Shown here one piece after another: positions 1 through 64,000 of a stretch of 64,000 nucleotides of DNA. The DNA is from Candidatus Omnitrophota bacterium. Lineage in GTDB: Bacteria > Omnitrophota > Gorgyraeia > JAZDFF01. Both the position numbers and the translations under genes were made by a program. Each line of letters starts with the position of its first letter. Positions within the stretch are counted from its first letter, which is position 1. Under the pieces are notes generated by a model. The model did not search any database, was not told where the DNA came from, and worked only from the letters and a program-made list of their open reading frames with translations. Where the stretch lies: NCBI GenBank assembly GCA_043808095.1, contig JAZDFF010000042.1, positions 137,364-201,363 on the forward strand, read 5' to 3'.

Positions 1-1158
1 CAGTAAAATAGAGGCGACCTCTAAGCAACAAAATAAGACACAAATATAAATATATCTTGTATTTTTTATTGAAAGGTGGTAATTCAAAAGAATACTCACC
101 ATAGCATACATCCCCATTCCGATTGCAAAAAGCCTTGCCAAAGGAATAAGCACGAGATCGGTCTTTGCTGTAAGGATTTTGATAATTGCCCCGGGTAAAA
201 CCAGGACAATTATAACCGCAATAAAAATGATCGCCCCTGCTAAAAGCATAAACTTCTTTAATAAAGGAAATGTATTTTTATTTAAACTGCTTAGGCCGCT
301 GGTCTTAGGGAACAACACAATGGAAAATGCAGCCGGCAAAAATAAAATAATTTTACCCACCATCTGGGAAATCGAATAGTACCCAGCATCCTGAGGACTA
401 AAATAATGCTTTACCATTATTACGTCTATATTGGTAAGTATGCCGAATGTTAACATGGCTAAACCGACGGTAAAAAAATATTTAAATATTGGCAGAAGAG
501 GAAAACTCTTGCTTAAGCTGACTTTTGCCCGCCAAAGCATTTTGGGGATTTGAAATAACGAAAGCGAAAACGCAAATATTGAACCGCACAAAAATCCTCC
601 CAATGCGCCAAGATAGCCAAATCCTAAACTTACAAACAGTATTCCGCAAATCAGCTTAACTAGACCGGAAATGCCTATATTAACGGATAAATGACCAAAA
701 CGCTCCAATCCCTGCAAAGTCGCCTGAGTTATCGGCGAGAAGATATTGAATAAAACAAGAACCAATAAGAAAAATAGAGAGCTCGGGTCGGAAATTCTTA
801 AATAGTTGCCTAACGGTTTATATAAAAAAACGAATAAACATAATATAAGAAGCGATACATAGATTAATTTCTGACCAAGCCTAAAGATTATGGACTTTAT
901 TTTTCCCCAATCCTGGCGGGAGCTAAATTCAGAAATGAAACGCGTAATGCCTAAGCGGATTGTCATGGTAGGCAGAGAAAATATGACAAGTGCACTTACT
1001 AAAGAGTTTAGATTCCCGTATTCATCGGGCCTCAAGTGCCGTACCATGAATAACCAGAATATTAAATTGAAGACATTTTCCGCCGATGAAGAAAAAAACA
1101 TCAAACTGATATCTTTTATTAATCTATCTTTTAGTTTTGATTTAATTATTCCCAACAT
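1..1158 (-). CDS. Wzx-like polysaccharide/oligosaccharide flippase (MOP superfamily); partial, 3' end lies beyond the window start
   Basis: Translated manually from ATG at 1158 (AAGGAA RBS about 8 nt upstream). The open frame runs 386 codons to position 1 with no stop: MLGIIKSKLKDRLIKDISLMFFSSSAENVFNLIFWLFMVRHLRPDEYGNLNSLVSALVIFSLPTMT... It is hydrophobic and multi-TM, and LRPDEYG is the typical Wzx/RfbX N-terminal motif. It is absent from the ORF track because it runs off the edge. Confidence 0.7.
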   Translation of the reverse strand, partial: MLGIIKSKLKDRLIKDISLMFFSSSAENVFNLIFWLFMVRHLRPDEYGNLNSLVSALVIFSLPTMTIRLGITRFISEFSSRQDWGKIKSIIFRLGQKLIYVSLLILCLFVFLYKPLGNYLRISDPSSLFFLLVLVLFNIFSPITQATLQGLERFGHLSVNIGISGLVKLICGILFVSLGFGYLGALGGFLCGSIFAFSLSLFQIPKMLWRAKVSLSKSFPLLPIFKYFFTVGLAMLTFGILTNIDVIMVKHYFSPQDAGYYSISQMVGKIILFLPAAFSIVLFPKTSGLSSLNKNTFPLLKKFMLLAGAIIFIAVIIVLVLPGAIIKILTAKTDLVLIPLARLFAIGMGMYAMVSILLNYHLSIKNTRYIYICVLFCCLEVASILL

Positions 1159-1169
1159 AAAAAATTCCT

Positions 1170-2276
1170 TTATTCTTTAATTCTTCTTATGGTATCAATA
1201 ATGTAAGAAATCTGTCTTTCGGTAAGGCCATTGCCGGAAGGAAGATACAATCCTCTCGATGAAATATAATCGGCTACCGGGAATTTATCATTAAAACTAT
1301 ATCCCATTTTCTTAAAAACGGGTTGTTTATGCATAGGGACAAAAAATGCCCTGGTCTCTATTCCCCGGTCTTTAAGTTTTTTCATAAAACTTTCTCTCTT
1401 GGGGCCAAATTCATCCTGCAAAACAATACCATACATCCAATATACATTCCTGGCATATTCTTTTTCAACCGGGAGTTGAAGTCCTTCTATATCTTTAAGG
1501 CCGCGGCTATATAAAAAGGCATTTCTTCTCCTCGCGCTGATATACTTGTTAATTTTCTCAAGCTGGGCCAAACCAATGGCTGCCAGGATATTACTCATCC
1601 GATAATTATATCCCAATTCTCTATGAAAGAATCTCGTCTTACTGAAGGCTAAATTCTTAAGATACCGAGCACGCATGGCGATTCTCTTATTGTTGGTCAA
1701 AACCATTCCGCCCTCACCAGAGGTTATTATCTTATTGGCGTAGAAACTAAAACAGCTTACATCGCCAAAACTACCCACCCTTCTTCCTCTATATTCTGCG
1801 CCATGCGCCTCCGCAGCATCTTCTATCAGAAATAGATTATGTTTATTTGCGACCTTTAGTATCGGCCCCATATCACAAGGATGGCCGTAGATATGAACCA
1901 CCATTATAGCCTTGGTACGGAGAGTAACTTTCTCTTCAATCTTTCTAAAGTCAATATTGTAAGTATCCGGACAAATATCTACCGGAACAATCTTAGCCCT
2001 ACAATAACAGACGGCAAAGGCAGGGGCAATCATCGTGAATGTCGGCAAGATCACTTCATCGCCTTCTTTTAAACCCAGGGACTCTAAAGCCAGGTGCAAT
2101 GCCGTTGTTCCGCTGGTAGTGGCAATGCCGTATTTACGACTGCAATATCCGGCAAAACTATCTTCAAAATCACCAATGAATCTGCCCATCGAAGAAATCC
2201 AATTGGTTCTAAGGCATTCTAAAACATACTTTTCTTCGGTCTTTGATATAACAGGCTTGCAAACTGGTATCTTCAT
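1170..2276 (-). CDS. DegT/DnrJ/EryC1/StrS-family PLP-dependent sugar aminotransferase
   Basis: 368 aa. Family hallmarks are SGTTALHLAL, DAAEAHGA and SFYANKIITSGEGGMV (PLP-lysine region). Confidence 0.85.
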   Translation of the reverse strand: MKIPVCKPVISKTEEKYVLECLRTNWISSMGRFIGDFEDSFAGYCSRKYGIATTSGTTALHLALESLGLKEGDEVILPTFTMIAPAFAVCYCRAKIVPVDICPDTYNIDFRKIEEKVTLRTKAIMVVHIYGHPCDMGPILKVANKHNLFLIEDAAEAHGAEYRGRRVGSFGDVSCFSFYANKIITSGEGGMVLTNNKRIAMRARYLKNLAFSKTRFFHRELGYNYRMSNILAAIGLAQLEKINKYISARRRNAFLYSRGLKDIEGLQLPVEKEYARNVYWMYGIVLQDEFGPKRESFMKKLKDRGIETRAFFVPMHKQPVFKKMGYSFNDKFPVADYISSRGLYLPSGNGLTERQISYIIDTIRRIKE

Positions 2277-2683
2277 TTTAAATCAATAAATTTTTTATCC
2301 TTTTCGGAACAAACATATGGCCCCTGCTTCACCTCAATAATCTTTGAATCTTCTAACATATTAAAACCATGGCCTCCCGAAATTATGACTATCGCATCAT
2401 TTTTACCAATAATCACGCTGCCTAATTTTCTTTTCACGTTATAGAAACTAACTTCTACCCTTCCATAAACCACATAAAGAACTTCCTGCGTATTGTTTAA
2501 TTTCCGTGTAAGCCTTCTGTGGATATGGGGGCGCAGAGTTATATTCTTTTTATGTACCAATACCCCCACCTGTAGGCTTCTTTTTTTTGAAGTTACAAAA
2601 TTAACGCCTTCTTGCCCAAATCCGGAGCGAATGACAATGGCGTAAAGCTTATTCTTAAACTTTATTTCCGATAGTTTGTTCAC
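2273..2683 (-). CDS. FdtA/WxcM-like NDP-4-keto-6-deoxyhexose 3,4-ketoisomerase (small cupin)
   Basis: 136 aa, the cupin-size typical of FdtA/QdtA. It has a His-rich RPHIHRR..VLYVVYG core and overlaps the DegT gene by 4 nt. Confidence 0.55.
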   Translation of the reverse strand: MNKLSEIKFKNKLYAIVIRSGFGQEGVNFVTSKKRSLQVGVLVHKKNITLRPHIHRRLTRKLNNTQEVLYVVYGRVEVSFYNVKRKLGSVIIGKNDAIVIISGGHGFNMLEDSKIIEVKQGPYVCSEKDKKFIDLK

Positions 2684-2843
2684 TTTGCCCTCTTAAATTA
2701 TGGACTTAAACTATTTCACTGAACGAAATTGCCTGAAATGTTTACATCTATATCATTTTCCTGAAAACAATATTTCAAATGCAATAAGTTGAATAACTTA
2801 ATGTTCGTAAAAAGCTAAGCCTATATATTTAATCAACTTATTA

Positions 2844-4085
2844 TTACTTTTGTTCGCTTTGTGTCAAGTATCTTAAATTTGCCATCAATAAACCAAGTAA
2901 TAACCAAAAAATCATTACAATCTGCAAGCTATAGAAATGGGTATCGAATGCGCTATGCACCAAATAAGCCAATAAGCCTCCCAATAAACCAACAGAAAGA
3001 TTTTTATAAACAGAATCTTCATGTTTTTTAATCAATTCTACTGACTTAATAAATAAGGTAAAAATCACGAACATAAAACTAGTCAACCCCAAGACGCCTG
3101 TTTCAGCAAGCATCTGCAGAAAACAATTATGGGCATAAGTAGGCCCCCAGGAATATTCAATTATATTGTTTAATCTTTCAAAATTGAACATAAACGTGCC
3201 TAATCCTACTCCCGTGAGAGGATTCTCAAGAAACATGCTTATCCCTATTCTATTTAGGACTACTCTGTCTTTTACCCCATTATCAGAAAAATTAAATAAG
3301 GCACCAAACCCGGCCTTCATATCCTGAGGATACAAAAACCAAATGCTCGCAAAAAATAAAATAACGAATAGTAAAATAAAGGCAGTCCGTTTTTCTTTAA
3401 ACAAAATAATAAATATGGCCCCGAGAATAAACCCCAACCATGCCCCGCGCGAAAACGACAAAAATAAACAGGTTAATAGACCCAGACTTAAAATCCTGAA
3501 GGCGATTCTTAAAATAAAATTTTTAAATTTATAAAAAATCAGGCTCAGGTTTATTATAAGAAGCGGCGATATGTATGCGGCAAAGTCATTTGCAGAAATA
3601 AAAGGCCCCATTATTCTAAAGGTAAAGGGCCGCGCATCATAGTACCAGACTCTGTTACGGATAAAATCCTTATGGGTACAAAACTGAAATAGGCCATCAA
3701 CGCAGATCAGGGCACTGGAAATAAATAAAATCGTTAAAATATTTCTTATTTTTTTCCTGGAGTTCATGCTTTCTATAATAACAAAAAATATCAAAACATA
3801 TTCAGCAAGCTTTAATATGAAAGTCCTGATGCTTATTGCGAAATTCGTACTAAATATTACTGAAATACCGCAAATTACTACATAAATCAATAAGGGTTTA
3901 TCTAAAAACGTATCAAAAGTAAATTTTCTAATTATTACCTTCTTAAGCAGAAACGCAAATATTGCAATAGTGGCGAAGATTTCTATTAAGGCATTGGATA
4001 TGGGTAAAAAATAGGCCAGAGAATATAACGAGTATTCCATTACTCTATCTAGTATAACTATACAATTCTGTTTATTTATCGACAT
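2844..4085 (-). CDS. O-antigen ligase/Wzy_C-family polytopic membrane protein (WaaL/Wzy-like polymerase or ligase)
   Basis: 413 aa with about 10-12 TM segments. The hallmark motif LSFSRGAWLGFILG (SRGAWL of the O-antigen ligase family) is followed by a periplasmic loop. Confidence 0.65.
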   Translation of the reverse strand: MSINKQNCIVILDRVMEYSLYSLAYFLPISNALIEIFATIAIFAFLLKKVIIRKFTFDTFLDKPLLIYVVICGISVIFSTNFAISIRTFILKLAEYVLIFFVIIESMNSRKKIRNILTILFISSALICVDGLFQFCTHKDFIRNRVWYYDARPFTFRIMGPFISANDFAAYISPLLIINLSLIFYKFKNFILRIAFRILSLGLLTCLFLSFSRGAWLGFILGAIFIILFKEKRTAFILLFVILFFASIWFLYPQDMKAGFGALFNFSDNGVKDRVVLNRIGISMFLENPLTGVGLGTFMFNFERLNNIIEYSWGPTYAHNCFLQMLAETGVLGLTSFMFVIFTLFIKSVELIKKHEDSVYKNLSVGLLGGLLAYLVHSAFDTHFYSLQIVMIFWLLLGLLMANLRYLTQSEQK

Positions 4086-5895
4086 CGCCTTCTTCCTTTA
4101 GGTCCAGAATGCCTGAAATCTTTCTATACGGAATATCGCAATATTCGCAAATTGTACTGAATTCAATAATTTCTTTTTTTCTATTGTGTGGCAGGGTAAT
4201 CAACAGTTCATCAATTTTATAATCTTTTATCAAATTGGCAACATCTTCCCGGGAGCCCAAAATTGGAATACCATGAATTCTTTTACCGGCCTTTTCCGTA
4301 TCGTCGTCAATAAAACCAACGGGATGGTAATTCACGGTCTTACTTCTCTTAATTTCTCTTAAGACCATTTCGCCGGTATTTCCGGCTCCTATTATTAGAA
4401 TCCGTTTTCCCTTGGTCCGGGCCGAGAAAAAGTATTCGTTTAAAATAGGCAGAATTACTCTAATACCGCAGACTAAAAATAATAAAATCAACCAATCAAT
4501 TATGAATATGACTCTCGAAAAATCTTTAAATCTGAAAATTAAAGTCAGCATAACTATGCCTAAGAGCGAACTTATAGTAACCGCCTTAAATATAGAGATT
4601 AAATCAGGAATACTAATATATTCCCTTACCCTGTTATATAATCCGAACTTAAAAAATGCCACCATTCTAATAACAATCATTATGGGCAGAGATTCCCTAA
4701 TCAGGAGAAATGCCGCCTCGGGGATCTTCGACTCATATTTAAGCAAATAGGCACAGTAGTACGAAATACAAATTAAAACAAGATCGAAGCTTACTTCTAA
4801 AAAAATGCGCTTATAAAGTAAAACAGTATTGAGAACGACTTTATTTTGCTTTAATTTCTTTTGTCTTGCAAATTCAATGTCTTCCTTGCTCTCATAAGTC
4901 TGGACATCGGACAAAAAAATCCCAAAGAAAAATAGGATAATGAACGTAAGGAGCATGAGTATAAAAACTATTATAAAGTCGATTTTGGTATACGTAAGTG
5001 CAATTAAGCCAAATAAAATACTGATAATATATAACAAAACTACTGCCCTTCTTTCAGGGAGACCTAACGAAACTATACGATGAGAAGTATGATCTCTGCC
5101 GCCTTGCCAAAAAGACCTGCCTCCGAATTTCCTCATCAGCATGACAAATATCGTATCAAAAATAGGAACTCCCAAAATTAAAACCGGTATTGACAAGGTA
5201 ATGATAAAATTCGAGACGTGCCTATAGGAACTCATAATACTTATTACGGCCAAACTGAATCCTAAAAACATACTCCCTGAATCTCCCATGTAAATTTTTG
5301 CAGGATTAAAATTGTAAGGCAAAAAACCCAGCGTCGCTGCGGCCAATATCAAACCCACCACGCCTATACCATCATTATTTAATAAGAGGGATGAGGCAAA
5401 AATCATCATCCCGGAGATTACGGCAATGCCGGCAGCTAAACCATCCATATTGTCCAGTAGATTAAACGAGTTAGTAATTCCGATAATCCAAAAAAAAGTT
5501 AAAAGATATGAAAAAAACTGGAATTTAGGTATATTGAAGGTAATGCCCAGAAGAATGACTATACAACTGGCAATAATCTGGCCCAGCAGTTTCATTTGAG
5601 GTCTCATTGGCTTGAAATCGTCACTTAAGCCCCAGGCAAAGATAAAACTCGAACCAAGCAATAATCCCCAGATCATTCTTTCCGTTTTAAAAAACAACAC
5701 TATCCCAATTATCGAAGATAGATAGATTCCTATGCCGCCCAGTAACGCCGTAACTCTTCTGTGCCAGCGATCTTGCTTTGGCTTAGCAACAAGTTTGTAC
5801 CTTATGGCCAAAGACCGGACCACCGGAGTAAAAATTAGAGATAGGCCAAAAGGAAGCAAAAATATTGGTAAGTACTGTAAATATTCTAAATACAT
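4072..5895 (-). CDS. WecA/MraY-family polyprenyl-phosphate HexNAc-1-phosphate transferase fused to a C-terminal TM + Rossmann (WbaP/PglF N-terminal-like, CoA-binding-like) module
   Basis: 607 aa. The N-terminal roughly 330 aa carry NSFNLLDNMDGLAAGIAV and YMGDSGSMFLGFSLA (MraY/WecA signatures). The C-terminus has 3-4 TM segments followed by ILIIGAGNTGEMVLREI..YHPVGFIDDD..IHGIPILG, typical of the N-terminal regulatory domain of WbaP/PglF/CapD proteins. Confidence 0.7.
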   Translation of the reverse strand: MYLEYLQYLPIFLLPFGLSLIFTPVVRSLAIRYKLVAKPKQDRWHRRVTALLGGIGIYLSSIIGIVLFFKTERMIWGLLLGSSFIFAWGLSDDFKPMRPQMKLLGQIIASCIVILLGITFNIPKFQFFSYLLTFFWIIGITNSFNLLDNMDGLAAGIAVISGMMIFASSLLLNNDGIGVVGLILAAATLGFLPYNFNPAKIYMGDSGSMFLGFSLAVISIMSSYRHVSNFIITLSIPVLILGVPIFDTIFVMLMRKFGGRSFWQGGRDHTSHRIVSLGLPERRAVVLLYIISILFGLIALTYTKIDFIIVFILMLLTFIILFFFGIFLSDVQTYESKEDIEFARQKKLKQNKVVLNTVLLYKRIFLEVSFDLVLICISYYCAYLLKYESKIPEAAFLLIRESLPIMIVIRMVAFFKFGLYNRVREYISIPDLISIFKAVTISSLLGIVMLTLIFRFKDFSRVIFIIDWLILLFLVCGIRVILPILNEYFFSARTKGKRILIIGAGNTGEMVLREIKRSKTVNYHPVGFIDDDTEKAGKRIHGIPILGSREDVANLIKDYKIDELLITLPHNRKKEIIEFSTICEYCDIPYRKISGILDLKEEGDVDK

Positions 5896-5896
5896 T

Positions 5897-6865
5897 TTAT
5901 AATATATTTTTATAATAAGTAATAACGTCTTTAATAATGCTATTTAAATCTGCTGTCGGCTTGAAACCGATTAACCGATTAATCTTAGTTATATCGGGAA
6001 CCCTACGCTGCATATCCTCGAAACCTTCCTCGTAAGCCTCATCATAAGGAATGAACTTAATCTCTGAGCTACTGCCCGTAATGTCGATAATCCTTTTAGC
6101 TAAATCTCTTATCGATATTTCTTCCTGACTGCCAAGGTTAAAAACTTCGCCTACTGCCTTTGGATTATTGACTAATTTGATCAAGGCTGATACTACGTCT
6201 TTTACATGTAAAAAACAGCGCGTTTGCTTGCCGTCTCCATAAATGGTTAAAGGATCATTGTTTAAGGCCTGAGTTATAAAACGTGGTATAACCATCCCAT
6301 AAGCTGCTGACTGTCTGGGACCAACAGTATTAAAAAGCCTGACAATTATTGAAGGAAGATTATTTTGTTTCCAGTAAATATAAGCAAGCATTTCATCGAC
6401 TGCTTTTGCTGTAGAATACCCCCATCTGCTTTTTAGGGGAGAACCTAATATCCGGTCATCTCCTTCCTTTAATGGACCATTCGTATTCTTGCCATAAATT
6501 TCCGAAGTAGAAGTAATCAATATCTTTTTATTATATCGACAGGCTATCTCTAAAACTACCTCACTCCCCTTTATATTAGTTGTGAGTGACTGTAACGGTT
6601 TTTTTACAATTAACTCGACACCCACTGCGGCAGCAAGATGAAACACGACATCTACTTTTTCTACCAATTTATCTACTAATGCTGTATCAAGAATGCTTCC
6701 TCTGACTAACTCAAGGTTTTTATTATTCTCAAACTGCTTAATATTTTCGAGCCTTCCTGTCGAAAAATCATCCAAAACAACCACCTGGTTTTTGTGATCT
6801 TTTAGCAGTTCTTCCGCTAAATGCGAACCAATAAATCCTGCTCCTCCTGTGACTAATACCCTCAT
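5897..6865 (-). CDS. Extended-SDR NDP-sugar dehydratase/decarboxylase, UDP-glucuronate decarboxylase (UXS)-like
   Basis: 322 aa with VLVTGGAGFIGSHL, ILITSTSEIYG, a YSTAK catalytic YxxxK and FNTVGPRQ, which match UXS/ArnA-type motifs. Confidence 0.65.
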   Translation of the reverse strand: MRVLVTGGAGFIGSHLAEELLKDHKNQVVVLDDFSTGRLENIKQFENNKNLELVRGSILDTALVDKLVEKVDVVFHLAAAVGVELIVKKPLQSLTTNIKGSEVVLEIACRYNKKILITSTSEIYGKNTNGPLKEGDDRILGSPLKSRWGYSTAKAVDEMLAYIYWKQNNLPSIIVRLFNTVGPRQSAAYGMVIPRFITQALNNDPLTIYGDGKQTRCFLHVKDVVSALIKLVNNPKAVGEVFNLGSQEEISIRDLAKRIIDITGSSSEIKFIPYDEAYEEGFEDMQRRVPDITKINRLIGFKPTADLNSIIKDVITYYKNIL

Positions 6866-8055
6866 TTTATCTCCTTTTCAGCTAACAAATCTCCATATAA
6901 CCGTTCCATATCTTCAATTAATCTCTCTTTTCTAAATCTGTCTCTAACAAAGCCCCTGCCTGCTTCTCCTATCTTTATCCTTAAATCTTTGTTCTTCATT
7001 AAATTAATCAAAGACTTGGTAAATGCCTCGGCATCCTTAGAGCTTACCAATATGTTTTCAGGAGGCAGGCCGGCTAATTGACAAACTGGATTAATTAAAT
7101 CCCTCACCCCGCCAACGTCTGTCGCCACAACTGCGCAACCGGCTGCCATCGCCTCTATTAATGAAACTGGATTACCCTCGTTTAAAGAGGTTAAGGCCAC
7201 AATATCCAAATTAGAATATAAATTTACCAGATCCTTCTGCCAACCCGTAAAGGTAACATAATTATTTAAACCTAATTCTTGAGCATAGCTTTCCAGAGTG
7301 TTTTTTAACTCTCCGTCGCCAACAATAATAAACTGACGATCGCCGATAACAGAGGAATGATTGCTCAGAATCAGTTTTACTGTTTCAAGAAACATAGCGT
7401 GATTTTTTATCTTCGTAAGCCGGCCCACAATTCCTATTTTAGGCCCAGAGTTTCTTTCTATAGGAATGGATAAAAGCTGATCAAGTTCTAGGCCTAAATG
7501 TATTACTATTAATTTATCAGGACTGCCTATCCCTAATTCTAACAACTCCTTTTTAACTGTCTGGCTTACAGCAATAATCTTATCCGTAAATTGAGCTAGA
7601 ATTCTCTCAATACAAATAAATACCCTGGTTTTAAATCTCCCAAAATAACTATGTAAAACATGTCCATGGAAGGTATGTATTAGGATACATCTTTTCTTGC
7701 CAACAATCAAATTATATAACAGTCCTGCAAGCCTTCCTAATGTCCCGGCCTTTGCCGTATGGGTGTGAATTATATCGGGTTTCTCCCTCAAAATTAAAAG
7801 AAAAAGTCTTAAAAAAGTACGTAAGTCATTTATAAAGCTGATGTTACGGGATAAGGCAGGAATAATTATCGGTACTACATTTTTACTCTTAGCAAGATAT
7901 ATCATATCGGCCTCATGGGAATCCACACTACCAGTAGCCAAAAGTGAGTGAAATCTATTTTTATTTAGCCCGTGCGTAAGCAGGATGCAATGAATTGCCG
8001 GACCGCCTATGTTAAGTCTTGCAATTATTCTTAAAATTTTTACCTTTTTATCCAT
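6862..8055 (-). CDS. GT4-family glycosyltransferase (GT-B fold)
   Basis: 397 aa. EGNPVSLIEAMAAGCAVVATDVGGVRDLI is the canonical GT4 C-terminal motif. Confidence 0.85.
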   Translation of the reverse strand: MDKKVKILRIIARLNIGGPAIHCILLTHGLNKNRFHSLLATGSVDSHEADMIYLAKSKNVVPIIIPALSRNISFINDLRTFLRLFLLILREKPDIIHTHTAKAGTLGRLAGLLYNLIVGKKRCILIHTFHGHVLHSYFGRFKTRVFICIERILAQFTDKIIAVSQTVKKELLELGIGSPDKLIVIHLGLELDQLLSIPIERNSGPKIGIVGRLTKIKNHAMFLETVKLILSNHSSVIGDRQFIIVGDGELKNTLESYAQELGLNNYVTFTGWQKDLVNLYSNLDIVALTSLNEGNPVSLIEAMAAGCAVVATDVGGVRDLINPVCQLAGLPPENILVSSKDAEAFTKSLINLMKNKDLRIKIGEAGRGFVRDRFRKERLIEDMERLYGDLLAEKEIK

Positions 8056-8591
8056 TTCAGGGATAAACTATTTCTAACAATATCCTGCCAGGTTGCCTTA
8101 CAAAAGAACCCAATAAAGCAAAACAATAAAGATGACCCCAAAAGCATCCATCTTAAGAGGCTAATTTCTTTATGAAAACCAACTGACATCAGCATATCAG
8201 TAATTATTGCAGTAATAATAATTATGCTCCCCGTCCTAATCGGAATAGAGCTAAAATTTTCCTCCAATAGTTTTATTGAATTAATTATTTTACTTGTACC
8301 AAACAAAATAGCTACTTCTGTCTTTAGCATGCTAGAAGATTTTTTACAATATCGAATAATACGACTATTATTAAAATATACCGTGCTCTTACAGTTAAAC
8401 CGCGCGGATTTCTTAATGACACTAAATACATAAGAATCCTTTGGTGGATTTTTTAAAAAATTTATTAGGCTATAGAGATGACCGCTTTCGAAGCTGGCCT
8501 CTATTTTTAGATCTATTTGGCGGCATACCTTTAAGGCATGCATTATCAGCAATACGACAGAACTTGTATTGATTAAGTCTCTGATTCTCAT
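8040..8591 (-). CDS. hypothetical protein with C-terminal TM segment
   Basis: 183 aa with no recognisable motif. It sits in the operon with the same codon bias, and its start is uncertain. Confidence 0.35.
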   Translation of the reverse strand: MRIRDLINTSSVVLLIMHALKVCRQIDLKIEASFESGHLYSLINFLKNPPKDSYVFSVIKKSARFNCKSTVYFNNSRIIRYCKKSSSMLKTEVAILFGTSKIINSIKLLEENFSSIPIRTGSIIIITAIITDMLMSVGFHKEISLLRWMLLGSSLLFCFIGFFCKATWQDIVRNSLSLKWIKR

Positions 8592-8615
8592 TGCATGAAT
8601 GTTAAAAAATTATCA

Positions 8616-9821
8616 TCATGGCTCTACCCCTACAATTATGCCCGAAATACTATACATATCCGTAGAAAATGTAATAGGATTGCCTATTTTCACAGGGAAA
8701 TTTTTAAAAAAAGTTATTTCGTCTTTCTCCGCACAAAACGTTTTCATAGAAACTACTATCTCCTTTAAGAATGGATGGTTAACCATAACTAAATTGTTTT
8801 CTTTAAAAGTTAGCATCTCGGATTGTTTAGAACTTATAACTGCATCGATTTTTGCCACTACTTGGCCAGAGAGGTCTTTTTCAACATCTCCTTCATGTAT
8901 AATATCTGCAATTTCGGGAATTATTTCAAAAAATCTGACCTTCAACTTCAGCCATCTTGTTTTAGTTTGATAAATAGAACTGAAGGCTCCGGAAGCTAAA
9001 AAAACAGATTTATATTTATCAGTATTAAATTCAATCGGAAAATTATATGTCAATTTACGGTCCTTATAGAAAATTTGACTGTTTTCATCCGTTTTGCATT
9101 TTAATCTTACTTTTACAAAAATCTGTTTTCTGTTAGGGTCTACCCCTTGTAGAAAATTTCCACTACCCAAATCAATATTAACAATATTATTTTCTAATTC
9201 GCCGACATTTAAAATTTCGGCTATAACTTGTCCGTTCTCATCTACTTCCTTATCTCCTACTAGAACCAATTTTGCAGTATCGTTGTTTAATTCTTTAATC
9301 GATCCATAAAGATCTATTAGCGATTCCTCTATATTCTTAAGCCCGCGGATTGCCTTAACCGAATATTTTTCTGTTGCAAAATCAAAAATAGAATTAAGCG
9401 CTATAGGACTATATTTATAATACAAACCATCCGGACGAACTCCCACTATTAATTTAAGCCTGGCAGAAATTTGCTTTAAATTTTTATCAGTTTTTAAAAA
9501 TTCTTCCTTAGGGCCTACTTTGATTTTATATTCATAAGGACCTACCTCCCCAAGGCTGATTATTTCTCCGATAACCTCTCCGCTTTCATTTAATTCTTTA
9601 TCCCCGACCGAAATTAACTTTGCAATTTGAGGCTCTAATTTTATGAACTGGCAATCGAAAACTTCTTCAATAAAATCTTTTTTAGAAAATTTTGGTTTTG
9701 CAGAAAATAATCTATAGCCGAAATAAAACATCGTTATAAAACAAATCAAAGATACAATTATTAAAAAATCGATTATGTTTAGCTTTCCAAACAGTCTGCC
9801 ATTTTCATCTATTATTTTCAA
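8616..9821 (-). CDS. membrane-anchored protein with three tandem copies of a roughly 40-aa acidic repeat (function unknown)
   Basis: 401 aa with an N-terminal TM anchor (IIDFLIIVSLICFITMFYFGY). The repeats are AKLISVGDKELNESGEVIGEIISLGEV, AKLVLVGDKEVDENGQVIAEILNVGEL and ADIIHEGDVEKDLSGQVVAKIDAVIS. Confidence 0.5.
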   Translation of the reverse strand: MKIIDENGRLFGKLNIIDFLIIVSLICFITMFYFGYRLFSAKPKFSKKDFIEEVFDCQFIKLEPQIAKLISVGDKELNESGEVIGEIISLGEVGPYEYKIKVGPKEEFLKTDKNLKQISARLKLIVGVRPDGLYYKYSPIALNSIFDFATEKYSVKAIRGLKNIEESLIDLYGSIKELNNDTAKLVLVGDKEVDENGQVIAEILNVGELENNIVNIDLGSGNFLQGVDPNRKQIFVKVRLKCKTDENSQIFYKDRKLTYNFPIEFNTDKYKSVFLASGAFSSIYQTKTRWLKLKVRFFEIIPEIADIIHEGDVEKDLSGQVVAKIDAVISSKQSEMLTFKENNLVMVNHPFLKEIVVSMKTFCAEKDEITFFKNFPVKIGNPITFSTDMYSISGIIVGVEP

Positions 9822-9843
9822 TTTGACCTCCCTTTTTTTGGCC

Positions 9844-10869
9844 TCAATATTTAGTTCGTAAGTATTTTTTCAAATAAATACACAATTCTTTTGCCACTAA
9901 TTTATTCCCATTTTTGTTAAAATGCGGATCTTTGGGCATCAAATAATAATCTTCAACCACTTTCTCTCTAGAGGCAAAGACTTCTGCCAAATTGATAAAA
10001 TCTATACCTTCTGATTGCGCAAAAACCCGTAATTTATGCTGTGGCCTGAGGCCATTTTTAATCTTAAATTGCTCCGGGTCAGCTAGACCAACCAGGATAA
10101 ATTTAATCTTACCATCACAGATATTCTTAATCTTTACCAAATAATCAAAACACCTATTCCATAATTTATCCTCAACAGGCGTCTCCTCTTCATCAAATAT
10201 ATTAATCTCTTCTTTAGGTACGTACGGACCGAATCTAAGTTTTATAAAATTGCACGAAATAATTTGGCGCAAGGCGTTAAATGTTGCAAAAGACCTAAGA
10301 TAGCTTTTAAAAGGCTCGAATTTGTAATGTTCCTTTAATAAATCCCTCCAAGAGTATTCCCGGCTTAATTCTATTAAATCATTGGGAAACCAAAAAAGGA
10401 TTATCATATCGGGGTTTAGATAAACTCCTCTTTCCAGTAAGTATTCGTATTCTTCACGGGTAGAATAAGCAGCATGCCCGCCATTAACCACCTCTATAGA
10501 CATACGGTCCTTCAAAGAATCATTAAGGATTTTTTCTAGTTTAAAAGCAAAGGCCTCATCATCATTGACCCTCTCTCCGAAAGCATACGAATCTCCTAAA
10601 ACCAAAATTCTATAGACTCCTTTGGGTTTCTCGATATCGATTTCTTCACCGCGCAATCCTAAAGAATTAATCTTTACGTGATACGGAAAAATAAAATCGC
10701 TCATAAAATCCTGGGAAGGTTTATAGTCACCTAATATCTTAGGATAGATTGATTCATTGACTACGTGCACGGGAACAAGCTTAAAAACACGCAGTAAAAT
10801 TTCTAACATGGCAAAAAAAACAAAAACTATTATAAAAAATGCGAAGAAATAATTTAGTTTTTTTCTCAT
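9844..10869 (-). CDS. SGNH/GDSL-family hydrolase (probable polysaccharide O-acetyl esterase/transferase), N-terminal TM
   Basis: 341 aa. ILVLGDSYAFG is the block I GDS motif, and a C-terminal D..HFN..G block is present. Confidence 0.7.
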   Translation of the reverse strand: MRKKLNYFFAFFIIVFVFFAMLEILLRVFKLVPVHVVNESIYPKILGDYKPSQDFMSDFIFPYHVKINSLGLRGEEIDIEKPKGVYRILVLGDSYAFGERVNDDEAFAFKLEKILNDSLKDRMSIEVVNGGHAAYSTREEYEYLLERGVYLNPDMIILFWFPNDLIELSREYSWRDLLKEHYKFEPFKSYLRSFATFNALRQIISCNFIKLRFGPYVPKEEINIFDEEETPVEDKLWNRCFDYLVKIKNICDGKIKFILVGLADPEQFKIKNGLRPQHKLRVFAQSEGIDFINLAEVFASREKVVEDYYLMPKDPHFNKNGNKLVAKELCIYLKKYLRTKY

Positions 10870-10870
10870 T

Positions 10871-12121
10871 TTATATTATTTTTTTCAAAAAATCTGCGAA
10901 AGCTAAAATACCGTTTGCAGCGAAAATCAAAATAAAAGATTCAACAATCCATCGATGCCTACCGTCTAAATTGAACGATGCATGGACCAATGTCATAGTA
11001 ATTAAAAATAATATTATTAGTGTAACCGGGTAAATATCGTTTAAATTAACGTAAGCATGCCTGATTTTTTTATAAAGCCCGATTAGAAAAAACAACAATA
11101 TAAATATCCAATAAAATTTATAAATATAAAGATACGTTTTAGGATACTCCATCCCCTGCGTAGGAGTAAACCACCAAAAATATTTTATTTTTTTAAAAAA
11201 TAGACTTAGCGACCTGATGGGATGTTTTTTAATAAAATCCCTGCCCTCCTCATAGAAATATTTTTTTTGCCCGAATTCATCCATACTTAAAATTTTATAA
11301 CGGAATTGTTCGGGCGCAACATCGAAAATAAACCTATCGCCTAAAGTCTTGTTCGTACCCGTTGCATTGTCATTATAACCTAACCAAAAGGCAAGTCCGG
11401 ATTCGGTAGGTGTTAATACGATTTTATTGAAAACAAGATAATTTCTTATCCATAATGGGAACAATGTCAGTGTTATAAATACAGTTATTAATAAAACGGC
11501 TCTGTAAAATAAGACCGGGCTTACTTTGTACCTCATGAAAAATATTAGAAACACAATGGGTAAAAATAATCCGATCGCAGTGCGGGAAAGTAAAGCTAAC
11601 CCAAAAATTATTCCGCATAAAATTGAAGTTCGGTAAATATTTTTACCGTCTAAAATTTTCAAGAAAAGAAAAATTGATAAAGCATATAGAAATGTATCTA
11701 AAACTAAGGAATGCAGTCTCACTGAATAGTAAACCAAGCCTGGATGCAGGCTTACTAAAAATAGAGATAAAATAGCGATTTTCTGATTAAAGATCCTTAG
11801 CGCAATTCTGTATACCAATAAACAGGTTAAAAGAGATATAATTATCTGCAATATTTTTAAGGCAAGGAAACTATGATTGGTAAAAAAATATACCAAGGCG
11901 CATAAAAGAGGATACAAAACGATATAAGTAGCCCGATAGGGTATGCCGTAAAAATTATAATACAATCCATTGCCTTTAAGTAAATTATTTGCTATCTCTT
12001 CGTACTCCCAGGTATTAGGATGAGAAATCGGTTCCACAAAAAATAAAGCCGATAATCTTGCCATTATTGCCAGAAGAAAAACACTCATAACTAATATTCT
12101 ATTATTATTCTTTAGGTTCAT
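10871..12121 (-). CDS. GT-C fold glycosyltransferase, GT39/PMT_2 (ArnT-like) family
   Basis: 416 aa and polytopic. WEYEEIANNL is an acidic first-loop motif, and the YPLLCALVYFF..SFLALKI..LHPGLVYYS pattern resembles PMT_2/ArnT. Confidence 0.65.
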   Translation of the reverse strand: MNLKNNNRILVMSVFLLAIMARLSALFFVEPISHPNTWEYEEIANNLLKGNGLYYNFYGIPYRATYIVLYPLLCALVYFFTNHSFLALKILQIIISLLTCLLVYRIALRIFNQKIAILSLFLVSLHPGLVYYSVRLHSLVLDTFLYALSIFLFLKILDGKNIYRTSILCGIIFGLALLSRTAIGLFLPIVFLIFFMRYKVSPVLFYRAVLLITVFITLTLFPLWIRNYLVFNKIVLTPTESGLAFWLGYNDNATGTNKTLGDRFIFDVAPEQFRYKILSMDEFGQKKYFYEEGRDFIKKHPIRSLSLFFKKIKYFWWFTPTQGMEYPKTYLYIYKFYWIFILLFFLIGLYKKIRHAYVNLNDIYPVTLIILFLITMTLVHASFNLDGRHRWIVESFILIFAANGILAFADFLKKII

Positions 12122-12178
12122 TTTCTAATAATTCAATTGAACAAATGAGACATATCAAAAGAATGTGCTTTGTTTAAA

Positions 12179-12931
12179 TTACCTTATTTTTAATTTTAAA
12201 TCTAAGGTATATAAAATATATTTCCATCCTTTTTCAAGATATTCTTTAAAATTAGTTCCGGTTTTTGAAACTCCTTTTCTTCTGGGAATACAATAATAAG
12301 GTATCTCAATAATTTTATAGCCCTTCCTCCGTGCCTTATGGATAAAACCGATAAAATATTCACCGTAATCCCCGTTAATCTCAATATTATCAAAAACCTT
12401 CCTTCTTACGGCAACGAAGCCGCTAGTATAATCCTTAAATGACCATCCTAAGACAAAGGAAATAAAATAATTCATCGCCCGGCTTAAAATTACCGCAATC
12501 CAGGAATCGGCCGGTCCCCTTACGTCTCTGCCGCCTTTTGTAAATCGCGAACCGACGCTAATATCATAACCTTCGTATATCTTATTGACTAACTCAGCCA
12601 GGATGTAAGGCGGATGAGAAAAATCACAATCCATCCAGGCAACAATGCTGCCTTCTGAGGCGTTAATACCTGAACGTATGGCAGAGGCGAGTCCTTTTTG
12701 ATTCGTTCTACGAATCAATTTAATAGAATTATCTCCAGAAAAATGTTTTTGCACTATTTCCCAGGTTTTATCGGGAGAATCGTCGTCAACGACAATAAAT
12801 TCGTGGTTAGCTCCTATATGGGTGCTGATATATAGACGTGCCTCTCCAATAATATCGATAATATTTTCTCTTTCATTATAAGTAGGAAAAATTATCGAGA
12901 GTTCAGGATTATTTACGTTTTTCATCCCCAT
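12179..12931 (-). CDS. GT2 polyprenyl-phosphate sugar synthase (dolichyl-phosphate mannose synthase/ArnC-like)
   Basis: 250 aa with LSIIFPTYNEREN, VVDDDSPDKT and WMDCDFSH (DxD/ED motifs of DPM1-like GT2). It lies immediately upstream of a GT-C gene. Confidence 0.85.
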   Translation of the reverse strand: MGMKNVNNPELSIIFPTYNERENIIDIIGEARLYISTHIGANHEFIVVDDDSPDKTWEIVQKHFSGDNSIKLIRRTNQKGLASAIRSGINASEGSIVAWMDCDFSHPPYILAELVNKIYEGYDISVGSRFTKGGRDVRGPADSWIAVILSRAMNYFISFVLGWSFKDYTSGFVAVRRKVFDNIEINGDYGEYFIGFIHKARRKGYKIIEIPYYCIPRRKGVSKTGTNFKEYLEKGWKYILYTLDLKLKIR

Positions 12932-13244
12932 CCCATCTATATCCGCACTCCACGGATACTCCTGACATTTTTTTGTCTTTTTCGTCTATAGGAAATATCT
13001 TGCAGAAAAAAGGCTGTTTATTGTATATCTGGCACTTACCATCCTTTAAATAAATACACCAAGGTTTATTCAAAAGACAGCAACGTCCACAAGCAGAACA
13101 ATTACCTTTGCGCTTGAGTAATGAATTTATTGTATAACGAGGGCGGAAATAAACAAGCCAGCGGTGTCGCATTCCGGAAAGTATAATGGTAAAGAAACCA
13201 GTCCTCTTCATACCCATCTCTTTATGCCAGATTATATATAGCAA
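12909..13244 (-). CDS. small cysteine-cluster protein, YkgJ-like CxxCxxCC (putative Zn/Fe-S binding)
   Basis: About 100 aa. It has an exact CSACGRCC (CxxCxxCC) motif plus further Cys residues, and overlaps the 3' end of rSAM1 and the 5' end of the GT2 gene. Confidence 0.45.
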   Translation of the reverse strand: MLYIIWHKEMGMKRTGFFTIILSGMRHRWLVYFRPRYTINSLLKRKGNCSACGRCCLLNKPWCIYLKDGKCQIYNKQPFFCKIFPIDEKDKKMSGVSVECGYRWDGDEKRK

Positions 13245-14643
13245 AAAAACCTTTTATTTGACCTTGTAACTCTGTAAGCGACCTTATGGATGCAAGCCTT
13301 CTCAAGATATAGGAAGGCCGAAGATAAAATTTTTTGTTGGCAAAATCTAAAAATTCTTTAAATTCATCTTTGGTCAAGGCTTCGGGAACAAACATTATTG
13401 CAGAATGGTCCAAGATACTGCTTTGGCTGAAATCAAATTTATAGCCATCTTTTTTAAGCATCCCGTACAGCTCAGTGCCTGGAAAAGGAACAAATTTATT
13501 AAAATGCGCATAATCGACTTTAACCCTTATTGCAAAATCCAGAGTGCGCCTCAGGCTTTCCAAAGTCTCGCCGGGAGTACCCACAATAAAATCCGCCCTT
13601 ACGCTAAGGCCGGCATTATGGGCTAGCCTCACAGCCATCTCATTTTGTTTAACCGTATTTCCTTTATTTAATAATTTAAGCATCCTATCATCGCCAGACT
13701 CTAAGCCGAAAAGGACTTGCCAGCATCCGGCTTCTTTCATCGCCTTAAACATATCTAGAGAAATATTGGTTACCTTAGTCAGACATGTCCAGGAAACTCT
13801 CAGCCTTCTCTCTTTAATTTTTGCACATAGCTCTAATACCCTTTTATGATTTAAGGTAAAGGTGTCGTCAAAAAATCTAAGTTCTTTTGCGCCAAATTTG
13901 TAAACCAATTCTTCCATCTCATCAATAACATTGCCCGCGCTGCGCTCTCTATAGGTACTGCCGAATACGCCCCGGTCGCAAAAAGTACATTTTGACGGAC
14001 AGCCTCTTGTAGTTATTAGAACGCCCAGAGGTAACTTTCTATAAGAAGCGGGCGTAGGCCGGTAGGTTGACAAAGGAGGCAACAGATGTCTTGCCGGAAA
14101 TGGTAATGTATCTAAATCTTTAATATGTTCTCTGGGGTTCGTTTTAATAATCTGCCCGTTTTTTCTGTATACAATGCCGTTGATATCATCGAGATCGGAG
14201 GTCCTTTTATCTTCCACCCTTTTCAATAATTCCAGTAAAGTCACTTCTCCTTCTCCTATAACCCCAATATCAAAACAGGGAAATTGCATAGTCTCAATCG
14301 GCATAGCGCTAAGATGTGCTCCGCCTATAATAATAGTAGTGTCCGGCAAATGTTTTTTAATATCTTCGGCACAATTTTTCATGCTCTCAAAAGCTACGGT
14401 AGTGCCGGTAAGGCCCACCACATCAGGCTTATCTTTAATTAACGTATTTATTAATTCTTTTTCCGATATCCCTATACTGCAATCGATTATCCTAACCTCA
14501 TAACCCTGCTTTTTTAAAACTGCCCCTAAATAAGCAAGGCCGAGGGCTGGTATGACATTAACTACAGATTTCATGCTTCTTGTATTACCAACCAAACAAC
14601 CGGTTGAAACAGGGGGATCTATTAAACAAATCTTTAGACTCAT
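13222..14643 (-). CDS. B12-binding domain radical SAM protein (class B rSAM) paralog 1
   Basis: 473 aa. The N-terminal Rossmann B12 domain (VVGLTGTT, IIIGGAHLSAMP), the rSAM motif TRGCPSKCTFCD and the C-terminal FVPFPGTELY motif are all present. Confidence 0.85.
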   Translation of the reverse strand: MSLKICLIDPPVSTGCLVGNTRSMKSVVNVIPALGLAYLGAVLKKQGYEVRIIDCSIGISEKELINTLIKDKPDVVGLTGTTVAFESMKNCAEDIKKHLPDTTIIIGGAHLSAMPIETMQFPCFDIGVIGEGEVTLLELLKRVEDKRTSDLDDINGIVYRKNGQIIKTNPREHIKDLDTLPFPARHLLPPLSTYRPTPASYRKLPLGVLITTRGCPSKCTFCDRGVFGSTYRERSAGNVIDEMEELVYKFGAKELRFFDDTFTLNHKRVLELCAKIKERRLRVSWTCLTKVTNISLDMFKAMKEAGCWQVLFGLESGDDRMLKLLNKGNTVKQNEMAVRLAHNAGLSVRADFIVGTPGETLESLRRTLDFAIRVKVDYAHFNKFVPFPGTELYGMLKKDGYKFDFSQSSILDHSAIMFVPEALTKDEFKEFLDFANKKFYLRPSYILRRLASIRSLTELQGQIKGFFAIYNLA

Positions 14644-14654
14644 AGAATATGCCT

Positions 14655-16526
14655 TTATAGATAACCTTTAAAGTAATAATAAGCTATGCTTATATACTCA
14701 TGGATTATAGCCTTGATCTGCTGGAGATTTATCTGCCTTAAAATCCTTGCGCCTCTGTTATCATATCCATCATGGGCATAAAAAGCACTCTGCGTTACAG
14801 GGGTAAATATTACCTTAATTTCTGGGGCGATTTTCTTAAACACCAAAGATGCCCGTCTCATATGATAAGGGGAACTCACCAAAAGAACTTTTCGCCAGTT
14901 ATTTTCACTGGACCTCTGTTTCAAGAAGCGGACATACTCAAAGGTATTAGCACCTCTTTCCTCCAATGAGATCGCTTTTTTGGGTATCCCTAAAGAAACC
15001 GCCAGGGTCTCCATAATATAGGGCTCCTTGTAGAAGTAGGAGAAACCCGAAACAAATATAAGATTATTCGCATAGCCGTATTTATAAAGCCTGACGCCGC
15101 GGTCAACTCTCTCCTCATATCCCTGGCCAGCCTTTCCTAATTCACCTACGCCTCCGGCAAAAACAACAATACAATCAGATTTTTCCGGCTCCTGGGATAT
15201 TTTCAAGGGGCTAGCTATAAACCAAAACAAAGGAGTATAAAATAACAATATATAAATACCTAAAACTATCGAGGTCAATCTAATCGTCTTTCTTCTTGCA
15301 GATTTATAAAATTTAATGAACCTCTCTTGCCAATTGGCGGGACCAGAAGTCTTCCGCTCAAGCTCCTGCATTAATAAATAGTCCATCTTCTCAAATCTTG
15401 CAGTCCAACTATTTATTTTAGCCGAAGCAATACGCTGATTGCTCAATTCTTTGCTATTGTTCTTAAGAGCATTCAAAATGTTAGTAACAAATTGTTCATG
15501 TGTCTTGCCGACCAAAACCAAATTATCATTTTCGGCATTAAAATTAGCCACCTCAGGCAAATCCGTAGAGACAGCTACTTTTCCCATAGCGTGGTACTCG
15601 TTTAACTTAGTCGGGAATACCGTTGTTGTATATTTGCTATTTTCATAAGGTATAATACAGACATCAAATTCGTTTATATAGCTCGGTAGACTCAAGAAGT
15701 CTTTCTTACCTAAAAGGAATACGTTCTTAAGGTCTTTTATCCTTGAAACATCAGTCTGGATAGGCCCAATTAAAACTATAGACCACTGAGGCTGAGTTTC
15801 TGCGATAAATCTTATCAATCTGAAATCAATGTGCCGATGTATTCCGCCGATATACCCAATTATAGGCTTTTTGATGGCTATTAAATCTTGCGGAGATTCC
15901 GAAGGATTATTTCTAAAATTTTCGAAAGTTTCAAACTTTACTCCGAAAGGGAAAATATAAACATTGCCATTGAGTCTTTGGCATTTGTTTTTCAAAAACT
16001 CTCCTTGTACGAATATTAAATCGCTTTTACTAATCAGCTCATTCTCGGACCTCTCCGCTTTTTTGGGGCTGTCTACCAATTCATTGAAGTCGGCTATACA
16101 ATAATAAACCAAGAATTTTCTATCTACGCTATTAATAATGTCTAGCGCCGTACCGGTAGGCAAAAATGTCCAGACAATCGGTTCGTGAAATTCCATAGCC
16201 TTCATCCATCTTCTTATCGGAACAATTAACATATATTTATTAATCCAACGCGCAATCTTTGAGTAAGGAAAAGGTAAAATGATAGGAGAATAAACATAAA
16301 GATCCTCCCTTTCCAATCTAAAGCCTTTGATACTTTTAAACCAATTGCTAACCCTTTTTCGCAATCTGTAAATGTCTCTTAAATTAGGAACGCGTATACC
16401 GGTATTTTCAATAAATAAGACTCTATTGCCGTTCTTGGCAAAAGTAGACATTATCTCCTGATGCCCCTGCCAGACAAAATCCCAATCGATGGAAGATATG
16501 CAGATAATGTTTTGGTTTTTAAGCAT
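14655..16526 (-). CDS. GT-B (GT4-like) glycosyltransferase fused through a TM segment to a C-terminal DUF218 (YdcF/ElyC-like) domain
   Basis: 623 aa. The N-terminus (IICISSIDWDFVWQGHQEIM..NRVLFIEN) is GT4-like, a TM helix follows (LTSIVLGIYILLFYTPLFWFIA), and the C-terminus carries CIVVFAGGV..LIFVSG..GANTFEYVRF..VSSPYHMRRA, which are DUF218 hallmarks. Confidence 0.6.
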   Translation of the reverse strand: MLKNQNIICISSIDWDFVWQGHQEIMSTFAKNGNRVLFIENTGIRVPNLRDIYRLRKRVSNWFKSIKGFRLEREDLYVYSPIILPFPYSKIARWINKYMLIVPIRRWMKAMEFHEPIVWTFLPTGTALDIINSVDRKFLVYYCIADFNELVDSPKKAERSENELISKSDLIFVQGEFLKNKCQRLNGNVYIFPFGVKFETFENFRNNPSESPQDLIAIKKPIIGYIGGIHRHIDFRLIRFIAETQPQWSIVLIGPIQTDVSRIKDLKNVFLLGKKDFLSLPSYINEFDVCIIPYENSKYTTTVFPTKLNEYHAMGKVAVSTDLPEVANFNAENDNLVLVGKTHEQFVTNILNALKNNSKELSNQRIASAKINSWTARFEKMDYLLMQELERKTSGPANWQERFIKFYKSARRKTIRLTSIVLGIYILLFYTPLFWFIASPLKISQEPEKSDCIVVFAGGVGELGKAGQGYEERVDRGVRLYKYGYANNLIFVSGFSYFYKEPYIMETLAVSLGIPKKAISLEERGANTFEYVRFLKQRSSENNWRKVLLVSSPYHMRRASLVFKKIAPEIKVIFTPVTQSAFYAHDGYDNRGARILRQINLQQIKAIIHEYISIAYYYFKGYL

Positions 16527-16562
16527 TTGTATTAGAAAATATCGGTCAATTTTATTAACATA

Positions 16563-18095
16563 TTACTCGTATACATATCTTGACTTTATCCTTAATAATT
16601 CCGCCAAGCGTTCAATTCTTTTCCTTATAATAGGGGGTAAATATAATGACAGCACATGTCCGGCCATTAGAAAAAATTGACGTATGGCATACATCGGCCT
16701 GTTCTTTATATTTGCCTTTATCTTGAAAAGGTAATTGGTCGGGAGCACTAATGTCCTATCCAGAATCAAGCGTAGGTGATCAAAGCGCGAATAAGGTATA
16801 TCTGCAAAAGTAATATCTCCAAGTACAGCTTGATCATATAAATCATCCCAATCATCATAATTTTTAATCCGCCCTTCGCTAATAAGCTGTTTATAAAAAA
16901 GCGTCCCGGGCAAAGGATAAAACTTGTGTCTAGTTATCCAATCGGGTCTAGTATTTTTTAAAAATTTTATTGAGTCAATAAAATCTTGCTCCCTCTCATG
17001 AGGAGTCCCCAAGATAAGATTGGCCGTACAGGAAATACCGAATTTTTTTGTCAATTTAATTGCCTTAAGACCGTCTTCTACCGTAGCGTTTTTATTCATC
17101 CTGAGTAATACGTCAGGCGAACCTGATTCTATTCCATATATTACATTGATACATCCGGACTCCTTAAGGACATTAAGAATATCTTCGTCTACCGTATCTG
17201 CCCTCAAGCTTACTTCATAAACTATTTTTTTATTTATTTTGCTTCTAATTAACATGTTGCATATTCCAAGAGTACGGTTTTTTTCAACTGCAAAAACAGG
17301 ATCATCAAAAAAAAGCGCTTTTATTTTATAATTTTCTATAAGATGCTGGATTTCTGCCTCGACATAATCGATACTATGCTGCCTTACGTATCTGCCTGAA
17401 TTCCAATTTCGCGATATCGAATTCTGGCAGAAGGAACACGGATTAGGGCATCCCCTTTGGGTATAAATAGTAGTCCCCGATAATAAGTTTCCCTTAATGG
17501 TTGTAGAACTTGGAGCAAAATAAAAATCGGCATTTAATAAATCCCTGGCAGGAAAAGGTAACTTATTTAAATCTTGTATTAGGGCCCTTTTTTCATTTAT
17601 TATAGTTCTTCCGCCATCATCAAAAGAAATACCTTTGATATCTCTTAAAGGATACCCCTCCACAAATTCCAACATGGTGTTCTCGCCCTCGCCGATACAA
17701 ATAGCATCGATCTCTTTGCATTGCTTAAACGACGAATACGGTTCTGCGCTTGGATGAGGCCCGCCAAGAATAATTTTTATTTTTTCGTCAAATTCCTTTA
17801 TCAACCTTGTGCATCTGTATGCATCCATAATCTGAGGAGTAGTAGCGGTAATCCCCACGAAATCAGGACTAAAATTCTCTACGTATCCATAAAGATGTTT
17901 ATCCGCAAACAAAATACTTTCCGCTGTCCTTGCTTGAAAACCAACGGCAAATTTTCTCTCATATAACTTGACTTCATGACCGAATTCTCTTAGATAAGAG
18001 GCTATGTATAGTAGGCCACAGGGAGGCTGTTTGGCAATTATATCGTTTTCCCATTGGCTATTTTGACTTAGTGGATTTATTAATAAAACTTTCAT
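16563..18095 (-). CDS. B12-binding domain radical SAM protein (class B rSAM) paralog 2
   Basis: 510 aa with FVGITATT, IILGGPHPSAEP, QRGCPNPCSFCQ and FYPLPGTLFY. Confidence 0.85.
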   Translation of the reverse strand: MKVLLINPLSQNSQWENDIIAKQPPCGLLYIASYLREFGHEVKLYERKFAVGFQARTAESILFADKHLYGYVENFSPDFVGITATTPQIMDAYRCTRLIKEFDEKIKIILGGPHPSAEPYSSFKQCKEIDAICIGEGENTMLEFVEGYPLRDIKGISFDDGGRTIINEKRALIQDLNKLPFPARDLLNADFYFAPSSTTIKGNLLSGTTIYTQRGCPNPCSFCQNSISRNWNSGRYVRQHSIDYVEAEIQHLIENYKIKALFFDDPVFAVEKNRTLGICNMLIRSKINKKIVYEVSLRADTVDEDILNVLKESGCINVIYGIESGSPDVLLRMNKNATVEDGLKAIKLTKKFGISCTANLILGTPHEREQDFIDSIKFLKNTRPDWITRHKFYPLPGTLFYKQLISEGRIKNYDDWDDLYDQAVLGDITFADIPYSRFDHLRLILDRTLVLPTNYLFKIKANIKNRPMYAIRQFFLMAGHVLSLYLPPIIRKRIERLAELLRIKSRYVYE

Positions 18096-18235
18096 ATTTT
18101 TTATAAATGCGCCTTGTTTAAAGAAAATGAATCATCTTATAAAGTGTCCACTCTCAATGTCTATTAACTCTAAGTAAATTTGAACTCAAGAAATACAAAC
18201 CCTGTTTCACTTTTAGTCTTAATATTTTAAATTGC

Positions 18236-19441
18236 CTAGGAATTATATTCGTTTACTTGGGTTAACTCATTATATAATCGAGCATTTTCTTTGCTTATAG
18301 TTTGTATCGAGAAATTATTTATGATTGCCTTCCTTGCATTATTCCCTACTTCATGAATGAGTTTTTCATTATGCAAGAGTTCGTTTAATTTTAAAGAGAG
18401 GTCGTCTGAATTATCCATTTCAAAAAGTAAACCGTCTTTTTTGTCTGATATCACGTAATCTGTGATACCCCTTATCCTAGTTGCTATGCAGCCTAAACCA
18501 CAGGACATCGCTTCTAAGAGTACGTTAGGCAGGCCTTCTCTTCTTGACGCTAATACGAAAATATCAGAAGCTCGATAATATTTTTCTATCTCAAGTGTCT
18601 TTTCTATCAAAAATATCTCATTATTCATATTGGATTCAGCTATAGTCAGATTGAATTTATTAACTAAATTAGAGCTAACTGCAAAGTGAGTCGGATCAGT
18701 CGAACCAATAAATATAATTGACACTCCCCTACTTTGGCTATCTCTAATTTTCTTCCAGGCTTCTAGCAACAGATTGGCGCCTTTATGTAAGGCAAAAACG
18801 CCGATAAAAAGTATTATTATATTGCTTTCCGGAAGCCCTAATGATTTTCTTAGTTCTTGCTTAATGTTATTATCATCAAGCGGAGAAAATTTCTCGACAT
18901 CGACTCCGTTAGGGATGGTTAATAATTTCCTATTTGATAATGGGCTCTTTAAGAAGGATTGAGTAATAGCCGGGCTGAGGCTTACAAAAACATCGGATTT
19001 TGAAAAGAAAAACAACAGTACCTTCCCGAATCTATTATTCCGGATAGATAAGGGATCATCATCGCCAAGTAATTGCATTGTTTGAATTATCTTCTTTTTA
19101 AATATTTTTCCAAGTACGATAAAGATTATTGCCTTGGTTGAAAAACCTTGCAAGTGCAGTATATCTACCTTCTTTTCCAACTTCATAAATATCCCAATAA
19201 ACGAGAAAAATGACCTGATCAGTGAATACGCATTGCCCAGCTTTAGCATTACCCTGAAAACCGGCACTCCTTCAATCAATCCCTCTTTTGGCAGACTATA
19301 ATCTCTACATGTTGTTATTACATAAAATGAGAATTGCTTATCCAAAGCGCGAATAAGCGTTTGAGCCTGGACTCCTCCTCCGCCGCTTATTTCTGGATAA
19401 AATGCACCAGTCAATATACAGACACCTTTAAATTTTCCCAT
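18236..19441 (-). CDS. GT4-family glycosyltransferase
   Basis: 401 aa with EGLPNVLLEAMSCGLGCIATRIRGITDYV. Confidence 0.8.
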   Translation of the reverse strand: MGKFKGVCILTGAFYPEISGGGGVQAQTLIRALDKQFSFYVITTCRDYSLPKEGLIEGVPVFRVMLKLGNAYSLIRSFFSFIGIFMKLEKKVDILHLQGFSTKAIIFIVLGKIFKKKIIQTMQLLGDDDPLSIRNNRFGKVLLFFFSKSDVFVSLSPAITQSFLKSPLSNRKLLTIPNGVDVEKFSPLDDNNIKQELRKSLGLPESNIIILFIGVFALHKGANLLLEAWKKIRDSQSRGVSIIFIGSTDPTHFAVSSNLVNKFNLTIAESNMNNEIFLIEKTLEIEKYYRASDIFVLASRREGLPNVLLEAMSCGLGCIATRIRGITDYVISDKKDGLLFEMDNSDDLSLKLNELLHNEKLIHEVGNNARKAIINNFSIQTISKENARLYNELTQVNEYNS

Positions 19442-19564
19442 ATTGTATTTTGTCTTCAGATAATTATAATCAAAAAAATTTCAAATAAATTGAAGTGCTT
19501 AAAAAATCTTAAACTTTCCAATTTGTTGTTTTGTACTTATATAAACCTACATATACGGTTAACA

Positions 19565-21478
19565 TTACACATTATCAATAAATCTTTGATGCCATAATTC
19601 TAAAATCAGCAATGACCATAAATGATGCGCGTAGTCAGCCTTACCGGAAATATGGTCATCTATCAATTTAGTAATTTCTTCGGGTTTAAAATACCCCCGC
19701 TTGAGGGATTTATCGGATAAAAGCGTATCTTTCACAAAATTTCTTAATTGCCCTTTAAGCCAAACTCCTATTGGCAAGGCAAATCCCATCTTGTCTCTTT
19801 TTATATTCTCATTTGGAACTAAGTTTTTAAAAGTTTTTCTAAGGATATATTTAGAAGTGAGCATCCGTATCTTCATTCTTGAGGGCAGCCTGGCAGCAAA
19901 CTCCATTAAATGATGGTCCAAAAAAGGCGAGCGGGCTTCAAGCGAATTTGACATCGTTGCGATGTCCATTTTTACTAGAAGGTCATTGGGCAAATAAAGT
20001 GATGTATCCACAAAAAGCGAGGAATCAACAGCATCTAAATGTTCGGCATTTTTAAATTGATCCGTTAAAATATCCGAAGAGTCTATTCCTTGCATTTCGG
20101 AATTTAATTTGTCTGAATAAATTTTTCTCTTAAATTCTTCTGAAAAAACCCCTACCCATCTTTGATAGCGTTTTCCCCGGGTGAGATTACCCGCTTCAAT
20201 AAATCTTCTTATATGGCCAATTTTGCTTTGGCGGCTGACATTGCGAGGAAAAAAAGTTATAAATCTATTAACAATCTGAGTCCTTAAAAAACCTGGGAGT
20301 CGGTAATAATAATCAGCGAGGTAGTTCGCAAGATGATGTTTATAGCCGGCAAAAAGCTCGTCTCCTCCATCACCATTAAGAACTACGGTTACATGGTTTT
20401 GGGTTAATTGAGAAAGGTAAAAAGTGGGAATATTAGATGAATCCGCGAAAGGTTCACCATAATGTTCAATCAGTTTAGGCAGAATTTCAATCGCATTGGG
20501 CTTAACAATAAATTCGTGATGTTTAGTATGAAAATGTTTAGCGATTATCTTTGCATAAGGCAGTTCATTATACCCTTTTTCTTCAAATCCAATAGAAAAC
20601 GTCTCAACCGGCTTAGTTAATAATTGACTCATTAAGGAAACGACGATACTCGAATCCACGCCTCCGCTTAAAAAAGCCCCCAAAGGCACATCGCTAACGA
20701 GACGCATACTTACTGCTTCTTTAAGTAATCTGGCGATTTCCTCGCTTGCCTCTGCTTCCGATATATTTATCTTATTATTAAAATCCAAATTCCAATATTT
20801 CTTGGTTAAGATTTTACCTTTCTCCAATATCAATATATGAGCAGGTAAAAGTTTCTTAATATCTTCAAAAGCCGTCATAGGGGCAGGGACACAAAGATAA
20901 GTCAAATAATAATGGATTGCCTTTAAATCTATTTTTCGTTCAATTAAGGGATTCTGAAGCAGGGAATTAAACTCGGATGCAAAGGTAAATATCCTATTAT
21001 CAGCGAAGGAATAAAGGAGGGGTTTTTTGCCAACCCTGTCGCGAGCCAACATAAGCCTTTGTTGCCTCTCATCCCAAATCGCAAAGGAAAACATACCGCT
21101 TAACTTTTTAACACAATCCTCCCCTTCTTCTTCATATAGATGAATAATTACCTCAATATCAGTATTAGAACAAAACCTATGGCCCAATTTTTCCAAACCT
21201 TTTCTTAATTCTAAAAAATTATAGATCTCTCCATTGCATACTAACCAAATACTTCTATCTTCATTGCACATCGGCTGTCTCCCAGATTCCGACAAATCAA
21301 TTATACTAAGCCTTCTATGGCCCAATGCTACGCTTATTTCATGGGAATTATTACCTTGTTTTATATATACCCCCTCATCGTTTGGCCCGCGATGTTTCAA
21401 AACCGAACACATATTTTTTATTAAAGACTCATCGATACGGAAATTTTTAGTATCGACAATCCCTGCTATACCACACAT
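19565..21478 (-). CDS. asnB: asparagine synthase (glutamine-hydrolysing) family amidotransferase
   Basis: 637 aa. The N-terminal MCGIAG has the nucleophile Cys2, SGGVDSS is the PP-loop, and there is a GAGGRGYF-type strong RBS. Confidence 0.9.
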   Translation of the reverse strand: MCGIAGIVDTKNFRIDESLIKNMCSVLKHRGPNDEGVYIKQGNNSHEISVALGHRRLSIIDLSESGRQPMCNEDRSIWLVCNGEIYNFLELRKGLEKLGHRFCSNTDIEVIIHLYEEEGEDCVKKLSGMFSFAIWDERQQRLMLARDRVGKKPLLYSFADNRIFTFASEFNSLLQNPLIERKIDLKAIHYYLTYLCVPAPMTAFEDIKKLLPAHILILEKGKILTKKYWNLDFNNKINISEAEASEEIARLLKEAVSMRLVSDVPLGAFLSGGVDSSIVVSLMSQLLTKPVETFSIGFEEKGYNELPYAKIIAKHFHTKHHEFIVKPNAIEILPKLIEHYGEPFADSSNIPTFYLSQLTQNHVTVVLNGDGGDELFAGYKHHLANYLADYYYRLPGFLRTQIVNRFITFFPRNVSRQSKIGHIRRFIEAGNLTRGKRYQRWVGVFSEEFKRKIYSDKLNSEMQGIDSSDILTDQFKNAEHLDAVDSSLFVDTSLYLPNDLLVKMDIATMSNSLEARSPFLDHHLMEFAARLPSRMKIRMLTSKYILRKTFKNLVPNENIKRDKMGFALPIGVWLKGQLRNFVKDTLLSDKSLKRGYFKPEEITKLIDDHISGKADYAHHLWSLLILELWHQRFIDNV

Positions 21479-21688
21479 AATTTGTACCCCTCATTTTTCT
21501 GGATATACCTAAGATTTTGATTACTTCTGCGATGCGGTAGCGTTTCATAGCGTTATTTCTCCCTCAATGTCCTTATCACCCAACCAACTATTAATTGTTT
21601 CGTATTCATCTGCCACTTCTTCCTCACATCTTCTTTATAATGCTATTTTAGCTTACTCTTATATAGATTGCACGGGTCATAAATAAAG

Positions 21689-23194
21689 TTATATCCTATA
21701 AAATAACTCCACACGTATATACATCCATTTCAAACGGATACGCCGAATGATTGACTTAATAGTTTTATAGACAAGGAGTAAAACAGTAAAAAAGATTATA
21801 GACACCAGACGTATCCATTTTTGATTGCATAAAGACTGGTTAAGTTGCTGACAAAACAAAGAAAAGTCTCTCAGGTTAAACCCAAACCCAAATTGCGTTA
21901 CTTTGAAATATGTTATATCACGATAATTCGCGTAGGAAAGTAAGCGGTCTATATAAGAACGCATAAAAAATAGTTTCGAGATTTTTTCTAAGTCGGTTCG
22001 TTTCAATTCAGGATTTTCATATACAGGAACATCGACCTCTGTACAAAAACCTCTTTTCCATATTCCTTTTTCAAGCCAATTGAAGTTTAGGGGCAATACA
22101 CCATTCTGGATTGCATAGGTATATAACTGTGTTCCTGGAAAAATGTCTGTGGGTTTAAAAGAAACAAGGTCAGCCCGTAGTTCCAACGCAAATCGATAGG
22201 TTTCTTCCAATGTTTGTAGCGTTTCAGTAGGATGACCCAGCATAAAAAGGGTTACTATCTGCTCAAAGCCACATTTTCGTGCAAGTTGTATTGCCTGCTT
22301 AACATCATCTCGATTGATATTCTTATGAATATATGCAAGTATCCGTTCATTACCTGACTCCACGCCAAAGGATATTTTATAGCAGCCAGCCTTACGCATC
22401 ATCTTAAAAACCTCGCTATCGACATGATCAACCCGACCCTGACACTCCCAGCGTATCTTTAATTTGCGCCGTAAAATTTCTTCGCATACGGCAAGAACCC
22501 ATTTCTTGTTTCCGGTAAAATAATCATCCCGAAAACGAATTGTTTTTTTTCCATAATCCTTGGTTAAATGCTCCGCCCAATCAACAAGCCGTTGAGGTAG
22601 AATATACCGAATTTTTTTCTGCCAAAACGCAGGGCTGTTACAGAATATACATCCTTCCCAGCATCCCCTCGTCCCCATCAAGGCATATTCGGGATACTCT
22701 GCTATCGGTAACAGATGCCACGCTGGTTCGGGTAGAATATTAATATCTTGAAGCAAGGGACGGGTTGGGTTTAAGACTATATTGCCATTCTTACGGTAGG
22801 CGATACCGGAAATATCTTCAAGGTTCTTCTTCTTTTCAAGATATTGCAGAAGTTCACCCATAGTAATTTCCCCTTCTCCTACGACCGCCACATCAAAGGC
22901 GGAAATGCCTCGTAGGGTTTCTTGGGCAGTAAAGGTTATATGCGGACCTCCTGCGACAACAAAAGCACTTAATGATTTAGCAATCCTGGCAATTTCAAAT
23001 GCCACGTGGCGGTTGGCGGTTAAAAAGGATATGCCAACCATATCCGGACTTTTTTTCTCAAGGAGTGCACGGATATACGACATATCAACCGCAAGCATAT
23101 CAAAATCATAGAGTGTTACGTCCACCTTATTGGAGGAGATAAAAGAGGCGATATGCGCAAGACCTAAAGATGGCTCGCATGTAGCACACTCCAT
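21689..23194 (-). CDS. B12-binding domain radical SAM protein (class B rSAM) paralog 3, with C-terminal TM helix
   Basis: 501 aa with MVGISFLTA, VVAGGPHITFTA, TRGCWEGCIFCN and DIFPGTQLY. The C-terminal IRLVSIIFFTVLLLVY is hydrophobic. Confidence 0.8.
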   Translation of the reverse strand: MECATCEPSLGLAHIASFISSNKVDVTLYDFDMLAVDMSYIRALLEKKSPDMVGISFLTANRHVAFEIARIAKSLSAFVVAGGPHITFTAQETLRGISAFDVAVVGEGEITMGELLQYLEKKKNLEDISGIAYRKNGNIVLNPTRPLLQDINILPEPAWHLLPIAEYPEYALMGTRGCWEGCIFCNSPAFWQKKIRYILPQRLVDWAEHLTKDYGKKTIRFRDDYFTGNKKWVLAVCEEILRRKLKIRWECQGRVDHVDSEVFKMMRKAGCYKISFGVESGNERILAYIHKNINRDDVKQAIQLARKCGFEQIVTLFMLGHPTETLQTLEETYRFALELRADLVSFKPTDIFPGTQLYTYAIQNGVLPLNFNWLEKGIWKRGFCTEVDVPVYENPELKRTDLEKISKLFFMRSYIDRLLSYANYRDITYFKVTQFGFGFNLRDFSLFCQQLNQSLCNQKWIRLVSIIFFTVLLLVYKTIKSIIRRIRLKWMYIRVELFYRI

Positions 23195-23331
23195 AGGGGG
23201 ATTGATTAAAACGACTTTAATAATGATGACCCTCCCCTCTTTAGTGAACTAATTGTTTAGAGAAAATTTCTGTCTTTCGTACTCAAAAGGATATATTCAG
23301 GTATTCAGTGATTTGCCACCGGGTATGTCAT

Positions 23332-23772
23332 TTACGTTGATTTGTGCATGGATTTAGTATAGGTCTTTCTCATTAAATTAATTATTACCTTCAAATAACT
23401 TAAACCGTATTTAAAGATGCTGAACTTTGATTTACCCATACCGGCGGCTCTTTCTGCCCATAATACCGGAACCTCTTTAATCTTATACCCAAATATTATC
23501 GGCAGAATCCCGGTCTCGGCATTCATGGCAAAATCTTCACTCTGATAAGGCAGATCTTCGAAAAGATTTCTTTTATAAAGCTTAAAATTATTGGATAAAT
23601 TCCTGCATTTTATATTAAACATAATTCTGATTATTAAATGAAAGAGCCTGTTCATAATTTTTTTAGAAATCGGGTAACCGATTAAAATAATCCTACAAGT
23701 ATCAACCATCTTCGGAAACCTTTTTTGCAATAATGTGAATCGCGGGATAAATACTAAGCTTAACCAGCACAA
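23332..23772 (-). pseudogene. GT2 (DPM1-like) C-terminal remnant with no catalytic N-domain; probable gene fragment
   Basis: The 146-aa ORF has ..DFAMNAETGILPIIFGYKIKEVPVLWAERAAGMGKSKFS.., which matches only the C-terminal roughly 80 aa of polyprenyl-P-sugar synthases. It overlaps the upstream methyltransferase by 71 nt in another frame. Confidence 0.35.
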
Positions 23773-24568
23773 AAGAAAGTAATCTACTCATTCCAATTTT
23801 TTTAAATAATGATAAAACCGTTCTCTTAGATTCCGTCTCAACCGATTCTGGATGTAATATTTTTCCAATAATATAATCTATATTTGTATCTCTTATTTCT
23901 TTAAAACCAATCTTGTCAAATCTCCTAAAGATATCCCGGCGCGAAATAAAATTTAAATCGCTTAGGCCTTCAGTAGGAAACCCTCTAATTTTGAGATAAA
24001 TCCTGATTATACCCTTGGGCAAAAACAAAGGCAGAAAAATCCTGTAATGTCCTTCAAAAGGAAAAATATTATTAGGCAATTCACAATAAAGATACCCTCC
24101 CTTTTTTAATACCCTGAATATTTCGGATATAACTTTGTTTATTTCTTTTGTATGTTCGAGCGAGTTAAAAGAAGTCACCAAATCAAAGGTATTATCTTTA
24201 AACGGCAAATCCTCGCCCAAACCCTGCAAAAAAGCTGCTCTCAAATCTTTATATTGAGAAGCCTCTTTGCTGGAAACCTTTATGGCATAAAAGTTCGGAT
24301 CAATACCAACCGTATTAGCCTCCTTTAGCGAAAATGATAGTGCCTTACCCCCAGAACCGCTACCTACATCTAGGATTTTCTTATCCTCAAGACTACCAAT
24401 ATAGTTCTCTATTTTTTTACAAAGCCCATCCCAATTATCAGCTAATAAATCTGAACATAGGCTTTCATAATCAATAGAATATTTCTCTTTATTTGAGAGA
24501 AAATTTCTGTTTTGCATTTCAATATATTTTTTTAAATCATCTTTATTAAAAAGGTTCTCTTTATTCAT
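23702..24568 (-). CDS. class I SAM-dependent methyltransferase (Methyltransf_11-like)
   Basis: 288 aa. ILDVGSGSGGKA is motif I and DLVTSFNSLEH is the motif II/III region. Confidence 0.75.
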   Translation of the reverse strand: MNKENLFNKDDLKKYIEMQNRNFLSNKEKYSIDYESLCSDLLADNWDGLCKKIENYIGSLEDKKILDVGSGSGGKALSFSLKEANTVGIDPNFYAIKVSSKEASQYKDLRAAFLQGLGEDLPFKDNTFDLVTSFNSLEHTKEINKVISEIFRVLKKGGYLYCELPNNIFPFEGHYRIFLPLFLPKGIIRIYLKIRGFPTEGLSDLNFISRRDIFRRFDKIGFKEIRDTNIDYIIGKILHPESVETESKRTVLSLFKKIGMSRLLSFVLVKLSIYPAIHIIAKKVSEDG

Positions 24569-24580
24569 GACTATTATTTT

Positions 24581-25882
24581 TTAAAGCCGGGCGACCTCGG
24601 CCCTATCCATGATGAAGTGCTTTACTACCATAAAAATAATACACACTACCACAGCCAGCTCAGATAAAATCGTAGAAATACACGCTCCTAAATGAGCGAA
24701 AACAGGAATCAGGGCTAAATTTAAAGAAATATTTATAATAACGCCCATAATACAACTGATATAAATTATTTTGTAAGCGCCTAATGCTAAGATAAAGTAT
24801 TCTAAAAATGGCCTTAAGAAAATCGGCAGAAGACAAAAACTTAGAAGTTTTACTGCCATAATAGAATTAAAGAATTCTTTTCCTAAAAGGGATTGAACAA
24901 AAAATCCAGAACAAAAAAACAAAATCAAAACTATTGGAATTGCTGCCATGGAAAGCACCAGATTTGATGCAGTAAAAATTGATACAAGATTATCCTTTGA
25001 ATTTTTATAAAAACGAGAGATAACCGGGAAGGCGGCTACCCCAAAAGTTACAGGGATAACAGCTATCGGTTCAATAAGCCTGCTGGCTCCGGCAAACCAA
25101 CCGGTAATAACGTCATTGGTCATTTTTGACAACATGATCGTATCTATTTTGAAGGTCAATAGAGGAAAAAGAGTCAAAAATGCTATCGGAATACTGCTTT
25201 TAAATATGCTGACTATGAATTTGGCGTCAAGGCTAAACTCGAATTTTATAAATTTGACCCAAGTCAATACTGAATTTAAGACTAAGATTATCACGCTCGT
25301 CAAAAGGAAAATAAGCGAAATCGATAAAATGTCCATTTTTAAAAAAAGCTTAAGACATAAAATCAACAAAAATTTTAGTAAGCCTTCGCAAATTACGCTG
25401 ATAGCGGAATAATTAAATTTTTCAAACAGATTAAATGTTGATTTAAACGATGCGGAGTAAGAATCTAAGATATAAGAAAGCCCCAGAACTAAAATAGAAA
25501 CGAAAATAATCTTTTGTTTTTCAACAAATATGGCGGTTAATATGGCAGCAGAATAAAGAAGCAGTGCAAGAATTAATTTTAATGTCAGAATGTTGTTTAG
25601 ATAATTACGCGTCTTATCTTTAGTCTGCCCGGCCGCTTCTTTTATCATTAAATTACTCATCCCAAAATCAATAAAATATATAAAAATGGCTGCAAAGGAT
25701 ACGGCATAAGAAAGTTTCCCAAAACTTTCCACTCCGACGCCACGGGCAATAATTATAAATGTAACAAAAGAAATTAATTTATAACCAAACTGTGCCAAAA
25801 CAAGGACAGAAAAATTCTTAGTAATTCCTTGTTGAGTTATTTCTTTTACCCCTGAATACAGAATATTTTTATTAATTACCAT
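24581..25882 (-). CDS. Wzx-like oligosaccharide flippase (MOP superfamily)
   Basis: 433 aa with about 12 TM segments. The N-terminal FSVLVLAQFGYKLISFVTFIIIARGVGVESFGKLSYAVSF pattern is typical of Wzx. Confidence 0.65.
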   Translation of the reverse strand: MVINKNILYSGVKEITQQGITKNFSVLVLAQFGYKLISFVTFIIIARGVGVESFGKLSYAVSFAAIFIYFIDFGMSNLMIKEAAGQTKDKTRNYLNNILTLKLILALLLYSAAILTAIFVEKQKIIFVSILVLGLSYILDSYSASFKSTFNLFEKFNYSAISVICEGLLKFLLILCLKLFLKMDILSISLIFLLTSVIILVLNSVLTWVKFIKFEFSLDAKFIVSIFKSSIPIAFLTLFPLLTFKIDTIMLSKMTNDVITGWFAGASRLIEPIAVIPVTFGVAAFPVISRFYKNSKDNLVSIFTASNLVLSMAAIPIVLILFFCSGFFVQSLLGKEFFNSIMAVKLLSFCLLPIFLRPFLEYFILALGAYKIIYISCIMGVIINISLNLALIPVFAHLGACISTILSELAVVVCIIFMVVKHFIMDRAEVARL

Positions 25883-25887
25883 TTAGG

Positions 25888-27117
25888 TCATTTAGTATTT
25901 TTTTCTAATAATTTTTCCTCAATAGCCTTAGCCAAAAAATCATTTCCCAAAGGAGTAAAATGGACAAAGTCGTAAAATAGTTTTGTATTTTTATCAAAAA
26001 CATTCATAAATTCAGTGGATAAATCTAAATAAGGGATACCATAAACCTGGCACATACCAGCTAGTATAGACATTAGTCTATTGTGCTTATAGATGTTTGC
26101 ATAATTAGGATAAGTCATTTTTTCTTCATATACCTGCCTCGGAGGAGCCTTTTTTATGATCTCTCTTATCTCCTGAAGTGAAATATTTTTGTTATAAAGT
26201 CTTTTATCAGGATAATCGAGAATTTGGCAAACAAAGATTAAGGGCACATTGCTTTTTTTACATAAATCGACAATACTCAGAATGTTTTCTTTGAATTCTT
26301 TTAAATAGTTATCATCATAAAATAACATCGGAATAGGGCTGTTATCTTTCAGAACGCTATATTTCTCAATCGCTAATGTATAAAGCATCGAGGTCCTATA
26401 ATATAAAATTTTATGTATTGCTTTAAAGATTGAGGAAATCTTATTTTCCTGCATATGGCTATACATTTTTGTATCATTGAATCCGGCATATATAATGAAC
26501 AGGTCCGGAAGATAATTTATTAATTCATAGCGCATAAGATTCTTGTAGTTCATACTAGAATATCCGATTATGCCGCTGTTAATGACTTCAAATGAACCAA
26601 TCTTAGCCTTATTTAAATAATAGCCCAACCTATCAGGCCAAGTCTGCCCATCAGGAGACTCAATGCCAAATGTGCTTGATTCCCCCACGCAGAAAATTCT
26701 AGTTTTTCTGTGTTTATTGAGCGGGTCGAAATCATTGCCTCTGAAACCGAGGCAGTTTATTGTAAATTTTCCATATTTGTATTGTGAAGACGAAGGATAA
26801 ACTCCAGGCGTAAATTTAAAATACCAGTCTTTGCCGTGATACCAATTGGAGCTTCTGCCATCAAGCGGCTTTCCTTTTGAGTAACGGGGATCCTCATTGA
26901 AATGCTCAGTAATAAGACTGTATATTACGGGCTCTTTTTTTGCCGCTATGTCATTGCCCTTAGCAAAGAATGGGGAAGTCAGATAATAAGTATCATGACT
27001 TGCGCGATATAATTTTATCCGACAAACTGCTTCTCCCAAAAAAAGCAAAGTTACAAGAGGAATCAGTGAAAAAAATATTTTCTTCGTAATTCCTATTTTA
27101 TCTAAGTGTGAAGACAC
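25888..27117 (-). CDS. SGNH/GDSL-family hydrolase, membrane anchored
   Basis: 409 aa. IFCVGESSTFG is a GDS-like block I and DFVHFTPLGNDFLA is a block V DxxH. Confidence 0.65.
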   Translation of the reverse strand: MSSHLDKIGITKKIFFSLIPLVTLLFLGEAVCRIKLYRASHDTYYLTSPFFAKGNDIAAKKEPVIYSLITEHFNEDPRYSKGKPLDGRSSNWYHGKDWYFKFTPGVYPSSSQYKYGKFTINCLGFRGNDFDPLNKHRKTRIFCVGESSTFGIESPDGQTWPDRLGYYLNKAKIGSFEVINSGIIGYSSMNYKNLMRYELINYLPDLFIIYAGFNDTKMYSHMQENKISSIFKAIHKILYYRTSMLYTLAIEKYSVLKDNSPIPMLFYDDNYLKEFKENILSIVDLCKKSNVPLIFVCQILDYPDKRLYNKNISLQEIREIIKKAPPRQVYEEKMTYPNYANIYKHNRLMSILAGMCQVYGIPYLDLSTEFMNVFDKNTKLFYDFVHFTPLGNDFLAKAIEEKLLEKNTK

Positions 27118-27136
27118 GGATATTTCATCCTTTACT

Positions 27137-28210
27137 CTAAACTACGTTAAGAATACTTAAGATTTTAGGGGCATTGATTTTAAGCGAGTATCTCTCTTGG
27201 GCAGTTTGCCTTCCTGCTGCCCCTATCTTTTGTCTTAAATTCTGATTTTCAATTAGCATAGAGAGCTTATTAAACCAATCTTCATCTGTGCGTGCTAGAA
27301 AACCATCAATTCCATCGCTTATTATATCTTTATTGCTCCCTAAATCTGAGACTACGCAAGGTATCCCTACTGACATATATTGAATAGTCTTAAATCCGGT
27401 TTTACCTTTAATCCATTCGTTTTCTATTAAAGGATAAATCCCGATATCCAAATTTTGGAAGTTTTGTACATCGTTATCTAAATTCCATTCAACATTTTCA
27501 ATATTCACTTTGGGAATTTCTATTTTTGCGCCTGCGCCAATTATTCTTAGTATAAAGTCATGTTTCTTCGCTAGTTCAGTAAAAACGCTTTTTATTTGCC
27601 CCAGGTAAATAGCCGTAGAATGACTTCCAATCCACCCAATAACTATTTTTTTATTATTCGGCTTATCGCAGCTTGGAACAAACCTCTCTGTATTTATTGA
27701 AGTATGAATAACAAAAATTTTATTCTCATCTATGAACTGCCGGGCATAATTCTTTAGATAGGAATTGCACGCAATTACGCACTCACTCAGTCTGATGATC
27801 TTCGGGATCTTTGAAGGGCATTTAAGAAAACTGAATATACGGTTTGCGGAGCTGGAGTTTCTCATATAAATCGCATCATCTAAATCAAAAATTATTTTTT
27901 TCCCGCACCATGCCCAAAAATATTCAATCAATGGAGGCCCGAAGGGAAAAGCCTCCAGGTGAATAAATATAATATCATAACCCAGGGCCCTGAAGATGTC
28001 ACTGAGTCTCTTGGTGCAACATATAGAAAAATACAATAGCTTTTTGATGTATCGGTTCTTTTTATATAAAATTTTATAAAACCCCGGGCAAATAAAAGGC
28101 CTAAGAGTGCATTTAACTCCCCTCTCTTCTAAATATGGCAAAAATTGTTCTACGCGATATCGTGTGCTGGCGCCTTCTCTAGGATAAGGAACTATAAATA
28201 AAACCTTCAT
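27137..28210 (-). CDS. GT4-family glycosyltransferase (paralog of 39499..40611)
   Basis: 357 aa. MKVLFIVPYP..SRYRVEQFLPYL and GIPCVVSDLGSNKDIISDGIDGFLA have counterparts in the 39499..40611 protein. Confidence 0.8.
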   Translation of the reverse strand: MKVLFIVPYPREGASTRYRVEQFLPYLEERGVKCTLRPFICPGFYKILYKKNRYIKKLLYFSICCTKRLSDIFRALGYDIIFIHLEAFPFGPPLIEYFWAWCGKKIIFDLDDAIYMRNSSSANRIFSFLKCPSKIPKIIRLSECVIACNSYLKNYARQFIDENKIFVIHTSINTERFVPSCDKPNNKKIVIGWIGSHSTAIYLGQIKSVFTELAKKHDFILRIIGAGAKIEIPKVNIENVEWNLDNDVQNFQNLDIGIYPLIENEWIKGKTGFKTIQYMSVGIPCVVSDLGSNKDIISDGIDGFLARTDEDWFNKLSMLIENQNLRQKIGAAGRQTAQERYSLKINAPKILSILNVV

Positions 28211-29106
28211 GTCGTTCTTAGTAATTCCGGAGAATTTTTAACAATATTAACGTATTCCCCTAGCGCTACTTGCCAGGGGCGCATAGTGTTCATGCCTAAC
28301 AAGTTTAATTTATAATTATCAATGGCTTCCATATCAGGCCTTGGTGCACGCAAAGGAAATGCGTCTGACGTAACAGGTTTTACGGCCACTTCCTCCCTGT
28401 CCATAAATTTCACTATCATCTTTGCTATATCATATCGCGAACAATTTCCTTTGTTTGCCATATGATATAAACCATATTTTTTAGTTAATACCAGGGGAAT
28501 CATGCAGTTGGAAAAATCATCCGTAAAAGTGGGGCTGCCGATCTTATCAGTCACGGCCAGAATCTCATTTTTAGTCTGCAATTGGTTAATGATCTTGAGA
28601 ACAAATTTCTTATCTTTTTGTATTCCGCCGATCATCCATCCCGCACGCAGTATAAAATATTTTTTTAAAAGTCCCTCAACGATTTTCTCGCCTTCTAATT
28701 TCGTCTTGGCGTAGAAATTTAAAGGATTAGGTTGATCAAACTCAATATACGGCTCTCTTTTCTTACCATCAAATACGGCGGCGGTACTTATGTAAACCAT
28801 GGTAATATCACTTTCAGCGCAACATCTGGAAATATTTTCCGTACCCCTAGCGTTGGTACTACTTGCATGCTCATGCTCGGTTTCACACCTATCAACATCT
28901 GTAGCTGCAGCCAGATGGAATACAATTTCAGGCTTAAATTCCTTAAACGCTGACTTTACCGCATCAGGATCCCTGATGTCTAAAAAGGCCCGGTCTTCAT
29001 TTATGCTCAAAATATCCGTCGCTAAAATCCTAAATTTTAGTCTTGACAACTCCAAACACAATGAACTACCTAACATCCCATTTGCCCCGGTAACCAGTGC
29101 TTTCAT
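28207..29106 (-). CDS. RmlD-like NDP-4-keto-6-deoxyhexose reductase (dTDP-4-dehydrorhamnose reductase family SDR)
   Basis: 299 aa with MKALVTGANGMLGSSL, a YAKTK catalytic YxxxK, and the size and architecture of RmlD. Confidence 0.65.
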   Translation of the reverse strand: MKALVTGANGMLGSSLCLELSRLKFRILATDILSINEDRAFLDIRDPDAVKSAFKEFKPEIVFHLAAATDVDRCETEHEHASSTNARGTENISRCCAESDITMVYISTAAVFDGKKREPYIEFDQPNPLNFYAKTKLEGEKIVEGLLKKYFILRAGWMIGGIQKDKKFVLKIINQLQTKNEILAVTDKIGSPTFTDDFSNCMIPLVLTKKYGLYHMANKGNCSRYDIAKMIVKFMDREEVAVKPVTSDAFPLRAPRPDMEAIDNYKLNLLGMNTMRPWQVALGEYVNIVKNSPELLRTT

Positions 29107-29119
29107 GTAAATACCTTTT

Positions 29120-30340
29120 CTAAGATACAGCCTTTGTTTCGGATAACCTTTGGTAGATATCCCGATATTTCTTCTGACCGATGCCTAAGGAAAGATGGTC
29201 CTCCGCTACTTTTCTACAGCGTAGTCTCAAGTCGCCTATACTACTTTGAAGTTCTAATATCTCATCGACTGCTTTTATGTAGCTGGCGGCTTTAAATTCG
29301 TCAATAACTGCTCCTATTCCATTTCTACTCACCAATTCTGCCGTATCTCCGATTCCGGAGTTAATAATAACCGGCAGTCCACAGGCCAGGCTTTCTCCAA
29401 GCTTTATAGGTATGGACCCCTGTTTAGAAAATGACGGCTTTATAAAGAATACCGAAAAATCTCCGATTGATAACCAACGCGGCATTTCTTCGTGAGGTGC
29501 GCTGATTACAGAAAATTCGTCTTTATCAACTCCTTTATTAAACATCAAATTATCAATAACAGATTTTCTAAAGAGCGTAAAAAATAGAAAATGCGCATTA
29601 ATAATTTTTGCTTTAGCGATTTTAAAGAAATCAACCATTTCATCCAGCATATACCAAGTACCCAAGGAGCCTGAATATATAAAAATAGTCTTATTCCCTA
29701 ACCGCAAAGACTCCACCAAATCCTGCGGCTTACCTGCTATTTTGAATTTATTTACATCAACACAGGCAGGAATTACATCTATAGCCACCTTATGCCCCTT
29801 CATATATTCAAAATCCTCCACTATCGTTTTCAATTTTTCGGTGAGGACTATTATTGCATCGGCATTGAGAAGTAATCTTTTTTCAAATGCCTTGGTAACC
29901 TTATATAAAAAACCGCCGCGAGGCCATGTATTTGCATCTACCTTTTCATCGGGCCATATACCTCTCATGTCAAAAATTAATTTAATTTTTAATAATTTTT
30001 TTAAAACTAGAGCAATTGCTGCCGCAACATAACTCCTGGCATGGATTACGTCTACCTTATTTCTCATGACTAGAAATGTACTTACCAATACGCCTTGCAT
30101 TATGTCATATAATGTTGCCGGAAGCGTTGGTTTTTTATGGTATCTTAGACTTATACATTCTATCCGCTCGTTTTTCAAACCCAGCATGATTTTTTTTATC
30201 TCATCGGTGCGACCTCTCTTATCAAAAGTTAAAAGCGTAAAAATAATTCCATCTTCCGATAATCCTTTTAAGTAAGGAATTACTTGAGATTGCACCAGCG
30301 CTTCCTTTAGCCCATCATAAGATATATATAGAGACCTCAT
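29120..30340 (-). CDS. GT4-family glycosyltransferase
   Basis: 406 aa with KLGESLACGLPVIINSGIGDTAELV. Confidence 0.75.
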   Translation of the reverse strand: MRSLYISYDGLKEALVQSQVIPYLKGLSEDGIIFTLLTFDKRGRTDEIKKIMLGLKNERIECISLRYHKKPTLPATLYDIMQGVLVSTFLVMRNKVDVIHARSYVAAAIALVLKKLLKIKLIFDMRGIWPDEKVDANTWPRGGFLYKVTKAFEKRLLLNADAIIVLTEKLKTIVEDFEYMKGHKVAIDVIPACVDVNKFKIAGKPQDLVESLRLGNKTIFIYSGSLGTWYMLDEMVDFFKIAKAKIINAHFLFFTLFRKSVIDNLMFNKGVDKDEFSVISAPHEEMPRWLSIGDFSVFFIKPSFSKQGSIPIKLGESLACGLPVIINSGIGDTAELVSRNGIGAVIDEFKAASYIKAVDEILELQSSIGDLRLRCRKVAEDHLSLGIGQKKYRDIYQRLSETKAVS

Positions 30341-31734
30341 TATAGATTATCCGGCAACCTTGTTTGCTTATTCGAGCCGGTTTGAGCATTACATGCCCTC
30401 ACTATCCCGATTGAGCTGAATATTAAAAAAATCGGAGTCAACATATCTCGGTGTCTAAAGGTAGTCCCGATATTTCCCTCGGTGACTGCTAAAATTGAGC
30501 CAACTATTATAAAAAATACTACGAATAATATAGACTCACGTAATTTTGATTTTACAGTTATAAACATGCCTAAAATAGCAAACGGGGTAAGCATATAAAC
30601 AAAAATCATTTGGAAAAAAGCAAACAATAATGACTTACTTTCTAACCGCCATGGGAACGGCTCAAACATAAGATGAAGCCATCCCTTCCCTAACATTTTA
30701 ATAAACTCATTCCCCGTTATTGTATCGTGACTATCGTAGAATCCTCCCGGAAGAAGCTTGTAACACGCACCTCCGGTAGTAATAAATCCCTTGTGAGAAA
30801 TATATATATCCTGTAAATTTTTCTTTATCAACAATCCTATGCTGCCGTAATTTAAAATGACTAGCAAGAAAACCGTTAGAATAGTAGTAAGTATGATAAT
30901 GGTTCTTGTACCGTAAGAAACACTCGTTATAAAAAGATAAAAAAGGGAGAATAGCAATATTAACATCGTTATATTTAAAAGCTGTTTATGAAAGTAGCTT
31001 TGAAGCCAGACAGATAAGAAAAGTAAAACTATATAAAATAAATTTTTAGACTTTACAAATCTCGTAAATGACCAAAGCATTAAACAAACCAAAAAGATGT
31101 AACAAGTGTCTTTAAGATTAGTTATGGACCATAGAAACAGCGACGGAAACACTACCATAAATATTGCCGATAGTCTTGCTACTCTGAAGCCAAAGATTTC
31201 TTTTGCAGAAAAGTAAACCAAAATAGCGCTGATTGTACCCAAAAAACAATTAATAAATATCGAAGAAATAGGGCTATAACCCAAAAAACTAAAAAAAATG
31301 GCCAAGACATTTAGAAAACCGTTAAAACCGTAAGAAAATTTACCGCACTCAGAGGCTATCAATTTTGCGGTTTCGCCTAAATTTACGCCCGTCCAAAGGC
31401 TACTCATCCAGAAAGCGCGTAAAGTATAATACCCGCTATCATAAAAAATATATGGAGCCGTCCCGGGGAAACCATACATGCCTACATCTACTATCTTCCC
31501 CTTCACGATCGCAAAAAACATGACCAATAAGACCGCCAGGATCCTAGAAATTAAAGCCGCCAGAAATATATTCATCAATAACTTTCGTTCAGAATTTTCG
31601 GGCAGCAATCTGATAAAAAAACAGCTAATTAAACCGGAAAATAAAAGAAAAGATGTCCCGGGAGAAAAAAACAATAATATCCCCAATATAACGCCCATTA
31701 ACATAGTTATGTAAATGTATTTATTGTTTCTCAC
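30340..31734 (-). CDS. polytopic integral membrane protein, possible polymerase or GT-C-like
   Basis: 464 aa with at least 10 TM segments and no diagnostic motif. Its position between GT4 and methyltransferase genes suggests a glycan polymerase role. Confidence 0.35.
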   Translation of the reverse strand: MRNNKYIYITMLMGVILGILLFFSPGTSFLLFSGLISCFFIRLLPENSERKLLMNIFLAALISRILAVLLVMFFAIVKGKIVDVGMYGFPGTAPYIFYDSGYYTLRAFWMSSLWTGVNLGETAKLIASECGKFSYGFNGFLNVLAIFFSFLGYSPISSIFINCFLGTISAILVYFSAKEIFGFRVARLSAIFMVVFPSLFLWSITNLKDTCYIFLVCLMLWSFTRFVKSKNLFYIVLLFLSVWLQSYFHKQLLNITMLILLFSLFYLFITSVSYGTRTIIILTTILTVFLLVILNYGSIGLLIKKNLQDIYISHKGFITTGGACYKLLPGGFYDSHDTITGNEFIKMLGKGWLHLMFEPFPWRLESKSLLFAFFQMIFVYMLTPFAILGMFITVKSKLRESILFVVFFIIVGSILAVTEGNIGTTFRHRDMLTPIFLIFSSIGIVRACNAQTGSNKQTRLPDNL

Positions 31735-32467
31735 CGCTAATAAAATGTAGTGCTAGGAATTTATTCAATATCGGGGCTTCACTCAACATATCTTCTACCT
31801 TAGCCAAATCATGCAATAAATTTACTGCTAACGGTGGGAAAAGCCCATAATTAAACACCCTGATGTTTTTTAGACCGGCATTTCTAAAGGCACTTTTAAG
31901 TTTTTTTTCTGTACAATTCAACATGCCGCGCTCTATCTTCCAGTTTCGCCTAAGAAATAAAAATAGAAAAGGATATAAAAAGGGGTTCCAGGGATTTGGC
32001 TCAAGACAGGCGACTGTCCCCTTGTCCTTCGCCATTGCGGCCATGCGTTTCACTACTGAGGGAAAATCTTTTATATGGTGCAGGGAATGTATGCACAGGA
32101 CAATATCAAATTTCTCTTTTATACCATTGTTCGGATCATCTTTTTCGATGTCTAACTGGCATATTTTTAAGTTTCTATCTAACCCGGATTCCCTGCTAGT
32201 ACGCTCCAAAACATCAAGTGATTTACGCGAAACATCCAGGCCCACGATGCTAAAACCCATCTTTAAAAAATTTATGGTGTATCTGCCTGTGCCACAGCCG
32301 ACCTCAAGCATCTTAACAGCACCGGGCTCTTTTATTCCCAGAGATTTGATAAAAAAATTAAACACACGTTGAAAATGATAGTCCGGCTTCCGATACAACT
32401 GGTCATAATAATCAACCATTTCATCGTAATAAACCTGCTGAATATTCTGATTTGCTCTATCTGGCAT
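31721..32467 (-). CDS. class I SAM-dependent methyltransferase
   Basis: 248 aa. MLEVGCGTGRYT is motif I and FDIVLCIHSLHH follows it. Confidence 0.75.
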   Translation of the reverse strand: MPDRANQNIQQVYYDEMVDYYDQLYRKPDYHFQRVFNFFIKSLGIKEPGAVKMLEVGCGTGRYTINFLKMGFSIVGLDVSRKSLDVLERTSRESGLDRNLKICQLDIEKDDPNNGIKEKFDIVLCIHSLHHIKDFPSVVKRMAAMAKDKGTVACLEPNPWNPFLYPFLFLFLRRNWKIERGMLNCTEKKLKSAFRNAGLKNIRVFNYGLFPPLAVNLLHDLAKVEDMLSEAPILNKFLALHFISGEKQ

Positions 32468-32485
32468 TTTAGATTTTTCTGAAAT

Positions 32486-33550
32486 TTATTTTCCCAGTTG
32501 TGCTCGTATAAATGGGCCGATAAAGTTTCCTACAATCTCGGGCATTGCTATTCTCCAGGCCTTCGTTAGAAAAACCATTCTATCGGAAAGGGGCGTTAAC
32601 GGACTGGGCACGGCAATATTCACACCGGGCTTAAAAAGGTAATAAAAAGAGTAATCGTTAAATTTTACCCCCCATTTAGCCTTAAAGCGGCGCTGCCCTT
32701 CATATCTAGACATCCCAAAATCAAAGAATTTGCATCCATTCTCACAGGCCCATTTGATAAAAGCCCAATGGAGAAAATCAACCGGCCTTTTTTCAAAATT
32801 ATCTACTTCTGAAACGATATGTTGAATAAAAACCCGCTTATTAGTCACGTAACCCTGCAAGGCGGTAGTAATTCTTTTTCCGTCCTTAACAAAGAAGATC
32901 TTCAAATATTTTTGTAAACTGTTGTAACAGTCTAAAAAAAACTTTAATGGCAGCGGCGGAGAACCCATCCTCTTCATGGACTTCAAATAAAGGGGATAAA
33001 AATTACCGCTTAGAGAAGCGATTGTCGTATCTTCAATTAAGTCCAGGCCTGATTTTTCGGATTTACGAATGGCTTTTTTTACCTGATAATCCAGGCTGTT
33101 CTCCCAAAGATCATGAATTGATGTTAACTCAAGTTCGGCATATTGGCCAAATATCGAGTGCTTAAAATTCGTTTGCATAAAATCCTGAGGCATCCCTAAG
33201 CCTGCGTTTATCTCTAAATATGGGACATCGTGCTCCAAGAGAAAGCCCTTAAGATAATTAACTATAAACTCCATCTCAGAACTACTTAAATTTTCGCCCA
33301 TTATCCCCGCGTATTCGGCAAACGGCAATGATAGCGCTTTGTGAAAAAAAAGAGTCTTCAATAAAAAGATCGGAAGGACTGCCTTTATCTCATCATCATT
33401 CTCAAATATTAAGTAAAAGCTTCTATCTCTATAAAATTTTTCCAGGACATCTTTAAAACCTGACAGGTGATAAAAGCGCACGAAAGAATTCTTTAGAACA
33501 AAATCATCCCATCTTTGCCTATCGCCTTCTCTAAATTCAGATACCTTCAT
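32486..33550 (-). CDS. FemAB-like / GNAT-fold acyltransferase (Acetyltransf_6-like, EPS-locus type)
   Basis: 354 aa. The size, the C-terminal WGVKFNDY region and a position next to a CE4 deacetylase resemble PEP-CTERM-locus FemAB-related proteins. Confidence 0.45.
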   Translation of the reverse strand: MKVSEFREGDRQRWDDFVLKNSFVRFYHLSGFKDVLEKFYRDRSFYLIFENDDEIKAVLPIFLLKTLFFHKALSLPFAEYAGIMGENLSSSEMEFIVNYLKGFLLEHDVPYLEINAGLGMPQDFMQTNFKHSIFGQYAELELTSIHDLWENSLDYQVKKAIRKSEKSGLDLIEDTTIASLSGNFYPLYLKSMKRMGSPPLPLKFFLDCYNSLQKYLKIFFVKDGKRITTALQGYVTNKRVFIQHIVSEVDNFEKRPVDFLHWAFIKWACENGCKFFDFGMSRYEGQRRFKAKWGVKFNDYSFYYLFKPGVNIAVPSPLTPLSDRMVFLTKAWRIAMPEIVGNFIGPFIRAQLGK

Positions 33551-34368
33551 TTTAAACTAATCGTATGCGCTACTTCGCTTAATGAGCTAAACTTAAAATC
33601 AGACAATAATTGTAATATCTTTTTTTTCATCCTGCCCTTTCCGAATTTAAGTATAAAATTCTCTTTTACAGAACCAGGGCAAGCGTAATTATATTCGTCC
33701 ACTTCGTGAGGGTGTAGATAAACCATGCAGGGATATCCCCTTTGATTAAGAGACCTTATGGCCCATTTTGTCCAAAAGTAAGGAAAGACCCGTAAGAAAA
33801 ATCCCCCTCCCACCGGTATATTTCTGCCCAGAACTCTTATAGTAGAACCGGGAAACTCCAGCAAATCCTTTTTAACCAAATGAGGGATTACCGGTTCATC
33901 CGGAATTCCATAAAGAAAGTTTTTAGTCGGATAAATGCTTGAGTCATACAACAATCCGTTCTTTTGCAGGATATCTATGGCCCAGAGTGATTCTTCAGTA
34001 ACCGACCAATAAGGCGCCCGGAAGCTGAGGACCTTTTTATGGAGGATGCCCTCGATTATCTTTAACGATTTAATTAAATCTTGCTCAAACTCATCGGGAG
34101 TTAAAGTATATAACAATTTGTGTTGATAGCCGTGACTGCCTATCTCATGGCCTTTTTTATCTATTTTAATAAGAATTTCTGGCAGCCTTTCCGCAATACA
34201 ACCAAGGACAAAAAAAGTGGCTTTTATATTTCTGTCTGCCAATATTTCCAATATGGCATCGAGATTATCTAAAATCCTGGTGTTTTGGCAAGACCAGTGA
34301 TTGTTTTCAGAAAAATTTATCCGAGAGTGCTGCCAATCTTCGATATCTACTGTAAATACATTTACCAT
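33547..34368 (-). CDS. polysaccharide deacetylase (CE4 family; TVDIEDW subtype)
   Basis: 273 aa with the N-terminal FTVDIEDWQH motif, ATFFVLG and HGYQH. Confidence 0.75.
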   Translation of the reverse strand: MVNVFTVDIEDWQHSRINFSENNHWSCQNTRILDNLDAILEILADRNIKATFFVLGCIAERLPEILIKIDKKGHEIGSHGYQHKLLYTLTPDEFEQDLIKSLKIIEGILHKKVLSFRAPYWSVTEESLWAIDILQKNGLLYDSSIYPTKNFLYGIPDEPVIPHLVKKDLLEFPGSTIRVLGRNIPVGGGFFLRVFPYFWTKWAIRSLNQRGYPCMVYLHPHEVDEYNYACPGSVKENFILKFGKGRMKKKILQLLSDFKFSSLSEVAHTISLK

Positions 34369-34374
34369 CTTCGC

Positions 34375-35058
34375 CTATTTTGTGAAACGCAATTTAATGA
34401 TTGATTGTAACGCCCTAAACCCTTCTCCCCAGTGTAATTTTTTACCTTCGCTTCTGCTGCGGGGAATATATCGTATAGGAATTTCTACAATCCTCTCTCT
34501 ATTTTTTATTAAATTTATGGTTATTTCGGCCTCTATTTCAAAACCCTTGCTGTTTAGGTCCAGTTTTTCCCAGGCATCCCTTACGAAAACTTTATAACAG
34601 GTGGCCATGTCCGAGAGTTTAGTAAAGAATAATAAATTAAGGACCCAGGTTACGGTTTTATTCCCAAGATAATTTTTAATCCGCGTCAGGCCTCGGCCAT
34701 ATAAAAACCTCGAGCCATACACAACCCTTACATGCTCTTCGAGAATAGGCCTTAAAAGACGGGGATATTCTATCGGATTTACTTCTAAGTCCGCGTCTTG
34801 AATTAAGAATATATCGCCGCTTGCCTCTTTAAAGCCCCTTATAATTGCAGCGCCCTTACCCTCTCTCTTTTCCTCGAAAATAAATTTTATGTGTCTGTTT
34901 TTTAATGACTTAAGAATTTCTTTTGTGCCGTCTGTAGAACAACCATCGACAATAATGACCTCCTTCTCCATATTAATATCCACACTGTCGATACGCCTCA
35001 GGACCTCGAGTATGGTATTTTTCTCGTTGTATACAGGAACTACTATGGATAATTTCAT
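34375..35058 (-). CDS. GT2 glycosyltransferase (DPM1-like, soluble)
   Basis: 227 aa with LSIVVPVYNE, IIVDGCSTDGT and IQDADLE (DxD). Confidence 0.8.
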   Translation of the reverse strand: MKLSIVVPVYNEKNTILEVLRRIDSVDINMEKEVIIVDGCSTDGTKEILKSLKNRHIKFIFEEKREGKGAAIIRGFKEASGDIFLIQDADLEVNPIEYPRLLRPILEEHVRVVYGSRFLYGRGLTRIKNYLGNKTVTWVLNLLFFTKLSDMATCYKVFVRDAWEKLDLNSKGFEIEAEITINLIKNRERIVEIPIRYIPRSRSEGKKLHWGEGFRALQSIIKLRFTK

Positions 35059-35071
35059 TTATAGATTATAA

Positions 35072-35779
35072 TTATGGCTCTGACCATTTCTTTAGCTTAA
35101 TATTTGCTTCTTCAATATGATCGATATGTTCTACGGCTAGCCAGTATTCCTTAAAATTATAATTGCCGATTTTTTTACTTTTCTTAACCAAGAGCGTTGC
35201 TAACTCAGGCATGGAAAAATTTGTGCCGCTAGGTATATATTTCAGGACATTGCTTTTGATTAGATAAATTCCTGTATTGACTATATGATACGCCCTGGGT
35301 TTTTCCTCTATTCCTACAACCTTATCCTTATCAAATTTGAGCACTCCGTAACTTAATTTGCTGCTGATTCTCTTTGTGGCGATTGTAATACTTAATTTAT
35401 TCTTCTTATGGTGCAAAATGAACTTATGAAAATTTAGTTTTGTAAGGATATCGCCGTTCATCAGTAAAAATGATTCTTCTTTTTGAAACTTGAACCTTCT
35501 TCTGATTAAGGAAAGCGCCCCTGCCGTTCCTAACGGCATATTTTCCTCAAGGTAAGATATCTTTACGCCGAGTTTAGAGCCGTCTTGAAAATATGTTTGA
35601 ATAAGGTCTGCCCGGTAACCTACTAAAAAAATAAATTCATTAAAACCGAACTTTTTAAGCCTATTAATAATAATCTCTAAAATAGGTTTCTCTCCAATAG
35701 GGATTAAAGGTTTTGGTATAGCAAATGTCAACGGCCTCAAGCGGGTCCCTAAGCCACCTGCCAAAATAACAGCTTTCAT
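35072..35779 (-). CDS. sugar-1-phosphate nucleotidyltransferase (NDP-sugar pyrophosphorylase)
   Basis: 235 aa. MKAVILAGGLGTRLRPLT..PKPLIPI is the canonical NTP_transferase N-terminus. Confidence 0.85.
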   Translation of the reverse strand: MKAVILAGGLGTRLRPLTFAIPKPLIPIGEKPILEIIINRLKKFGFNEFIFLVGYRADLIQTYFQDGSKLGVKISYLEENMPLGTAGALSLIRRRFKFQKEESFLLMNGDILTKLNFHKFILHHKKNKLSITIATKRISSKLSYGVLKFDKDKVVGIEEKPRAYHIVNTGIYLIKSNVLKYIPSGTNFSMPELATLLVKKSKKIGNYNFKEYWLAVEHIDHIEEANIKLKKWSEP

Positions 35780-35788
35780 TTTAGCTCC

Positions 35789-36781
35789 TTAAATTTTATA
35801 AGCCTGCGGTTCGTATAAATCTATATTTTCTTTAATCCAACTGACGGTCTTTTTAAGCCCTTCATCGAGAGAAATGCCGGGCTCCCACTTAAGCAGGCGG
35901 CGCGCCTTAGAATTATCCGAGCATAACCTTCCTACTTCGCTTTTTTTCGGTCTCATTCTCGCCTTATCTGCCAAAATTCTGGTATGTTTATTCCCGACAA
36001 TGGATATTATTTTATCGGTTAAATCTGCGATAGAAATTTCAAATCCGGTGCCCAGGTTGATTGCCTGGCCAATCGCCTTTTCACATTCAGCGACTTTTAT
36101 GAACCCTTCCGCAGTATCTGTCACATAAGTAAAATCTCGGGTAGGAAAAACAGAGCCGATATGCACTGAATTACCGGTAAGTATCTGTGCAATAATAGTA
36201 GGAATGATTGCGCGAGCTGATTGCCGCGGTCCGTATGTGTTAAACGGCCTGATAATGGAAACCGGTAGATTGAACGAATTATAAAAACTTAAACCTAACA
36301 TGTCGGCGGAAATTTTACTTGCCGAATAAGGAGATTGCGGCTGCAGGGGATGGTTTTCATCTATAGGGACATACCTGGCTGTTCCGTATGTTTCACTGGT
36401 GGATGTAAGGATGACTTTATCTACTTGCAGCTCCAGTCCTCCTGTAAGGACATTGAGCGTCCCCAGGCAGTTGGTCTCAAAGACCTCGCGCGGATGAACA
36501 TAAGAATACGGGATCCCCGCCAACGCACAAAGATGAAAGATAATTCTTGTTCCTTTTATTGCCTCTTTGACGCTCTGCAGTTCCCGGATATCTCCCCGTA
36601 TTATCTCAATCTTCTTGAACTGATTTTGAGGAAGAAAAACTAAATTTCCGAGATCTCCCTGGGAGTCATAACGTATAAAAGCCCTCACCTTGACGCCTAA
36701 ATCTAACAGCCTCTGTACAAGATGACTGCCTATAAAGCCAGCCGCGCCCGTAACCAAAACCTGCTTATTTTTCCATTTCAT
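35789..36781 (-). CDS. NAD-dependent epimerase/dehydratase (extended SDR), NDP-sugar 4,6-dehydratase/UXS-like
   Basis: 330 aa with VLVTGAAGFIGSHL, ILTSTSETYG, YSASK and FNTYGPRQ. Confidence 0.75.
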   Translation of the reverse strand: MKWKNKQVLVTGAAGFIGSHLVQRLLDLGVKVRAFIRYDSQGDLGNLVFLPQNQFKKIEIIRGDIRELQSVKEAIKGTRIIFHLCALAGIPYSYVHPREVFETNCLGTLNVLTGGLELQVDKVILTSTSETYGTARYVPIDENHPLQPQSPYSASKISADMLGLSFYNSFNLPVSIIRPFNTYGPRQSARAIIPTIIAQILTGNSVHIGSVFPTRDFTYVTDTAEGFIKVAECEKAIGQAINLGTGFEISIADLTDKIISIVGNKHTRILADKARMRPKKSEVGRLCSDNSKARRLLKWEPGISLDEGLKKTVSWIKENIDLYEPQAYKI

Positions 36782-36785
36782 TGTT

Positions 36786-38081
36786 TTATTTCCTTTCCTT
36801 TTTCATAATAATTACTTTTGCTAAACCTTGAATTCCCAAAACTGCAAAAATTATTTCATATGGAATTGCCGGGATGCTGTAACGACTTATCGCCAATACA
36901 ATTATGTGGAATATAGTGGTATAAAAGAATATGAGTAATAAAGGCATGGTTCTGGTCCAATTATAAAAACTATAGATGATCCCGATCACGGCCAAAATAA
37001 ATGTTAAAAAAGTGAGCGCTAAAATACACAATTTCCAAATAAAGACAAAAGGCCGCTTTTTTAATAATTCAGGATTTTTGAAAAAGGCTGAGAACTTGAT
37101 ATCCCCAATCGTAAAGCAAGTGGAATGTGTCCCTACCCAAAGACGTAAAATATTACGAGGAAATAACGCTATGTAGCCGAATGGGTGGTCTTGGATATTC
37201 TTTAGTCCCTCCAAATAAAGCCTCCTATCCCATTTTACGGGTTCCTGCTCCCGATTAATTCCTTCAGTCTTAATCTTCTCAAGTACCGATGCAAACGCCT
37301 TCTGGGCGAGATCGCTATCAGAATCGCCTTTTGCCGGGACATATGTCCCGAACCAAAAAACCCGCCCCCCCATGTTAGTCAATGGCTGAATTGCCCCTGA
37401 AACAAGATAAAGCCGTATCATCCATGGGCTAATAGTAACGATTACGCCTAAACAAAGAGCAAGGAAATAACCAACGATTTTTAATTTACTCTTTATTATG
37501 AAAATCAAGCCAAGAAGAATAAACAACGGAAAAAATAAACCGGTTGACCGGCATAGTAGGCCTAGCCCGAATACAACTCCCGTAAGGAAAAATAACCACC
37601 AATTCGACTTTCTAAATGAAAGTGTCAACAGCAAAATCCCCAAAGCTATCAAAAAGGTATAAAAACACTCGGTTAATAAATGACTAACCGTGGAAAACAT
37701 CACGGGATGGCTTGCCACAAGCAGGGAACTCCAAAAACCGATTCTTTCATCAAAAATCAGTTCTGCTATTCTAAAGATTATTAAACAAGTAATTGCAAAA
37801 ATAATTGCCTGGACTATCCTAACAATATTGTAGTTTATGCCAAAAACTTTATATATACCTGCAAGAAAAAGAGGATAAAGCGGGTTGACTGCCTGTATAC
37901 GGTTTAAAGTTGTTGAAGCAAAACCCCTGCCGGCTGCCACTTCCTGTGCAATTTCACTGTAAGCCTGGGCATCCATGAATACAGGCCCCGGCCGCAGGAT
38001 TGAAATGGATATTCCTGCCGTCAAAGCCAAGATTAGAACAATAAATTGGCGCCTTCTTCTTTTAGCCGACATGAAGTTCAT
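36786..38081 (-). CDS. GT-C fold glycosyltransferase, GT39/PMT_2 (ArnT-like)
   Basis: 431 aa and polytopic. It has the first-loop motif MDAQAYSEIAQEVAAG and overlaps rSAM4 by 4 nt. Confidence 0.6.
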   Translation of the reverse strand: MNFMSAKRRRRQFIVLILALTAGISISILRPGPVFMDAQAYSEIAQEVAAGRGFASTTLNRIQAVNPLYPLFLAGIYKVFGINYNIVRIVQAIIFAITCLIIFRIAELIFDERIGFWSSLLVASHPVMFSTVSHLLTECFYTFLIALGILLLTLSFRKSNWWLFFLTGVVFGLGLLCRSTGLFFPLFILLGLIFIIKSKLKIVGYFLALCLGVIVTISPWMIRLYLVSGAIQPLTNMGGRVFWFGTYVPAKGDSDSDLAQKAFASVLEKIKTEGINREQEPVKWDRRLYLEGLKNIQDHPFGYIALFPRNILRLWVGTHSTCFTIGDIKFSAFFKNPELLKKRPFVFIWKLCILALTFLTFILAVIGIIYSFYNWTRTMPLLLIFFYTTIFHIIVLAISRYSIPAIPYEIIFAVLGIQGLAKVIIMKKERK

Positions 38082-39502
38082 CTGCCTTTTATATATAGTA
38101 ATATTACTCTGAATAAACTATTGATCTTAAAGGTAAAAAGCCTCCCGTGATAAAAAACATCAGACAGATCCCCGAACAAGCGAAAAATAAAATTATTTCT
38201 GACACAGAAAAGTTTTTCGCACAAACCGATAAAGCGCGGGTTTCTGGCCAAAAAACTAAAAAAGCACCTCAAATTTTCGATTTTGTTTTTTTCTATTTCG
38301 TCCTTAAATATCAAAAACGAGTGATAATAATAGCTATCTGAATTGTTGCGCTCGCCGTCTTTATAATAACCATGCTCAACTGCATATCTATGCAATTCCG
38401 TCTTGGGGAAAGGATAAAAAATTGAGCAATTTGCATAATCCGGCTTAACCTGGCAATTAAGTAAGAGCGTTTCTTTTGCCATTTCATAGGTCTCGCCCGG
38501 CAGACCGATGATATTTTCGGTATAAACCTTAAGCGAATACTTTTTCAGCAGTTTCATCGAATTTATTATGGTCTCTTGCCCCATATTTCTCTTCATCAAT
38601 TTATTGCGGACAAAATCTGTCCCGGCCTCAATTCCGACAGTCACGGAAAAACAACCCGACTCCTTAAGCATCCTGACTATTTCTTCAGAACAATTATCAA
38701 GGCGCATAATGACAGAATAAGGTAAACTCACCCTCCTTTTAAACTCTGCGGTAAACTCACTCAGCCAGTCCTTATTTAGAACAAAAACGTCATCAAGAAA
38801 AAGCACCTGGTCTAATCTGGAAGTTTCCTTGACTTCTAAAATTTCATCAATAACATGGCCAACAGTCCTGGAGCGGTAAATATTCTTATGTTGATAAAGT
38901 TCGTTAAATTTATGGTTAAAACAATAGGTGCAAGTATAAGGACAGCCCCGATGGGCAATAAAATGTTTTTTGCCAAAGTTTTTAAGGGCGGGCTCAATTT
39001 CGTAATAGATCTCGCGATCGGCAACCCCCAGACTGTCTAATTCCAACGATAAGGCCCTGACGTTGTTTCTGGAAATCGCCTTATCGTTTTTTACCCAAAA
39101 ATTTGCTACGTTTTCAGGCATTCTTCCGGTTTGACTAAATCTATCCAGAAATTCAACAAAAGCCAACTCTCCCTCTCCGCGGCAAATAGCATCAATATCT
39201 TTATCGGCCTCGATGACATCCGGCATAAAGGTAGGGTGCGGCCCTCCCAAAATACTAATCGCTTTAATAACCCCGCGTAATTGCCGGTTAAAATTGATGT
39301 AATAATCCTCCTCTCCGGTATAGACGCTGAAAGCCAAAATTTTGGGATTAAAATTCTTTATTTTTTTAATAGCTGAATCAAAATCATGGCCAATTTCAAA
39401 CAGCTTGACTTCATGGCCTGCCCTCTTTAAGTTATAAGAAAGATAGGCTATGCCTAAATTAGGTAAAATCCTTATTTTTTTAATACCAAAGGCTACTTTC
39501 AC
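38078..39502 (-). CDS. B12-binding domain radical SAM protein (class B rSAM) paralog 4
   Basis: 474 aa with ILAFSVYT, SILGGPHPTFMP, HRGCPYTCTYCF and FYPFPKTEL. Confidence 0.85.
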   Translation of the reverse strand: MKVAFGIKKIRILPNLGIAYLSYNLKRAGHEVKLFEIGHDFDSAIKKIKNFNPKILAFSVYTGEEDYYINFNRQLRGVIKAISILGGPHPTFMPDVIEADKDIDAICRGEGELAFVEFLDRFSQTGRMPENVANFWVKNDKAISRNNVRALSLELDSLGVADREIYYEIEPALKNFGKKHFIAHRGCPYTCTYCFNHKFNELYQHKNIYRSRTVGHVIDEILEVKETSRLDQVLFLDDVFVLNKDWLSEFTAEFKRRVSLPYSVIMRLDNCSEEIVRMLKESGCFSVTVGIEAGTDFVRNKLMKRNMGQETIINSMKLLKKYSLKVYTENIIGLPGETYEMAKETLLLNCQVKPDYANCSIFYPFPKTELHRYAVEHGYYKDGERNNSDSYYYHSFLIFKDEIEKNKIENLRCFFSFLARNPRFIGLCEKLFCVRNNFIFRLFGDLSDVFYHGRLFTFKINSLFRVILLYIKGR

Positions 39503-40611
39503 GATACCCGATTATCTGGTCTAGGAAACTTTACAATATCATAAAGGGCCTCTAATAATTTAGGGGTGGCCTTTTCATATGAGTAAGAATTTTCTGCCAT
39601 TTGACGGCCTCTTCTACCCATAGATACCCTTAAATTCTCATCTTCAATAAGGCGCGTTATGTACCCTAGCCACTCTTCTTTATTACTGGCCAAAAAACCA
39701 TTAACGCCCTGCTGGATCAACTCACTATTAATCCCTACAGGCGATGCCACGCAAGGAATGCCAACAGCCATGTATTGAAGCAATTTATATCCGCCTTTAC
39801 TTCTTGTCCATTCACTGTCGTCTAAAGGCATTATGCCGATATCAAAATTCTGTAAATCTGCCACCTCTGTATCAAGTGACCATTTTTTAGCGACAATATT
39901 ATCTACTTTTAGCTGAAAAGGGTTTGATTTCAAACCGACTAACTCAATCACTAGATGACTGTATTTTGCTTTAAGAATTTTAAATACTTCCGATAGCTGT
40001 TCTAAATAAACAGAGGTCGAAGGACTGCCGATCCAGCCCAAGACTACCTCATCTTTTTTAAAACCTTTTTCCCGGGGCATGTATCGCTGTGTATCAATCG
40101 GGCCGGTAATTAATAGGATATTTTTATTGAATTTATTAGCATATGCCTTTGTATATTCGTTCTCTAAGACTATGCATTTGCTGGATTTCAAGATATGTTC
40201 CAGTCGAGGTAAATACTTACCATTTCCGGAAAACGTGTTTTTTTTGCCGTTATTTACCTTGTCAAATAGATAAATGGCATCATCAAAATCAAAAACAATA
40301 TTATTGTTTAACTTAAAAATGAACTTCTGTAACCATACCGCAAGTAATACCCTCTGGATAAATAAAATGTCGCTCTCCCGAACTGAAAAAATAAATAAAA
40401 TAACTTTTAGGAAACTATAAAATTTAGCAAAAATTTTGCTTATCAAAGACTCACTTTGTTTACTGATTACTTTTCTGAATTGCCAGGAAGGTATTTGAGA
40501 AATTACCTTATATTCAATACCCCTACTTCTTAAGTATGGGAGGTATTGATATACCCTGCTGCGGCTACTTGCTACCTCCTCGTTTCCTATGGTAAAAAAC
40601 AGAATCTTCAT
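39499..40611 (-). CDS. GT4-family glycosyltransferase (paralog of 27137..28210)
   Basis: 370 aa. MKILFFTIGNEEVASSRSRVYQYLPYL and GIPCVASPVGINSELIQQGVNGFLA are shared with the 27137..28210 protein. Confidence 0.8.
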   Translation of the reverse strand: MKILFFTIGNEEVASSRSRVYQYLPYLRSRGIEYKVISQIPSWQFRKVISKQSESLISKIFAKFYSFLKVILFIFSVRESDILFIQRVLLAVWLQKFIFKLNNNIVFDFDDAIYLFDKVNNGKKNTFSGNGKYLPRLEHILKSSKCIVLENEYTKAYANKFNKNILLITGPIDTQRYMPREKGFKKDEVVLGWIGSPSTSVYLEQLSEVFKILKAKYSHLVIELVGLKSNPFQLKVDNIVAKKWSLDTEVADLQNFDIGIMPLDDSEWTRSKGGYKLLQYMAVGIPCVASPVGINSELIQQGVNGFLASNKEEWLGYITRLIEDENLRVSMGRRGRQMAENSYSYEKATPKLLEALYDIVKFPRPDNRVS

Positions 40612-40648
40612 AATTCAATAATTGAAAATTTTACTCCTTGTGCCTTCT

Positions 40649-41473
40649 TTATGGAAAAAAGGACAAAATTACTGGCTTTCGAATCAATACAATTAAGTCT
40701 TCAGCAAAAATATCTCTGAGGTATGCGTTTTCACTAAGCAGCTCTGACAAAGAGTAATTAAATCTTTCAATCTTAGAATTGGCATCGTAATAGAACCTAA
40801 AATTAAGAAACCCGGCGGCTTTAATAATCTTCACCATTTTTATTTTTGTTAATAGGCCGATATGCTGAGGATTATTGCCTGTAGTATGAGGAATCAAGAC
40901 ATCAAAAGGATTTTTCAATTTTATAACTCTCATAATCATTTTGAATAATTTAGAAAATCGTAAATATTTCAAATTAGGCGTCTTGATAACAATAATGCCT
41001 CCCGGCTTCAATACTCTCTTCATTTCTTTAAGCACCGATATATTGTCTTCTTCGCACATATGTTCAAAGAAATCAGATGAAATGACTTTATCAAAAAAAT
41101 TATCGGCAAAACGTAATTTTCTTGCATCGCCCTCAATGGCCTGTCCTTTAAGTGAATATTTCTTTAAGTATATATTTACTTTTTCTATGTATTCTGAAGA
41201 AATGTCTACGCCATAGACTTCCGCTCCAAGCAGGCCGCAATACGTCATCATTGGCCCATCTGCGCAACCAACATCAAGTATTTTTTCGTCTTTTTTGACA
41301 TTTAATAAATGCAGGATATAATCTTTGTGTCTTATATAACCCATATCCCGATAGGCGCCTTTAAGATTATCTTCTCCTCCTTTAATATCATCGTTTCTGG
41401 CGTAAAAATAACCTTTTAACCAACCGTCTTCAGGATAGGAACTAAGTATCTCGTAGCCTTTAAATTTCGCCAT
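40649..41473 (-). CDS. class I SAM-dependent methyltransferase
   Basis: 274 aa with ILDVGCADGPM and LKPGGIIVIKTPN. Confidence 0.75.
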   Translation of the reverse strand: MAKFKGYEILSSYPEDGWLKGYFYARNDDIKGGEDNLKGAYRDMGYIRHKDYILHLLNVKKDEKILDVGCADGPMMTYCGLLGAEVYGVDISSEYIEKVNIYLKKYSLKGQAIEGDARKLRFADNFFDKVISSDFFEHMCEEDNISVLKEMKRVLKPGGIIVIKTPNLKYLRFSKLFKMIMRVIKLKNPFDVLIPHTTGNNPQHIGLLTKIKMVKIIKAAGFLNFRFYYDANSKIERFNYSLSELLSENAYLRDIFAEDLIVLIRKPVILSFFP

Positions 41474-41513
41474 CTCTACCTTTTGTTATGGCCTTTTATG
41501 CATATTGCGGCTA

Positions 41514-42620
41514 TCATTTAAATGACCTTACCGCCTCAATTATCTTATTCACTTCTTCTTCTTTTAAGTCAGTAAATAGAGGCAAGGTTACTATCTCTTT
41601 CCAGACATTTTCGGTTACGGGCACGTCGGCCTTGAAATTTTTATACATCGCATAATGATGGTTTGGGATATAATGGACCCCGGCTGCAATACCGTTATCT
41701 CTAAGATGCGCTATAAAACCGTCTCGGTCTTCAACTTTAACCACATAATTATGGTGGACGCATTTTGCATATTGTTTAACCACGGGAGTCTTAAGCCAAC
41801 TCAGGCCTTTAAATCCTTCATTATATTTCATCGAAATCCTTCGCCTTATGTCGTTAAGCCTGTCTAGTTTCTTAAGCTGTACGAGGCCTATGGCAGCATT
41901 AATATCGCTCATATGATATTTATAACCAAGTTCTACAACATCATAGTACCAAAAGTATTTCTCCGCCATCTCGGAACGGCTCCAGGTATCCTTGGTAATA
42001 CCTACCCATCTGAGCCTCCTGAGCCGGCGGTCAAACCCTTCGTTGTTGGTGGTAATCATTCCACCCTCACCGGTGGTTAAATTTTTTACAGCATGAAAAC
42101 TAAAACAGGCGATATCTCCCAATGACCCTAATTTCTTATGGTTATATTCACCGCCACAGGCATGGGCGACATCCTCAACTACCGCTATGCCCTTAGCTTT
42201 GGCAATATCAAGGATAGGAGCCATATCAACGGGGTGGCCACCATAGTGCATTACTATTATTGCCTTAGTATTGGGCGTAATCTTACGTATGATATCTTTA
42301 GGCTCCACCGTAAGGGTATCGGGACACACATCCGCGAAAACAGGGATACCGCGGTTATAGAGAATGGCGTGATTTGCTGAGATGAAGGTTAGCGAAGGTG
42401 TTATAACTTCTTTGCCCTCTATACCTGTTACCATCAAGGCTAAATGTAGGGCCGCGGAGCAGGAATTTGTCCCAATGGCAAATTTTACTCCTATGTAATC
42501 TCCGAAGGCATGCTCAAACTCCTCTGTCTTTGGCCCCAGACCGATCCAACCCGACTCAAATGCCTCTCTTACCGCATTTAATTCATCTTCTCCAATAGAA
42601 GGCTTAAACAGCGGGATCAT
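41514..42620 (-). CDS. DegT/DnrJ/EryC1/StrS-family sugar aminotransferase
   Basis: 368 aa with CSAALHLAL, DVAHACGG and SFHAVKNLTTGEGGM (PLP-Lys). Confidence 0.85.
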   Translation of the reverse strand: MIPLFKPSIGEDELNAVREAFESGWIGLGPKTEEFEHAFGDYIGVKFAIGTNSCSAALHLALMVTGIEGKEVITPSLTFISANHAILYNRGIPVFADVCPDTLTVEPKDIIRKITPNTKAIIVMHYGGHPVDMAPILDIAKAKGIAVVEDVAHACGGEYNHKKLGSLGDIACFSFHAVKNLTTGEGGMITTNNEGFDRRLRRLRWVGITKDTWSRSEMAEKYFWYYDVVELGYKYHMSDINAAIGLVQLKKLDRLNDIRRRISMKYNEGFKGLSWLKTPVVKQYAKCVHHNYVVKVEDRDGFIAHLRDNGIAAGVHYIPNHHYAMYKNFKADVPVTENVWKEIVTLPLFTDLKEEEVNKIIEAVRSFK

Positions 42621-43111
42621 TTTTTCACCTCAAGAATTACTTCCATGGCCCCTACAACATTAAAGAGATATCTCCTTAGATATTTCTTAAAGGGCAGCCA
42701 TTTAATAAGATTACTGTAGTGATATTTTATTCTTACAACCTTAAAATTTGTATTTATTTTGTAATCCGAGCCATACCAATCATCCTTGGAAAAATACCTG
42801 AATGTCTCTTCGGTAAAAAAGTTGCGATGCGTGGGATCTTTAAAGGCATTTATGGATGTATAGTAAGGCACAACAAATTCTACCTCTGCGCCGTTACGGC
42901 AGACCCGGTAAATCTCCTGGAAAAGAAATATCATGTCCTGGATGTGTTCAAATAAATAATTGGAATATATTTTATCTACACAGCCGCTTTTAATCGGCAG
43001 ACCTCTTTCTATATCGCAAACCAAATCAACACCGTCTAAATAAACTTTATCCAGGCCGATATGCCCGGCCCTTTTCCTGCTTCCGCATCCTAAGTCTAAG
43101 CAAATTTCCAT
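42617..43111 (-). CDS. small class I SAM-dependent methyltransferase
   Basis: 164 aa with MEICLDLGCGSRK (motif I) and YSNYLFEH. Confidence 0.6.
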   Translation of the reverse strand: MEICLDLGCGSRKRAGHIGLDKVYLDGVDLVCDIERGLPIKSGCVDKIYSNYLFEHIQDMIFLFQEIYRVCRNGAEVEFVVPYYTSINAFKDPTHRNFFTEETFRYFSKDDWYGSDYKINTNFKVVRIKYHYSNLIKWLPFKKYLRRYLFNVVGAMEVILEVKK

Positions 43112-43128
43112 ATCCCCCTCTGGTATGT

Positions 43129-45261
43129 TTAATGTTTTACCTTATAGAGCGTAACGTCCTCATTTGAAAAAACCGGCTTAAGAATAGCGTATTTATCAAA
43201 TTTTAAAACCTGTCCCCTGGAGACCCAAACGTAATTTACTCCATATAGTTCTAATATAGAACTGGCCCGGTCTTTATCACTGGTTGAGAAAAAAGTTTCT
43301 ATATCCGAAATTCGTCTCTCTAAGCCATTATAGAAATCAGGGATATATCTGCCTCCGGCAATATGCCAGGAACATTCCAGCACAAATCTTCGTTGAGCTA
43401 AGCCGGAAAAAAAAGCATCCCTATCTCCTTCGCCTTCGCGGATTTTTTTCCTGCTTGACTCTGAAAACCAAGGCCTGGCGGAAATCTTATGTAAAATAAC
43501 GCTGTCAAATTTTGTCTTCTCTCTTAGATAATTAATAGCCACTAACTCGTCATTATTCACTAATTTATATTTAACATTCTTGGGTAAGTATTTTAAAAGA
43601 TGGATTGGAATAGCGCCACAGCCAATAAAAAATATAACTAATAAAAACGCTATTTGCTTTATCGGCTTTTCTGATTTTCTAAAACGGTGATATATTTCCA
43701 CAGCAAAGAAAATGTTAATTATTATAATAAAAAGAAAATAAAAATTTCCGGTGCCAGAGCCGATTGCTGTAACGGTATTGAGGGTAAATGTATGGGTATA
43801 AAGAAATGAGAAGAAAAGACAGGCCAAAAACAGTAAGAAAACCCAGGATAAATTTTTCCATGACCTAAAATACTTATAAACTCTTGGTATAATAACAATT
43901 CTAATTCCTATATTTCCGATGAGAAAGATTATAAAGGCAAACAAAAGTAGCAGTGGACTTGATTTCCAAAATGTATTCGCCTCACTAGAACCAATTAATC
44001 CTAATTCATTAAGTTTAATACTAGTCAAATAGGCTGGTGAAAATTTAAAAATCGAAGATGCAGTTTTAGATAATGTTTTTGAAATTAACAAAGTTGATAA
44101 TATAAAGTTTATCAATAAAATCTCTAAGAAAATCTTGTCCTTACTAGAAAAATATTTTAGAAGAAGTATTAAAATTAATGCTGAAAAAACAACCACTCCC
44201 ATAAATGCTTTATAATAAAAAAGGAGAGCAAAAAAGAAGGCACTAATCAGAATTACCGACCTCTTTCTTGTCCTTTCTGCCAAAGCCCAAAAGTATAGCC
44301 CTGAGAAAAATGCTAGAAGACCACTAATAAAAGGCGGATTAAAAAATATTGTTGATCCAAAAATATCGCCTGAAAGAAGTATTGTCGGTAAGTTAAAACC
44401 GGGGATTATCCTACGCATTAATGGAATAACCCAATCCAGGCCTCCCATAAAAAAAACAGAAAATGTTGCCATGCAGGCGATTTTTCGGTTTTCCAATACA
44501 CGCCGCATAGTTATATAACAAATAAGCACCAAAAGCGGAAAAATAAATAGCGGTCGTAATTTTAAAAATAAAGTCATTAAATCAAATTTTCCAAATCGAA
44601 GCAAAATTGCCAGCCATAAAAAGCTTCCGGAATGATAACCTTTAAAGGGAGCGTTGGCCCAAAACGGAAACTGATGTGGAAATGGATGAGCTAGTTCGCC
44701 AATTTGAGACATTTGGGCAATAGAATCGTAGGCGTTGTTATCATAGAAATGTAATCCATCAGGATAGATCATGGTGCTGGGATAAAAAAGAAATATAGCT
44801 ACCCCCACAAAGAATGCGAGTATAATCACTAAATAAAGTGAGACCGTATCAAGTTTTATATTAAGAATGGCGCCATTGTTAAATAATGGCGTGTGTACCA
44901 AATCTTTTATCCGATAAATCAAAAAAACCAACCCTACTGCTAAAAAGAGATAAGGAAACAGCGAATCAATTGTTAATGCCCCTAATAGCGTATAAATCTC
45001 TGAAGCGAAGAAAAGTCCGGTAGATAGTGATAAAACAAAACTATCCAGCCCGGATAGATTTAATTTTAAAAATCTAATTATAATTTTACCGGGTATATAA
45101 AAAAATATTACGACCAGTAAAATAAACTTATAAACAGTCGTTAAATCATCGAACCAGACTTTAAACAAAGCAGAAAACAGAAATAATATTACCCCAAATC
45201 CAAAAAGCACCCCTTTATAATTAAATGTTCTTTCTCTTTTTAAAATTGAAATTTTTAACAT
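43129..45261 (-). CDS. large polytopic membrane protein, GT-C-like (N-terminal roughly 16 TM + C-terminal soluble domain)
   Basis: 710 aa. Its loop motif YDNNAYDSIAQMSQ resembles DAQAYSEIAQ of the 36786..38081 GT-C protein, and the C-terminal roughly 150 aa are hydrophilic. Confidence 0.4.
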   Translation of the reverse strand: MLKISILKRERTFNYKGVLFGFGVILFLFSALFKVWFDDLTTVYKFILLVVIFFYIPGKIIIRFLKLNLSGLDSFVLSLSTGLFFASEIYTLLGALTIDSLFPYLFLAVGLVFLIYRIKDLVHTPLFNNGAILNIKLDTVSLYLVIILAFFVGVAIFLFYPSTMIYPDGLHFYDNNAYDSIAQMSQIGELAHPFPHQFPFWANAPFKGYHSGSFLWLAILLRFGKFDLMTLFLKLRPLFIFPLLVLICYITMRRVLENRKIACMATFSVFFMGGLDWVIPLMRRIIPGFNLPTILLSGDIFGSTIFFNPPFISGLLAFFSGLYFWALAERTRKRSVILISAFFFALLFYYKAFMGVVVFSALILILLLKYFSSKDKIFLEILLINFILSTLLISKTLSKTASSIFKFSPAYLTSIKLNELGLIGSSEANTFWKSSPLLLLFAFIIFLIGNIGIRIVIIPRVYKYFRSWKNLSWVFLLFLACLFFSFLYTHTFTLNTVTAIGSGTGNFYFLFIIIINIFFAVEIYHRFRKSEKPIKQIAFLLVIFFIGCGAIPIHLLKYLPKNVKYKLVNNDELVAINYLREKTKFDSVILHKISARPWFSESSRKKIREGEGDRDAFFSGLAQRRFVLECSWHIAGGRYIPDFYNGLERRISDIETFFSTSDKDRASSILELYGVNYVWVSRGQVLKFDKYAILKPVFSNEDVTLYKVKH

Positions 45262-45285
45262 TCTATTTATGCTGATTCATAAATC

Positions 45286-46794
45286 TTATTCGGATGTTTT
45301 GTCTATTATGCCTCGGGTTAGTTTATACAATGTTATTTCTATAGGGAAAGAATAAAAATTAAACGAAAGTCTTATCCTGGCTAAGCGCTGAAAAATCCTA
45401 AATACGAATTTAACTAAAATAGCAAATCTCTTTTCTTTTATTTTTTCGCGTGTTGCCTGCGATGGATAGGCAAGCTGAAAATAGAAAAAGGCGACATCGC
45501 GGATTAGCCTTCTATATCTATCATCAAGCCACGGCGTCTTTACATCTCTTAAGGTATGTTTTGACCACTCGAGTAAACTCTTTGGCTCTTTCATCCCGTT
45601 TTTAAGTGCCATTTCATAAAGATCAGTTCCGGGGTATGGCGTGTACAGAAATAGCTTAAACTCAGTTTCTGGGTAAAATCGTTTTAACTTTAATGCCAAT
45701 TTTATAGTCATATGTAAATCTCTTCTGGGTGACATTGGGAAACCAGCCATCGTTGAAAGGATCGGCGATATTCCATGTCTTTTTGCTTTTTTTACAAACT
45801 CGATCGTATCTTGCACGGTAGAATCTTTGTGAACCAAATCAAGAATGGCCTGTTCTCCAGATTCAGCTCCGGTAAGAATCCTACTGCAGCCGCTTTCTTT
45901 TAATAATTCATAAAAATCATCATCAAATTTAGCCAATTGTCTGGGATGGCCTAGAGTATCCCATTTTATCCCTAACTTGTTTTTAATAAAACCGCGGCAG
46001 ATCTCTTCTACCCTCTTTTTGTCCACTAAGAAATTATTATCCTCGCAATAAATCCCCTCAAGATTATATGTCTTTACTAAAAAAGTCACCTCTTGTATTA
46101 CGCGCTCTGATTTTAATCCAAACCATCGACGATTGTATACCATCTTATCAACGCAAAATCCGCACGCATATGGACAACCCTGGGTAGATAGATAACTCAT
46201 CGTCCTCAATTTTGAAACAGGATGGATGCCTACATAGTTTTCTAAATTTACCAAATTAAATGTATAGGGAGGAAAATTATTAATATCTTCAAGGGGGCGC
46301 GCCGGGTTTTTAACTAAATTACCGTCAACTTTAAATGCTGTGCCCAAGAGCCCATCTAAGGACGAGCCTTGCTTAAGTCTTTCTACCAGTTCGGCAAACG
46401 TCCTTTCTCCCTGCCCGTAAACCACAATATCTACATAGGGATTTTCCAATGTTTGTTCGGGAAAAATTGAAGGATGCCATCCGCCCCAAACAATAGGTAA
46501 ATCAGGATAACTTTCTTTAACTACCTTAGCTATGTCCAGCCCTCCTTTTATCTGACTGCCGGTAAAAGCACTAATCCCAAAACATATAGCCCTATCCAAG
46601 GAAGATAGAACTTTCTTCTGAATACCCTGCTCAACGCGTTCATCAAATATCATAACCTCAACATTATTCTCAAGTAACAAGCCGGATATAGATATTACGG
46701 AAAAAGGAGTTCTATGCCAAGTCGTATCGGGCAATAAGGGATCAGGGAAAAATAAAACTACTCTATTTTTGCCAACAATTTGCTTTCCTGACAT
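45286..46794 (-). CDS. B12-binding domain radical SAM protein (class B rSAM) paralog 5
   Basis: 502 aa with FGISAFTG, IVWGGWHPSIFP, TQGCPYACGFCVD and YTPYPGTDLY. Confidence 0.85.
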   Translation of the reverse strand: MSGKQIVGKNRVVLFFPDPLLPDTTWHRTPFSVISISGLLLENNVEVMIFDERVEQGIQKKVLSSLDRAICFGISAFTGSQIKGGLDIAKVVKESYPDLPIVWGGWHPSIFPEQTLENPYVDIVVYGQGERTFAELVERLKQGSSLDGLLGTAFKVDGNLVKNPARPLEDINNFPPYTFNLVNLENYVGIHPVSKLRTMSYLSTQGCPYACGFCVDKMVYNRRWFGLKSERVIQEVTFLVKTYNLEGIYCEDNNFLVDKKRVEEICRGFIKNKLGIKWDTLGHPRQLAKFDDDFYELLKESGCSRILTGAESGEQAILDLVHKDSTVQDTIEFVKKAKRHGISPILSTMAGFPMSPRRDLHMTIKLALKLKRFYPETEFKLFLYTPYPGTDLYEMALKNGMKEPKSLLEWSKHTLRDVKTPWLDDRYRRLIRDVAFFYFQLAYPSQATREKIKEKRFAILVKFVFRIFQRLARIRLSFNFYSFPIEITLYKLTRGIIDKTSE

Positions 46795-46820
46795 ATTAAC
46801 TAAACCGTCTCCTTTATTCT

Positions 46821-48734
46821 TTATTTAACAAAATTGGTGGCTGACATTGTATTGATTAACTCAACAATTCGCTGCGAAGAACACCCATCTAATTTACCTG
46901 CATAATATGCAACAAGTTTTTTTCTATTTGATACCAATTCTTCTTTAAGTTTTGCATTTTCCAAAAGCCCTTCTATCGCGGGAGCTATATCTTCGGCCTT
47001 ATATACACCTAAGGCCGCTCCTCGTTCAGCAAATGGAAGGGCGTCTTTCCTTTTGGTTAAGTTTATGGTAATTAATGGCTTATCGAGAATCATTGCCTCC
47101 AAACCAACTGTAGAGTTAACTGTCATCAAAAGGATGCTAGCCCTAATCAAGGCAAAAATATCTATATCCCTAACAAGAATGAAATTTTCGGAACCTATCT
47201 TTTTTATCAACCTTTCATATATCGAGTAATCTTCAAAGGGATGAAGCTTTACAACCAGTTTTATATTATTAGGTATTTTTTTAATAGAAGCTATAACGCT
47301 TCTCAATAAGACCTCGTTTTCATCTTCTGTTCTATAAGAAGAAAACTTCGTAATGGGTTGTGTAGCTAAAATAATAAATTTTTTTTTAGGATCTAGGCCT
47401 AATTTTTTATAAATTATTTTTCTTTCTGACTCTTGGCTTTTAGAGTAAATTCTATCGTATTTAGGGCTACCAGTGATTGCCAATTTGTTAGTAGGATTCC
47501 CTAGAGAGATATAACGATCAAAGTCTGCCTGACCCCAAACCGCTGTCTTAGTACAAAATAAGATATCATGACCATTATTTTCTGAAAGTACCCCATGGGT
47601 AATATACAAAGTAGGAATATTTAATTCCCGCGCAGCCATTATAATAGTTTTTTCTATTTCCCTGCCATCGGCTCTTAACACAATCGATTTAATTGACCTA
47701 TCTTTAGAAAATTGTTTTAACTGAGCAATGATATTTAAGATACGCGGAAATCTTTCTTTAAAAAATTGTGAAAGCGCCCCCTCCACTAAACCCCAAATTG
47801 GAATATCCTTATATATAAACCTATCCTTAAAAGACGAATTTCGAGATAACTCTTCCCATTTTACGAAAAATTTATTTACTTGTTCCTTTAGTCTCCTCTT
47901 CATTCTACCAGAGGCAGGAATATTGAAAGAGATATATGTCTTCTTTCTTTTAAGACTATATATTCTATTAGCTAAACCTTTCCCTATAGGACAGAATATA
48001 AAATTCTCCAATCGATGGTGTCCTGTCAAAAGAAGATACGCCCGGGGATCAATCAGGATAAAATTATTTAACTTTGCCCTCATAAGAAATAATTGAACTA
48101 ATGGATCAATCAGAAAAAAATAAAAAATATCCGAAAATCTATCCCTAACTCTTCTTTTAAGAAATATTAATGAGTGGAATATGGGTCTATTTACTAAAGA
48201 TAAGATTGGGATATTATTAATCTGACCAGTGATCTTGGCAGCGTCGCACAATTCTTCGGTATCTTCAATGGTTATGATCTTATCAGGTTTTTCCAGACTA
48301 ACAACTCTGTTTATCACTTCCAGATACTTCAGCCGGCAAATCAAAAACCATTGAAAATTGAATTCGGTTAGGCACCCTAAGTGAATATTCTCGTATTCAG
48401 TTATATTTTTTCCATCCTCACCTCTAACTAAATACCAAGTCCGAGTTAAATTTAAGGCATATTCGTCAATATATTTATAGTCTTGGCCCTGAAGATAATC
48501 TTCGGATAATCCCAGGTTGAAATTTAATCCTTGAAAATAAACCGGAACCTTTGAGTTAAAACATATAATTATAAACTTTCCCTTGAATTCTTGTTCAATC
48601 TCCTCAATCAATAATGCTAACTTGTCTAAATTCTCCTGCATTTTAATAAAGAAAACCGTCTTCTGTGAATCCGAAGAAAGAAATTGTAAAATCTTGTGTT
48701 TCCAATTTTCAAAAGGAAAGTATTTATTTTGCAT
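46821..48734 (-). CDS. GT-B-like transferase of the TagF (CDP-glycerol glycerophosphotransferase) / KpsS capsule-synthesis type
   Basis: 637 aa. The C-terminal half has ILATQP.., VVKLHPFE and ..TVNSTVGLEAMILDKPLITI, which matches the TagF/Capsule_synth pattern (KxHP..SxxGxEA..KP). Confidence 0.4.
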   Translation of the reverse strand: MQNKYFPFENWKHKILQFLSSDSQKTVFFIKMQENLDKLALLIEEIEQEFKGKFIIICFNSKVPVYFQGLNFNLGLSEDYLQGQDYKYIDEYALNLTRTWYLVRGEDGKNITEYENIHLGCLTEFNFQWFLICRLKYLEVINRVVSLEKPDKIITIEDTEELCDAAKITGQINNIPILSLVNRPIFHSLIFLKRRVRDRFSDIFYFFLIDPLVQLFLMRAKLNNFILIDPRAYLLLTGHHRLENFIFCPIGKGLANRIYSLKRKKTYISFNIPASGRMKRRLKEQVNKFFVKWEELSRNSSFKDRFIYKDIPIWGLVEGALSQFFKERFPRILNIIAQLKQFSKDRSIKSIVLRADGREIEKTIIMAARELNIPTLYITHGVLSENNGHDILFCTKTAVWGQADFDRYISLGNPTNKLAITGSPKYDRIYSKSQESERKIIYKKLGLDPKKKFIILATQPITKFSSYRTEDENEVLLRSVIASIKKIPNNIKLVVKLHPFEDYSIYERLIKKIGSENFILVRDIDIFALIRASILLMTVNSTVGLEAMILDKPLITINLTKRKDALPFAERGAALGVYKAEDIAPAIEGLLENAKLKEELVSNRKKLVAYYAGKLDGCSSQRIVELINTMSATNFVK

Positions 48735-50229
48735 TCAAATTTGATTTTTCTTTTACCATTTGTAATACGGTGTCAAATATCATAGTCCTTTTATTAAGAT
48801 AGAATAACAATGGTAAACATGCCGTTAAAAAAATAAGCATTTGTAAAAGAAGGCAAATAAGATCAAGCTTTAAATTCTGGAAAGTATTTCTGAAAATTAA
48901 ATTAATAATTATTAAAACACTAGTTGTCCAAACAAAAGGTGCATACAAAATGAAAAGAAATTTCAGGTGCTCCTTTAAGATGCGTGTATAATTACTAAAG
49001 GCAGCGGCGATTAAAGCCAGGCTATAGACAAAATAGGTTAGTGCTGTTGCTAATGCTACTCCGGTTAGACCCAAATTAAAAATCTTTAATAAACTGTAAT
49101 TTAATATTACGCTTATTAAAACAACGCTTGCCCCAATGATTACGATAAACTTCTGTTTATTTAGTGCTGTCAGGAGATACCCTGACATATTGGTAACGGA
49201 GATGAAAAATGTCCCAAGCATCAATATGATAGCTGGCAAGAGCCCTGGTAAATATTTTGGCAGTATATAATGGAGGATTAAAGGCAATACTAATACAGCC
49301 AAACCAACAAAAATTGGGAATAAATATGCGAAGGCCAGAGTAGGATACTCATAATAGTTTTTTATATCTTGAATATTGCCCATTCTTCCGAAAGCCTCAT
49401 AGAAGTTAGGAAATAACACAGCATAAATTAAATTTGGTAACTGAAAAACATAACCGTGCATCATCGTGGCGATACTATAATATCCTAAATTTGTTCTGTC
49501 TAAAAAACCAATTATCATAAATCTATCTACGCTTCTCAATAACATAAAAATAAATCCACTTAAAAGTAAAGGGAAACCAATTTTTATAAGTCTTTTTACT
49601 TCCGTTAAAGGAAATGGAATTTTTAGTTTAAACTGATATCCGCTTGAACTATAAAGATAGGCCAATCTGGCCAAACCAATTAATACAAGGGCTACGAGTA
49701 AACCGTAAAACCCAAATTTCAATAATAAAACAGTAGAAAAAATCAGATTAACCACGCCCATAATTAAAATATATTTAGTCAATAAATCAAATTTATGATG
49801 CGTACGAATCACGACAACATAGAAAGAAATAAAAGCATGTACTATGTTCAAGAATGCGATTATACGAATTCCATTTATAATCATGGATTCATGCATTCCA
49901 TGCATAAAGAACGAATATAATATCAAAATTACCCCAAAGACCAATGAACTAAACATACAGAAACTGAAACCCACGTTACTGATTTCCTTTACCCGGGCAT
50001 AATCCTTTTTACCATTTAAAATTGGGATTTCCCTATCTAGGGCATCTAATACACCCAAATTGTGATTCTTGCCATATTCAAACAATAACATCAATTCCAT
50101 AAATATGCCCATCGTCGCTGGACCAAGGATACGACGTATTATTATTCCTGTAATAAAATCAAGGAAATTGGAGATGTAATTTCCAGCGCTAAACTTTATA
50201 GCATTTTTGATTATCTTTTTTCTACTCAC
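48724..50229 (-). CDS. Wzx-like flippase (MOP/MATE-like polysaccharide biosynthesis protein)
   Basis: 501 aa and multi-TM with an N-terminal KFSAGNYISNFLDFITGIIIRRILGPATMGIF, and it overlaps rSAM6 by 4 nt. Confidence 0.7.
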   Translation of the reverse strand: MSRKKIIKNAIKFSAGNYISNFLDFITGIIIRRILGPATMGIFMELMLLFEYGKNHNLGVLDALDREIPILNGKKDYARVKEISNVGFSFCMFSSLVFGVILILYSFFMHGMHESMIINGIRIIAFLNIVHAFISFYVVVIRTHHKFDLLTKYILIMGVVNLIFSTVLLLKFGFYGLLVALVLIGLARLAYLYSSSGYQFKLKIPFPLTEVKRLIKIGFPLLLSGFIFMLLRSVDRFMIIGFLDRTNLGYYSIATMMHGYVFQLPNLIYAVLFPNFYEAFGRMGNIQDIKNYYEYPTLAFAYLFPIFVGLAVLVLPLILHYILPKYLPGLLPAIILMLGTFFISVTNMSGYLLTALNKQKFIVIIGASVVLISVILNYSLLKIFNLGLTGVALATALTYFVYSLALIAAAFSNYTRILKEHLKFLFILYAPFVWTTSVLIIINLIFRNTFQNLKLDLICLLLQMLIFLTACLPLLFYLNKRTMIFDTVLQMVKEKSNLNAK

Positions 50230-51650
50230 GGGTTTTTGGCCTCTAATAGCTTATTGAAAATTATTCTTAAAGTAGCCAGGGCTCCTTCATCTTTGTAATT
50301 AAGCATTATCCAGCCCCATCGTCTTTTAAGCTGCATGTAGATTCTCCCTAGACGTATTCCAATATCAAAATTTTCTTGAATCTCTTCCTCTGCTTCTTTT
50401 TTTAATCTTGTTAACTCTTCGTTAGAAAAATCTGTAAGGTTTACTAAAAATGTATCGCGCATCTCTCCGAGGCTTTCCACATATTTATCTTCATCTGGCG
50501 GTAATCTCTTCATCGTTTTTGCTAATTCATACAATGGCGTAGCGGGATAAGGAGTGGTAAAAAGAAGTCTATGCTCTGGTATTTTAGTTCTTTTAATAAA
50601 GTCGACCGTCTGATGAATCGTATCTCTCGTCTCACCTACCATGCCAAACATAAATGAGCTCATCACATAGATCCCGGATACTCGTGTAAGCTTAATCGCC
50701 ATTTCTGCTTGATTTATTGTCACCCGCTTATCCATGTTATTCAGGATGCCTTGACTGCCGGATTCAAATCCATATCCTAGGCATATACAGCCTGACTTTT
50801 TCATCGCCTTAAGCAACTCCTTATCAACCAAATTGACGCGTCCGGTAGCACCCCATTTAATATTCAATTTCGCTGACCTTAATTTATTGCAAAGTTCAAG
50901 GACCCACTTTTTTGAGACAATAAAGTGATCTCCGGAAAAAGCTACATATTCTACCCTATAACTTCGTTTTAATTCTTTGAGCTCTTCTATAATATTGTCG
51001 GCACTGCGCGCATATACCCTTTGTCCGAAAGGACGCGAACAATAAACGCATTGATAAGGACAGCCCCTGACAGCGCAAAGATTTATACTCCTGAGCCCGA
51101 ATTCAATATGGATAGGATTTTTTAAATATACCTCCATAGGAAAAAGGTCCCAGGCAGGAAAAGGTATTTTATCCAAGTCTTTAATCCTGTCTCGGGGGGC
51201 AGTTTGGAATATGGCGCCGTTTCTCTTATACCATAGGCCATTTATACTGTTTAGGTCCCCCTCATCCTTAGCAGAAAATAATTCCCTGACGGTATCTTCC
51301 CCTTCGTCAATTACGGCAATATCGACATCGCTATTCTCGAGTAATAAACGAGGAGTCGCTGTAGCGACCATGTTCCCGACAATTATCCTTACTTTCGGCC
51401 GTAATCTTCTGATTAATTTAGTCAGCCATTTTATATATTTATAGGTAGTAGTCAGACCTCCAATGCCAACGCAATCAAATTCTGCTTCCTTAATTTTTTC
51501 TTCAACTTCTCTATCATTATATTGATAGGCATTTATGTCTAAGATTTCTACCTTATGGCCATCGTTTCTTAATACGCTAGCAATGTATCCCAGGCCTAAA
51601 GGAATCATGTTGGGACTGCGACAAGGCGGATTCATCAATAAGACTTTCAT
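50226..51650 (-). CDS. B12-binding-domain-like radical SAM protein paralog 6 (GGxHx(S/T) motif degenerate)
   Basis: 474 aa with CVGIGGLTT, VRGCPYQCVYCS and TTPYPATPLY. IIVGNMVATATP stands in place of the GGPHxS motif. Confidence 0.8.
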   Translation of the reverse strand: MKVLLMNPPCRSPNMIPLGLGYIASVLRNDGHKVEILDINAYQYNDREVEEKIKEAEFDCVGIGGLTTTYKYIKWLTKLIRRLRPKVRIIVGNMVATATPRLLLENSDVDIAVIDEGEDTVRELFSAKDEGDLNSINGLWYKRNGAIFQTAPRDRIKDLDKIPFPAWDLFPMEVYLKNPIHIEFGLRSINLCAVRGCPYQCVYCSRPFGQRVYARSADNIIEELKELKRSYRVEYVAFSGDHFIVSKKWVLELCNKLRSAKLNIKWGATGRVNLVDKELLKAMKKSGCICLGYGFESGSQGILNNMDKRVTINQAEMAIKLTRVSGIYVMSSFMFGMVGETRDTIHQTVDFIKRTKIPEHRLLFTTPYPATPLYELAKTMKRLPPDEDKYVESLGEMRDTFLVNLTDFSNEELTRLKKEAEEEIQENFDIGIRLGRIYMQLKRRWGWIMLNYKDEGALATLRIIFNKLLEAKNP

Positions 51651-51664
51651 TAAAAATCCTCGGG

Positions 51665-53206
51665 TTAAGGCCTAAACCCAGGCCCTTTCTTTAAATCCGA
51701 ATTGCTTAACTCCATAGTTACCACTTCATTATCTTTTTCTGTCTGCCTGAACCATGCGCGCGAAAACATCTTCAGGGAAGCTGTATTGTCTTTCTTAACC
51801 TTAGCAATGACGGTCTTAATATTAAGGTAGTCAAAAGCGTGTTTGCTGCTCAATTTTGTCGCCGACAGGCCTAACCCTTGGCCTCTTTTTTTGGGAGCAA
51901 TATTGATATTTATGACTGCAGTTTTATCATTGTCAGGCATGATATCAAATCTTACCATGCCGACGGACCGACCATCTTCCTGGATTATAAAAATCTTTCG
52001 TTTTTTGTCTGCCAGGACCTTTTTAAACCAGACTAAATGCGACTTTAAGGGAATACGGCTTGTGTTAAACGAAAACTTTCTGGTAATCTTATCGTTGCGC
52101 CATTTCCAAATATCTTGGGCATCGTGCCATGACGCCGGCCTGATATTAACTTTCCGTAATAATGGCCAGGTTAAAATATCGTCTTTCTCAATGTTAGTTT
52201 TTGTGACTCGCCCGATAACTTCATTCGCCATTTTGGGATGGATCCCGTATCCAGGCCTTTTAACTGCAATCATACTGTTAGTAATTATCTCGCCCCTTCT
52301 AATATCGCAGGCCGCCACAAGGCTTCTGCGAGCCAATCTATATAGCTCCTCTTCCGCCTTAGTGTGGCTTTTAACCCGAGAGCCCAGAGACGCCTCGGTA
52401 TCCCTAATCGCCACTACCATGGCTTTTAGTTCTTCCGGTTCTAAGGCAAAAGGATGGTCTAATCCGGGCAGTTTTCTGTTTAAAGTGAAATGCTTCTCGA
52501 TTACACATGCGCCTAAACTAACAGCAGCAATATCGGCAGTAATGCCCAAGGTGTGATCAGAAAAACCTACTGGCAAATTGAATTTCCGACGCATTGTCTG
52601 GATAGCCCTTAAGTTTAAATCTGCGTATTCGGGAGGATAGTTTATGGCACAATGCAAAAGAATAACATCATGGTTTGCCTGCTTATATATTGTTTTTAAG
52701 GCCGTTTCTATGTCTTTTAAATCTGCCATACCCGTAGATAAGATAATCGGCTTCTTCTTCCCTGCTGTGTGTTCTAAAAGCGGCAAATGCGTAATTTCAA
52801 ATGAGGCAATCTTGTATGCCTGGACCCCTACATCCTCTAAGAGATCAACTGCCTCAATGTCAAACGGCGTAGATAGAAAAATAATGCCTTTTTTCCTGCA
52901 ATATTCGAAAAGCAGGCCGTGCCAATCTCTGGGCAATTCTACTTTTTTAAATAGATCGTATACTGTTTCGCCCTTTTTGATTAGCCTCTTTTTTCTAAGA
53001 TAGGACATGACGGGCGTTTTAGCCGAATAAAGATTCTCGGCGGAGAACGTCTGAAACTTTACTGCATCTGCCCCTGCATATTTGGCAACATCAATGAGCT
53101 CTTTTGCCTGCTTAAGCTTTCCGTTATGATTAGAGCCGACCTCGGCAATAACAAAGACCGGACGGCCTTGGCCTATTAATTTATTACCAATCTTAATCTG
53201 TCTCAT
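51665..53206 (-). CDS. NeuB/PseI/LegI-family nonulosonic acid synthase fused to a C-terminal GNAT N-acetyltransferase (PseH-like)
   Basis: 513 aa. The N-terminus VFVIAEVGSNHNGKLKQAKELIDVAKYAGADAVKFQTF is a NeuB signature, with an SAF domain around residues 290-350. The C-terminal roughly 150 aa form a GNAT fold (..FIIQEDGRSVGMVRF..KRGQGLG..). Confidence 0.85.
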   Translation of the reverse strand: MRQIKIGNKLIGQGRPVFVIAEVGSNHNGKLKQAKELIDVAKYAGADAVKFQTFSAENLYSAKTPVMSYLRKKRLIKKGETVYDLFKKVELPRDWHGLLFEYCRKKGIIFLSTPFDIEAVDLLEDVGVQAYKIASFEITHLPLLEHTAGKKKPIILSTGMADLKDIETALKTIYKQANHDVILLHCAINYPPEYADLNLRAIQTMRRKFNLPVGFSDHTLGITADIAAVSLGACVIEKHFTLNRKLPGLDHPFALEPEELKAMVVAIRDTEASLGSRVKSHTKAEEELYRLARRSLVAACDIRRGEIITNSMIAVKRPGYGIHPKMANEVIGRVTKTNIEKDDILTWPLLRKVNIRPASWHDAQDIWKWRNDKITRKFSFNTSRIPLKSHLVWFKKVLADKKRKIFIIQEDGRSVGMVRFDIMPDNDKTAVININIAPKKRGQGLGLSATKLSSKHAFDYLNIKTVIAKVKKDNTASLKMFSRAWFRQTEKDNEVVTMELSNSDLKKGPGFRP

Positions 53207-53207
53207 C

Positions 53208-54014
53208 TTAGTTATCCCTTAAGCCTTTTTGTTTGACATCTTTGTTTATCCGGTGAATCCAAAGCTCTTTTTCCAGAAGATTTGAGATATTTTCAATTGA
53301 GAAATTGTTTATTTTCTTATATAACCTTTTATAGACCTGCCTGGTAAATTGTAAATCCTGCCTGGTATCTACTGTCAGGCGCAGCCCGGAGAGGTCTCTA
53401 GAATATTTAACATTGCCTAATCGAAAGAGGTCCGGATGTTCATAGATATAGGCAGTAACATGTTCTCTCTGATAGGCCTTATCTGCCGCCTTCCAGCATC
53501 TTTGAAGTGCCTGCATAGTAAAAACCTCAACCCCTAATCCGACCGGGTAAGACGGAATCAAAAAATTACTCACGTAATCCAGGGTTTTTTTATGTTTAAA
53601 GTAGTAGCGAATAACTCTATCAACAATTCTTGCGCTTAAAAAAGGACAATCTGAGCAAATCCTGACGACAACATCTAGTTTATTTTTCTTTGCTGCCTGA
53701 TAATATCTATCAAGGACGTCATTCTCGCTGCCGATAAAGGTCTTTACCTTACAACCTGCTGCCAGTTTCAAAATAGGCAAATCCGCTTTTTTAGCAGTAG
53801 TTGCGATAATTATCTCAAATGAAAACTGCGACTTTTTTAAACGCTCTATCAAATACCACAACATTGGTTTACCTAAAATATGCTTCAAAACTTTCCCTGG
53901 TAAACGAGTAGAACCCATCCTTGCTTGCACAATAACGCCAATTTTCATATTTAACAGGTGTACTATTTTATATAATCCACGAATAAACTCCGATAATTTA
54001 TAAACTTTATCCAA
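53208..54014 (-). CDS. acylneuraminate cytidylyltransferase-family CMP-nonulosonic acid synthetase (NeuA/PseF-like); true start probably the internal ATG near 53948
   Basis: MKIGVIVQARMGSTRLPGKVLK is the canonical CTP_transf_3 N-terminus. The track ORF starts at a TTG 22 codons upstream. Confidence 0.8.
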   Translation of the reverse strand: MDKVYKLSEFIRGLYKIVHLLNMKIGVIVQARMGSTRLPGKVLKHILGKPMLWYLIERLKKSQFSFEIIIATTAKKADLPILKLAAGCKVKTFIGSENDVLDRYYQAAKKNKLDVVVRICSDCPFLSARIVDRVIRYYFKHKKTLDYVSNFLIPSYPVGLGVEVFTMQALQRCWKAADKAYQREHVTAYIYEHPDLFRLGNVKYSRDLSGLRLTVDTRQDLQFTRQVYKRLYKKINNFSIENISNLLEKELWIHRINKDVKQKGLRDN

Positions 54015-54079
54015 ATATACTTTAAAGCGCGCGACTGTAAAAACTTTGCCTTAAAACTGCATTAACAAGCAGATTCGGC

Positions 54080-55627
54080 TCAGCCGCAAGAAAACCTATT
54101 TTTCCTCTGCAAAATAATCCTCCGGAAATAATATCCTTTTAAGATCCTATTTAAACTATCTACCGCCTGCTGTGGATTTTTTATCCTATCGAAAAATTTC
54201 TGTACCATCGCAAGAGGATAAATTATCTTTGGCCGATTAAAAATTAACTTTGATCTGCTAAATTTCCTAATCAGAAATTTAGGAATACCAGGATAACGGG
54301 TCATAAAAAATAGGATGTCCCAGAATAAATCTTGTGGCTTCCTGGTAATATCTAACTCGGCTGTCCAGCGAAACATCGATTTTTGCTCTTCGCATTCCAC
54401 AAATTCATTCTTAATCAGGCCTTCTTTTATAGCACGCTGTGTCAATTCTACTCCGGGGAAGAAAGTCAGTGAATGCTGGTGTAAATCAAATGGTCTGGGA
54501 AACTTTAGAAGAAGATCTAAAGATTTGTATTTATCTTCTATTACCTCAAATGGATTATCCAGTAGTAAATCGTAACAAGGTTTCACTGTCTTGCCTTTAA
54601 AATATTGCGAAACAGCCTCAATATCTGCATTACTATAAGACTTTATATTAAATACTTCCTCCCTAACACGCTCCGAGCCGCTCTGTATGCCCATGGTCAT
54701 CGACTTTAGGCCCGCGCGTGATAACATTCCAATAACTTCATCTTTAACTAGGCTTGGTTGCGAATAACATGAGAAAGGAATATTTATTCCTTTTCTATAT
54801 AGTTTTATAAATTCACTAAGCCAGGCTCCATCAAAAGTAAAGACATCATCTACTATATGAATTACCTTTAAATCCGGAAAATTAGTTTTAGCCATTTTTA
54901 ACTCTTCTATGACCCGACCTACAGAACGACGGCGGACATACGGCCCTTTGCCGCTATAAAGTTTTTTCAAAGCATCATTACAACAAAAATAACAAGAAAA
55001 AGGACATCCAAAACTCGACATTATGTAGTAACTTTTGTCTATCAAATCATTTGGGATATTCCTGTATACACAATCTTTTTCAATATAAAAGGTATTCTGG
55101 TCACGCCAATCCGGGTTAGGATAATTATCCAGATTTGATTCGAGATTCCGAACAGGATTTCTGATTATCTCTCCATTATCTTTTTTTATCCATATGTTCT
55201 CGATTTTCTCTAAATTCGCCTTATCCGCCCTAGCCAGATTTTCAATCAATTCCAACATAGGATAAATCCCCTCGCCTATACAAATAGCATCAGCACAATT
55301 TAGCGAATGCTCCGGAGCCACCGTAGGATGAATACCACCCCATACTATAAATATATTTTCATTAATACTTTTAACTATTTTGGTCAATTCCTTTGCATGC
55401 TTAAAAAAAGTAGAGTTGACGCTGATGCCAATAAGATCAGGCCTAAGCTCTTCTATAAGATTGCGGAATAAAAGGTATTCTTTATCAGTGGGATTAGGCA
55501 TGCTATTTGGAGTAATTTCCTTAAAAAATATAGGAAATACCTGATTAGGAGTTTTCTTAATAGCTGCAGTCAACATCCTAATCGAAATGGATTTAAATAA
55601 GTATAGCGATACTAAAACAATCTTCAT
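54080..55627 (-). CDS. B12-binding domain radical SAM protein (class B rSAM) paralog 7
   Basis: 515 aa with LIGISVNS, IVWGGIHPTVAP, SSFGCPFSCYFCCN and LTFFPGVEL. Confidence 0.8.
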   Translation of the reverse strand: MKIVLVSLYLFKSISIRMLTAAIKKTPNQVFPIFFKEITPNSMPNPTDKEYLLFRNLIEELRPDLIGISVNSTFFKHAKELTKIVKSINENIFIVWGGIHPTVAPEHSLNCADAICIGEGIYPMLELIENLARADKANLEKIENIWIKKDNGEIIRNPVRNLESNLDNYPNPDWRDQNTFYIEKDCVYRNIPNDLIDKSYYIMSSFGCPFSCYFCCNDALKKLYSGKGPYVRRRSVGRVIEELKMAKTNFPDLKVIHIVDDVFTFDGAWLSEFIKLYRKGINIPFSCYSQPSLVKDEVIGMLSRAGLKSMTMGIQSGSERVREEVFNIKSYSNADIEAVSQYFKGKTVKPCYDLLLDNPFEVIEDKYKSLDLLLKFPRPFDLHQHSLTFFPGVELTQRAIKEGLIKNEFVECEEQKSMFRWTAELDITRKPQDLFWDILFFMTRYPGIPKFLIRKFSRSKLIFNRPKIIYPLAMVQKFFDRIKNPQQAVDSLNRILKGYYFRRIILQRKNRFSCG

Positions 55628-55666
55628 ATTTTTTAATCCCTACTATTTCAAAAAATCTATCTCCGT

Positions 55667-56860
55667 CTATTCCAAGGTGGATTCGATGTCAAAAAGACTC
55701 AAATAAAACGATGAAAAAAATAATTGGATTCCTAAAATTATAAAAGTAATTCCTCCGATAGCCAATCTCGTAAGCCTTACATTAATAGGCCCATACGCAG
55801 GTAATCTTGACAAAAAATATAAAGTACTTAGTGAAATCAAAAGCCCTATAGCGAATATTACGCTACCCAGCAATATCCCTTTTTCGAGGGTAAAGTATTT
55901 TATGATAAATTTCACCAGTGAATCTTCTTTTGTAAACCTGCTATAGAAGGCCGCTAATTTTGCCGAGGCGCCGAATAATATAATCTGCATCCCCACAAAC
56001 ATTAGTGCCGAGGCCCCGATCATGCCGGAGATCCCAAGCGGAATATGAAAAATTACGATTATTTTAAACATAGATATGAAGAATATAGAAAAGCCCAATA
56101 TAAAAAGCACAAGACCCGGCAACAAAAACAAATAATCAGGACAAAACAGGAGCATAAATCTTAAGTGCCTCCAGCCGTCTCTAAATGGATGAAGATGCGG
56201 CCGGCGGCCTTTAATAGAAGGCCGATAGTCAATAGGTACCTCTTCTATCTTAAGGCCGGCCTGTGCCGACTTTATCAACATCTCCGAGGCAAACTCCATG
56301 CCCCTTGTCTTTAATTCCAGTCTTTCGATAGCAGCTTTGCCAAAACCCCTGAGACCGCAATGGGCATCAGAAACCCTGGCCCTAAAGAACAAATTTAAGA
56401 TGGCCGTAAGAACGGGGTTACCGATATAGCGATGAGACCAATGCATGGCGCCAGGAAACATTTTGCCTTTAAATCTACTGCCCATTACCAAATCAGTGCC
56501 CTGACGAAACCTGGTTACAAAGGGCTCAATCTCTGAAAAATCATAGGTATCATCGGCATCACCCATAATAATATATTTACCCTTGGCCTCTTTAATCCCC
56601 TCTTTTATGGCGCTTCCGTAACCTTTCTCCTGTTTATAAATTACCCTGGCCCCTTCTGACTCGGCAATCCTTATAGAATTATCTACAGAGCCGTTATCAA
56701 CAACGATAACTTCTCCGGTAATCTTTAATTTCAAAAATGACCCTATCGCCTTCTTTACGCAGGTGCCTACAGTATCCTCTTCGTTAAGACAGGGTATTAC
56801 GACGGTCAGTTCCACATTCGATATCTGAGGGCGCTCTTTCATTTTTTCACTCTCATCCAT
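55667..56860 (-). CDS. GT2 polyprenyl-phosphate sugar synthase with C-terminal 4-TM domain (GtrB/ArnC-like)
   Basis: 397 aa with LTVVIPCLNEEDT, VVDNGSVDNS and MGDADDTYD (DxD), followed by 4 predicted TM helices. Confidence 0.85.
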   Translation of the reverse strand: MDESEKMKERPQISNVELTVVIPCLNEEDTVGTCVKKAIGSFLKLKITGEVIVVDNGSVDNSIRIAESEGARVIYKQEKGYGSAIKEGIKEAKGKYIIMGDADDTYDFSEIEPFVTRFRQGTDLVMGSRFKGKMFPGAMHWSHRYIGNPVLTAILNLFFRARVSDAHCGLRGFGKAAIERLELKTRGMEFASEMLIKSAQAGLKIEEVPIDYRPSIKGRRPHLHPFRDGWRHLRFMLLFCPDYLFLLPGLVLFILGFSIFFISMFKIIVIFHIPLGISGMIGASALMFVGMQIILFGASAKLAAFYSRFTKEDSLVKFIIKYFTLEKGILLGSVIFAIGLLISLSTLYFLSRLPAYGPINVRLTRLAIGGITFIILGIQLFFSSFYLSLFDIESTLE

Positions 56861-58257
56861 TTTAGGAAATTTAGACTCCTGAGTAACTGTACCGGAGAAC
56901 TAATCACAAAGAATTGTTTCATAATAAAAGACGGGCGCAAATAGAATTTTCTAAAAGCCTTATCGCGCAGATAATTCACTTCTTCAGGCCTGATGCTATC
57001 CGTATTTAGTATGGAACTGCCTCCGAAATTATAATCCGACCATTTATAGGTAGTAATCCAGCCGTTCTTCTTGGCTATCTGCCATAATTCCGTTTTAGGA
57101 TAAGGAACGGCGCAATAAGACTGCAGATAATCCAGTCCGAGCCTAAGGGCATACTTAATCGTCTGCTCCCCGCTTTTCTTAGTTTCGCCCGGAAGGCCAA
57201 AAATTAAATGCCCCATTGTCTTTATCCCGACTTTTCTGCATAAACCTACCGCCCTTTCAATATCCTTCAGCGTCTCCTGTTTTTTGGCTGTATCCAGAAT
57301 CTTTTGACTTGCACTTTCAATACCCAGGCCCAACAAGTTGCAACGCGCCTCCTTCATTTTATAGAGCACATTTTCATCGACGGCATCAGCCCTGGTTGTT
57401 GCCGCCCAACTAATATTTAAATTGCTTTTAATGATTGCTTCGCATAAATCCAGGCAGTATTTTTTATCCAAAGTAAAGGCCTCCTCCCAGAAGAGGAAAT
57501 CTTTGATATTATATTTTTTTACGCATTCGGCTATCTCATCCATGACATATTTCAGGGAGTGACGGCGTATCTCGCGGCCGTAGTAAAAAGGGGCAATGCA
57601 GAATATGCACGGATACGGGCACCCCCGGGAGGTATTGATCAGGGCAAAGGCCCGTCCGTTGTGCGGAAGAATATATTTTTCATTCTTAAATAAATCCCTC
57701 CCCGGATAGGGCAGTCTATCCAGGTCCTTTATAAACGGCCTGGTTTGATTCTGGATTAACTGTCCGTTTCTTCTAAAAATTAATCCCTTAATATCCTCAA
57801 GGTTATTGCCTTTATCAAGCAGACAGTCCAGTAATTCATCAAAGGTCTCTTCCGGTTCCCCGAAAATAGCAAAATCTAAATGCGGATAATCTCTTAGAGA
57901 ATCTTTCTCTAAGAGGGCAAAGTAAACTCCGAATCCAATCGTCTTGATGTCTTTATTTTTTTCTTTAATCCTCCTGGCAATATCCATATCTGAATCGATA
58001 GTAGGAAATGCGGTATTTATTACTACGGCATCCGGCCGGAAGTTTTCTATATCTTCAAGCAGGCTTTTTTCGTTCAGGTCTTCGACATTACAGTCTACAA
58101 GACACACGTCGGATTTCCTTGCGGCAATGGCAGCCAGAATTCCAAGAGTAATCGGAGGCCAGATGGCCGCCCAGGAAGATACGCTCTGCATGCACCTTCC
58201 TTCCCTTATATATTTGGTACCGCCAACTGCTGGGGCATTTAAAAAATAAATACGCAC
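56839..58257 (-). CDS. B12-binding-domain-like radical SAM protein paralog 8 (GGxHx(S/T) motif absent)
   Basis: 472 aa with VVINTAFPT, TSRGCPYPCIFCI and AVPYPKTELW. The expected GGPH position reads IGFGVYFALLEK. It overlaps the upstream GT2 gene by 22 nt. Confidence 0.8.
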   Translation of the reverse strand: MRIYFLNAPAVGGTKYIREGRCMQSVSSWAAIWPPITLGILAAIAARKSDVCLVDCNVEDLNEKSLLEDIENFRPDAVVINTAFPTIDSDMDIARRIKEKNKDIKTIGFGVYFALLEKDSLRDYPHLDFAIFGEPEETFDELLDCLLDKGNNLEDIKGLIFRRNGQLIQNQTRPFIKDLDRLPYPGRDLFKNEKYILPHNGRAFALINTSRGCPYPCIFCIAPFYYGREIRRHSLKYVMDEIAECVKKYNIKDFLFWEEAFTLDKKYCLDLCEAIIKSNLNISWAATTRADAVDENVLYKMKEARCNLLGLGIESASQKILDTAKKQETLKDIERAVGLCRKVGIKTMGHLIFGLPGETKKSGEQTIKYALRLGLDYLQSYCAVPYPKTELWQIAKKNGWITTYKWSDYNFGGSSILNTDSIRPEEVNYLRDKAFRKFYLRPSFIMKQFFVISSPVQLLRSLNFLKWMRVKK

Positions 58258-58265
58258 AAATTACC

Positions 58266-59849
58266 TCATTTAGCTTTATAGATATAAACTACCGGGCCTG
58301 ATACCCCTTCGGGATACTTATATACCTTCTCCAAAAGAATGTAATTCTTGTTAATTATGGACTCAATTTCATTCTTATAGTCAGAAGAAACAAGAGTCGA
58401 TAAATTATCTAACCTTCCCGGCCTTTCCAGGACTATAAATTTAGCCTTTTTATCTTTAAAATAGCTTAAAATTATGTTAGGGCTGAGCAACTTATATTCC
58501 TGCGCTACTTTATCAGGTACATAAGGAAAATTTGAAGTCGAAGATAGTTCATAAACAGTGTCTTCAAATATCTGGCGATGGGCATGTAAGACATAACCAT
58601 TGATAAATGCAAAGATTTTTTCCCCGGGCTGCGTATGGCGCTGGATAGCAGAGGTAACTTTATTAAGAAAACTTACTCCTGCATACTGGGGAGAGTTAAT
58701 AACCCCTTCGATGTCTTGCGTAAATAAATTTAAGAATAAAATTGCTGAAAGAAAAATCGTAAAAAATAATTTCTCATTATGGAAATTAAAGTGCTCTAAA
58801 ATTTTCTTTATACAGCATCCTATCAAAATTGCCAAAACCGGAAAACCATGATACGGAAATTTCTGTAACGCATTGCCAAAAATAGCTAAATAGAAGATTG
58901 CATTCATCATTACTAATGTAAGAAATATAAAATATATCTTATGCGTGATTAAAATAGAAAAAAGAGTTTTTTTGCCCTTCAACAATAGCCGATAGTGGTA
59001 AAAAGCATATATGCCCGATAGCAACGATAATAATATTAGCACATAGTAATTTCTAAATAAGATTAAGAGCATTTTGATACGGTCATAAATACAAATTGCC
59101 AAGGTATAAGTAGTATTTATACTTTTACCAACGCCAAATACAAAATTATACGAAAAATAGTGAATAAAAACATCGAATAAGAAAGCCTTCGGTGCAATGA
59201 GGAGAAACGGTAGATAAATGATTAAAGATGTGCCAATATAAGAAAGAATAATTGAGCTAATGGCCTTCTTGTTTTCTCGATTAAGATATACACTAAAAGT
59301 AACAAATAAAAGTGTATATATAGTCATGTAATCAAGTGCATAACGAACACCTTGAACCAATACTAATAACGCAGTGCATAAACTATATTTTATTATTGGC
59401 TTTGTCTTGGAAACGAGTAATAAACAGAACAGTGATAAAATAAAATTCTCTAAAGTCCCCCAGTAGAAGATTGAATTATAGATAATGTCGAGATTAAAAA
59501 TAACTATGAGCATTGCAAAGATTCCTGCATATTCGCCCTTTAAAAGTCGAGCCGTCTTATAAATAAAAATTATCGTTAAAAGCCCTAATAAAAATGATAT
59601 CAGCCTGGCGACGATAAGATTAGACCCGAAAATAAACATGCCTATCCCATAAAAATAAGGCACAAGCGGCATATGAAAATAAGCAAAGTCACGGTAAGGC
59701 AATTTACCTTGAGCAACAAGACTGCTTGCTGCGAAATGCCAATTTTCATCTGTTACCCTAAGACCAGAGAGATAAACAACAGACAGCCCAATAATAAAAT
59801 AGCTGATAATGCATATATAAAAAACAATCTTATAATAGTTATGTTTCAT
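58266..59849 (-). CDS. GT-C fold glycosyltransferase, GT39/PMT_2-like, with C-terminal periplasmic domain
   Basis: 527 aa with about 12 TM segments. It has the first-loop acidic motif RVTDENWHF, and the C-terminal roughly 150 aa are hydrophilic. Confidence 0.55.
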   Translation of the reverse strand: MKHNYYKIVFYICIISYFIIGLSVVYLSGLRVTDENWHFAASSLVAQGKLPYRDFAYFHMPLVPYFYGIGMFIFGSNLIVARLISFLLGLLTIIFIYKTARLLKGEYAGIFAMLIVIFNLDIIYNSIFYWGTLENFILSLFCLLLVSKTKPIIKYSLCTALLVLVQGVRYALDYMTIYTLLFVTFSVYLNRENKKAISSIILSYIGTSLIIYLPFLLIAPKAFLFDVFIHYFSYNFVFGVGKSINTTYTLAICIYDRIKMLLILFRNYYVLILLSLLSGIYAFYHYRLLLKGKKTLFSILITHKIYFIFLTLVMMNAIFYLAIFGNALQKFPYHGFPVLAILIGCCIKKILEHFNFHNEKLFFTIFLSAILFLNLFTQDIEGVINSPQYAGVSFLNKVTSAIQRHTQPGEKIFAFINGYVLHAHRQIFEDTVYELSSTSNFPYVPDKVAQEYKLLSPNIILSYFKDKKAKFIVLERPGRLDNLSTLVSSDYKNEIESIINKNYILLEKVYKYPEGVSGPVVYIYKAK

Positions 59850-61276
59850 TTTTTACGCATCAACTTCTTTATTAAGCGAATAAGCATAAGAAAACTACCT
59901 AGAATACCACTCTTTCTTAACATGGGTATAATCCTCCAGGGGACAGAATATATCCTCAGAAACCCATCGTTTTGTAAGGCGATAAGGTCTTGAGCAGATA
60001 AATCGTTGACAGCCATTACCGCTGAGCCGTAACGACGGTATTTTGAGAAATCCTCGCTTAATAATCTTAGACCGTATTCTCCTTTTTTAGCCATCTCAAA
60101 AAGTTCAGTTCCAGGATAAGGCGTTGCGATACTAAAATTTGCCTGATGAACTTCACGGGCATTCTCTAGGTAAATAAGAGTTTTTTCTACTGACTTACGG
60201 GTTTCACAAGGTAAACCAATCATCACAGAATTCAGGGTTTCTATTTTGTATTTATTTGTAAGGCGGTTAGCGATGAGATAACTTTCCAAAGGAACATCTT
60301 TTTTTATGACCTTGCGGACTTGGGGGTCAGTTGTTTCAAGCCCAAACGAAAGCCTAATCAATCCAGTTTGTGCCATTGTTGAGATGAGTTCTTCGTCTAC
60401 AAGATTCGCACGGGTGCTACCCTCAAAGGTAATTGACAGTTTTTCTTTTTTCAACATAGAGCAAATTTTTAAAATGTGATCCCTGTCAAGAGTAAGGGTG
60501 TCATCAAGAAAGATAAAATGCCTGATATTAAATTCAGAAATTACTGATTTAATTTCATCAATAACCAATTGCACAGACCTCTTCCTTACGTGAGATCCAA
60601 AAACTTTAGTACTGCAAAATATACATTTAAAGGGACAGCCTCGCGTTGTCATAATAGTAGTAAAGTTCTTTCTGCCGTGTAAAGTTCCTATGCCATATTC
60701 GTGCGTCTTTAATAAGTGCCGCGCAGGAATGGGTAATGAATCAATAGCATCAATAGCATCAGGCATGCCAGTGAATATAATCTCGTTATCCCTCCTATAA
60801 AGAAGGCCTTTTATATTTGAAATGTCTTTTTTAGATGCATAGCAATCTAAAAATTTTGACCAAGATTCTTCTGCCTCTCCGATAAATCCATAATCAAAAG
60901 ATGGACTAAAAACTTTCTCTCTTAAGATGCTTATATGGGGCCCTCCGATAATTATAGGGATATCTCTATTATCCTGTTTAAGACTTCGAGCAAGTTCAGC
61001 AGCTATATGGTAAAAAGGTGTAGTTGCCGTTATTCCAATAATGTCTGGTTTAAAAACATGTGACTCTCGTATCATTTTATTAATAGAAATATTTTCAGCC
61101 TCTCCGTCGATAATTTTTACTCTATGACCTTTTTTCTCTGCAATCGCTGCCAGGTATGCCAAATTCAGAGGGGGCCATGTAGAAGCTTTCTTTGCAAAAT
61201 GAGAAAATATACCATATTCACTCGTCCATCTTGGAAACAATAACATAATATTCATCTTATTTACCAGCTTTATCAA
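59846..61276 (-). CDS. B12-binding domain radical SAM protein (class B rSAM) paralog 9
   Basis: 476 aa with IIGITATT, IIIGGPHISILR, TTRGCPFKCIFCS and ATPYPGTELF. Confidence 0.85.
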   Translation of the reverse strand: MIKLVNKMNIMLLFPRWTSEYGIFSHFAKKASTWPPLNLAYLAAIAEKKGHRVKIIDGEAENISINKMIRESHVFKPDIIGITATTPFYHIAAELARSLKQDNRDIPIIIGGPHISILREKVFSPSFDYGFIGEAEESWSKFLDCYASKKDISNIKGLLYRRDNEIIFTGMPDAIDAIDSLPIPARHLLKTHEYGIGTLHGRKNFTTIMTTRGCPFKCIFCSTKVFGSHVRKRSVQLVIDEIKSVISEFNIRHFIFLDDTLTLDRDHILKICSMLKKEKLSITFEGSTRANLVDEELISTMAQTGLIRLSFGLETTDPQVRKVIKKDVPLESYLIANRLTNKYKIETLNSVMIGLPCETRKSVEKTLIYLENAREVHQANFSIATPYPGTELFEMAKKGEYGLRLLSEDFSKYRRYGSAVMAVNDLSAQDLIALQNDGFLRIYSVPWRIIPMLRKSGILGSFLMLIRLIKKLMRKK

Positions 61277-61334
61277 TTCTTAAAAGGTATTTTCCCCTAT
61301 TCCGTATTTTTTTAGAATAGTACATCAATATGTC

Positions 61335-61362
61335 ATATTAAATGCCGGGTTAAATTCTGCAA
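61335..61362 (-). promoter_or_regulatory. candidate sigma70-like promoter (TTGCAG-16 nt-TAATAT on minus strand) in the 133-nt gap upstream of rSAM9
   Basis: On the minus strand the sequence reads ttgcag aatttaacccggcatt taatat, about 60 nt upstream of the ATG at 61276. This is one of only about seven intergenic gaps over 100 nt in the window. Confidence 0.25.
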
Positions 61363-61409
61363 GTTAATGCTTTTTATTGACTATAGTCGGTATAGCGGTT
61401 AAAAAACAA

Positions 61410-62339
61410 TTAATGAACGGATGTTTTAAACCAGGCATAAGTCTTCACTATGCCTTCTCTTAAAGGAATTCTTGGCCTCCACCCTAACCTTTTTATCTTA
61501 TTGATGTCTAAAAGTTTCTGATGAGTACCATCGGGTTTTGACTTGTCGAATATTATCTCTCCTTTAAATCCAACGATGTCTTTTATAAGTAACGCCAATT
61601 CTTTAATTGAGATATCTTGCCCATAACCGACATTAATAATTTCTGAGTCATGATAGTTATCCATCAAGAAAAAGCATGCCCGGACCACATCATCTTTATA
61701 AAGGAATTCTCTTAGGGGTTTACCGCTCCCCCAAACGCTTACCTTTGTTTCTTTTTTAATTTTGGCTTCATGGAATTTTCGTATCAGAACGCTTATTACA
61801 TGAGAGGTCTTGAAGTCAAAATTATCATTTGGGCCAAAGACTGTTGCGGGAATTGCAGAAATGAATCTCGTTCCATACTGCTTATTGTATGCCTGACACA
61901 TTTTTATCCCGGCAATTTTAGCAATTGCGTAGGGTTCGTTGGTTATCTCTAATGGTCCTGTTAATAAATACTCTTCTTTCATAGGCTGGGGACATTCCGC
62001 AGGATAAACACAAGAACTAGCAAAAAAAAGGAGCTTTTTAACCTTAGTCTTATAAGCGGCATCGATAATATTTGTCTGAATTGCAAGATTTCTATAAATC
62101 AATTCTGCTGGATAAGCAATATTTGCCCCGATGCCGCCTTCCTTGATGGGTGTTAATACGCAGTAATCTGGCTTTTCCTTCTTAAAAAAAGAGTAAACTG
62201 ATTTCTGGTCAGTAAATTTCACTTCGGATTGATCGGCTAAAATTAAGTTAACAAAGCCCTCTTTTTTTAAATAACGCACTATGCCTGAGCCGACTAAATC
62301 TCTGTGGCCAAAAATAAATATCATGGATTTTCTATTCAT
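61410..62339 (-). CDS. fcl: GDP-L-fucose synthase (GDP-4-keto-6-deoxy-D-mannose 3,5-epimerase/4-reductase)
   Basis: 309 aa, alignable by eye to E. coli Fcl: IFGHRDLVGSGI, NIAYPAELIYRNLAIQTNII, LLFFASSCVYP, TNEPYAIAKIAGIK, FGPNDNF, ISVLIRKFHEAK and KPDGTHQKLLD. Confidence 0.9.
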   Translation of the reverse strand: MNRKSMIFIFGHRDLVGSGIVRYLKKEGFVNLILADQSEVKFTDQKSVYSFFKKEKPDYCVLTPIKEGGIGANIAYPAELIYRNLAIQTNIIDAAYKTKVKKLLFFASSCVYPAECPQPMKEEYLLTGPLEITNEPYAIAKIAGIKMCQAYNKQYGTRFISAIPATVFGPNDNFDFKTSHVISVLIRKFHEAKIKKETKVSVWGSGKPLREFLYKDDVVRACFFLMDNYHDSEIINVGYGQDISIKELALLIKDIVGFKGEIIFDKSKPDGTHQKLLDINKIKRLGWRPRIPLREGIVKTYAWFKTSVH

Positions 62340-62342
62340 AAC

Positions 62343-63542
62343 TTATTTCACTTTAGATAAAAAATCTCTTATTGTCTTGAGGACATAATCTAGTTCCTCT
62401 CTGCCTATATCTTGATGAATACCGATATGAAAACCATTATCACCCATGTACTCAGCATTTGGAAAATCACCTAATTTATAGCCTAAGAGTTTAAAACCTG
62501 GACACTGGGTGGGCATTGACAGAAATAGACTTCGCGTATCGATTCCTTTTTTTTCCAAGAAATAAACTAACTTATCTCGAGTAAATTTAGCCCCTTCGCC
62601 AATGATTATGGGCAGTGCGTGAGGCCCGATTTGTTCATCAGGACCTTCTTCAATAGTATAGAGACAAGACTTGAATTCTATAAATTTCTCTATCATATAT
62701 AAAAGATTTTTACGTCTTTTTCTAAGAATCTGGGGGTAGACCTCAATATTTCCCAGGCCGATAGCCGCCTCTAATTCATTCATCTTGCTGGAGAAACCGA
62801 TACGCTCGAAGATAAATCTTATATCCCTGTTTTCGCCATATTTAAATCTCTTATCGCAATAACCAGAAGCAGTGTTCAATACACAACTTTCGCATTTACA
62901 AGCCCTTCCGTGGGCTCTTAAAGATCTAAGGATTTCTGCAAAATCTCCTCTATCAGTAACCACCATTCCTCCCTCAATAGTAGTTATCATATGTGCTACA
63001 TACAGGCTAAAGGCTGCCATATCACCAAGGGTACCTATATTCCTACCCTTATAAAGAGACCCGTATGCCTCAGCTGCATCTTCAATGACAAACACTCTGC
63101 GTTTCTTAGCAATGCTGTTTATTGTATCCATATCAGCAGGTTTACCCATAAGGTGCACGGGCATTATTGCCTTTGTCCTTCTTGTTATAACTCGTTCAAT
63201 CTTATAAGGGTCGATATTCAAGGTTTTTCTGTCTATATCTACAAAGACGGGTTTAAAGCCTGCCTGCAAAACTGCATTGCCTGTTGCCACAAAAGATAAG
63301 GCCGGAACAATAATCTCATCCCCTCTTCTTGCACCAAAATCATAAAGCACCGCCAAGGCCAAGGCAACGGCATCTGTCCCGGAACTGACTGCAACCGCTT
63401 CTTTATTTCCTATTAGTTCAGCAAAGCGCTTTTCAAATTCTCTCACAAATTTACCGCTGGAAACCCTATTAGAGCGGAGTATCTCTTTAATAAGTTTCTT
63501 GGATTTATCAGTTATGGTAATGGTACCAAATGTAATTTTCAT
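62343..63542 (-). CDS. DegT-family aminotransferase, GDP-perosamine-synthase-like (NDP-4-keto-6-deoxyhexose 4-aminotransferase)
   Basis: 399 aa with VSSGTDAVALAL, DAAEAYGS and AFSLYVAHMITTIEGGMV. The Cys-rich insert HGRACKCESCVLN is unusual for the family, and the gene is adjacent to fcl. Confidence 0.8.
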   Translation of the reverse strand: MKITFGTITITDKSKKLIKEILRSNRVSSGKFVREFEKRFAELIGNKEAVAVSSGTDAVALALAVLYDFGARRGDEIIVPALSFVATGNAVLQAGFKPVFVDIDRKTLNIDPYKIERVITRRTKAIMPVHLMGKPADMDTINSIAKKRRVFVIEDAAEAYGSLYKGRNIGTLGDMAAFSLYVAHMITTIEGGMVVTDRGDFAEILRSLRAHGRACKCESCVLNTASGYCDKRFKYGENRDIRFIFERIGFSSKMNELEAAIGLGNIEVYPQILRKRRKNLLYMIEKFIEFKSCLYTIEEGPDEQIGPHALPIIIGEGAKFTRDKLVYFLEKKGIDTRSLFLSMPTQCPGFKLLGYKLGDFPNAEYMGDNGFHIGIHQDIGREELDYVLKTIRDFLSKVK

Positions 63543-63549
63543 TATCTTT

Positions 63550-63957
63550 TTACCTTCTTTTTCTTTCAGAAATCCACTTTACTATAGTTTTAACTACACT
63601 TTTTGTATCTAAACAACATAATTCATGTAACCGTTCTCTGCCTCCGTATTCAAAATAATATCTGTCGCAAATGCCCAAACGTTTTAAGCGACAAGACTTC
63701 TCATTATCGCTCAAGACCTCGGCCATAATACTGCCGATACCGCCTATTACAAAATGTTCTTCCAGTGTTAGTATATTTTCATAATTATCCAATATTTCTA
63801 ATAGCAACTTTACATTAAGCGGCTTGATTCTATACAAATCAACTACACCTGCATCAATAGAATGTTTAGATAATTCATTTGCTATCTGGAGTGCTCGATA
63901 AACCATTACGCCAGTTGAAATTATACATAGATTACTTCCCTTCTTAAGATTGACCAA
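63550..63957 (-). CDS. transketolase-family C-terminal domain only (TK_C); fragment, split subunit or frameshifted gene at the window edge
   Basis: 135 aa. LCIISTGVMVYRALQIANEL..IDAGVVDLYRIKPLNVKLL..ILTLEEHFVIGGIGS matches the transketolase/DXS C-terminal domain. The frame is closed by TAA/TAG stops immediately upstream (TTG start), and the pyrimidine-binding domain is missing in this frame. Confidence 0.45.
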   Translation of the reverse strand: MVNLKKGSNLCIISTGVMVYRALQIANELSKHSIDAGVVDLYRIKPLNVKLLLEILDNYENILTLEEHFVIGGIGSIMAEVLSDNEKSCRLKRLGICDRYYFEYGGRERLHELCCLDTKSVVKTIVKWISERKRR

Positions 63958-64000
63958 ACCATTAGAAAAATTTATCTTTTTATTGCTATATAAAAGTGGC

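Follow-up and report, generated by a model that had tools for sequence, protein, structure and literature searches.

The window, by which we mean the whole stretch of 64,000 nucleotides analysed, holds a single-strand glycan island in which a gene at 4072..5895 on the minus strand encodes a polytopic phosphoglycosyl transferase (PGT) fused to a module of four transmembrane (TM) helices and a Rossmann-like domain. The gene is a single ATG-started ORF of 607 aa with zero internal stops, and its product, with 11 TM helices in the PGT part and four in the module (15 in total), is identical to the NCBI MAG protein V1674_07590 from Candidatus Omnitrophota bacterium. The minus-strand orientation was absent from the original prediction. 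The motifs quoted there for both halves were all found in the ORF: ITNSFNLLDNMDGLAAG at residues 141-157, GDSGS at 204-208, IIGAGNTGEMV at 501-511, YHPVGFIDDD at 523-532 and GIPILG at 542-547. The 11 + 4 topology predicts a cytoplasmic location for the catalytic loops as well as for the Rossmann domain. The two halves are joined by a charged, poorly conserved cytoplasmic linker (residues 330-352; 4840..4908, minus strand) with six K/R, five D/E and low pLDDT. Among close homologues the mean pairwise identity is 0.59 in the PGT, 0.59 in the four-helix part (4TM), 0.54 in the Rossmann part (DUF) and 0.22 in the linker.

Residues 1-329 (4909..5895, minus strand) form a WecA/MraY-type polytopic PGT domain, in agreement with the initiating transferase first proposed for residues 1 to about 330. 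PF00953 (Glycos_transf_4) matches residues 76-222 with an E-value of 2.2e-35 (122.5 bits against a Pfam cut-off of 27), the NCBIfam WecA model aligns to residues 16-324, TIGR02380 and TIGR00445 give partial matches, and MraY chains are matched on sequence. The catalytic motifs are intact: among 48 homologues D92, N142, N145, D148, N149, D151, G152, L153, D205, H269 and H272 never vary, and D93 is at least 90 % conserved in the same set. The helices of the AF2 model, the hydropathy and the KR-rich cytoplasmic loops (positive-inside pattern) place 11 TM helices in the domain, with the N-terminus out and the C-terminus in. In Foldseek the fold resembles MraY and DPAGT1 (target-normalised TM 0.6-0.78, E down to 1.5e-10). 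With the WecA equivalog TIGR02380 the domain scores 102.7 bits, far below the cut-off of 326, and it is 27 % identical to E. coli WecA; for these reasons the protein was not filed as WecA. It is probably an active sugar-1-phosphate transferase (polyprenyl-phosphate : UDP-HexNAc type) of the inner membrane and belongs to the MraY/WecA/WbpL superfamily.

The accessory module begins with a four-TM-helix bundle (residues 353-490; 4426..4839, minus strand), whose helices in the AF2 model span residues 353-386, 393-416, 429-454 and 461-490. It is followed by a cytoplasmic Rossmann-like domain (residues 491-599; 4099..4425, minus strand) of five beta strands and three helices in the same model. PF13727 (CoA_binding_3) matches residues 418-581 (E = 8.1e-18, 65.5 bits against a Pfam cut-off of 25), and the WcaJ/EPS-sugar-transferase models TIGR03023 and TIGR03025 match residues 370-593 only with profile positions 2-221 of about 450, that is, with their N-terminal half. 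The top PDB match of the module in Foldseek is WbaP 8t53_A (E = 1e-6), and the WbpM-type N-domain 3nkl is 29 % identical with a target-normalised TM of 0.68. The C-terminal half had been described as the TM helices and Rossmann module of WbaP-type PGTs and PglF/CapD/WbpM dehydratases; the Pfam and TIGR matches bear out this relationship. The module is placed C-terminal to the PF00953 domain with nothing after it, instead of in the usual N-terminal position before Bac_transf or Polysacc_synt_2. Pfam and NCBIfam profiles gave no match to Bac_transf in the protein, and the Polysacc_synt_2 SDR domain with its STDK...MGxxK motif is absent, the C-terminus being the linker that in PglF-like proteins leads to the SDR domain.

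The Rossmann domain bears the fingerprint G503-A-G505-x-x-G508-E509, G527-F-x-D530-D531 and K535, and the GAGxxGE and GFxDD motifs and the lysine are kept in fusions and stand-alone dehydratases alike. Models of CoA_binding, Rex, PglD_N and the NeuD N-domain also match the module. The role of the PglD_N/NeuD N-domain is UDP binding, and these two matches suggest that the Rossmann domain may bind a UDP-sugar. NAD(H) would be as compatible as uridine nucleotides with the Rex-like fold and with the fingerprint of GxGxxG and an acidic residue.

Upstream of the fusion gene, with a gap of 1 nt, lies the gene of a stand-alone UXS-like extended SDR (5897..6865, minus strand), the neighbour already recognised as such in the original prediction. 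Its best solved relative is the human UDP-glucuronate decarboxylase UXS1 (202 bits), and it keeps STSEIYG, Y..K and GPR. The next gene encodes a GT4 (group 1) glycosyltransferase (6862..8055, minus strand), identified by a profile match and conserved at fusion loci. On the other side, the start of a gene for an O-antigen ligase/polymerase-like Wzy_C membrane protein (2844..4085, minus strand) overlaps the end of the fusion gene by 14 nt. The four genes GT4, UXS-like SDR, fused PGT and Wzy_C define a conserved cassette common to Omnitrophota and Acidobacteriota; in Omnitrophota the conserved Wzy_C gene directly follows the fusion gene, and in Acidobacteriota it stands one gene further on. Of the 38 fusion loci with upstream sequence, 34 have a homologue of the SDR gene within 2.4 kb upstream and 25 have it within 150 nt. 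No other initiating transferase was found in the 64-kb island; priming of the lipid-linked glycan made there is therefore most likely the task of the fusion protein.

Several phyla, most of them uncultured, have conserved the fusion. The PGT + module architecture is present in at least 130 clusters at 50 % identity and persists between phyla at identities as low as about 31 %. The best 120 homologues in the database, 49-70 % identical, each measure about 600 aa and contain both domains; for the best 150 representatives of the 50 %-identity clusters nearly all alignments are continuous over query residues of about 10-590, and 155 of 157 proteins tested match both purpose-built domain HMMs (PGT and module). 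Species-representative GTDB genomes were scanned for modules with two peptide patterns, which came from a 10-sequence alignment of close modules. Among the 80 closest modules, 43 are in the same fusion (Omnitrophota, Acidobacteriota, Nitrospinota and one Deltaproteobacteria-labelled MAG), 36 in stand-alone module + SDR dehydratases, a sample biased toward modules sharing both patterns, and one in a frameshifted module + SDR gene (L063). Frameshift-like splits occur in two related long-read loci (L016 and L063), where they break genes apart and join none. Databases already list the fusion proteins, with generic WecA-type names; we found no description of the PF00953 + PF13727/polyPGT fusion architecture in the open-access literature. 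Every part of the fusion is already known, and no new chemistry is implied.

That two genes were merely joined by a sequencing frameshift or mis-assembly, a doubt raised with the original prediction, is refuted by the recurrence of the same continuous two-domain ORF in hundreds of independent assemblies, which leaves this explanation a negligible probability. The source of the module needs more weighing. The arrangement had at first been read as domain shuffling between two priming-enzyme architectures, with a large monotopic transferase of the WbaP/CpsE type as the donor of the module and a WecA-type transferase as its recipient. The match to TIGR03023/TIGR03025, at about 90 bits, and the place of WbaP 8t53_A at the top of the Foldseek list are what such a donor would give. 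However, WbaP-type transferases are absent from the 80 closest modules, E. coli WcaJ is not significant against the module in BLASTP (E = 3.4) and is undetected by the purpose-built module HMM, and the GAGxxGE motif is degenerate in WcaJ. The mean distance of the fusion modules is 1.62 to stand-alone dehydratase modules compared to 2.94 to WcaJ, and the tri-domain relatives described below bear a PglF-type SDR and not Bac_transf. Residues 349-599 are 33 % identical to a stand-alone PglF-like protein (BLASTP, E = 1e-45), the alignment stopping at the linker, and in a plasmid collection the 25 best matches listed lie on genes annotated as 'NDP-sugar epimerase/dehydratase' or 'polysaccharide biosynthesis protein', one of them in an unannotated stretch. 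By sequence comparison, the nearest relatives of the module are thus PglF/WbpM/CapD-type membrane dehydratases and not WbaP/WcaJ-type transferases, and the donor in the original prediction has to be replaced by a dehydratase, the class to which 36 of the 80 nearest modules belong; an origin from a WbaP-type transferase we regard as improbable. In a neighbour-joining tree of the modules (capped distances) the stand-alone clade has a poor bootstrap support of 34 %, and the outgroup root, E. coli WcaJ, is too distant to be reliable, for which reasons the direction of evolution is not deduced from this tree.

A few rare relatives of 930-1110 aa combine all three domains. P0122, P0123, P0128 and P0175 consist of PGT, module and Polysacc_synt_2, the best PDB match of the SDR being PglF (1e-37), and P0140 is a fifth such relative with a degenerate tail. 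Where the catalytic T-D-K would stand, the five tails have IEK, TSK, SIK, DEK or a deletion, and none of them contains the STDKAV..MGxxKR motif, which is intact in 35 of the 36 stand-alone relatives. Judged by these residues, the tri-domain SDR domains look catalytically dead. At the four tri-domain loci examined there is no stand-alone SDR upstream, and in three of them a GT4 gene is directly upstream. In the module tree the tri-domain forms occupy at least two places among the two-module forms. Alternatively, they could be products of recombination with a dehydratase gene, the exchange having taken place within the common module.

Unfused clusters with the corresponding gene order are known. 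The GT4-SDR-PGT::module order of the window is collinear with the unfused GT4-SDR-PGT-dehydratase order at the end of the P. aeruginosa O-antigen cluster, with pairwise E-values of 2e-21, 7e-11, 5e-14 and 6e-17, respectively. One-to-one orthology of the cassette genes is not established by this, because the SDRs are only distantly similar (22 % identity); orthology of the window SDR, which is UXS-like, with the SDR at the WbpK position of P. aeruginosa was considered and is unsupported. At two stand-alone module + SDR loci an unfused WecA-type PGT lies 51-85 nt upstream, and in A. baumannii the gene order is fnr1-itrB3-gdr (PMC4487303). The gene upstream of the WbgZ-type dehydratase in S. sonnei was also considered as a WecA-type PGT, but it is recorded as a 'sugar transferase' of 197 aa, and from its size we take it to be a small monotopic PGT. 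The S. sonnei locus supports PGT-dehydratase adjacency in general and not the polytopic case. We infer that adjacent genes for a PGT and a membrane dehydratase, as in the unfused clusters of P. aeruginosa and A. baumannii, most likely fused, and that the SDR domain then lost its catalytic residues and disappeared from most lineages, the module being retained.

The reading we favour, and hold to be rather probable, is that the active polytopic PGT primes the glycan and that the fused, dehydratase-derived module, its SDR having decayed and been lost, now acts as a regulatory unit. In WbaP, whose dimer interface is made by the DUF, this domain also binds uridine nucleotides, and the enzyme is inhibited by UMP (PMC10942596); in EpsZ the DUF is the docking site of an activating response regulator (PMC12802240). 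By analogy, the module of the fusion protein is probably a dimerisation or nucleotide-sensing unit. At the cytoplasmic face it may combine dimerisation with the sensing of a uridine nucleotide or dinucleotide and so tune the committed priming step.

Two other functions of the module were weighed. It could be a membrane dock acting in trans for the adjacent soluble UXS-like SDR (a metabolon or channel), taking the place of the covalently attached SDR of PglF-type proteins. The closeness of the SDR gene to the fusion gene, both in the window and at the majority of the fusion loci, is in favour of this, as is the complementary pattern of the tri-domain loci, where the stand-alone SDR is missing and GT4 mostly takes its position. 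Against it, the stand-alone SDR belongs to the UXS/ArnA-like subfamily and is not PglF-type, and the apparently dead SDR domains of the tri-domain forms would not provide the same activity. Moreover, the likely product of a UXS-like SDR is UDP-xylose or a UDP-4-keto-pentose, and to our knowledge neither is a donor of any polytopic PGT. Docking of the SDR thus appears unlikely. Even less credit, and in our judgement very little, is due to the module being a functionless remnant of a dead dehydratase fusion, tolerated behind an active PGT. The degenerate SDR of the tri-domain relatives does indicate that part of a fused protein has decayed, but both parts of the module are conserved to nearly the same degree as the PGT while the linker has drifted, the architecture has been kept across phyla even between distant homologues, and the predicted nucleotide-binding fingerprint is nearly invariant.

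The presence of the module on both PglF-like dehydratases and unrelated large PGTs was called 'puzzling' in the 2024 WbaP structure paper (PMC10942596). With the fusion there is now a third host, mechanistically unrelated to the other two, and there are lineages that have the module without the dehydratase; this argues for an independent role of the module, for example in regulation, dimerisation or docking. More tentatively than the regulatory reading itself, and with a chance that we put below even, the 4TM + Rossmann module may be an autonomous unit that on three unrelated chassis (monotopic PGT, SDR dehydratase and polytopic PGT) couples the first membrane steps of UDP-sugar pathways either to one shared partner or to one shared signal, the level of uridine nucleotides or of NAD(H). 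If so, the polytopic-PGT fusions would be a natural experiment displaying the module's own function, since in them the dehydratase domain would have degenerated and been lost with selection still acting on the module. Polytopic PGTs with and without the module also offer a clean test system for its role.

Compared to known systems, residues 1-329 share with PGTs of the WecA/WbpL/ItrB type PF00953, the MraY/DPAGT1 fold, the 11 TM helices and the DD, NxxNxxDxxDGL, GDxGS and His-loop motifs; the identity to the PGT at the WbpL position of P. aeruginosa is 28 %. In the characterised polytopic PGTs compared (E. coli WecA with 367 aa and the P. aeruginosa PGT with 345 aa) the chain ends behind the final TM helix, whereas the fusion protein has about 270 further residues forming the 4TM + Rossmann module. 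The large monotopic PGTs WbaP, WcaJ, CpsE and EpsZ (4TM + DUF PF13727 + Bac_transf) have the same kind of module, as indicated by Pfam, TIGR03023/TIGR03025 and 8t53_A, and are the only host in which its role has been studied, but their catalytic domain is from the unrelated monotopic superfamily and is placed after the module. The beta-hairpin that provides most of the dimer contact in WbaP is missing in the fusion protein, which ends after beta5, a point against the dimerising role proposed for its module. The tri-domain relatives are 35-44 % identical to the fusion protein over about 560-600 residues (PGT + module) and, unlike it, retain an SDR domain of 330-400 aa. The membrane UDP-GlcNAc 4,6-dehydratases PglF, WbpM, CapD, Gdr and WbgZ (4TM + PF13727 + PF02719) share the GAGxxGE, GFxDD and K motifs with the module, which is 27 % identical to the WbpM-position protein of P. 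aeruginosa and 26 % to the S. sonnei dehydratase pSS_046. Unlike these dehydratases, the fusion protein is without an SDR domain, and its module follows a PGT rather than preceding an SDR.

The gene at 4072-5895, whose strand the original prediction had left unstated, is on the minus strand and forms one open reading frame of 607 codons with an ATG start and no internal stops. All motifs quoted from it were found at the places given in the 607-residue protein, and so were both halves of the architecture claimed, a WecA/MraY-type phosphoglycosyl transferase (PGT) followed by a WbaP/PglF-N-like module: Glycos_transf_4 (PF00953) matched residues 76-222 (Pfam, E = 2.2e-35) and CoA_binding_3 (PF13727) residues 418-581 (Pfam, E = 8.1e-18). 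Weaker Pfam matches to PglD_N, CoA_binding and GFO_IDH_MocA were seen in residues 495-578. With NCBIfam, residues 16-324 matched the WecA model, with the protein scoring far below the equivalog cut-off, and residues 370-593 matched profile positions 2-221 of about 450, i.e. the N-terminal half alone, in the WcaJ/EPS sugar-transferase models; NeuD/PglB-type N-domains and Rex gave weak matches.

An NCBI entry from a Candidatus Omnitrophota MAG matches the protein at 100 % identity. The fusion proved not to be a frameshift product, as the same two-domain frame of about 600 residues recurs in homologues. Artefactual joining of two genes was ruled out by the best 120 homologues (49-70 % identity), all of about 600 residues and each with PF00953 and PF13727. 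An exhaustive search over 1.84 billion cluster representatives, of which the best 150 matches were kept, gave proteins nearly all of 570-660 residues, aligned in a single stretch over query residues ~10-590 at identities down to 31 %. Both of our own domain HMMs were matched by 155 of the 157 proteins tested, the short ones among which look like contig-end fragments. The source databases name such proteins 'hypothetical' or 'UDP-GlcNAc:undecaprenyl-phosphate GlcNAc-1-phosphate transferase'. Every part of the fusion is a known family, and no description of a PF00953-PF13727 protein or of a module-bearing polytopic PGT was found in the open-access literature.

Topology was derived from an AlphaFold2 model (pLDDT 78) together with hydropathy. 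The transferase part has 11 transmembrane helices with the N-terminus outside, and its KR-rich loops and catalytic motifs face the cytoplasm. The motif residues (D92/D93, N142..N145..D148-N149-x-D151-G152, G204-D205-S-G-S and H269/H272) are invariant or nearly so across 48 homologues. A charged, poorly conserved cytoplasmic linker (residues 330-352) follows TM11 and leads to the module, i.e. a bundle of four transmembrane helices (residues 353-490) and a cytoplasmic Rossmann-like domain of five strands and three helices (residues ~491-599). Because the number of transferase helices is odd, the module can take the topology described for WbaP, with both ends cytoplasmic. Among solved structures the N-terminal part matched MraY and human DPAGT1 (E down to 1.5e-10, target-normalised TM 0.6-0.78). 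The module, modelled separately (pLDDT 85), matched WbaP best (8t53_A, E = 1.2e-6); the WbpM-type N-domain 3nkl (29 % identity, target-normalised TM 0.68) and Rex repressors were also found.

Three kinds of evidence favour PglF/WbpM/CapD-type membrane dehydratases over WbaP-type transferases as the source of the module. The original prediction of shuffling between two priming-enzyme architectures lost support when the module alignment was scanned against one genome per GTDB species and the reading frames at the 80 best loci were classed with our own HMMs. Large monotopic PGTs occurred at none of these 80 loci. PGT-module fusions made up 43, from Omnitrophota (including MAGs labelled Planctomycetia), Nitrospinota, Acidobacteriota (Pyrinomonadaceae, Blastocatellia, Chloracidobacterium) and one Deltaproteobacteria-labelled MAG. 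Stand-alone module-SDR dehydratases accounted for 36 (Nitrospirota, Thermodesulfobacteriota, Zixiibacteriota, Gemmatimonadaceae, Myxococcota and others), and one was a frameshifted module-SDR gene of an uncultured delta proteobacterium MAG (L063). A stand-alone PglF-like protein from a complete Thermodesulfobacteriota genome aligned through its N-terminal part with residues 349-599 (33 % identity, E = 1e-45), ending exactly at the linker leading into the SDR domain. E. coli WcaJ gave no significant pairwise match to the module (E = 3.4) and was not detected by our module HMM. The 25 best plasmid matches listed were in genes called NDP-sugar epimerase/dehydratase or polysaccharide biosynthesis protein, including the O-antigen dehydratase of S. 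sonnei pSS_046, except one in an unannotated stretch. In the MAG assemblies of L063 (PglF-like, 3727-5882) and L016 (fusion, 4940-6849) the gene is split over two or three frames, probably by sequencing frameshifts rather than true pseudogenization. Several MAGs, those of loci L001, L004, L005, L010, L013, L015 and L019, are titled 'uncultured Planctomycetia bacterium', with fusion and flanking genes closest to Omnitrophota, which suggests automated and possibly wrong taxonomic labels.

Six representatives are longer (928-1110 residues). Four of them (P0122, P0123, P0128, P0175) carry a Polysacc_synt_2 domain C-terminal to the module, and P0140 a weaker, degenerate one; for the P0122 tail, the only one searched, the best solved relative was C. 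jejuni PglF (E ~1e-37). When the SDR domains were aligned with PglF, the catalytic signature STDKAV...MGxxKR was kept in 35 of 36 stand-alone relatives and lost in all five tri-domain fusions, being replaced by IEK..F, TSK..A..RR, SIK..L..RR or DEK..I, or deleted. We favour a reading in which a full PGT-dehydratase fusion would have come first, selection on its SDR domain then being relaxed and the domain repeatedly lost. Alternatively, the SDR domain may have been gained secondarily, from a dehydratase gene, by recombination within the shared module. A neighbour-joining module tree, itself weak (34 % bootstrap for the stand-alone clade, unreliable WcaJ root), groups four tri-domain forms nested among the two-module fusions, with P0175 apart. 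P0175 (also P0271, P0272; L086, 5001-8333) has 1110 residues comprising PGT, 4TM bundle, two tandem Rossmann-like copies and a degenerate PglF-type SDR. P0161, from a SAR324 cluster MAG (MBF0289938.1, 928 residues), has PGT, module and a 330-residue tail resembling TPR-type helical repeats by eye, which matches no Pfam family at E ≤ 1e-5 and is dissimilar to the SDR tails.

Unlike the SDR domain, the module is, judging from its sequence, not decaying. Mean pairwise identities among 48 close homologues were 0.59 for the PGT domain, 0.22 for the linker, 0.59 for the 4TM bundle and 0.54 for the Rossmann domain, and among 133 clusters at 50 % identity 0.40, 0.16, 0.29 and 0.32, respectively. The classical (di)nucleotide-binding fingerprint combines a glycine-rich loop with acidic residues about 22 positions further on, where the second strand ends. 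G503-A-G505-x-x-G508-E, G527-F-x-D530-D531 and K535 are almost invariant among fusions, conserved in stand-alone dehydratase modules and degenerate in WcaJ. The similarity to PglD_N/NeuD would fit a UDP-sugar ligand, that to Rex NAD(H).

The 64-kb window is a single glycan island, all on the minus strand, with two Wzx flippases, many GT1/GT2/GT4 enzymes and dTDP-sugar and nonulosonic-acid genes. The fusion is the sole initiating transferase among the reading frames scanned, and neither a PglF-like dehydratase nor a Bac_transf protein is present in the window. The gene order is GT4 (6862-8055, minus), UXS-like SDR (5897-6865, minus), fusion and Wzy_C (2844-4085, minus, overlapping the fusion by 14 nt); the SDR is, as had been noted, a stand-alone gene directly upstream, 1 nt from the fusion. 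This cassette is kept across phyla. Among 38 fusion loci having upstream sequence, an SDR homologue (~250-520 bits) lies within 2.4 kb upstream in 34 and within 150 nt in 25, mostly with a GT4 homologue (roughly 290-420 bits) beside it, and Wzy_C lies downstream of fusions. The four tri-domain loci examined had no stand-alone upstream SDR, and three had GT4 directly upstream.

Upstream of the cassette lie a 183-residue frame without Pfam match (8040-8591, minus) and a DUF4330 protein (8616-9821, minus), which recur weakly upstream in some Omnitrophota loci (the former at L001 and L002, the latter at L002). Four PMT_2 GT-C membrane glycosyltransferases (10871-12121, 30340-31734, 36786-38081, 58266-59849, minus), with three DegT aminotransferases and the UXS/ArnA-like SDR, recall Arn-type lipid-linked sugar transfer. 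Nine B12-binding radical-SAM paralogues, an unusually high number, are scattered on the minus strand (13222-14643, 16563-18095, 21689-23194, 38078-39502, 45286-46794, 50226-51650, 54080-55627, 56839-58257, 59846-61276) and could act as sugar C-methylases or in other modifications. A 513-residue NeuB-SAF-GNAT acetyltransferase fusion (51665-53206, minus) adjoining a CMP-sugar cytidylyltransferase (53208-54014, minus) resembles a nonulosonic-acid branch in which the N-acetyltransferase has been fused. Further minus-strand frames encode 623 residues with a GT1-type glycosyltransferase domain and C-terminal DUF218 (14655-16526), 710 residues without Pfam matches (43129-45261), and 637 residues with weak Epimerase_2, Glyphos_transf and Capsule_synth matches alone, in the C-terminal third (46821-48734).

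The protein has an intact polytopic PGT core and, on a four-helix tether, a cytoplasmic Rossmann-like domain, both strongly conserved. The fusion would prime the lipid-linked glycan of the island from a UDP-HexNAc-type donor, and by analogy the module may modulate this committed step. The sole experimental guide to its role is the work on WbaP, in which the corresponding domain (DUF) contributes the larger part of the homodimer interface and is stabilised by uridine nucleotides and UDP-sugars, and UMP inhibits the enzyme with a profile suggesting a second site (PMC10942596). The β-hairpin that drives WbaP dimerisation is absent from the fusion, and therefore dimerisation through the module, if any, must differ. 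In EpsZ of Myxococcus, an activating response regulator docks on the DUF (PMC12802240). A rival reading, with some support, is that the module docks in trans the UXS-like SDR, whose gene is tightly linked. With the fusion this accessory module gains a third, mechanistically unrelated host, and lineages in which the dehydratase was probably deleted and the module kept make its independent function directly testable.

Unfused counterparts are found in known systems. At a P. aeruginosa plasmid match of the module the order is GT4, SDR, PF00953-type PGT (345 residues) and a 665-residue membrane dehydratase. Judging by the comEA-like, aminotransferase and uvrB genes beyond it, we take this site to be the end of an O-antigen cluster; the last three genes hold the WbpK/WbpL/WbpM positions, under generic product names in the record. 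The order is collinear with GT4, SDR and PGT-module in the window, and all pairs are detectably homologous: GT4 27 % (E = 2e-21), SDR 22 % (E = 7e-11), PGT 28 % (E = 5e-14) and module 27 % identity (E = 6e-17). At two stand-alone loci, L058 and L071, an unfused WecA-type PGT lies 51-85 nt upstream, and in S. sonnei pSS_046 the dehydratase gene is immediately preceded by that of a 197-residue 'sugar transferase', whose size suggests a small monotopic PGT. The same order recurs in A. baumannii KL12 as fnr1-itrB3-gdr, ItrB3 being a PF00953 PGT (PMC4487303). Adjacency of PGT and dehydratase genes is therefore general, and joining two such neighbours would yield a fusion of this kind.

Follow-up and report, generated by a model that had tools for sequence, protein, structure and literature searches.

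The closest described counterparts of the gene analysed here belong to pathways for nonulosonic acids of the pseudaminic (Pse) and legionaminic (Leg) type. The acetyltransferase PseH of Campylobacter jejuni and Helicobacter pylori has a catalytic Tyr (PMC4363471), and a fusion of PseG with PseH was described in Aeromonas (PMC7874193). For Bacillus subtilis, Sps enzymes of families similar to those discussed below were reported to produce legionaminic acid (PMC7439481). In Caulobacter, the Pse pathway has been reconstituted with a functional cytidylyltransferase that is not related to PseF (PMC7591256). The BFO_1060 family includes the genetically validated Pse/Leg transferases of Tannerella (PMC5420450). 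In the open-access literature we found neither a published NeuB-GNAT or PseI-PseH fusion nor a report of nonulosonic acids in Omnitrophota.

The window (the whole 64-kb stretch of DNA analysed) carries a gene in which a synthase and an acetyltransferase are joined:

51665-53206, minus strand: fusion gene, 513 aa, NeuB TIM barrel, SAF and C-terminal GNAT domains (Pfam)
52166-53206, minus strand: synthase module, aa 1-347, with the NeuB TIM barrel at 52370-53098 (aa 37-279) and SAF, ending at the conserved DDILTW
52145-52165, minus strand: fusion junction, 21 nt coding for PLLRKVN (aa 348-354), in the place of the relatives' stop/start overlap or short spacer
51668-52144, minus strand: GNAT domain, aa 355-513, PseH-like (RimL/Acetyltransf_3 type), followed by a stop codon at 51665-51667

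The boundaries and the minus strand agree with the preliminary description of this DNA, and its main claim, a NeuB-family synthase and a PseH-like GNAT in one protein, is borne out by Pfam, NCBIfam and PDB matches. NeuB (PF03102; aa 37-279, E 1.6e-97, 326 bits, cut-off 22.1) is followed by SAF (PF08666; aa 293-350, E 1.8e-12, 48 bits, cut-off 21), both above the gathering scores as befits a NeuB-family synthase, and then by GNAT/Acetyltransf_3 (aa 353-484, E 5e-15, 56.8 bits). The fusion passes the NCBIfam models NeuB_NnaB (TIGR03569; 409.7 bits, cut-off 399.65) and PseI (TIGR03586; 360.5 bits, cut-off 340.25) and misses PseH (TIGR03585; 65.5 bits, cut-off 93.1). With both synthase models passed and NeuB_NnaB scoring higher, NCBIfam HMMs alone are ambiguous on the choice between PseI and NeuB_NnaB. 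Catalytic residues are intact in both domains. The AF2 model has a pLDDT of 92.6 and a pTM of 0.76; a fold search with it found no PDB chain covering both domains (maximum query TM-score 0.62).

Functional residues of the synthase were mapped on the N. meningitidis NeuB structure 1XUU, whose functional positions we take to be the metal ligands (SDH and the E-K/R-H histidines), the PEP-binding Lys, Ser and Gln, and a SAF-domain Arg reaching the partner active site. As expected of the full NeuB module described earlier, the metal and PEP-site residues are kept: E22, K50, Q52, K132, S135, E137, S157, Y190, S216-D217-H218, E237, H239, D250 and R317. In the alignment with NmNeuB the equivalences are E22=E25, K50=K53, Q52=Q55, K132=K129, S135=S132, S157=S154, Y190=Y186, H218=H215, H239=H236, D250=D247 and R317=R314, the last of which was functionally targeted in the Neisseria enzyme (mutant PDB entries 4IPI/4IPJ). 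Among solved structures, the best sequence match is B. subtilis SpsE (1VLI, 256 bits, 45% identity); C. jejuni PseI (8H2C) gives 230 bits and 36%, and N. meningitidis NeuB is 34% identical. In fold, the synthase part of the AF2 model comes nearest to CjPseI (TM 0.91, against 0.83 for NmNeuB), but the synthase is placed apart from the canonical PseI clade of C. jejuni in the NJ tree, which contains no LegI reference sequence and so does not separate Leg-type from Neu-type synthases. IMG labels some members of the synthase clade 'NeuB/LegI'.

The C-terminal part is GNAT-like on HMM search (Acetyltransf_3), in line with the earlier assignment, and is modelled with a pLDDT of about 94. Among solved structures it comes closest to C. 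jejuni PseH (4XPK, E 2e-11, whole domain aligned); SpeG-type polyamine acetyltransferases are the next structural neighbours. The AcCoA motif (R441-G-Q-G444-L-G446) and N474/S477 are present and conserved across six aligned fusions, in which N474/S477 are invariant. Phe481 stands at the position of the catalytic Tyr of Cj and Hp PseH (Hp Tyr138). We infer from the NxxS motif, rather than from an alignment with RimL or MccE, that Ser477 matches the general-acid Ser of RimL/MccE-type GNATs. Thus the domain has the GNAT fold, the AcCoA motif and a putative general-acid residue but scores below the PseH equivalog cut-off. The free-standing GNAT of the related locus L001, 56% identical to it and part of a full set of Pse genes, likewise stays below the cut-off with 76.2 bits; the PseH model TIGR03585 may therefore be too narrow.

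The fusion gene is surrounded by the following genes:

54080-55627, minus strand: B12-binding radical SAM 'rSAM7' (Pfam B12-binding and Radical_SAM), upstream of the cytidylyltransferase
53208-53948, minus strand: CTP_transf_3 cytidylyltransferase (Pfam, E 5.7e-37, 128 bits), in an ORF listed as 53208-54014
50226-51650, minus strand: B12-binding radical SAM 'rSAM6' (Pfam B12-binding and Radical_SAM), between the fusion and the flippase
48724-50229, minus strand: Wzx-type flippase (Polysacc_synt, Pfam), 31% identical to the flippases of L001 and L005
46821-48734, minus strand: 637-aa GT-B-like protein, candidate CMP-nonulosonate glycosyltransferase

The cytidylyltransferase gene precedes the fusion gene in transcription, its stop codon 1 nt from the fusion's ATG. 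The listed ORF reaches back to a TTG at 54014; homologues start with MK(I/V)G, and the true start is probably the ATG at 53948 (MKIGV..., 246 aa). The product is 53-56% identical to the CTP_transf_3 proteins encoded immediately upstream of neuB in L001 and L002, and its closest solved relative is 6OEW, named 'Cytidylyltransferase' (140 bits). Of the earlier name, a NeuA/PseF-like CMP-nonulosonic-acid synthetase, the CMP-nonulosonate part stands and the PseF/NeuA part does not: with 30.1 bits against a cut-off of 205.7 the protein is not a member of the PseF model TIGR03584, and it is probably a CMP-nonulosonate synthetase of a different CTP_transf_3 subgroup.

The two genes reported to flank the module, rSAM6 and rSAM7, are indeed both B12-binding radical SAM genes by Pfam, and only 14 nt including GAGGA separate the fusion's stop from the rSAM6 ATG. 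Nine B12-radical-SAM enzymes interleave the cluster; their density around the fusion is a more unusual feature of the locus than the fusion itself.

Beyond rSAM6, the flippase is syntenic with those that follow neuB and GNAT in L001 and L005, and the 637-aa ORF holds the position of their Capsule_synth genes. The C-terminal half of the latter product matches Epimerase_2, Glyphos_transf and Capsule_synth in Pfam, and aa 385-631 match the NCBIfam models of BFO_1060 glycosyltransferase (92.7 bits, cut-off 200) and TIGR04396 (85 bits, cut-off 125). We considered this ORF as a cryptic PseG/NeuC and rejected that as the main reading: the PseG profile gives 12.6 bits and the NeuC model 28.6 (cut-off 235.9) against 92.7 for BFO_1060, the Epimerase_2 domain is not full-length, and L001 has both PseG and the syntenic Capsule_synth gene.

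No PseB, PseC, PseG or LegG orthologue was found in the 64-kb window with NCBIfam, Pfam and a PseG profile, so the PseG/LegG equivalent that the preliminary description proposed to look for is absent within this stretch. The highest scores reached in the window are 54 bits on PseB (cut-off 408) and 317 on PseC (cut-off 424). The nearest candidates for the early steps are:

35789-36781: LegB-like dehydratase, 427 bits on LegB, below the cut-off of 475
35072-35779: sugar-1-P nucleotidylyltransferase, adjoining the LegB-like dehydratase
1170-2276: LegC-like aminotransferase, 349 bits on LegC, below the cut-off of 420

As there are no PseB/PseC orthologues and LegB and LegC are only sub-threshold, the window does not encode a complete pathway. 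Neither LegB and LegC above their cut-offs nor a hydrolysing 2-epimerase (Epimerase_2, LegG/NeuC) is present. The DegT aminotransferases and SDR dehydratases, taken earlier as a sign of a Pse/Leg sugar, are not PseB/PseC orthologues; the closest are these LegB- and LegC-like genes.

More can be learnt from the relatives. The order CTP_transf_3, neuB, GNAT is found as separate genes in L001 and L002-L004; the GNAT gene directly follows neuB in L005-L007 and lies three genes downstream in L008. All three parts have diverged evenly from L001, with identities of 56%, 57% and 56%. Neighbours of the NeuB clade score above the curated thresholds of PseB (463-527 bits, cut-off 408), PseC (518, cut-off 424) and PseG (243-277, cut-off 154), which holds for L001, L006, L007 and L008; the window itself contributes only the GNAT and the CTP-transferase. 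L001 has exactly six genes for the six Pse steps, its GNAT is the sole acetyltransferase, and its NeuB and GNAT show the same pattern of HMM scores as those of the window. Additional GNATs are encoded in L007 and L008, and formyltransferase and PIG-L deacetylase genes lie beside neuB in L002-L004 and L008.

Since its NeuB-clade relatives sit with curated PseB, PseC and PseG, the fusion is best read as PseI-PseH. We favour, with reasonable confidence, the view that the 513-aa protein is truly bifunctional and belongs to a pathway of the pseudaminic acid type; the protein would have arisen when neuB/pseI and a downstream pseH-like GNAT gene lost the stop and start signals between them. The pathway assignment rests on the relatives, not on the window's own genome. 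The C-terminal GNAT would carry out the PseH step, acetyl-CoA-dependent N-acetylation of the 4-amino group of an NDP-4-amino-4,6-dideoxy-HexNAc. A hydrolase encoded outside the window would then free 2,4-diacetamido-2,4,6-trideoxyhexose (the PseG step), which the NeuB/SAF module, with its predicted divalent-metal site H218/H239, would condense with phosphoenolpyruvate (the PseI step) into a 5,7-diacetamido-3,5,7,9-tetradeoxy-nonulosonic acid. The cytidylyltransferase encoded 1 nt upstream is expected to turn this acid into the CMP-sugar, on which the downstream flippase and Tannerella-type GT-B protein probably draw to build the glycan. The earlier suggestion of a Pse/Leg-type nonulosonic acid is supported, and the fused steps are, as had been observed, not consecutive in the Pse pathway. 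Because non-consecutive steps are joined, and because such fusions arose repeatedly in either domain order, the fusion probably brings nothing beyond a fixed 1:1 stoichiometry or co-localisation. Nothing suggests new chemistry; the pathway is a known one, and the fusion varies its architecture in a minor way.

The junction itself bears on whether the two genes are truly joined. The end of NeuB (DDILTW) and the start of GNAT (IRPASW...WKWRN) are in one frame, with 21 nt and no stop between them. Relatives have at this boundary either TGA, 8 nt and ATG (L001) or an ATGA overlap (L002 and L005); the 21-nt junction holds no relic stop or start codon, and no in-frame ATG, GTG or TTG occurs from aa 326 to aa 417 of the fusion. 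The pLDDT is 88-95 across the junction and the first strand of the GNAT starts at aa 353. At the DNA level, as assembled in one MAG, the fusion is genuine: two genes which every close relative keeps separate, side by side, have merged in frame. We find it very improbable that an assembly or consensus error has joined genes that are separate in the organism. It is true that the protein forms a singleton cluster from one contig and one MAG, has no fused homologue above 73% identity and has no record in the assembly index on exact look-up; nor did an independent copy of the junction emerge from JGI metagenome contigs (0 matches to the 45-nt junction sequence) or from GTDB representative genomes, where none of the pattern matches for the fusion protein was confirmed by tblastn with the full-length query. 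However, two flanking motifs in the same frame with 21 clean nt between them could not be produced by a single indel, a miscalled stop codon would leave a start codon or an overlap, and neither is there. The junction is also modelled confidently, and analogous fusions with linkers adding 0 to ~13 alignment columns occur in many independent assemblies. Less credible still is a Neu5Ac synthase with an unrelated acetyltransferase attached. This would fit the PGAP name 'N-acetylneuraminate synthase' and the top NCBIfam match, TIGR03569, but identity to N. meningitidis NeuB is 34% as opposed to 36-45% to PseI and SpsE, the PseI model is passed too, NeuC is absent from the window, and PseB, PseC and PseG adjoin the clade relatives. 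The GenBank name is probably wrong.

Other readings keep the bifunctional architecture and differ in the product or in the acylated substrate. Against a Pse product count the lack of PseB, PseC and PseG in the window, early enzymes closest to LegB and LegC, a NeuB_NnaB score above the PseI score, a synthase outside the canonical PseI clade and a GNAT under the PseH cut-off with Phe481 for the catalytic Tyr, as does the Leg product reported for B. subtilis Sps enzymes of similar families. The product could instead be legionaminic acid or another 5,7-diamino nonulosonate stereoisomer, which we regard as rather unlikely. The LegB-like dehydratase, the adjacent nucleotidylyltransferase and the LegC-like aminotransferase would then feed the GNAT, which would replace an LbH-type LegH, and NeuB would act as LegI. 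Such a pathway is in keeping with the LegB and LegC scores in a window without PseB/PseC, with the higher score on TIGR03569 (a NeuB/LegI-inclusive model), with the 'NeuB/LegI' names in IMG and with SpsE as the best solved sequence match, whose pathway with the GNAT SpsD and with SpsF was reported to give Leg (PMC7439481). Yet neither Leg-model score reaches its threshold, and 15-50 kb separate these genes from the fusion; a LegG/NeuC-type hydrolysing 2-epimerase is missing from the window, where the sole Epimerase_2 match is the C-terminal half of the 637-aa ORF, and every relative of the synthase clade with enough context lies in a PseB/PseC/PseG cluster. More doubtful is a combination of the two, in which a Pse-type late module (the PseI-PseH fusion and a non-PseF cytidylyltransferase) would be coupled to early enzymes of Leg-like kind, the cluster lacking a PseG/LegG-type NDP-sugar hydrolase. 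If so, the free hexose would come from an unrecognised enzyme or the product would be a new nonulosonate stereoisomer or derivative, perhaps changed further by one of the nine B12-radical-SAM enzymes, and the joining of non-consecutive steps would be the mark of a PseH/hydrolase/PseI metabolon and not of genes that merely happened to be neighbours. We give equally little credence to the GNAT performing another acylation, for example N5/N7 re-acylation of the nonulosonate after deacetylation, or acting on another glycan sugar. The sub-cut-off PseH score, the SpeG-type neighbours and Phe in place of the catalytic Tyr would agree with this, and the extra GNATs of L007/L008 and the formyltransferase and PIG-L genes of L002-L004 and L008 point to N-acyl remodelling in such clusters. 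On the other hand, L001, with the closest GNAT, covers the six Pse steps with six genes and a single acetyltransferase, the GNAT family is repeatedly fused to PseG, the user of the PseH product, and Ser477, the inferred general-acid site in the NxxS motif (PMC4363471), is invariant in six aligned fusions.

A PseI-PseH fusion is thus our preferred reading, and it has parallels in other bacteria. An exhaustive search of representatives was used to survey the GNAT family, for which a word-indexed search with the GNAT part gave 3 matches. NeuB+GNAT fusions make up at least 14 clusters (50% identity), occur in either domain order and span at least four synthase lineages; in about 20 clusters the fusion partner of this GNAT family is PseG. 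The top 120 homologues, up to 73% identical, are all unfused. The architecture had been called unusual, which is right within its own clade, where it is the sole fused member among these 120, and not beyond it. Such fusions recur because neuB and GNAT genes adjoin, often overlapping by 4 nt, as seen in the relatives. As the other fusions are 35-38% identical to that of the window and mostly belong to other clades, ours is an independent fusion event, and no other fused member of its clade has been sampled. Where their context is available, the other fusions lie in nonulosonate loci: L009, L010 and L011 contain CTP_transf_3, and L009 carries PseB- and PseC-type genes (by Pfam families only). 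A link between fusion and loss of PseG was rejected, since L010 and L011 keep a PseG-like gene beside the fusion and only L009 is without one.

The main value of the fusion lies in annotation and pathway reconstruction; by itself it opens no new biological question. 'N-acetylneuraminate synthase' in GenBank and 'GNAT family N-acetyltransferase', given to a fused relative, each miss half of the protein. Recurrent GNAT fusions with PseG and with NeuB/PseI are independent Rosetta-stone evidence that divergent GNATs below the cut-off are the N-acetyltransferases of the pathway, and they could justify a broader PseH model. A natural PseH-PseI fusion might also serve as a single polypeptide for chemo-enzymatic synthesis of pseudaminic acid.

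Compared with known systems, the fusion shares the NeuB TIM barrel and SAF with PseI (C. jejuni Cj1317, PDB 8H2C) and SpsE (1VLI), and differs from them in its covalent GNAT, found in no solved homologue. CjPseI, despite being nearest in fold, belongs to a separate clade, and the fusion scores higher on NeuB_NnaB than on the PseI model; SpsE is nearest in sequence. The RimL-like GNAT fold is shared with PseH (C. jejuni 4XPK, H. pylori 4RI1), CjPseH aligning end to end including the WRN and AcCoA-binding motifs, and the genomic partners of PseH are those of this GNAT family in the relatives. The differences are the score below the model cut-off, Phe481 for Tyr, Ser477, and fusion in place of a free-standing protein. 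By its description, the B. subtilis SpsC/D/G/E/F Leg pathway likewise includes a GNAT, SpsD, as well as the cytidylyltransferase SpsF (PMC7439481), but all Sps enzymes are separate proteins, and SpsG and the dehydratase SpsM have no counterpart in the window.

Closest in architecture are MBU0469186.1 (Ca. Omnitrophota, P0147), P0130, P0176, P0219, P0257, P0277 and P0278, which have the same three-domain content and short linkers; the domain order is reversed in P0169, P0279, P0280, P0308 and P0309. Most of the other fusions group with canonical PseI or belong to further lineages. FlmD of Aeromonas caviae, the PseG-PseH fusion, likewise joins the same GNAT family to a pathway enzyme, with an origin from adjacent genes in both cases. 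FlmD, however, unites consecutive steps, as its hydrolase uses the product of the GNAT, whereas the partner of the GNAT in the window is a synthase acting two steps downstream.

The preliminary description had a NeuB-family synthase with a SAF domain and a C-terminal GNAT united in one 513-aa protein, with a NeuA/PseF-like cytidylyltransferase adjoining. Pfam finds all three domains of the fusion and a CTP_transf_3 neighbour; as in the whole 64-kb window, both genes are on the minus strand:

51665-53206, minus strand: fusion ORF, 513 aa
aa 37-279 of the fusion: NeuB domain (Pfam, E = 1.6e-97)
aa 293-350 of the fusion: SAF domain (Pfam)
aa 353-484 of the fusion: GNAT domain (Pfam Acetyltransf_3, E = 5e-15)
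53208-54014, minus strand: cytidylyltransferase ORF, upstream of the fusion (Pfam CTP_transf_3, E = 5.7e-37)

A single nucleotide separates the cytidylyltransferase stop codon from the fusion ATG, and B12-binding radical SAM genes (Pfam) border the pair on both sides, as had been described. The mechanical cytidylyltransferase ORF opens at TTG, 22 codons (53949-54014) 5' of a conserved MKIGV start. Because homologues begin with MK(I/V)G, the ATG at 53948 is probably the true start; a clear Shine-Dalgarno sequence is absent at either candidate. In GenBank the fusion, on a 218-kb contig, bears the name 'MAG: N-acetylneuraminate synthase [Candidatus Omnitrophota bacterium]'.

The metal- and PEP-binding residues expected of a NeuB domain are kept. 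The synthase half has E22, K50, Q52, K132, S135, E137, S157, Y190, S216-D217-H218, E237, H239, D250 and R317, equivalent to E25, K53, Q55, K129, S132, E134, S154, Y186, S213-D214-H215, E234, H236, D247 and R314 of N. meningitidis NeuB, which we take to be the functional positions from the 1XUU work. R314 mutants of the latter enzyme exist as solved structures. The C-terminus is GNAT by HMM search, and alignment with C. jejuni PseH (4XPK) spans this half end to end (E = 2e-11); the AcCoA motif is R441-G-Q-G444-L-G446. At the position of the catalytic Tyr of C. jejuni and H. pylori PseH (Hp Tyr138; PMC4363471), the fusion has Phe481. Judging from its NxxS motif, Ser477 may be the counterpart of the general-acid Ser of RimL/MccE; N474 and S477 are unchanged in an alignment of six independent fusions. 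The AlphaFold2 model is confident along its whole length (pLDDT 92.6, pTM 0.76), and CjPseI gives the best superposition of its synthase part (TM 0.91). The first GNAT strand begins at aa 353, so the model has no flexible linker. No solved structure found by fold comparison covers both domains.

None of the top 120 homologues of the whole fusion, at up to 73% identity, is fused; they are NeuB proteins about 350 aa long. The nearest relatives of the fusion's GNAT are free-standing 149-aa proteins (55-56% identity). In contigs from relatives the genes are separate: CTP_transf_3, neuB and GNAT follow in this order in L001 and L002-L004, the GNAT gene comes directly after neuB in L005-L007 and three genes downstream of it in L008. 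The neuB/GNAT boundary is an ATGA overlap in L002 and L005 and an 8-nt gap in L001. In the fusion, the NeuB end DDILTW and the GNAT start IRPxxW...WKWRN share one frame across a 21-nt joint (PLLRKVN) without a relic stop or start, an arrangement that one indel would not have produced. As the stretch between aa 326 and aa 417 contains no in-frame ATG, GTG or TTG, separate production of the GNAT is impossible. Identity to L001 is even over the cytidylyltransferase (56%), synthase (57%) and GNAT (56%), which speaks against chimeric assembly. The fusion is known from one assembly only; searches of JGI metagenome contigs for its junction and of GTDB representative genomes for the protein found neither. 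Most likely it arose by merger of adjacent genes.

HMM scores by themselves leave the synthase type ambiguous: the fusion passes both NeuB_NnaB (409.7 bits, cut-off 399.65) and PseI (360.5 bits, cut-off 340.25) and stays under the PseH cut-off (65.5 against 93.1 bits). Genomic context would settle much of this ambiguity for both domains. Synthases of the same clade stand in L001, L006 (Ca. Gorgyraea atricola), L007 and L008 amid genes above the curated cut-offs for PseB (463-527 bits, cut-off 408), PseC (518, cut-off 424) and PseG (243-277, cut-off 154). In L001 exactly six genes match the six Pse steps, and its NeuB (403 on NeuB_NnaB, 365 on PseI) and GNAT (76 on PseH) score much like the fusion. 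The clade is therefore read as PseI and PseH, and a bifunctional PseI-PseH is the likeliest identity of the window's protein, whose GenBank name would probably be wrong. NCBI and IMG give the entire clade (P0002-P0120, 62-74% identical to the fusion) the name 'N-acetylneuraminate synthase', yet those of its members that have context stand in PseB/PseC/PseG clusters. This is probably a systematic misannotation, since both models (TIGR03569, TIGR03586) are passed and the larger score prevails. The proposed PseF type of the cytidylyltransferase did not hold (30 bits, cut-off 206). The reconstituted Caulobacter Pse pathway, which employs FlmC, a cytidylyltransferase without homology to PseF (PMC7591256), provides a precedent for such an enzyme.

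The Pse/Leg-type reading is favoured, but the window lacks the early enzymes. When every ORF of the window was scanned against Pfam and NCBIfam, no PseB, PseC, PseG or full Epimerase_2 was found, and a PseG profile made from 20 sequences (positive controls 198-457 bits) reached 12.6 bits at best, so that the PseG/LegG equivalent to be looked for is missing from the 64 kb. Nor are the DegT and SDR genes elsewhere in the cluster, which had been cited for the Pse/Leg reading, PseB/PseC orthologues; the nearest candidates for the early steps are:

35789-36781, minus strand: LegB-like gene, sub-threshold (427 bits, cut-off 475)
1170-2276, minus strand: LegC-like gene, sub-threshold (349 bits, cut-off 420)
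41517-42620, minus strand: best PseC-like DegT, about 38% identity to relatives' PseC

Genes for the early steps must accordingly lie elsewhere in the genome, unless the route is a hybrid one. We consider it unlikely that the product is of Leg type or another stereoisomer instead of Pse; some weight is kept on this because Sps enzymes of B. subtilis, which come from similar families, are reported to make legionaminic acid (PMC7439481). The PseI-PseH fusion is no general substitute for PseG: of the loci of other NeuB+GNAT fusions, L010 and L011 retain a PseG-like gene beside the fusion, and it is missing in L009 only, where PseG went undetected up to about 10 kb away on both sides. L009 (6496-11455) has a reverse-order GNAT-NeuB fusion, with CTP_transf_3 and genes of PseB and PseC type (assigned by Pfam family only); directly ahead of the fusion is a gene for AP_endonuc_2, a xylose-isomerase-like TIM barrel.

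Downstream of the fusion lie a B12-binding radical SAM gene, a Wzx-type flippase (31% identity to the L001 and L005 flippases) and a GT-B-like ORF of 637 aa, whose C-terminal half matches TIGR04396 and the BFO_1060 family (92.7 bits, under the cut-off of 200), Tannerella transferases of Pse/Leg derivatives validated by knock-out (PMC5420450). This ORF is a candidate transferase of the CMP-sugar.

The window forms one cluster, in which nine B12-binding radical SAM genes are interspersed with glycosyltransferase and sugar-nucleotide genes:

13222-14643, 16563-18095, 21689-23194, 38078-39502, 45286-46794, minus strand: B12-binding radical SAM genes 1-5
50226-51650, 54080-55627, 56839-58257, 59846-61276, minus strand: B12-binding radical SAM genes 6-9
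10871-12121, 30340-31734, 36786-38081, 58266-59849, minus strand: four PMT_2/GT-C membrane glycosyltransferases
12179-12931, 34375-35058, 55667-56860, minus strand: GT2 genes, AglJ/DPM-like (polyprenyl-phosphate-sugar synthase-like)
4072-5895, minus strand: 607-aa protein, WecA/MraY-like Glycos_transf_4 with a C-terminal CoA_binding_3 region
43129-45261, minus strand: 710-aa ORF, no Pfam match, weak chlor_Arch_YYY (39.8 bits, cut-off 300)
within 61410-63957, minus strand: GDP-L-fucose-synthase-like SDR (430 bits, cut-off 500)

This density of B12-binding radical SAM genes is a rarer feature than the fusion; a radical SAM gene also adjoins the nonulosonate genes in L006 (B12-binding) and L010. 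The GT-C genes near GT2 genes suggest several periplasmic glycosylation steps dependent on lipid-phosphate-sugar. Three genes (19565-21478, 32486-33550, 33547-34368) match XrtA/PEP-CTERM-associated EPS families, all below cut-off (amidotransferase 644 bits, cut-off 817; FemAB-family 140, 260; polysaccharide deacetylase 255, 276). In its C-terminal region the 607-aa protein resembles WcaJ/EPS sugar transferases in their N-terminal part, a domain combination unusual among initiating transferases. At the top of the window, 61410-63957 also encodes a C-terminal fragment of a transketolase and a DegT aminotransferase or dehydrase like RfbH, which together with the SDR hint at a separate deoxy- or branched-sugar pathway.

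How common the fusion is was assessed by searching 1.84 billion representatives exhaustively with HMMER, using the SAF+GNAT portion as query and classifying the matches locally. Among the best 150 matches, a ranking that the SAF in the query tilts towards NeuB fusions, there are seven full-length NeuB+GNAT proteins (P0130, P0147, P0176, P0219, P0257, P0238 and, in reverse order, P0169), seven fragments of such proteins and about 20 fusions of PseG with GNAT, in either order. P0277 and P0278 (NeuB-GNAT) and P0279, P0280, P0308 and P0309 (GNAT-NeuB) came from a further, profile-based search. P0147 (MBU0469186.1) comes from a different Omnitrophota MAG and is annotated as GNAT acetyltransferase only. 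Identity between these other fusions and ours is 35-38%. By an NJ tree of the synthase domain, the majority belong to the CjPseI clade, P0147 and P0257 form a separate lineage and P0238 clusters with SpsE. The window's fusion belongs to a fourth clade, whose remaining sampled members are all unfused, and represents a recent, independent event. Four lineages with fusions imply at least four origins. The architecture, singled out as unusual, is so within its own clade, but not among NeuB proteins at large.

Gene fusions seem frequent in nonulosonate clusters. The L006 locus encodes an 820-aa protein with CTP_transf_3 (6625-9087), and in L011 CTP_transf_3 is fused to a class-III aminotransferase (5786-7750, 654 aa). 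Our search of the open-access literature found no description of a PseI-PseH fusion. The preliminary observation is confirmed, and its interpretation holds in part. The protein is a minor, repeatedly evolved architectural variant without a sign of new chemistry, and a fusion of PseG with PseH is already known from Aeromonas caviae (PMC7874193).
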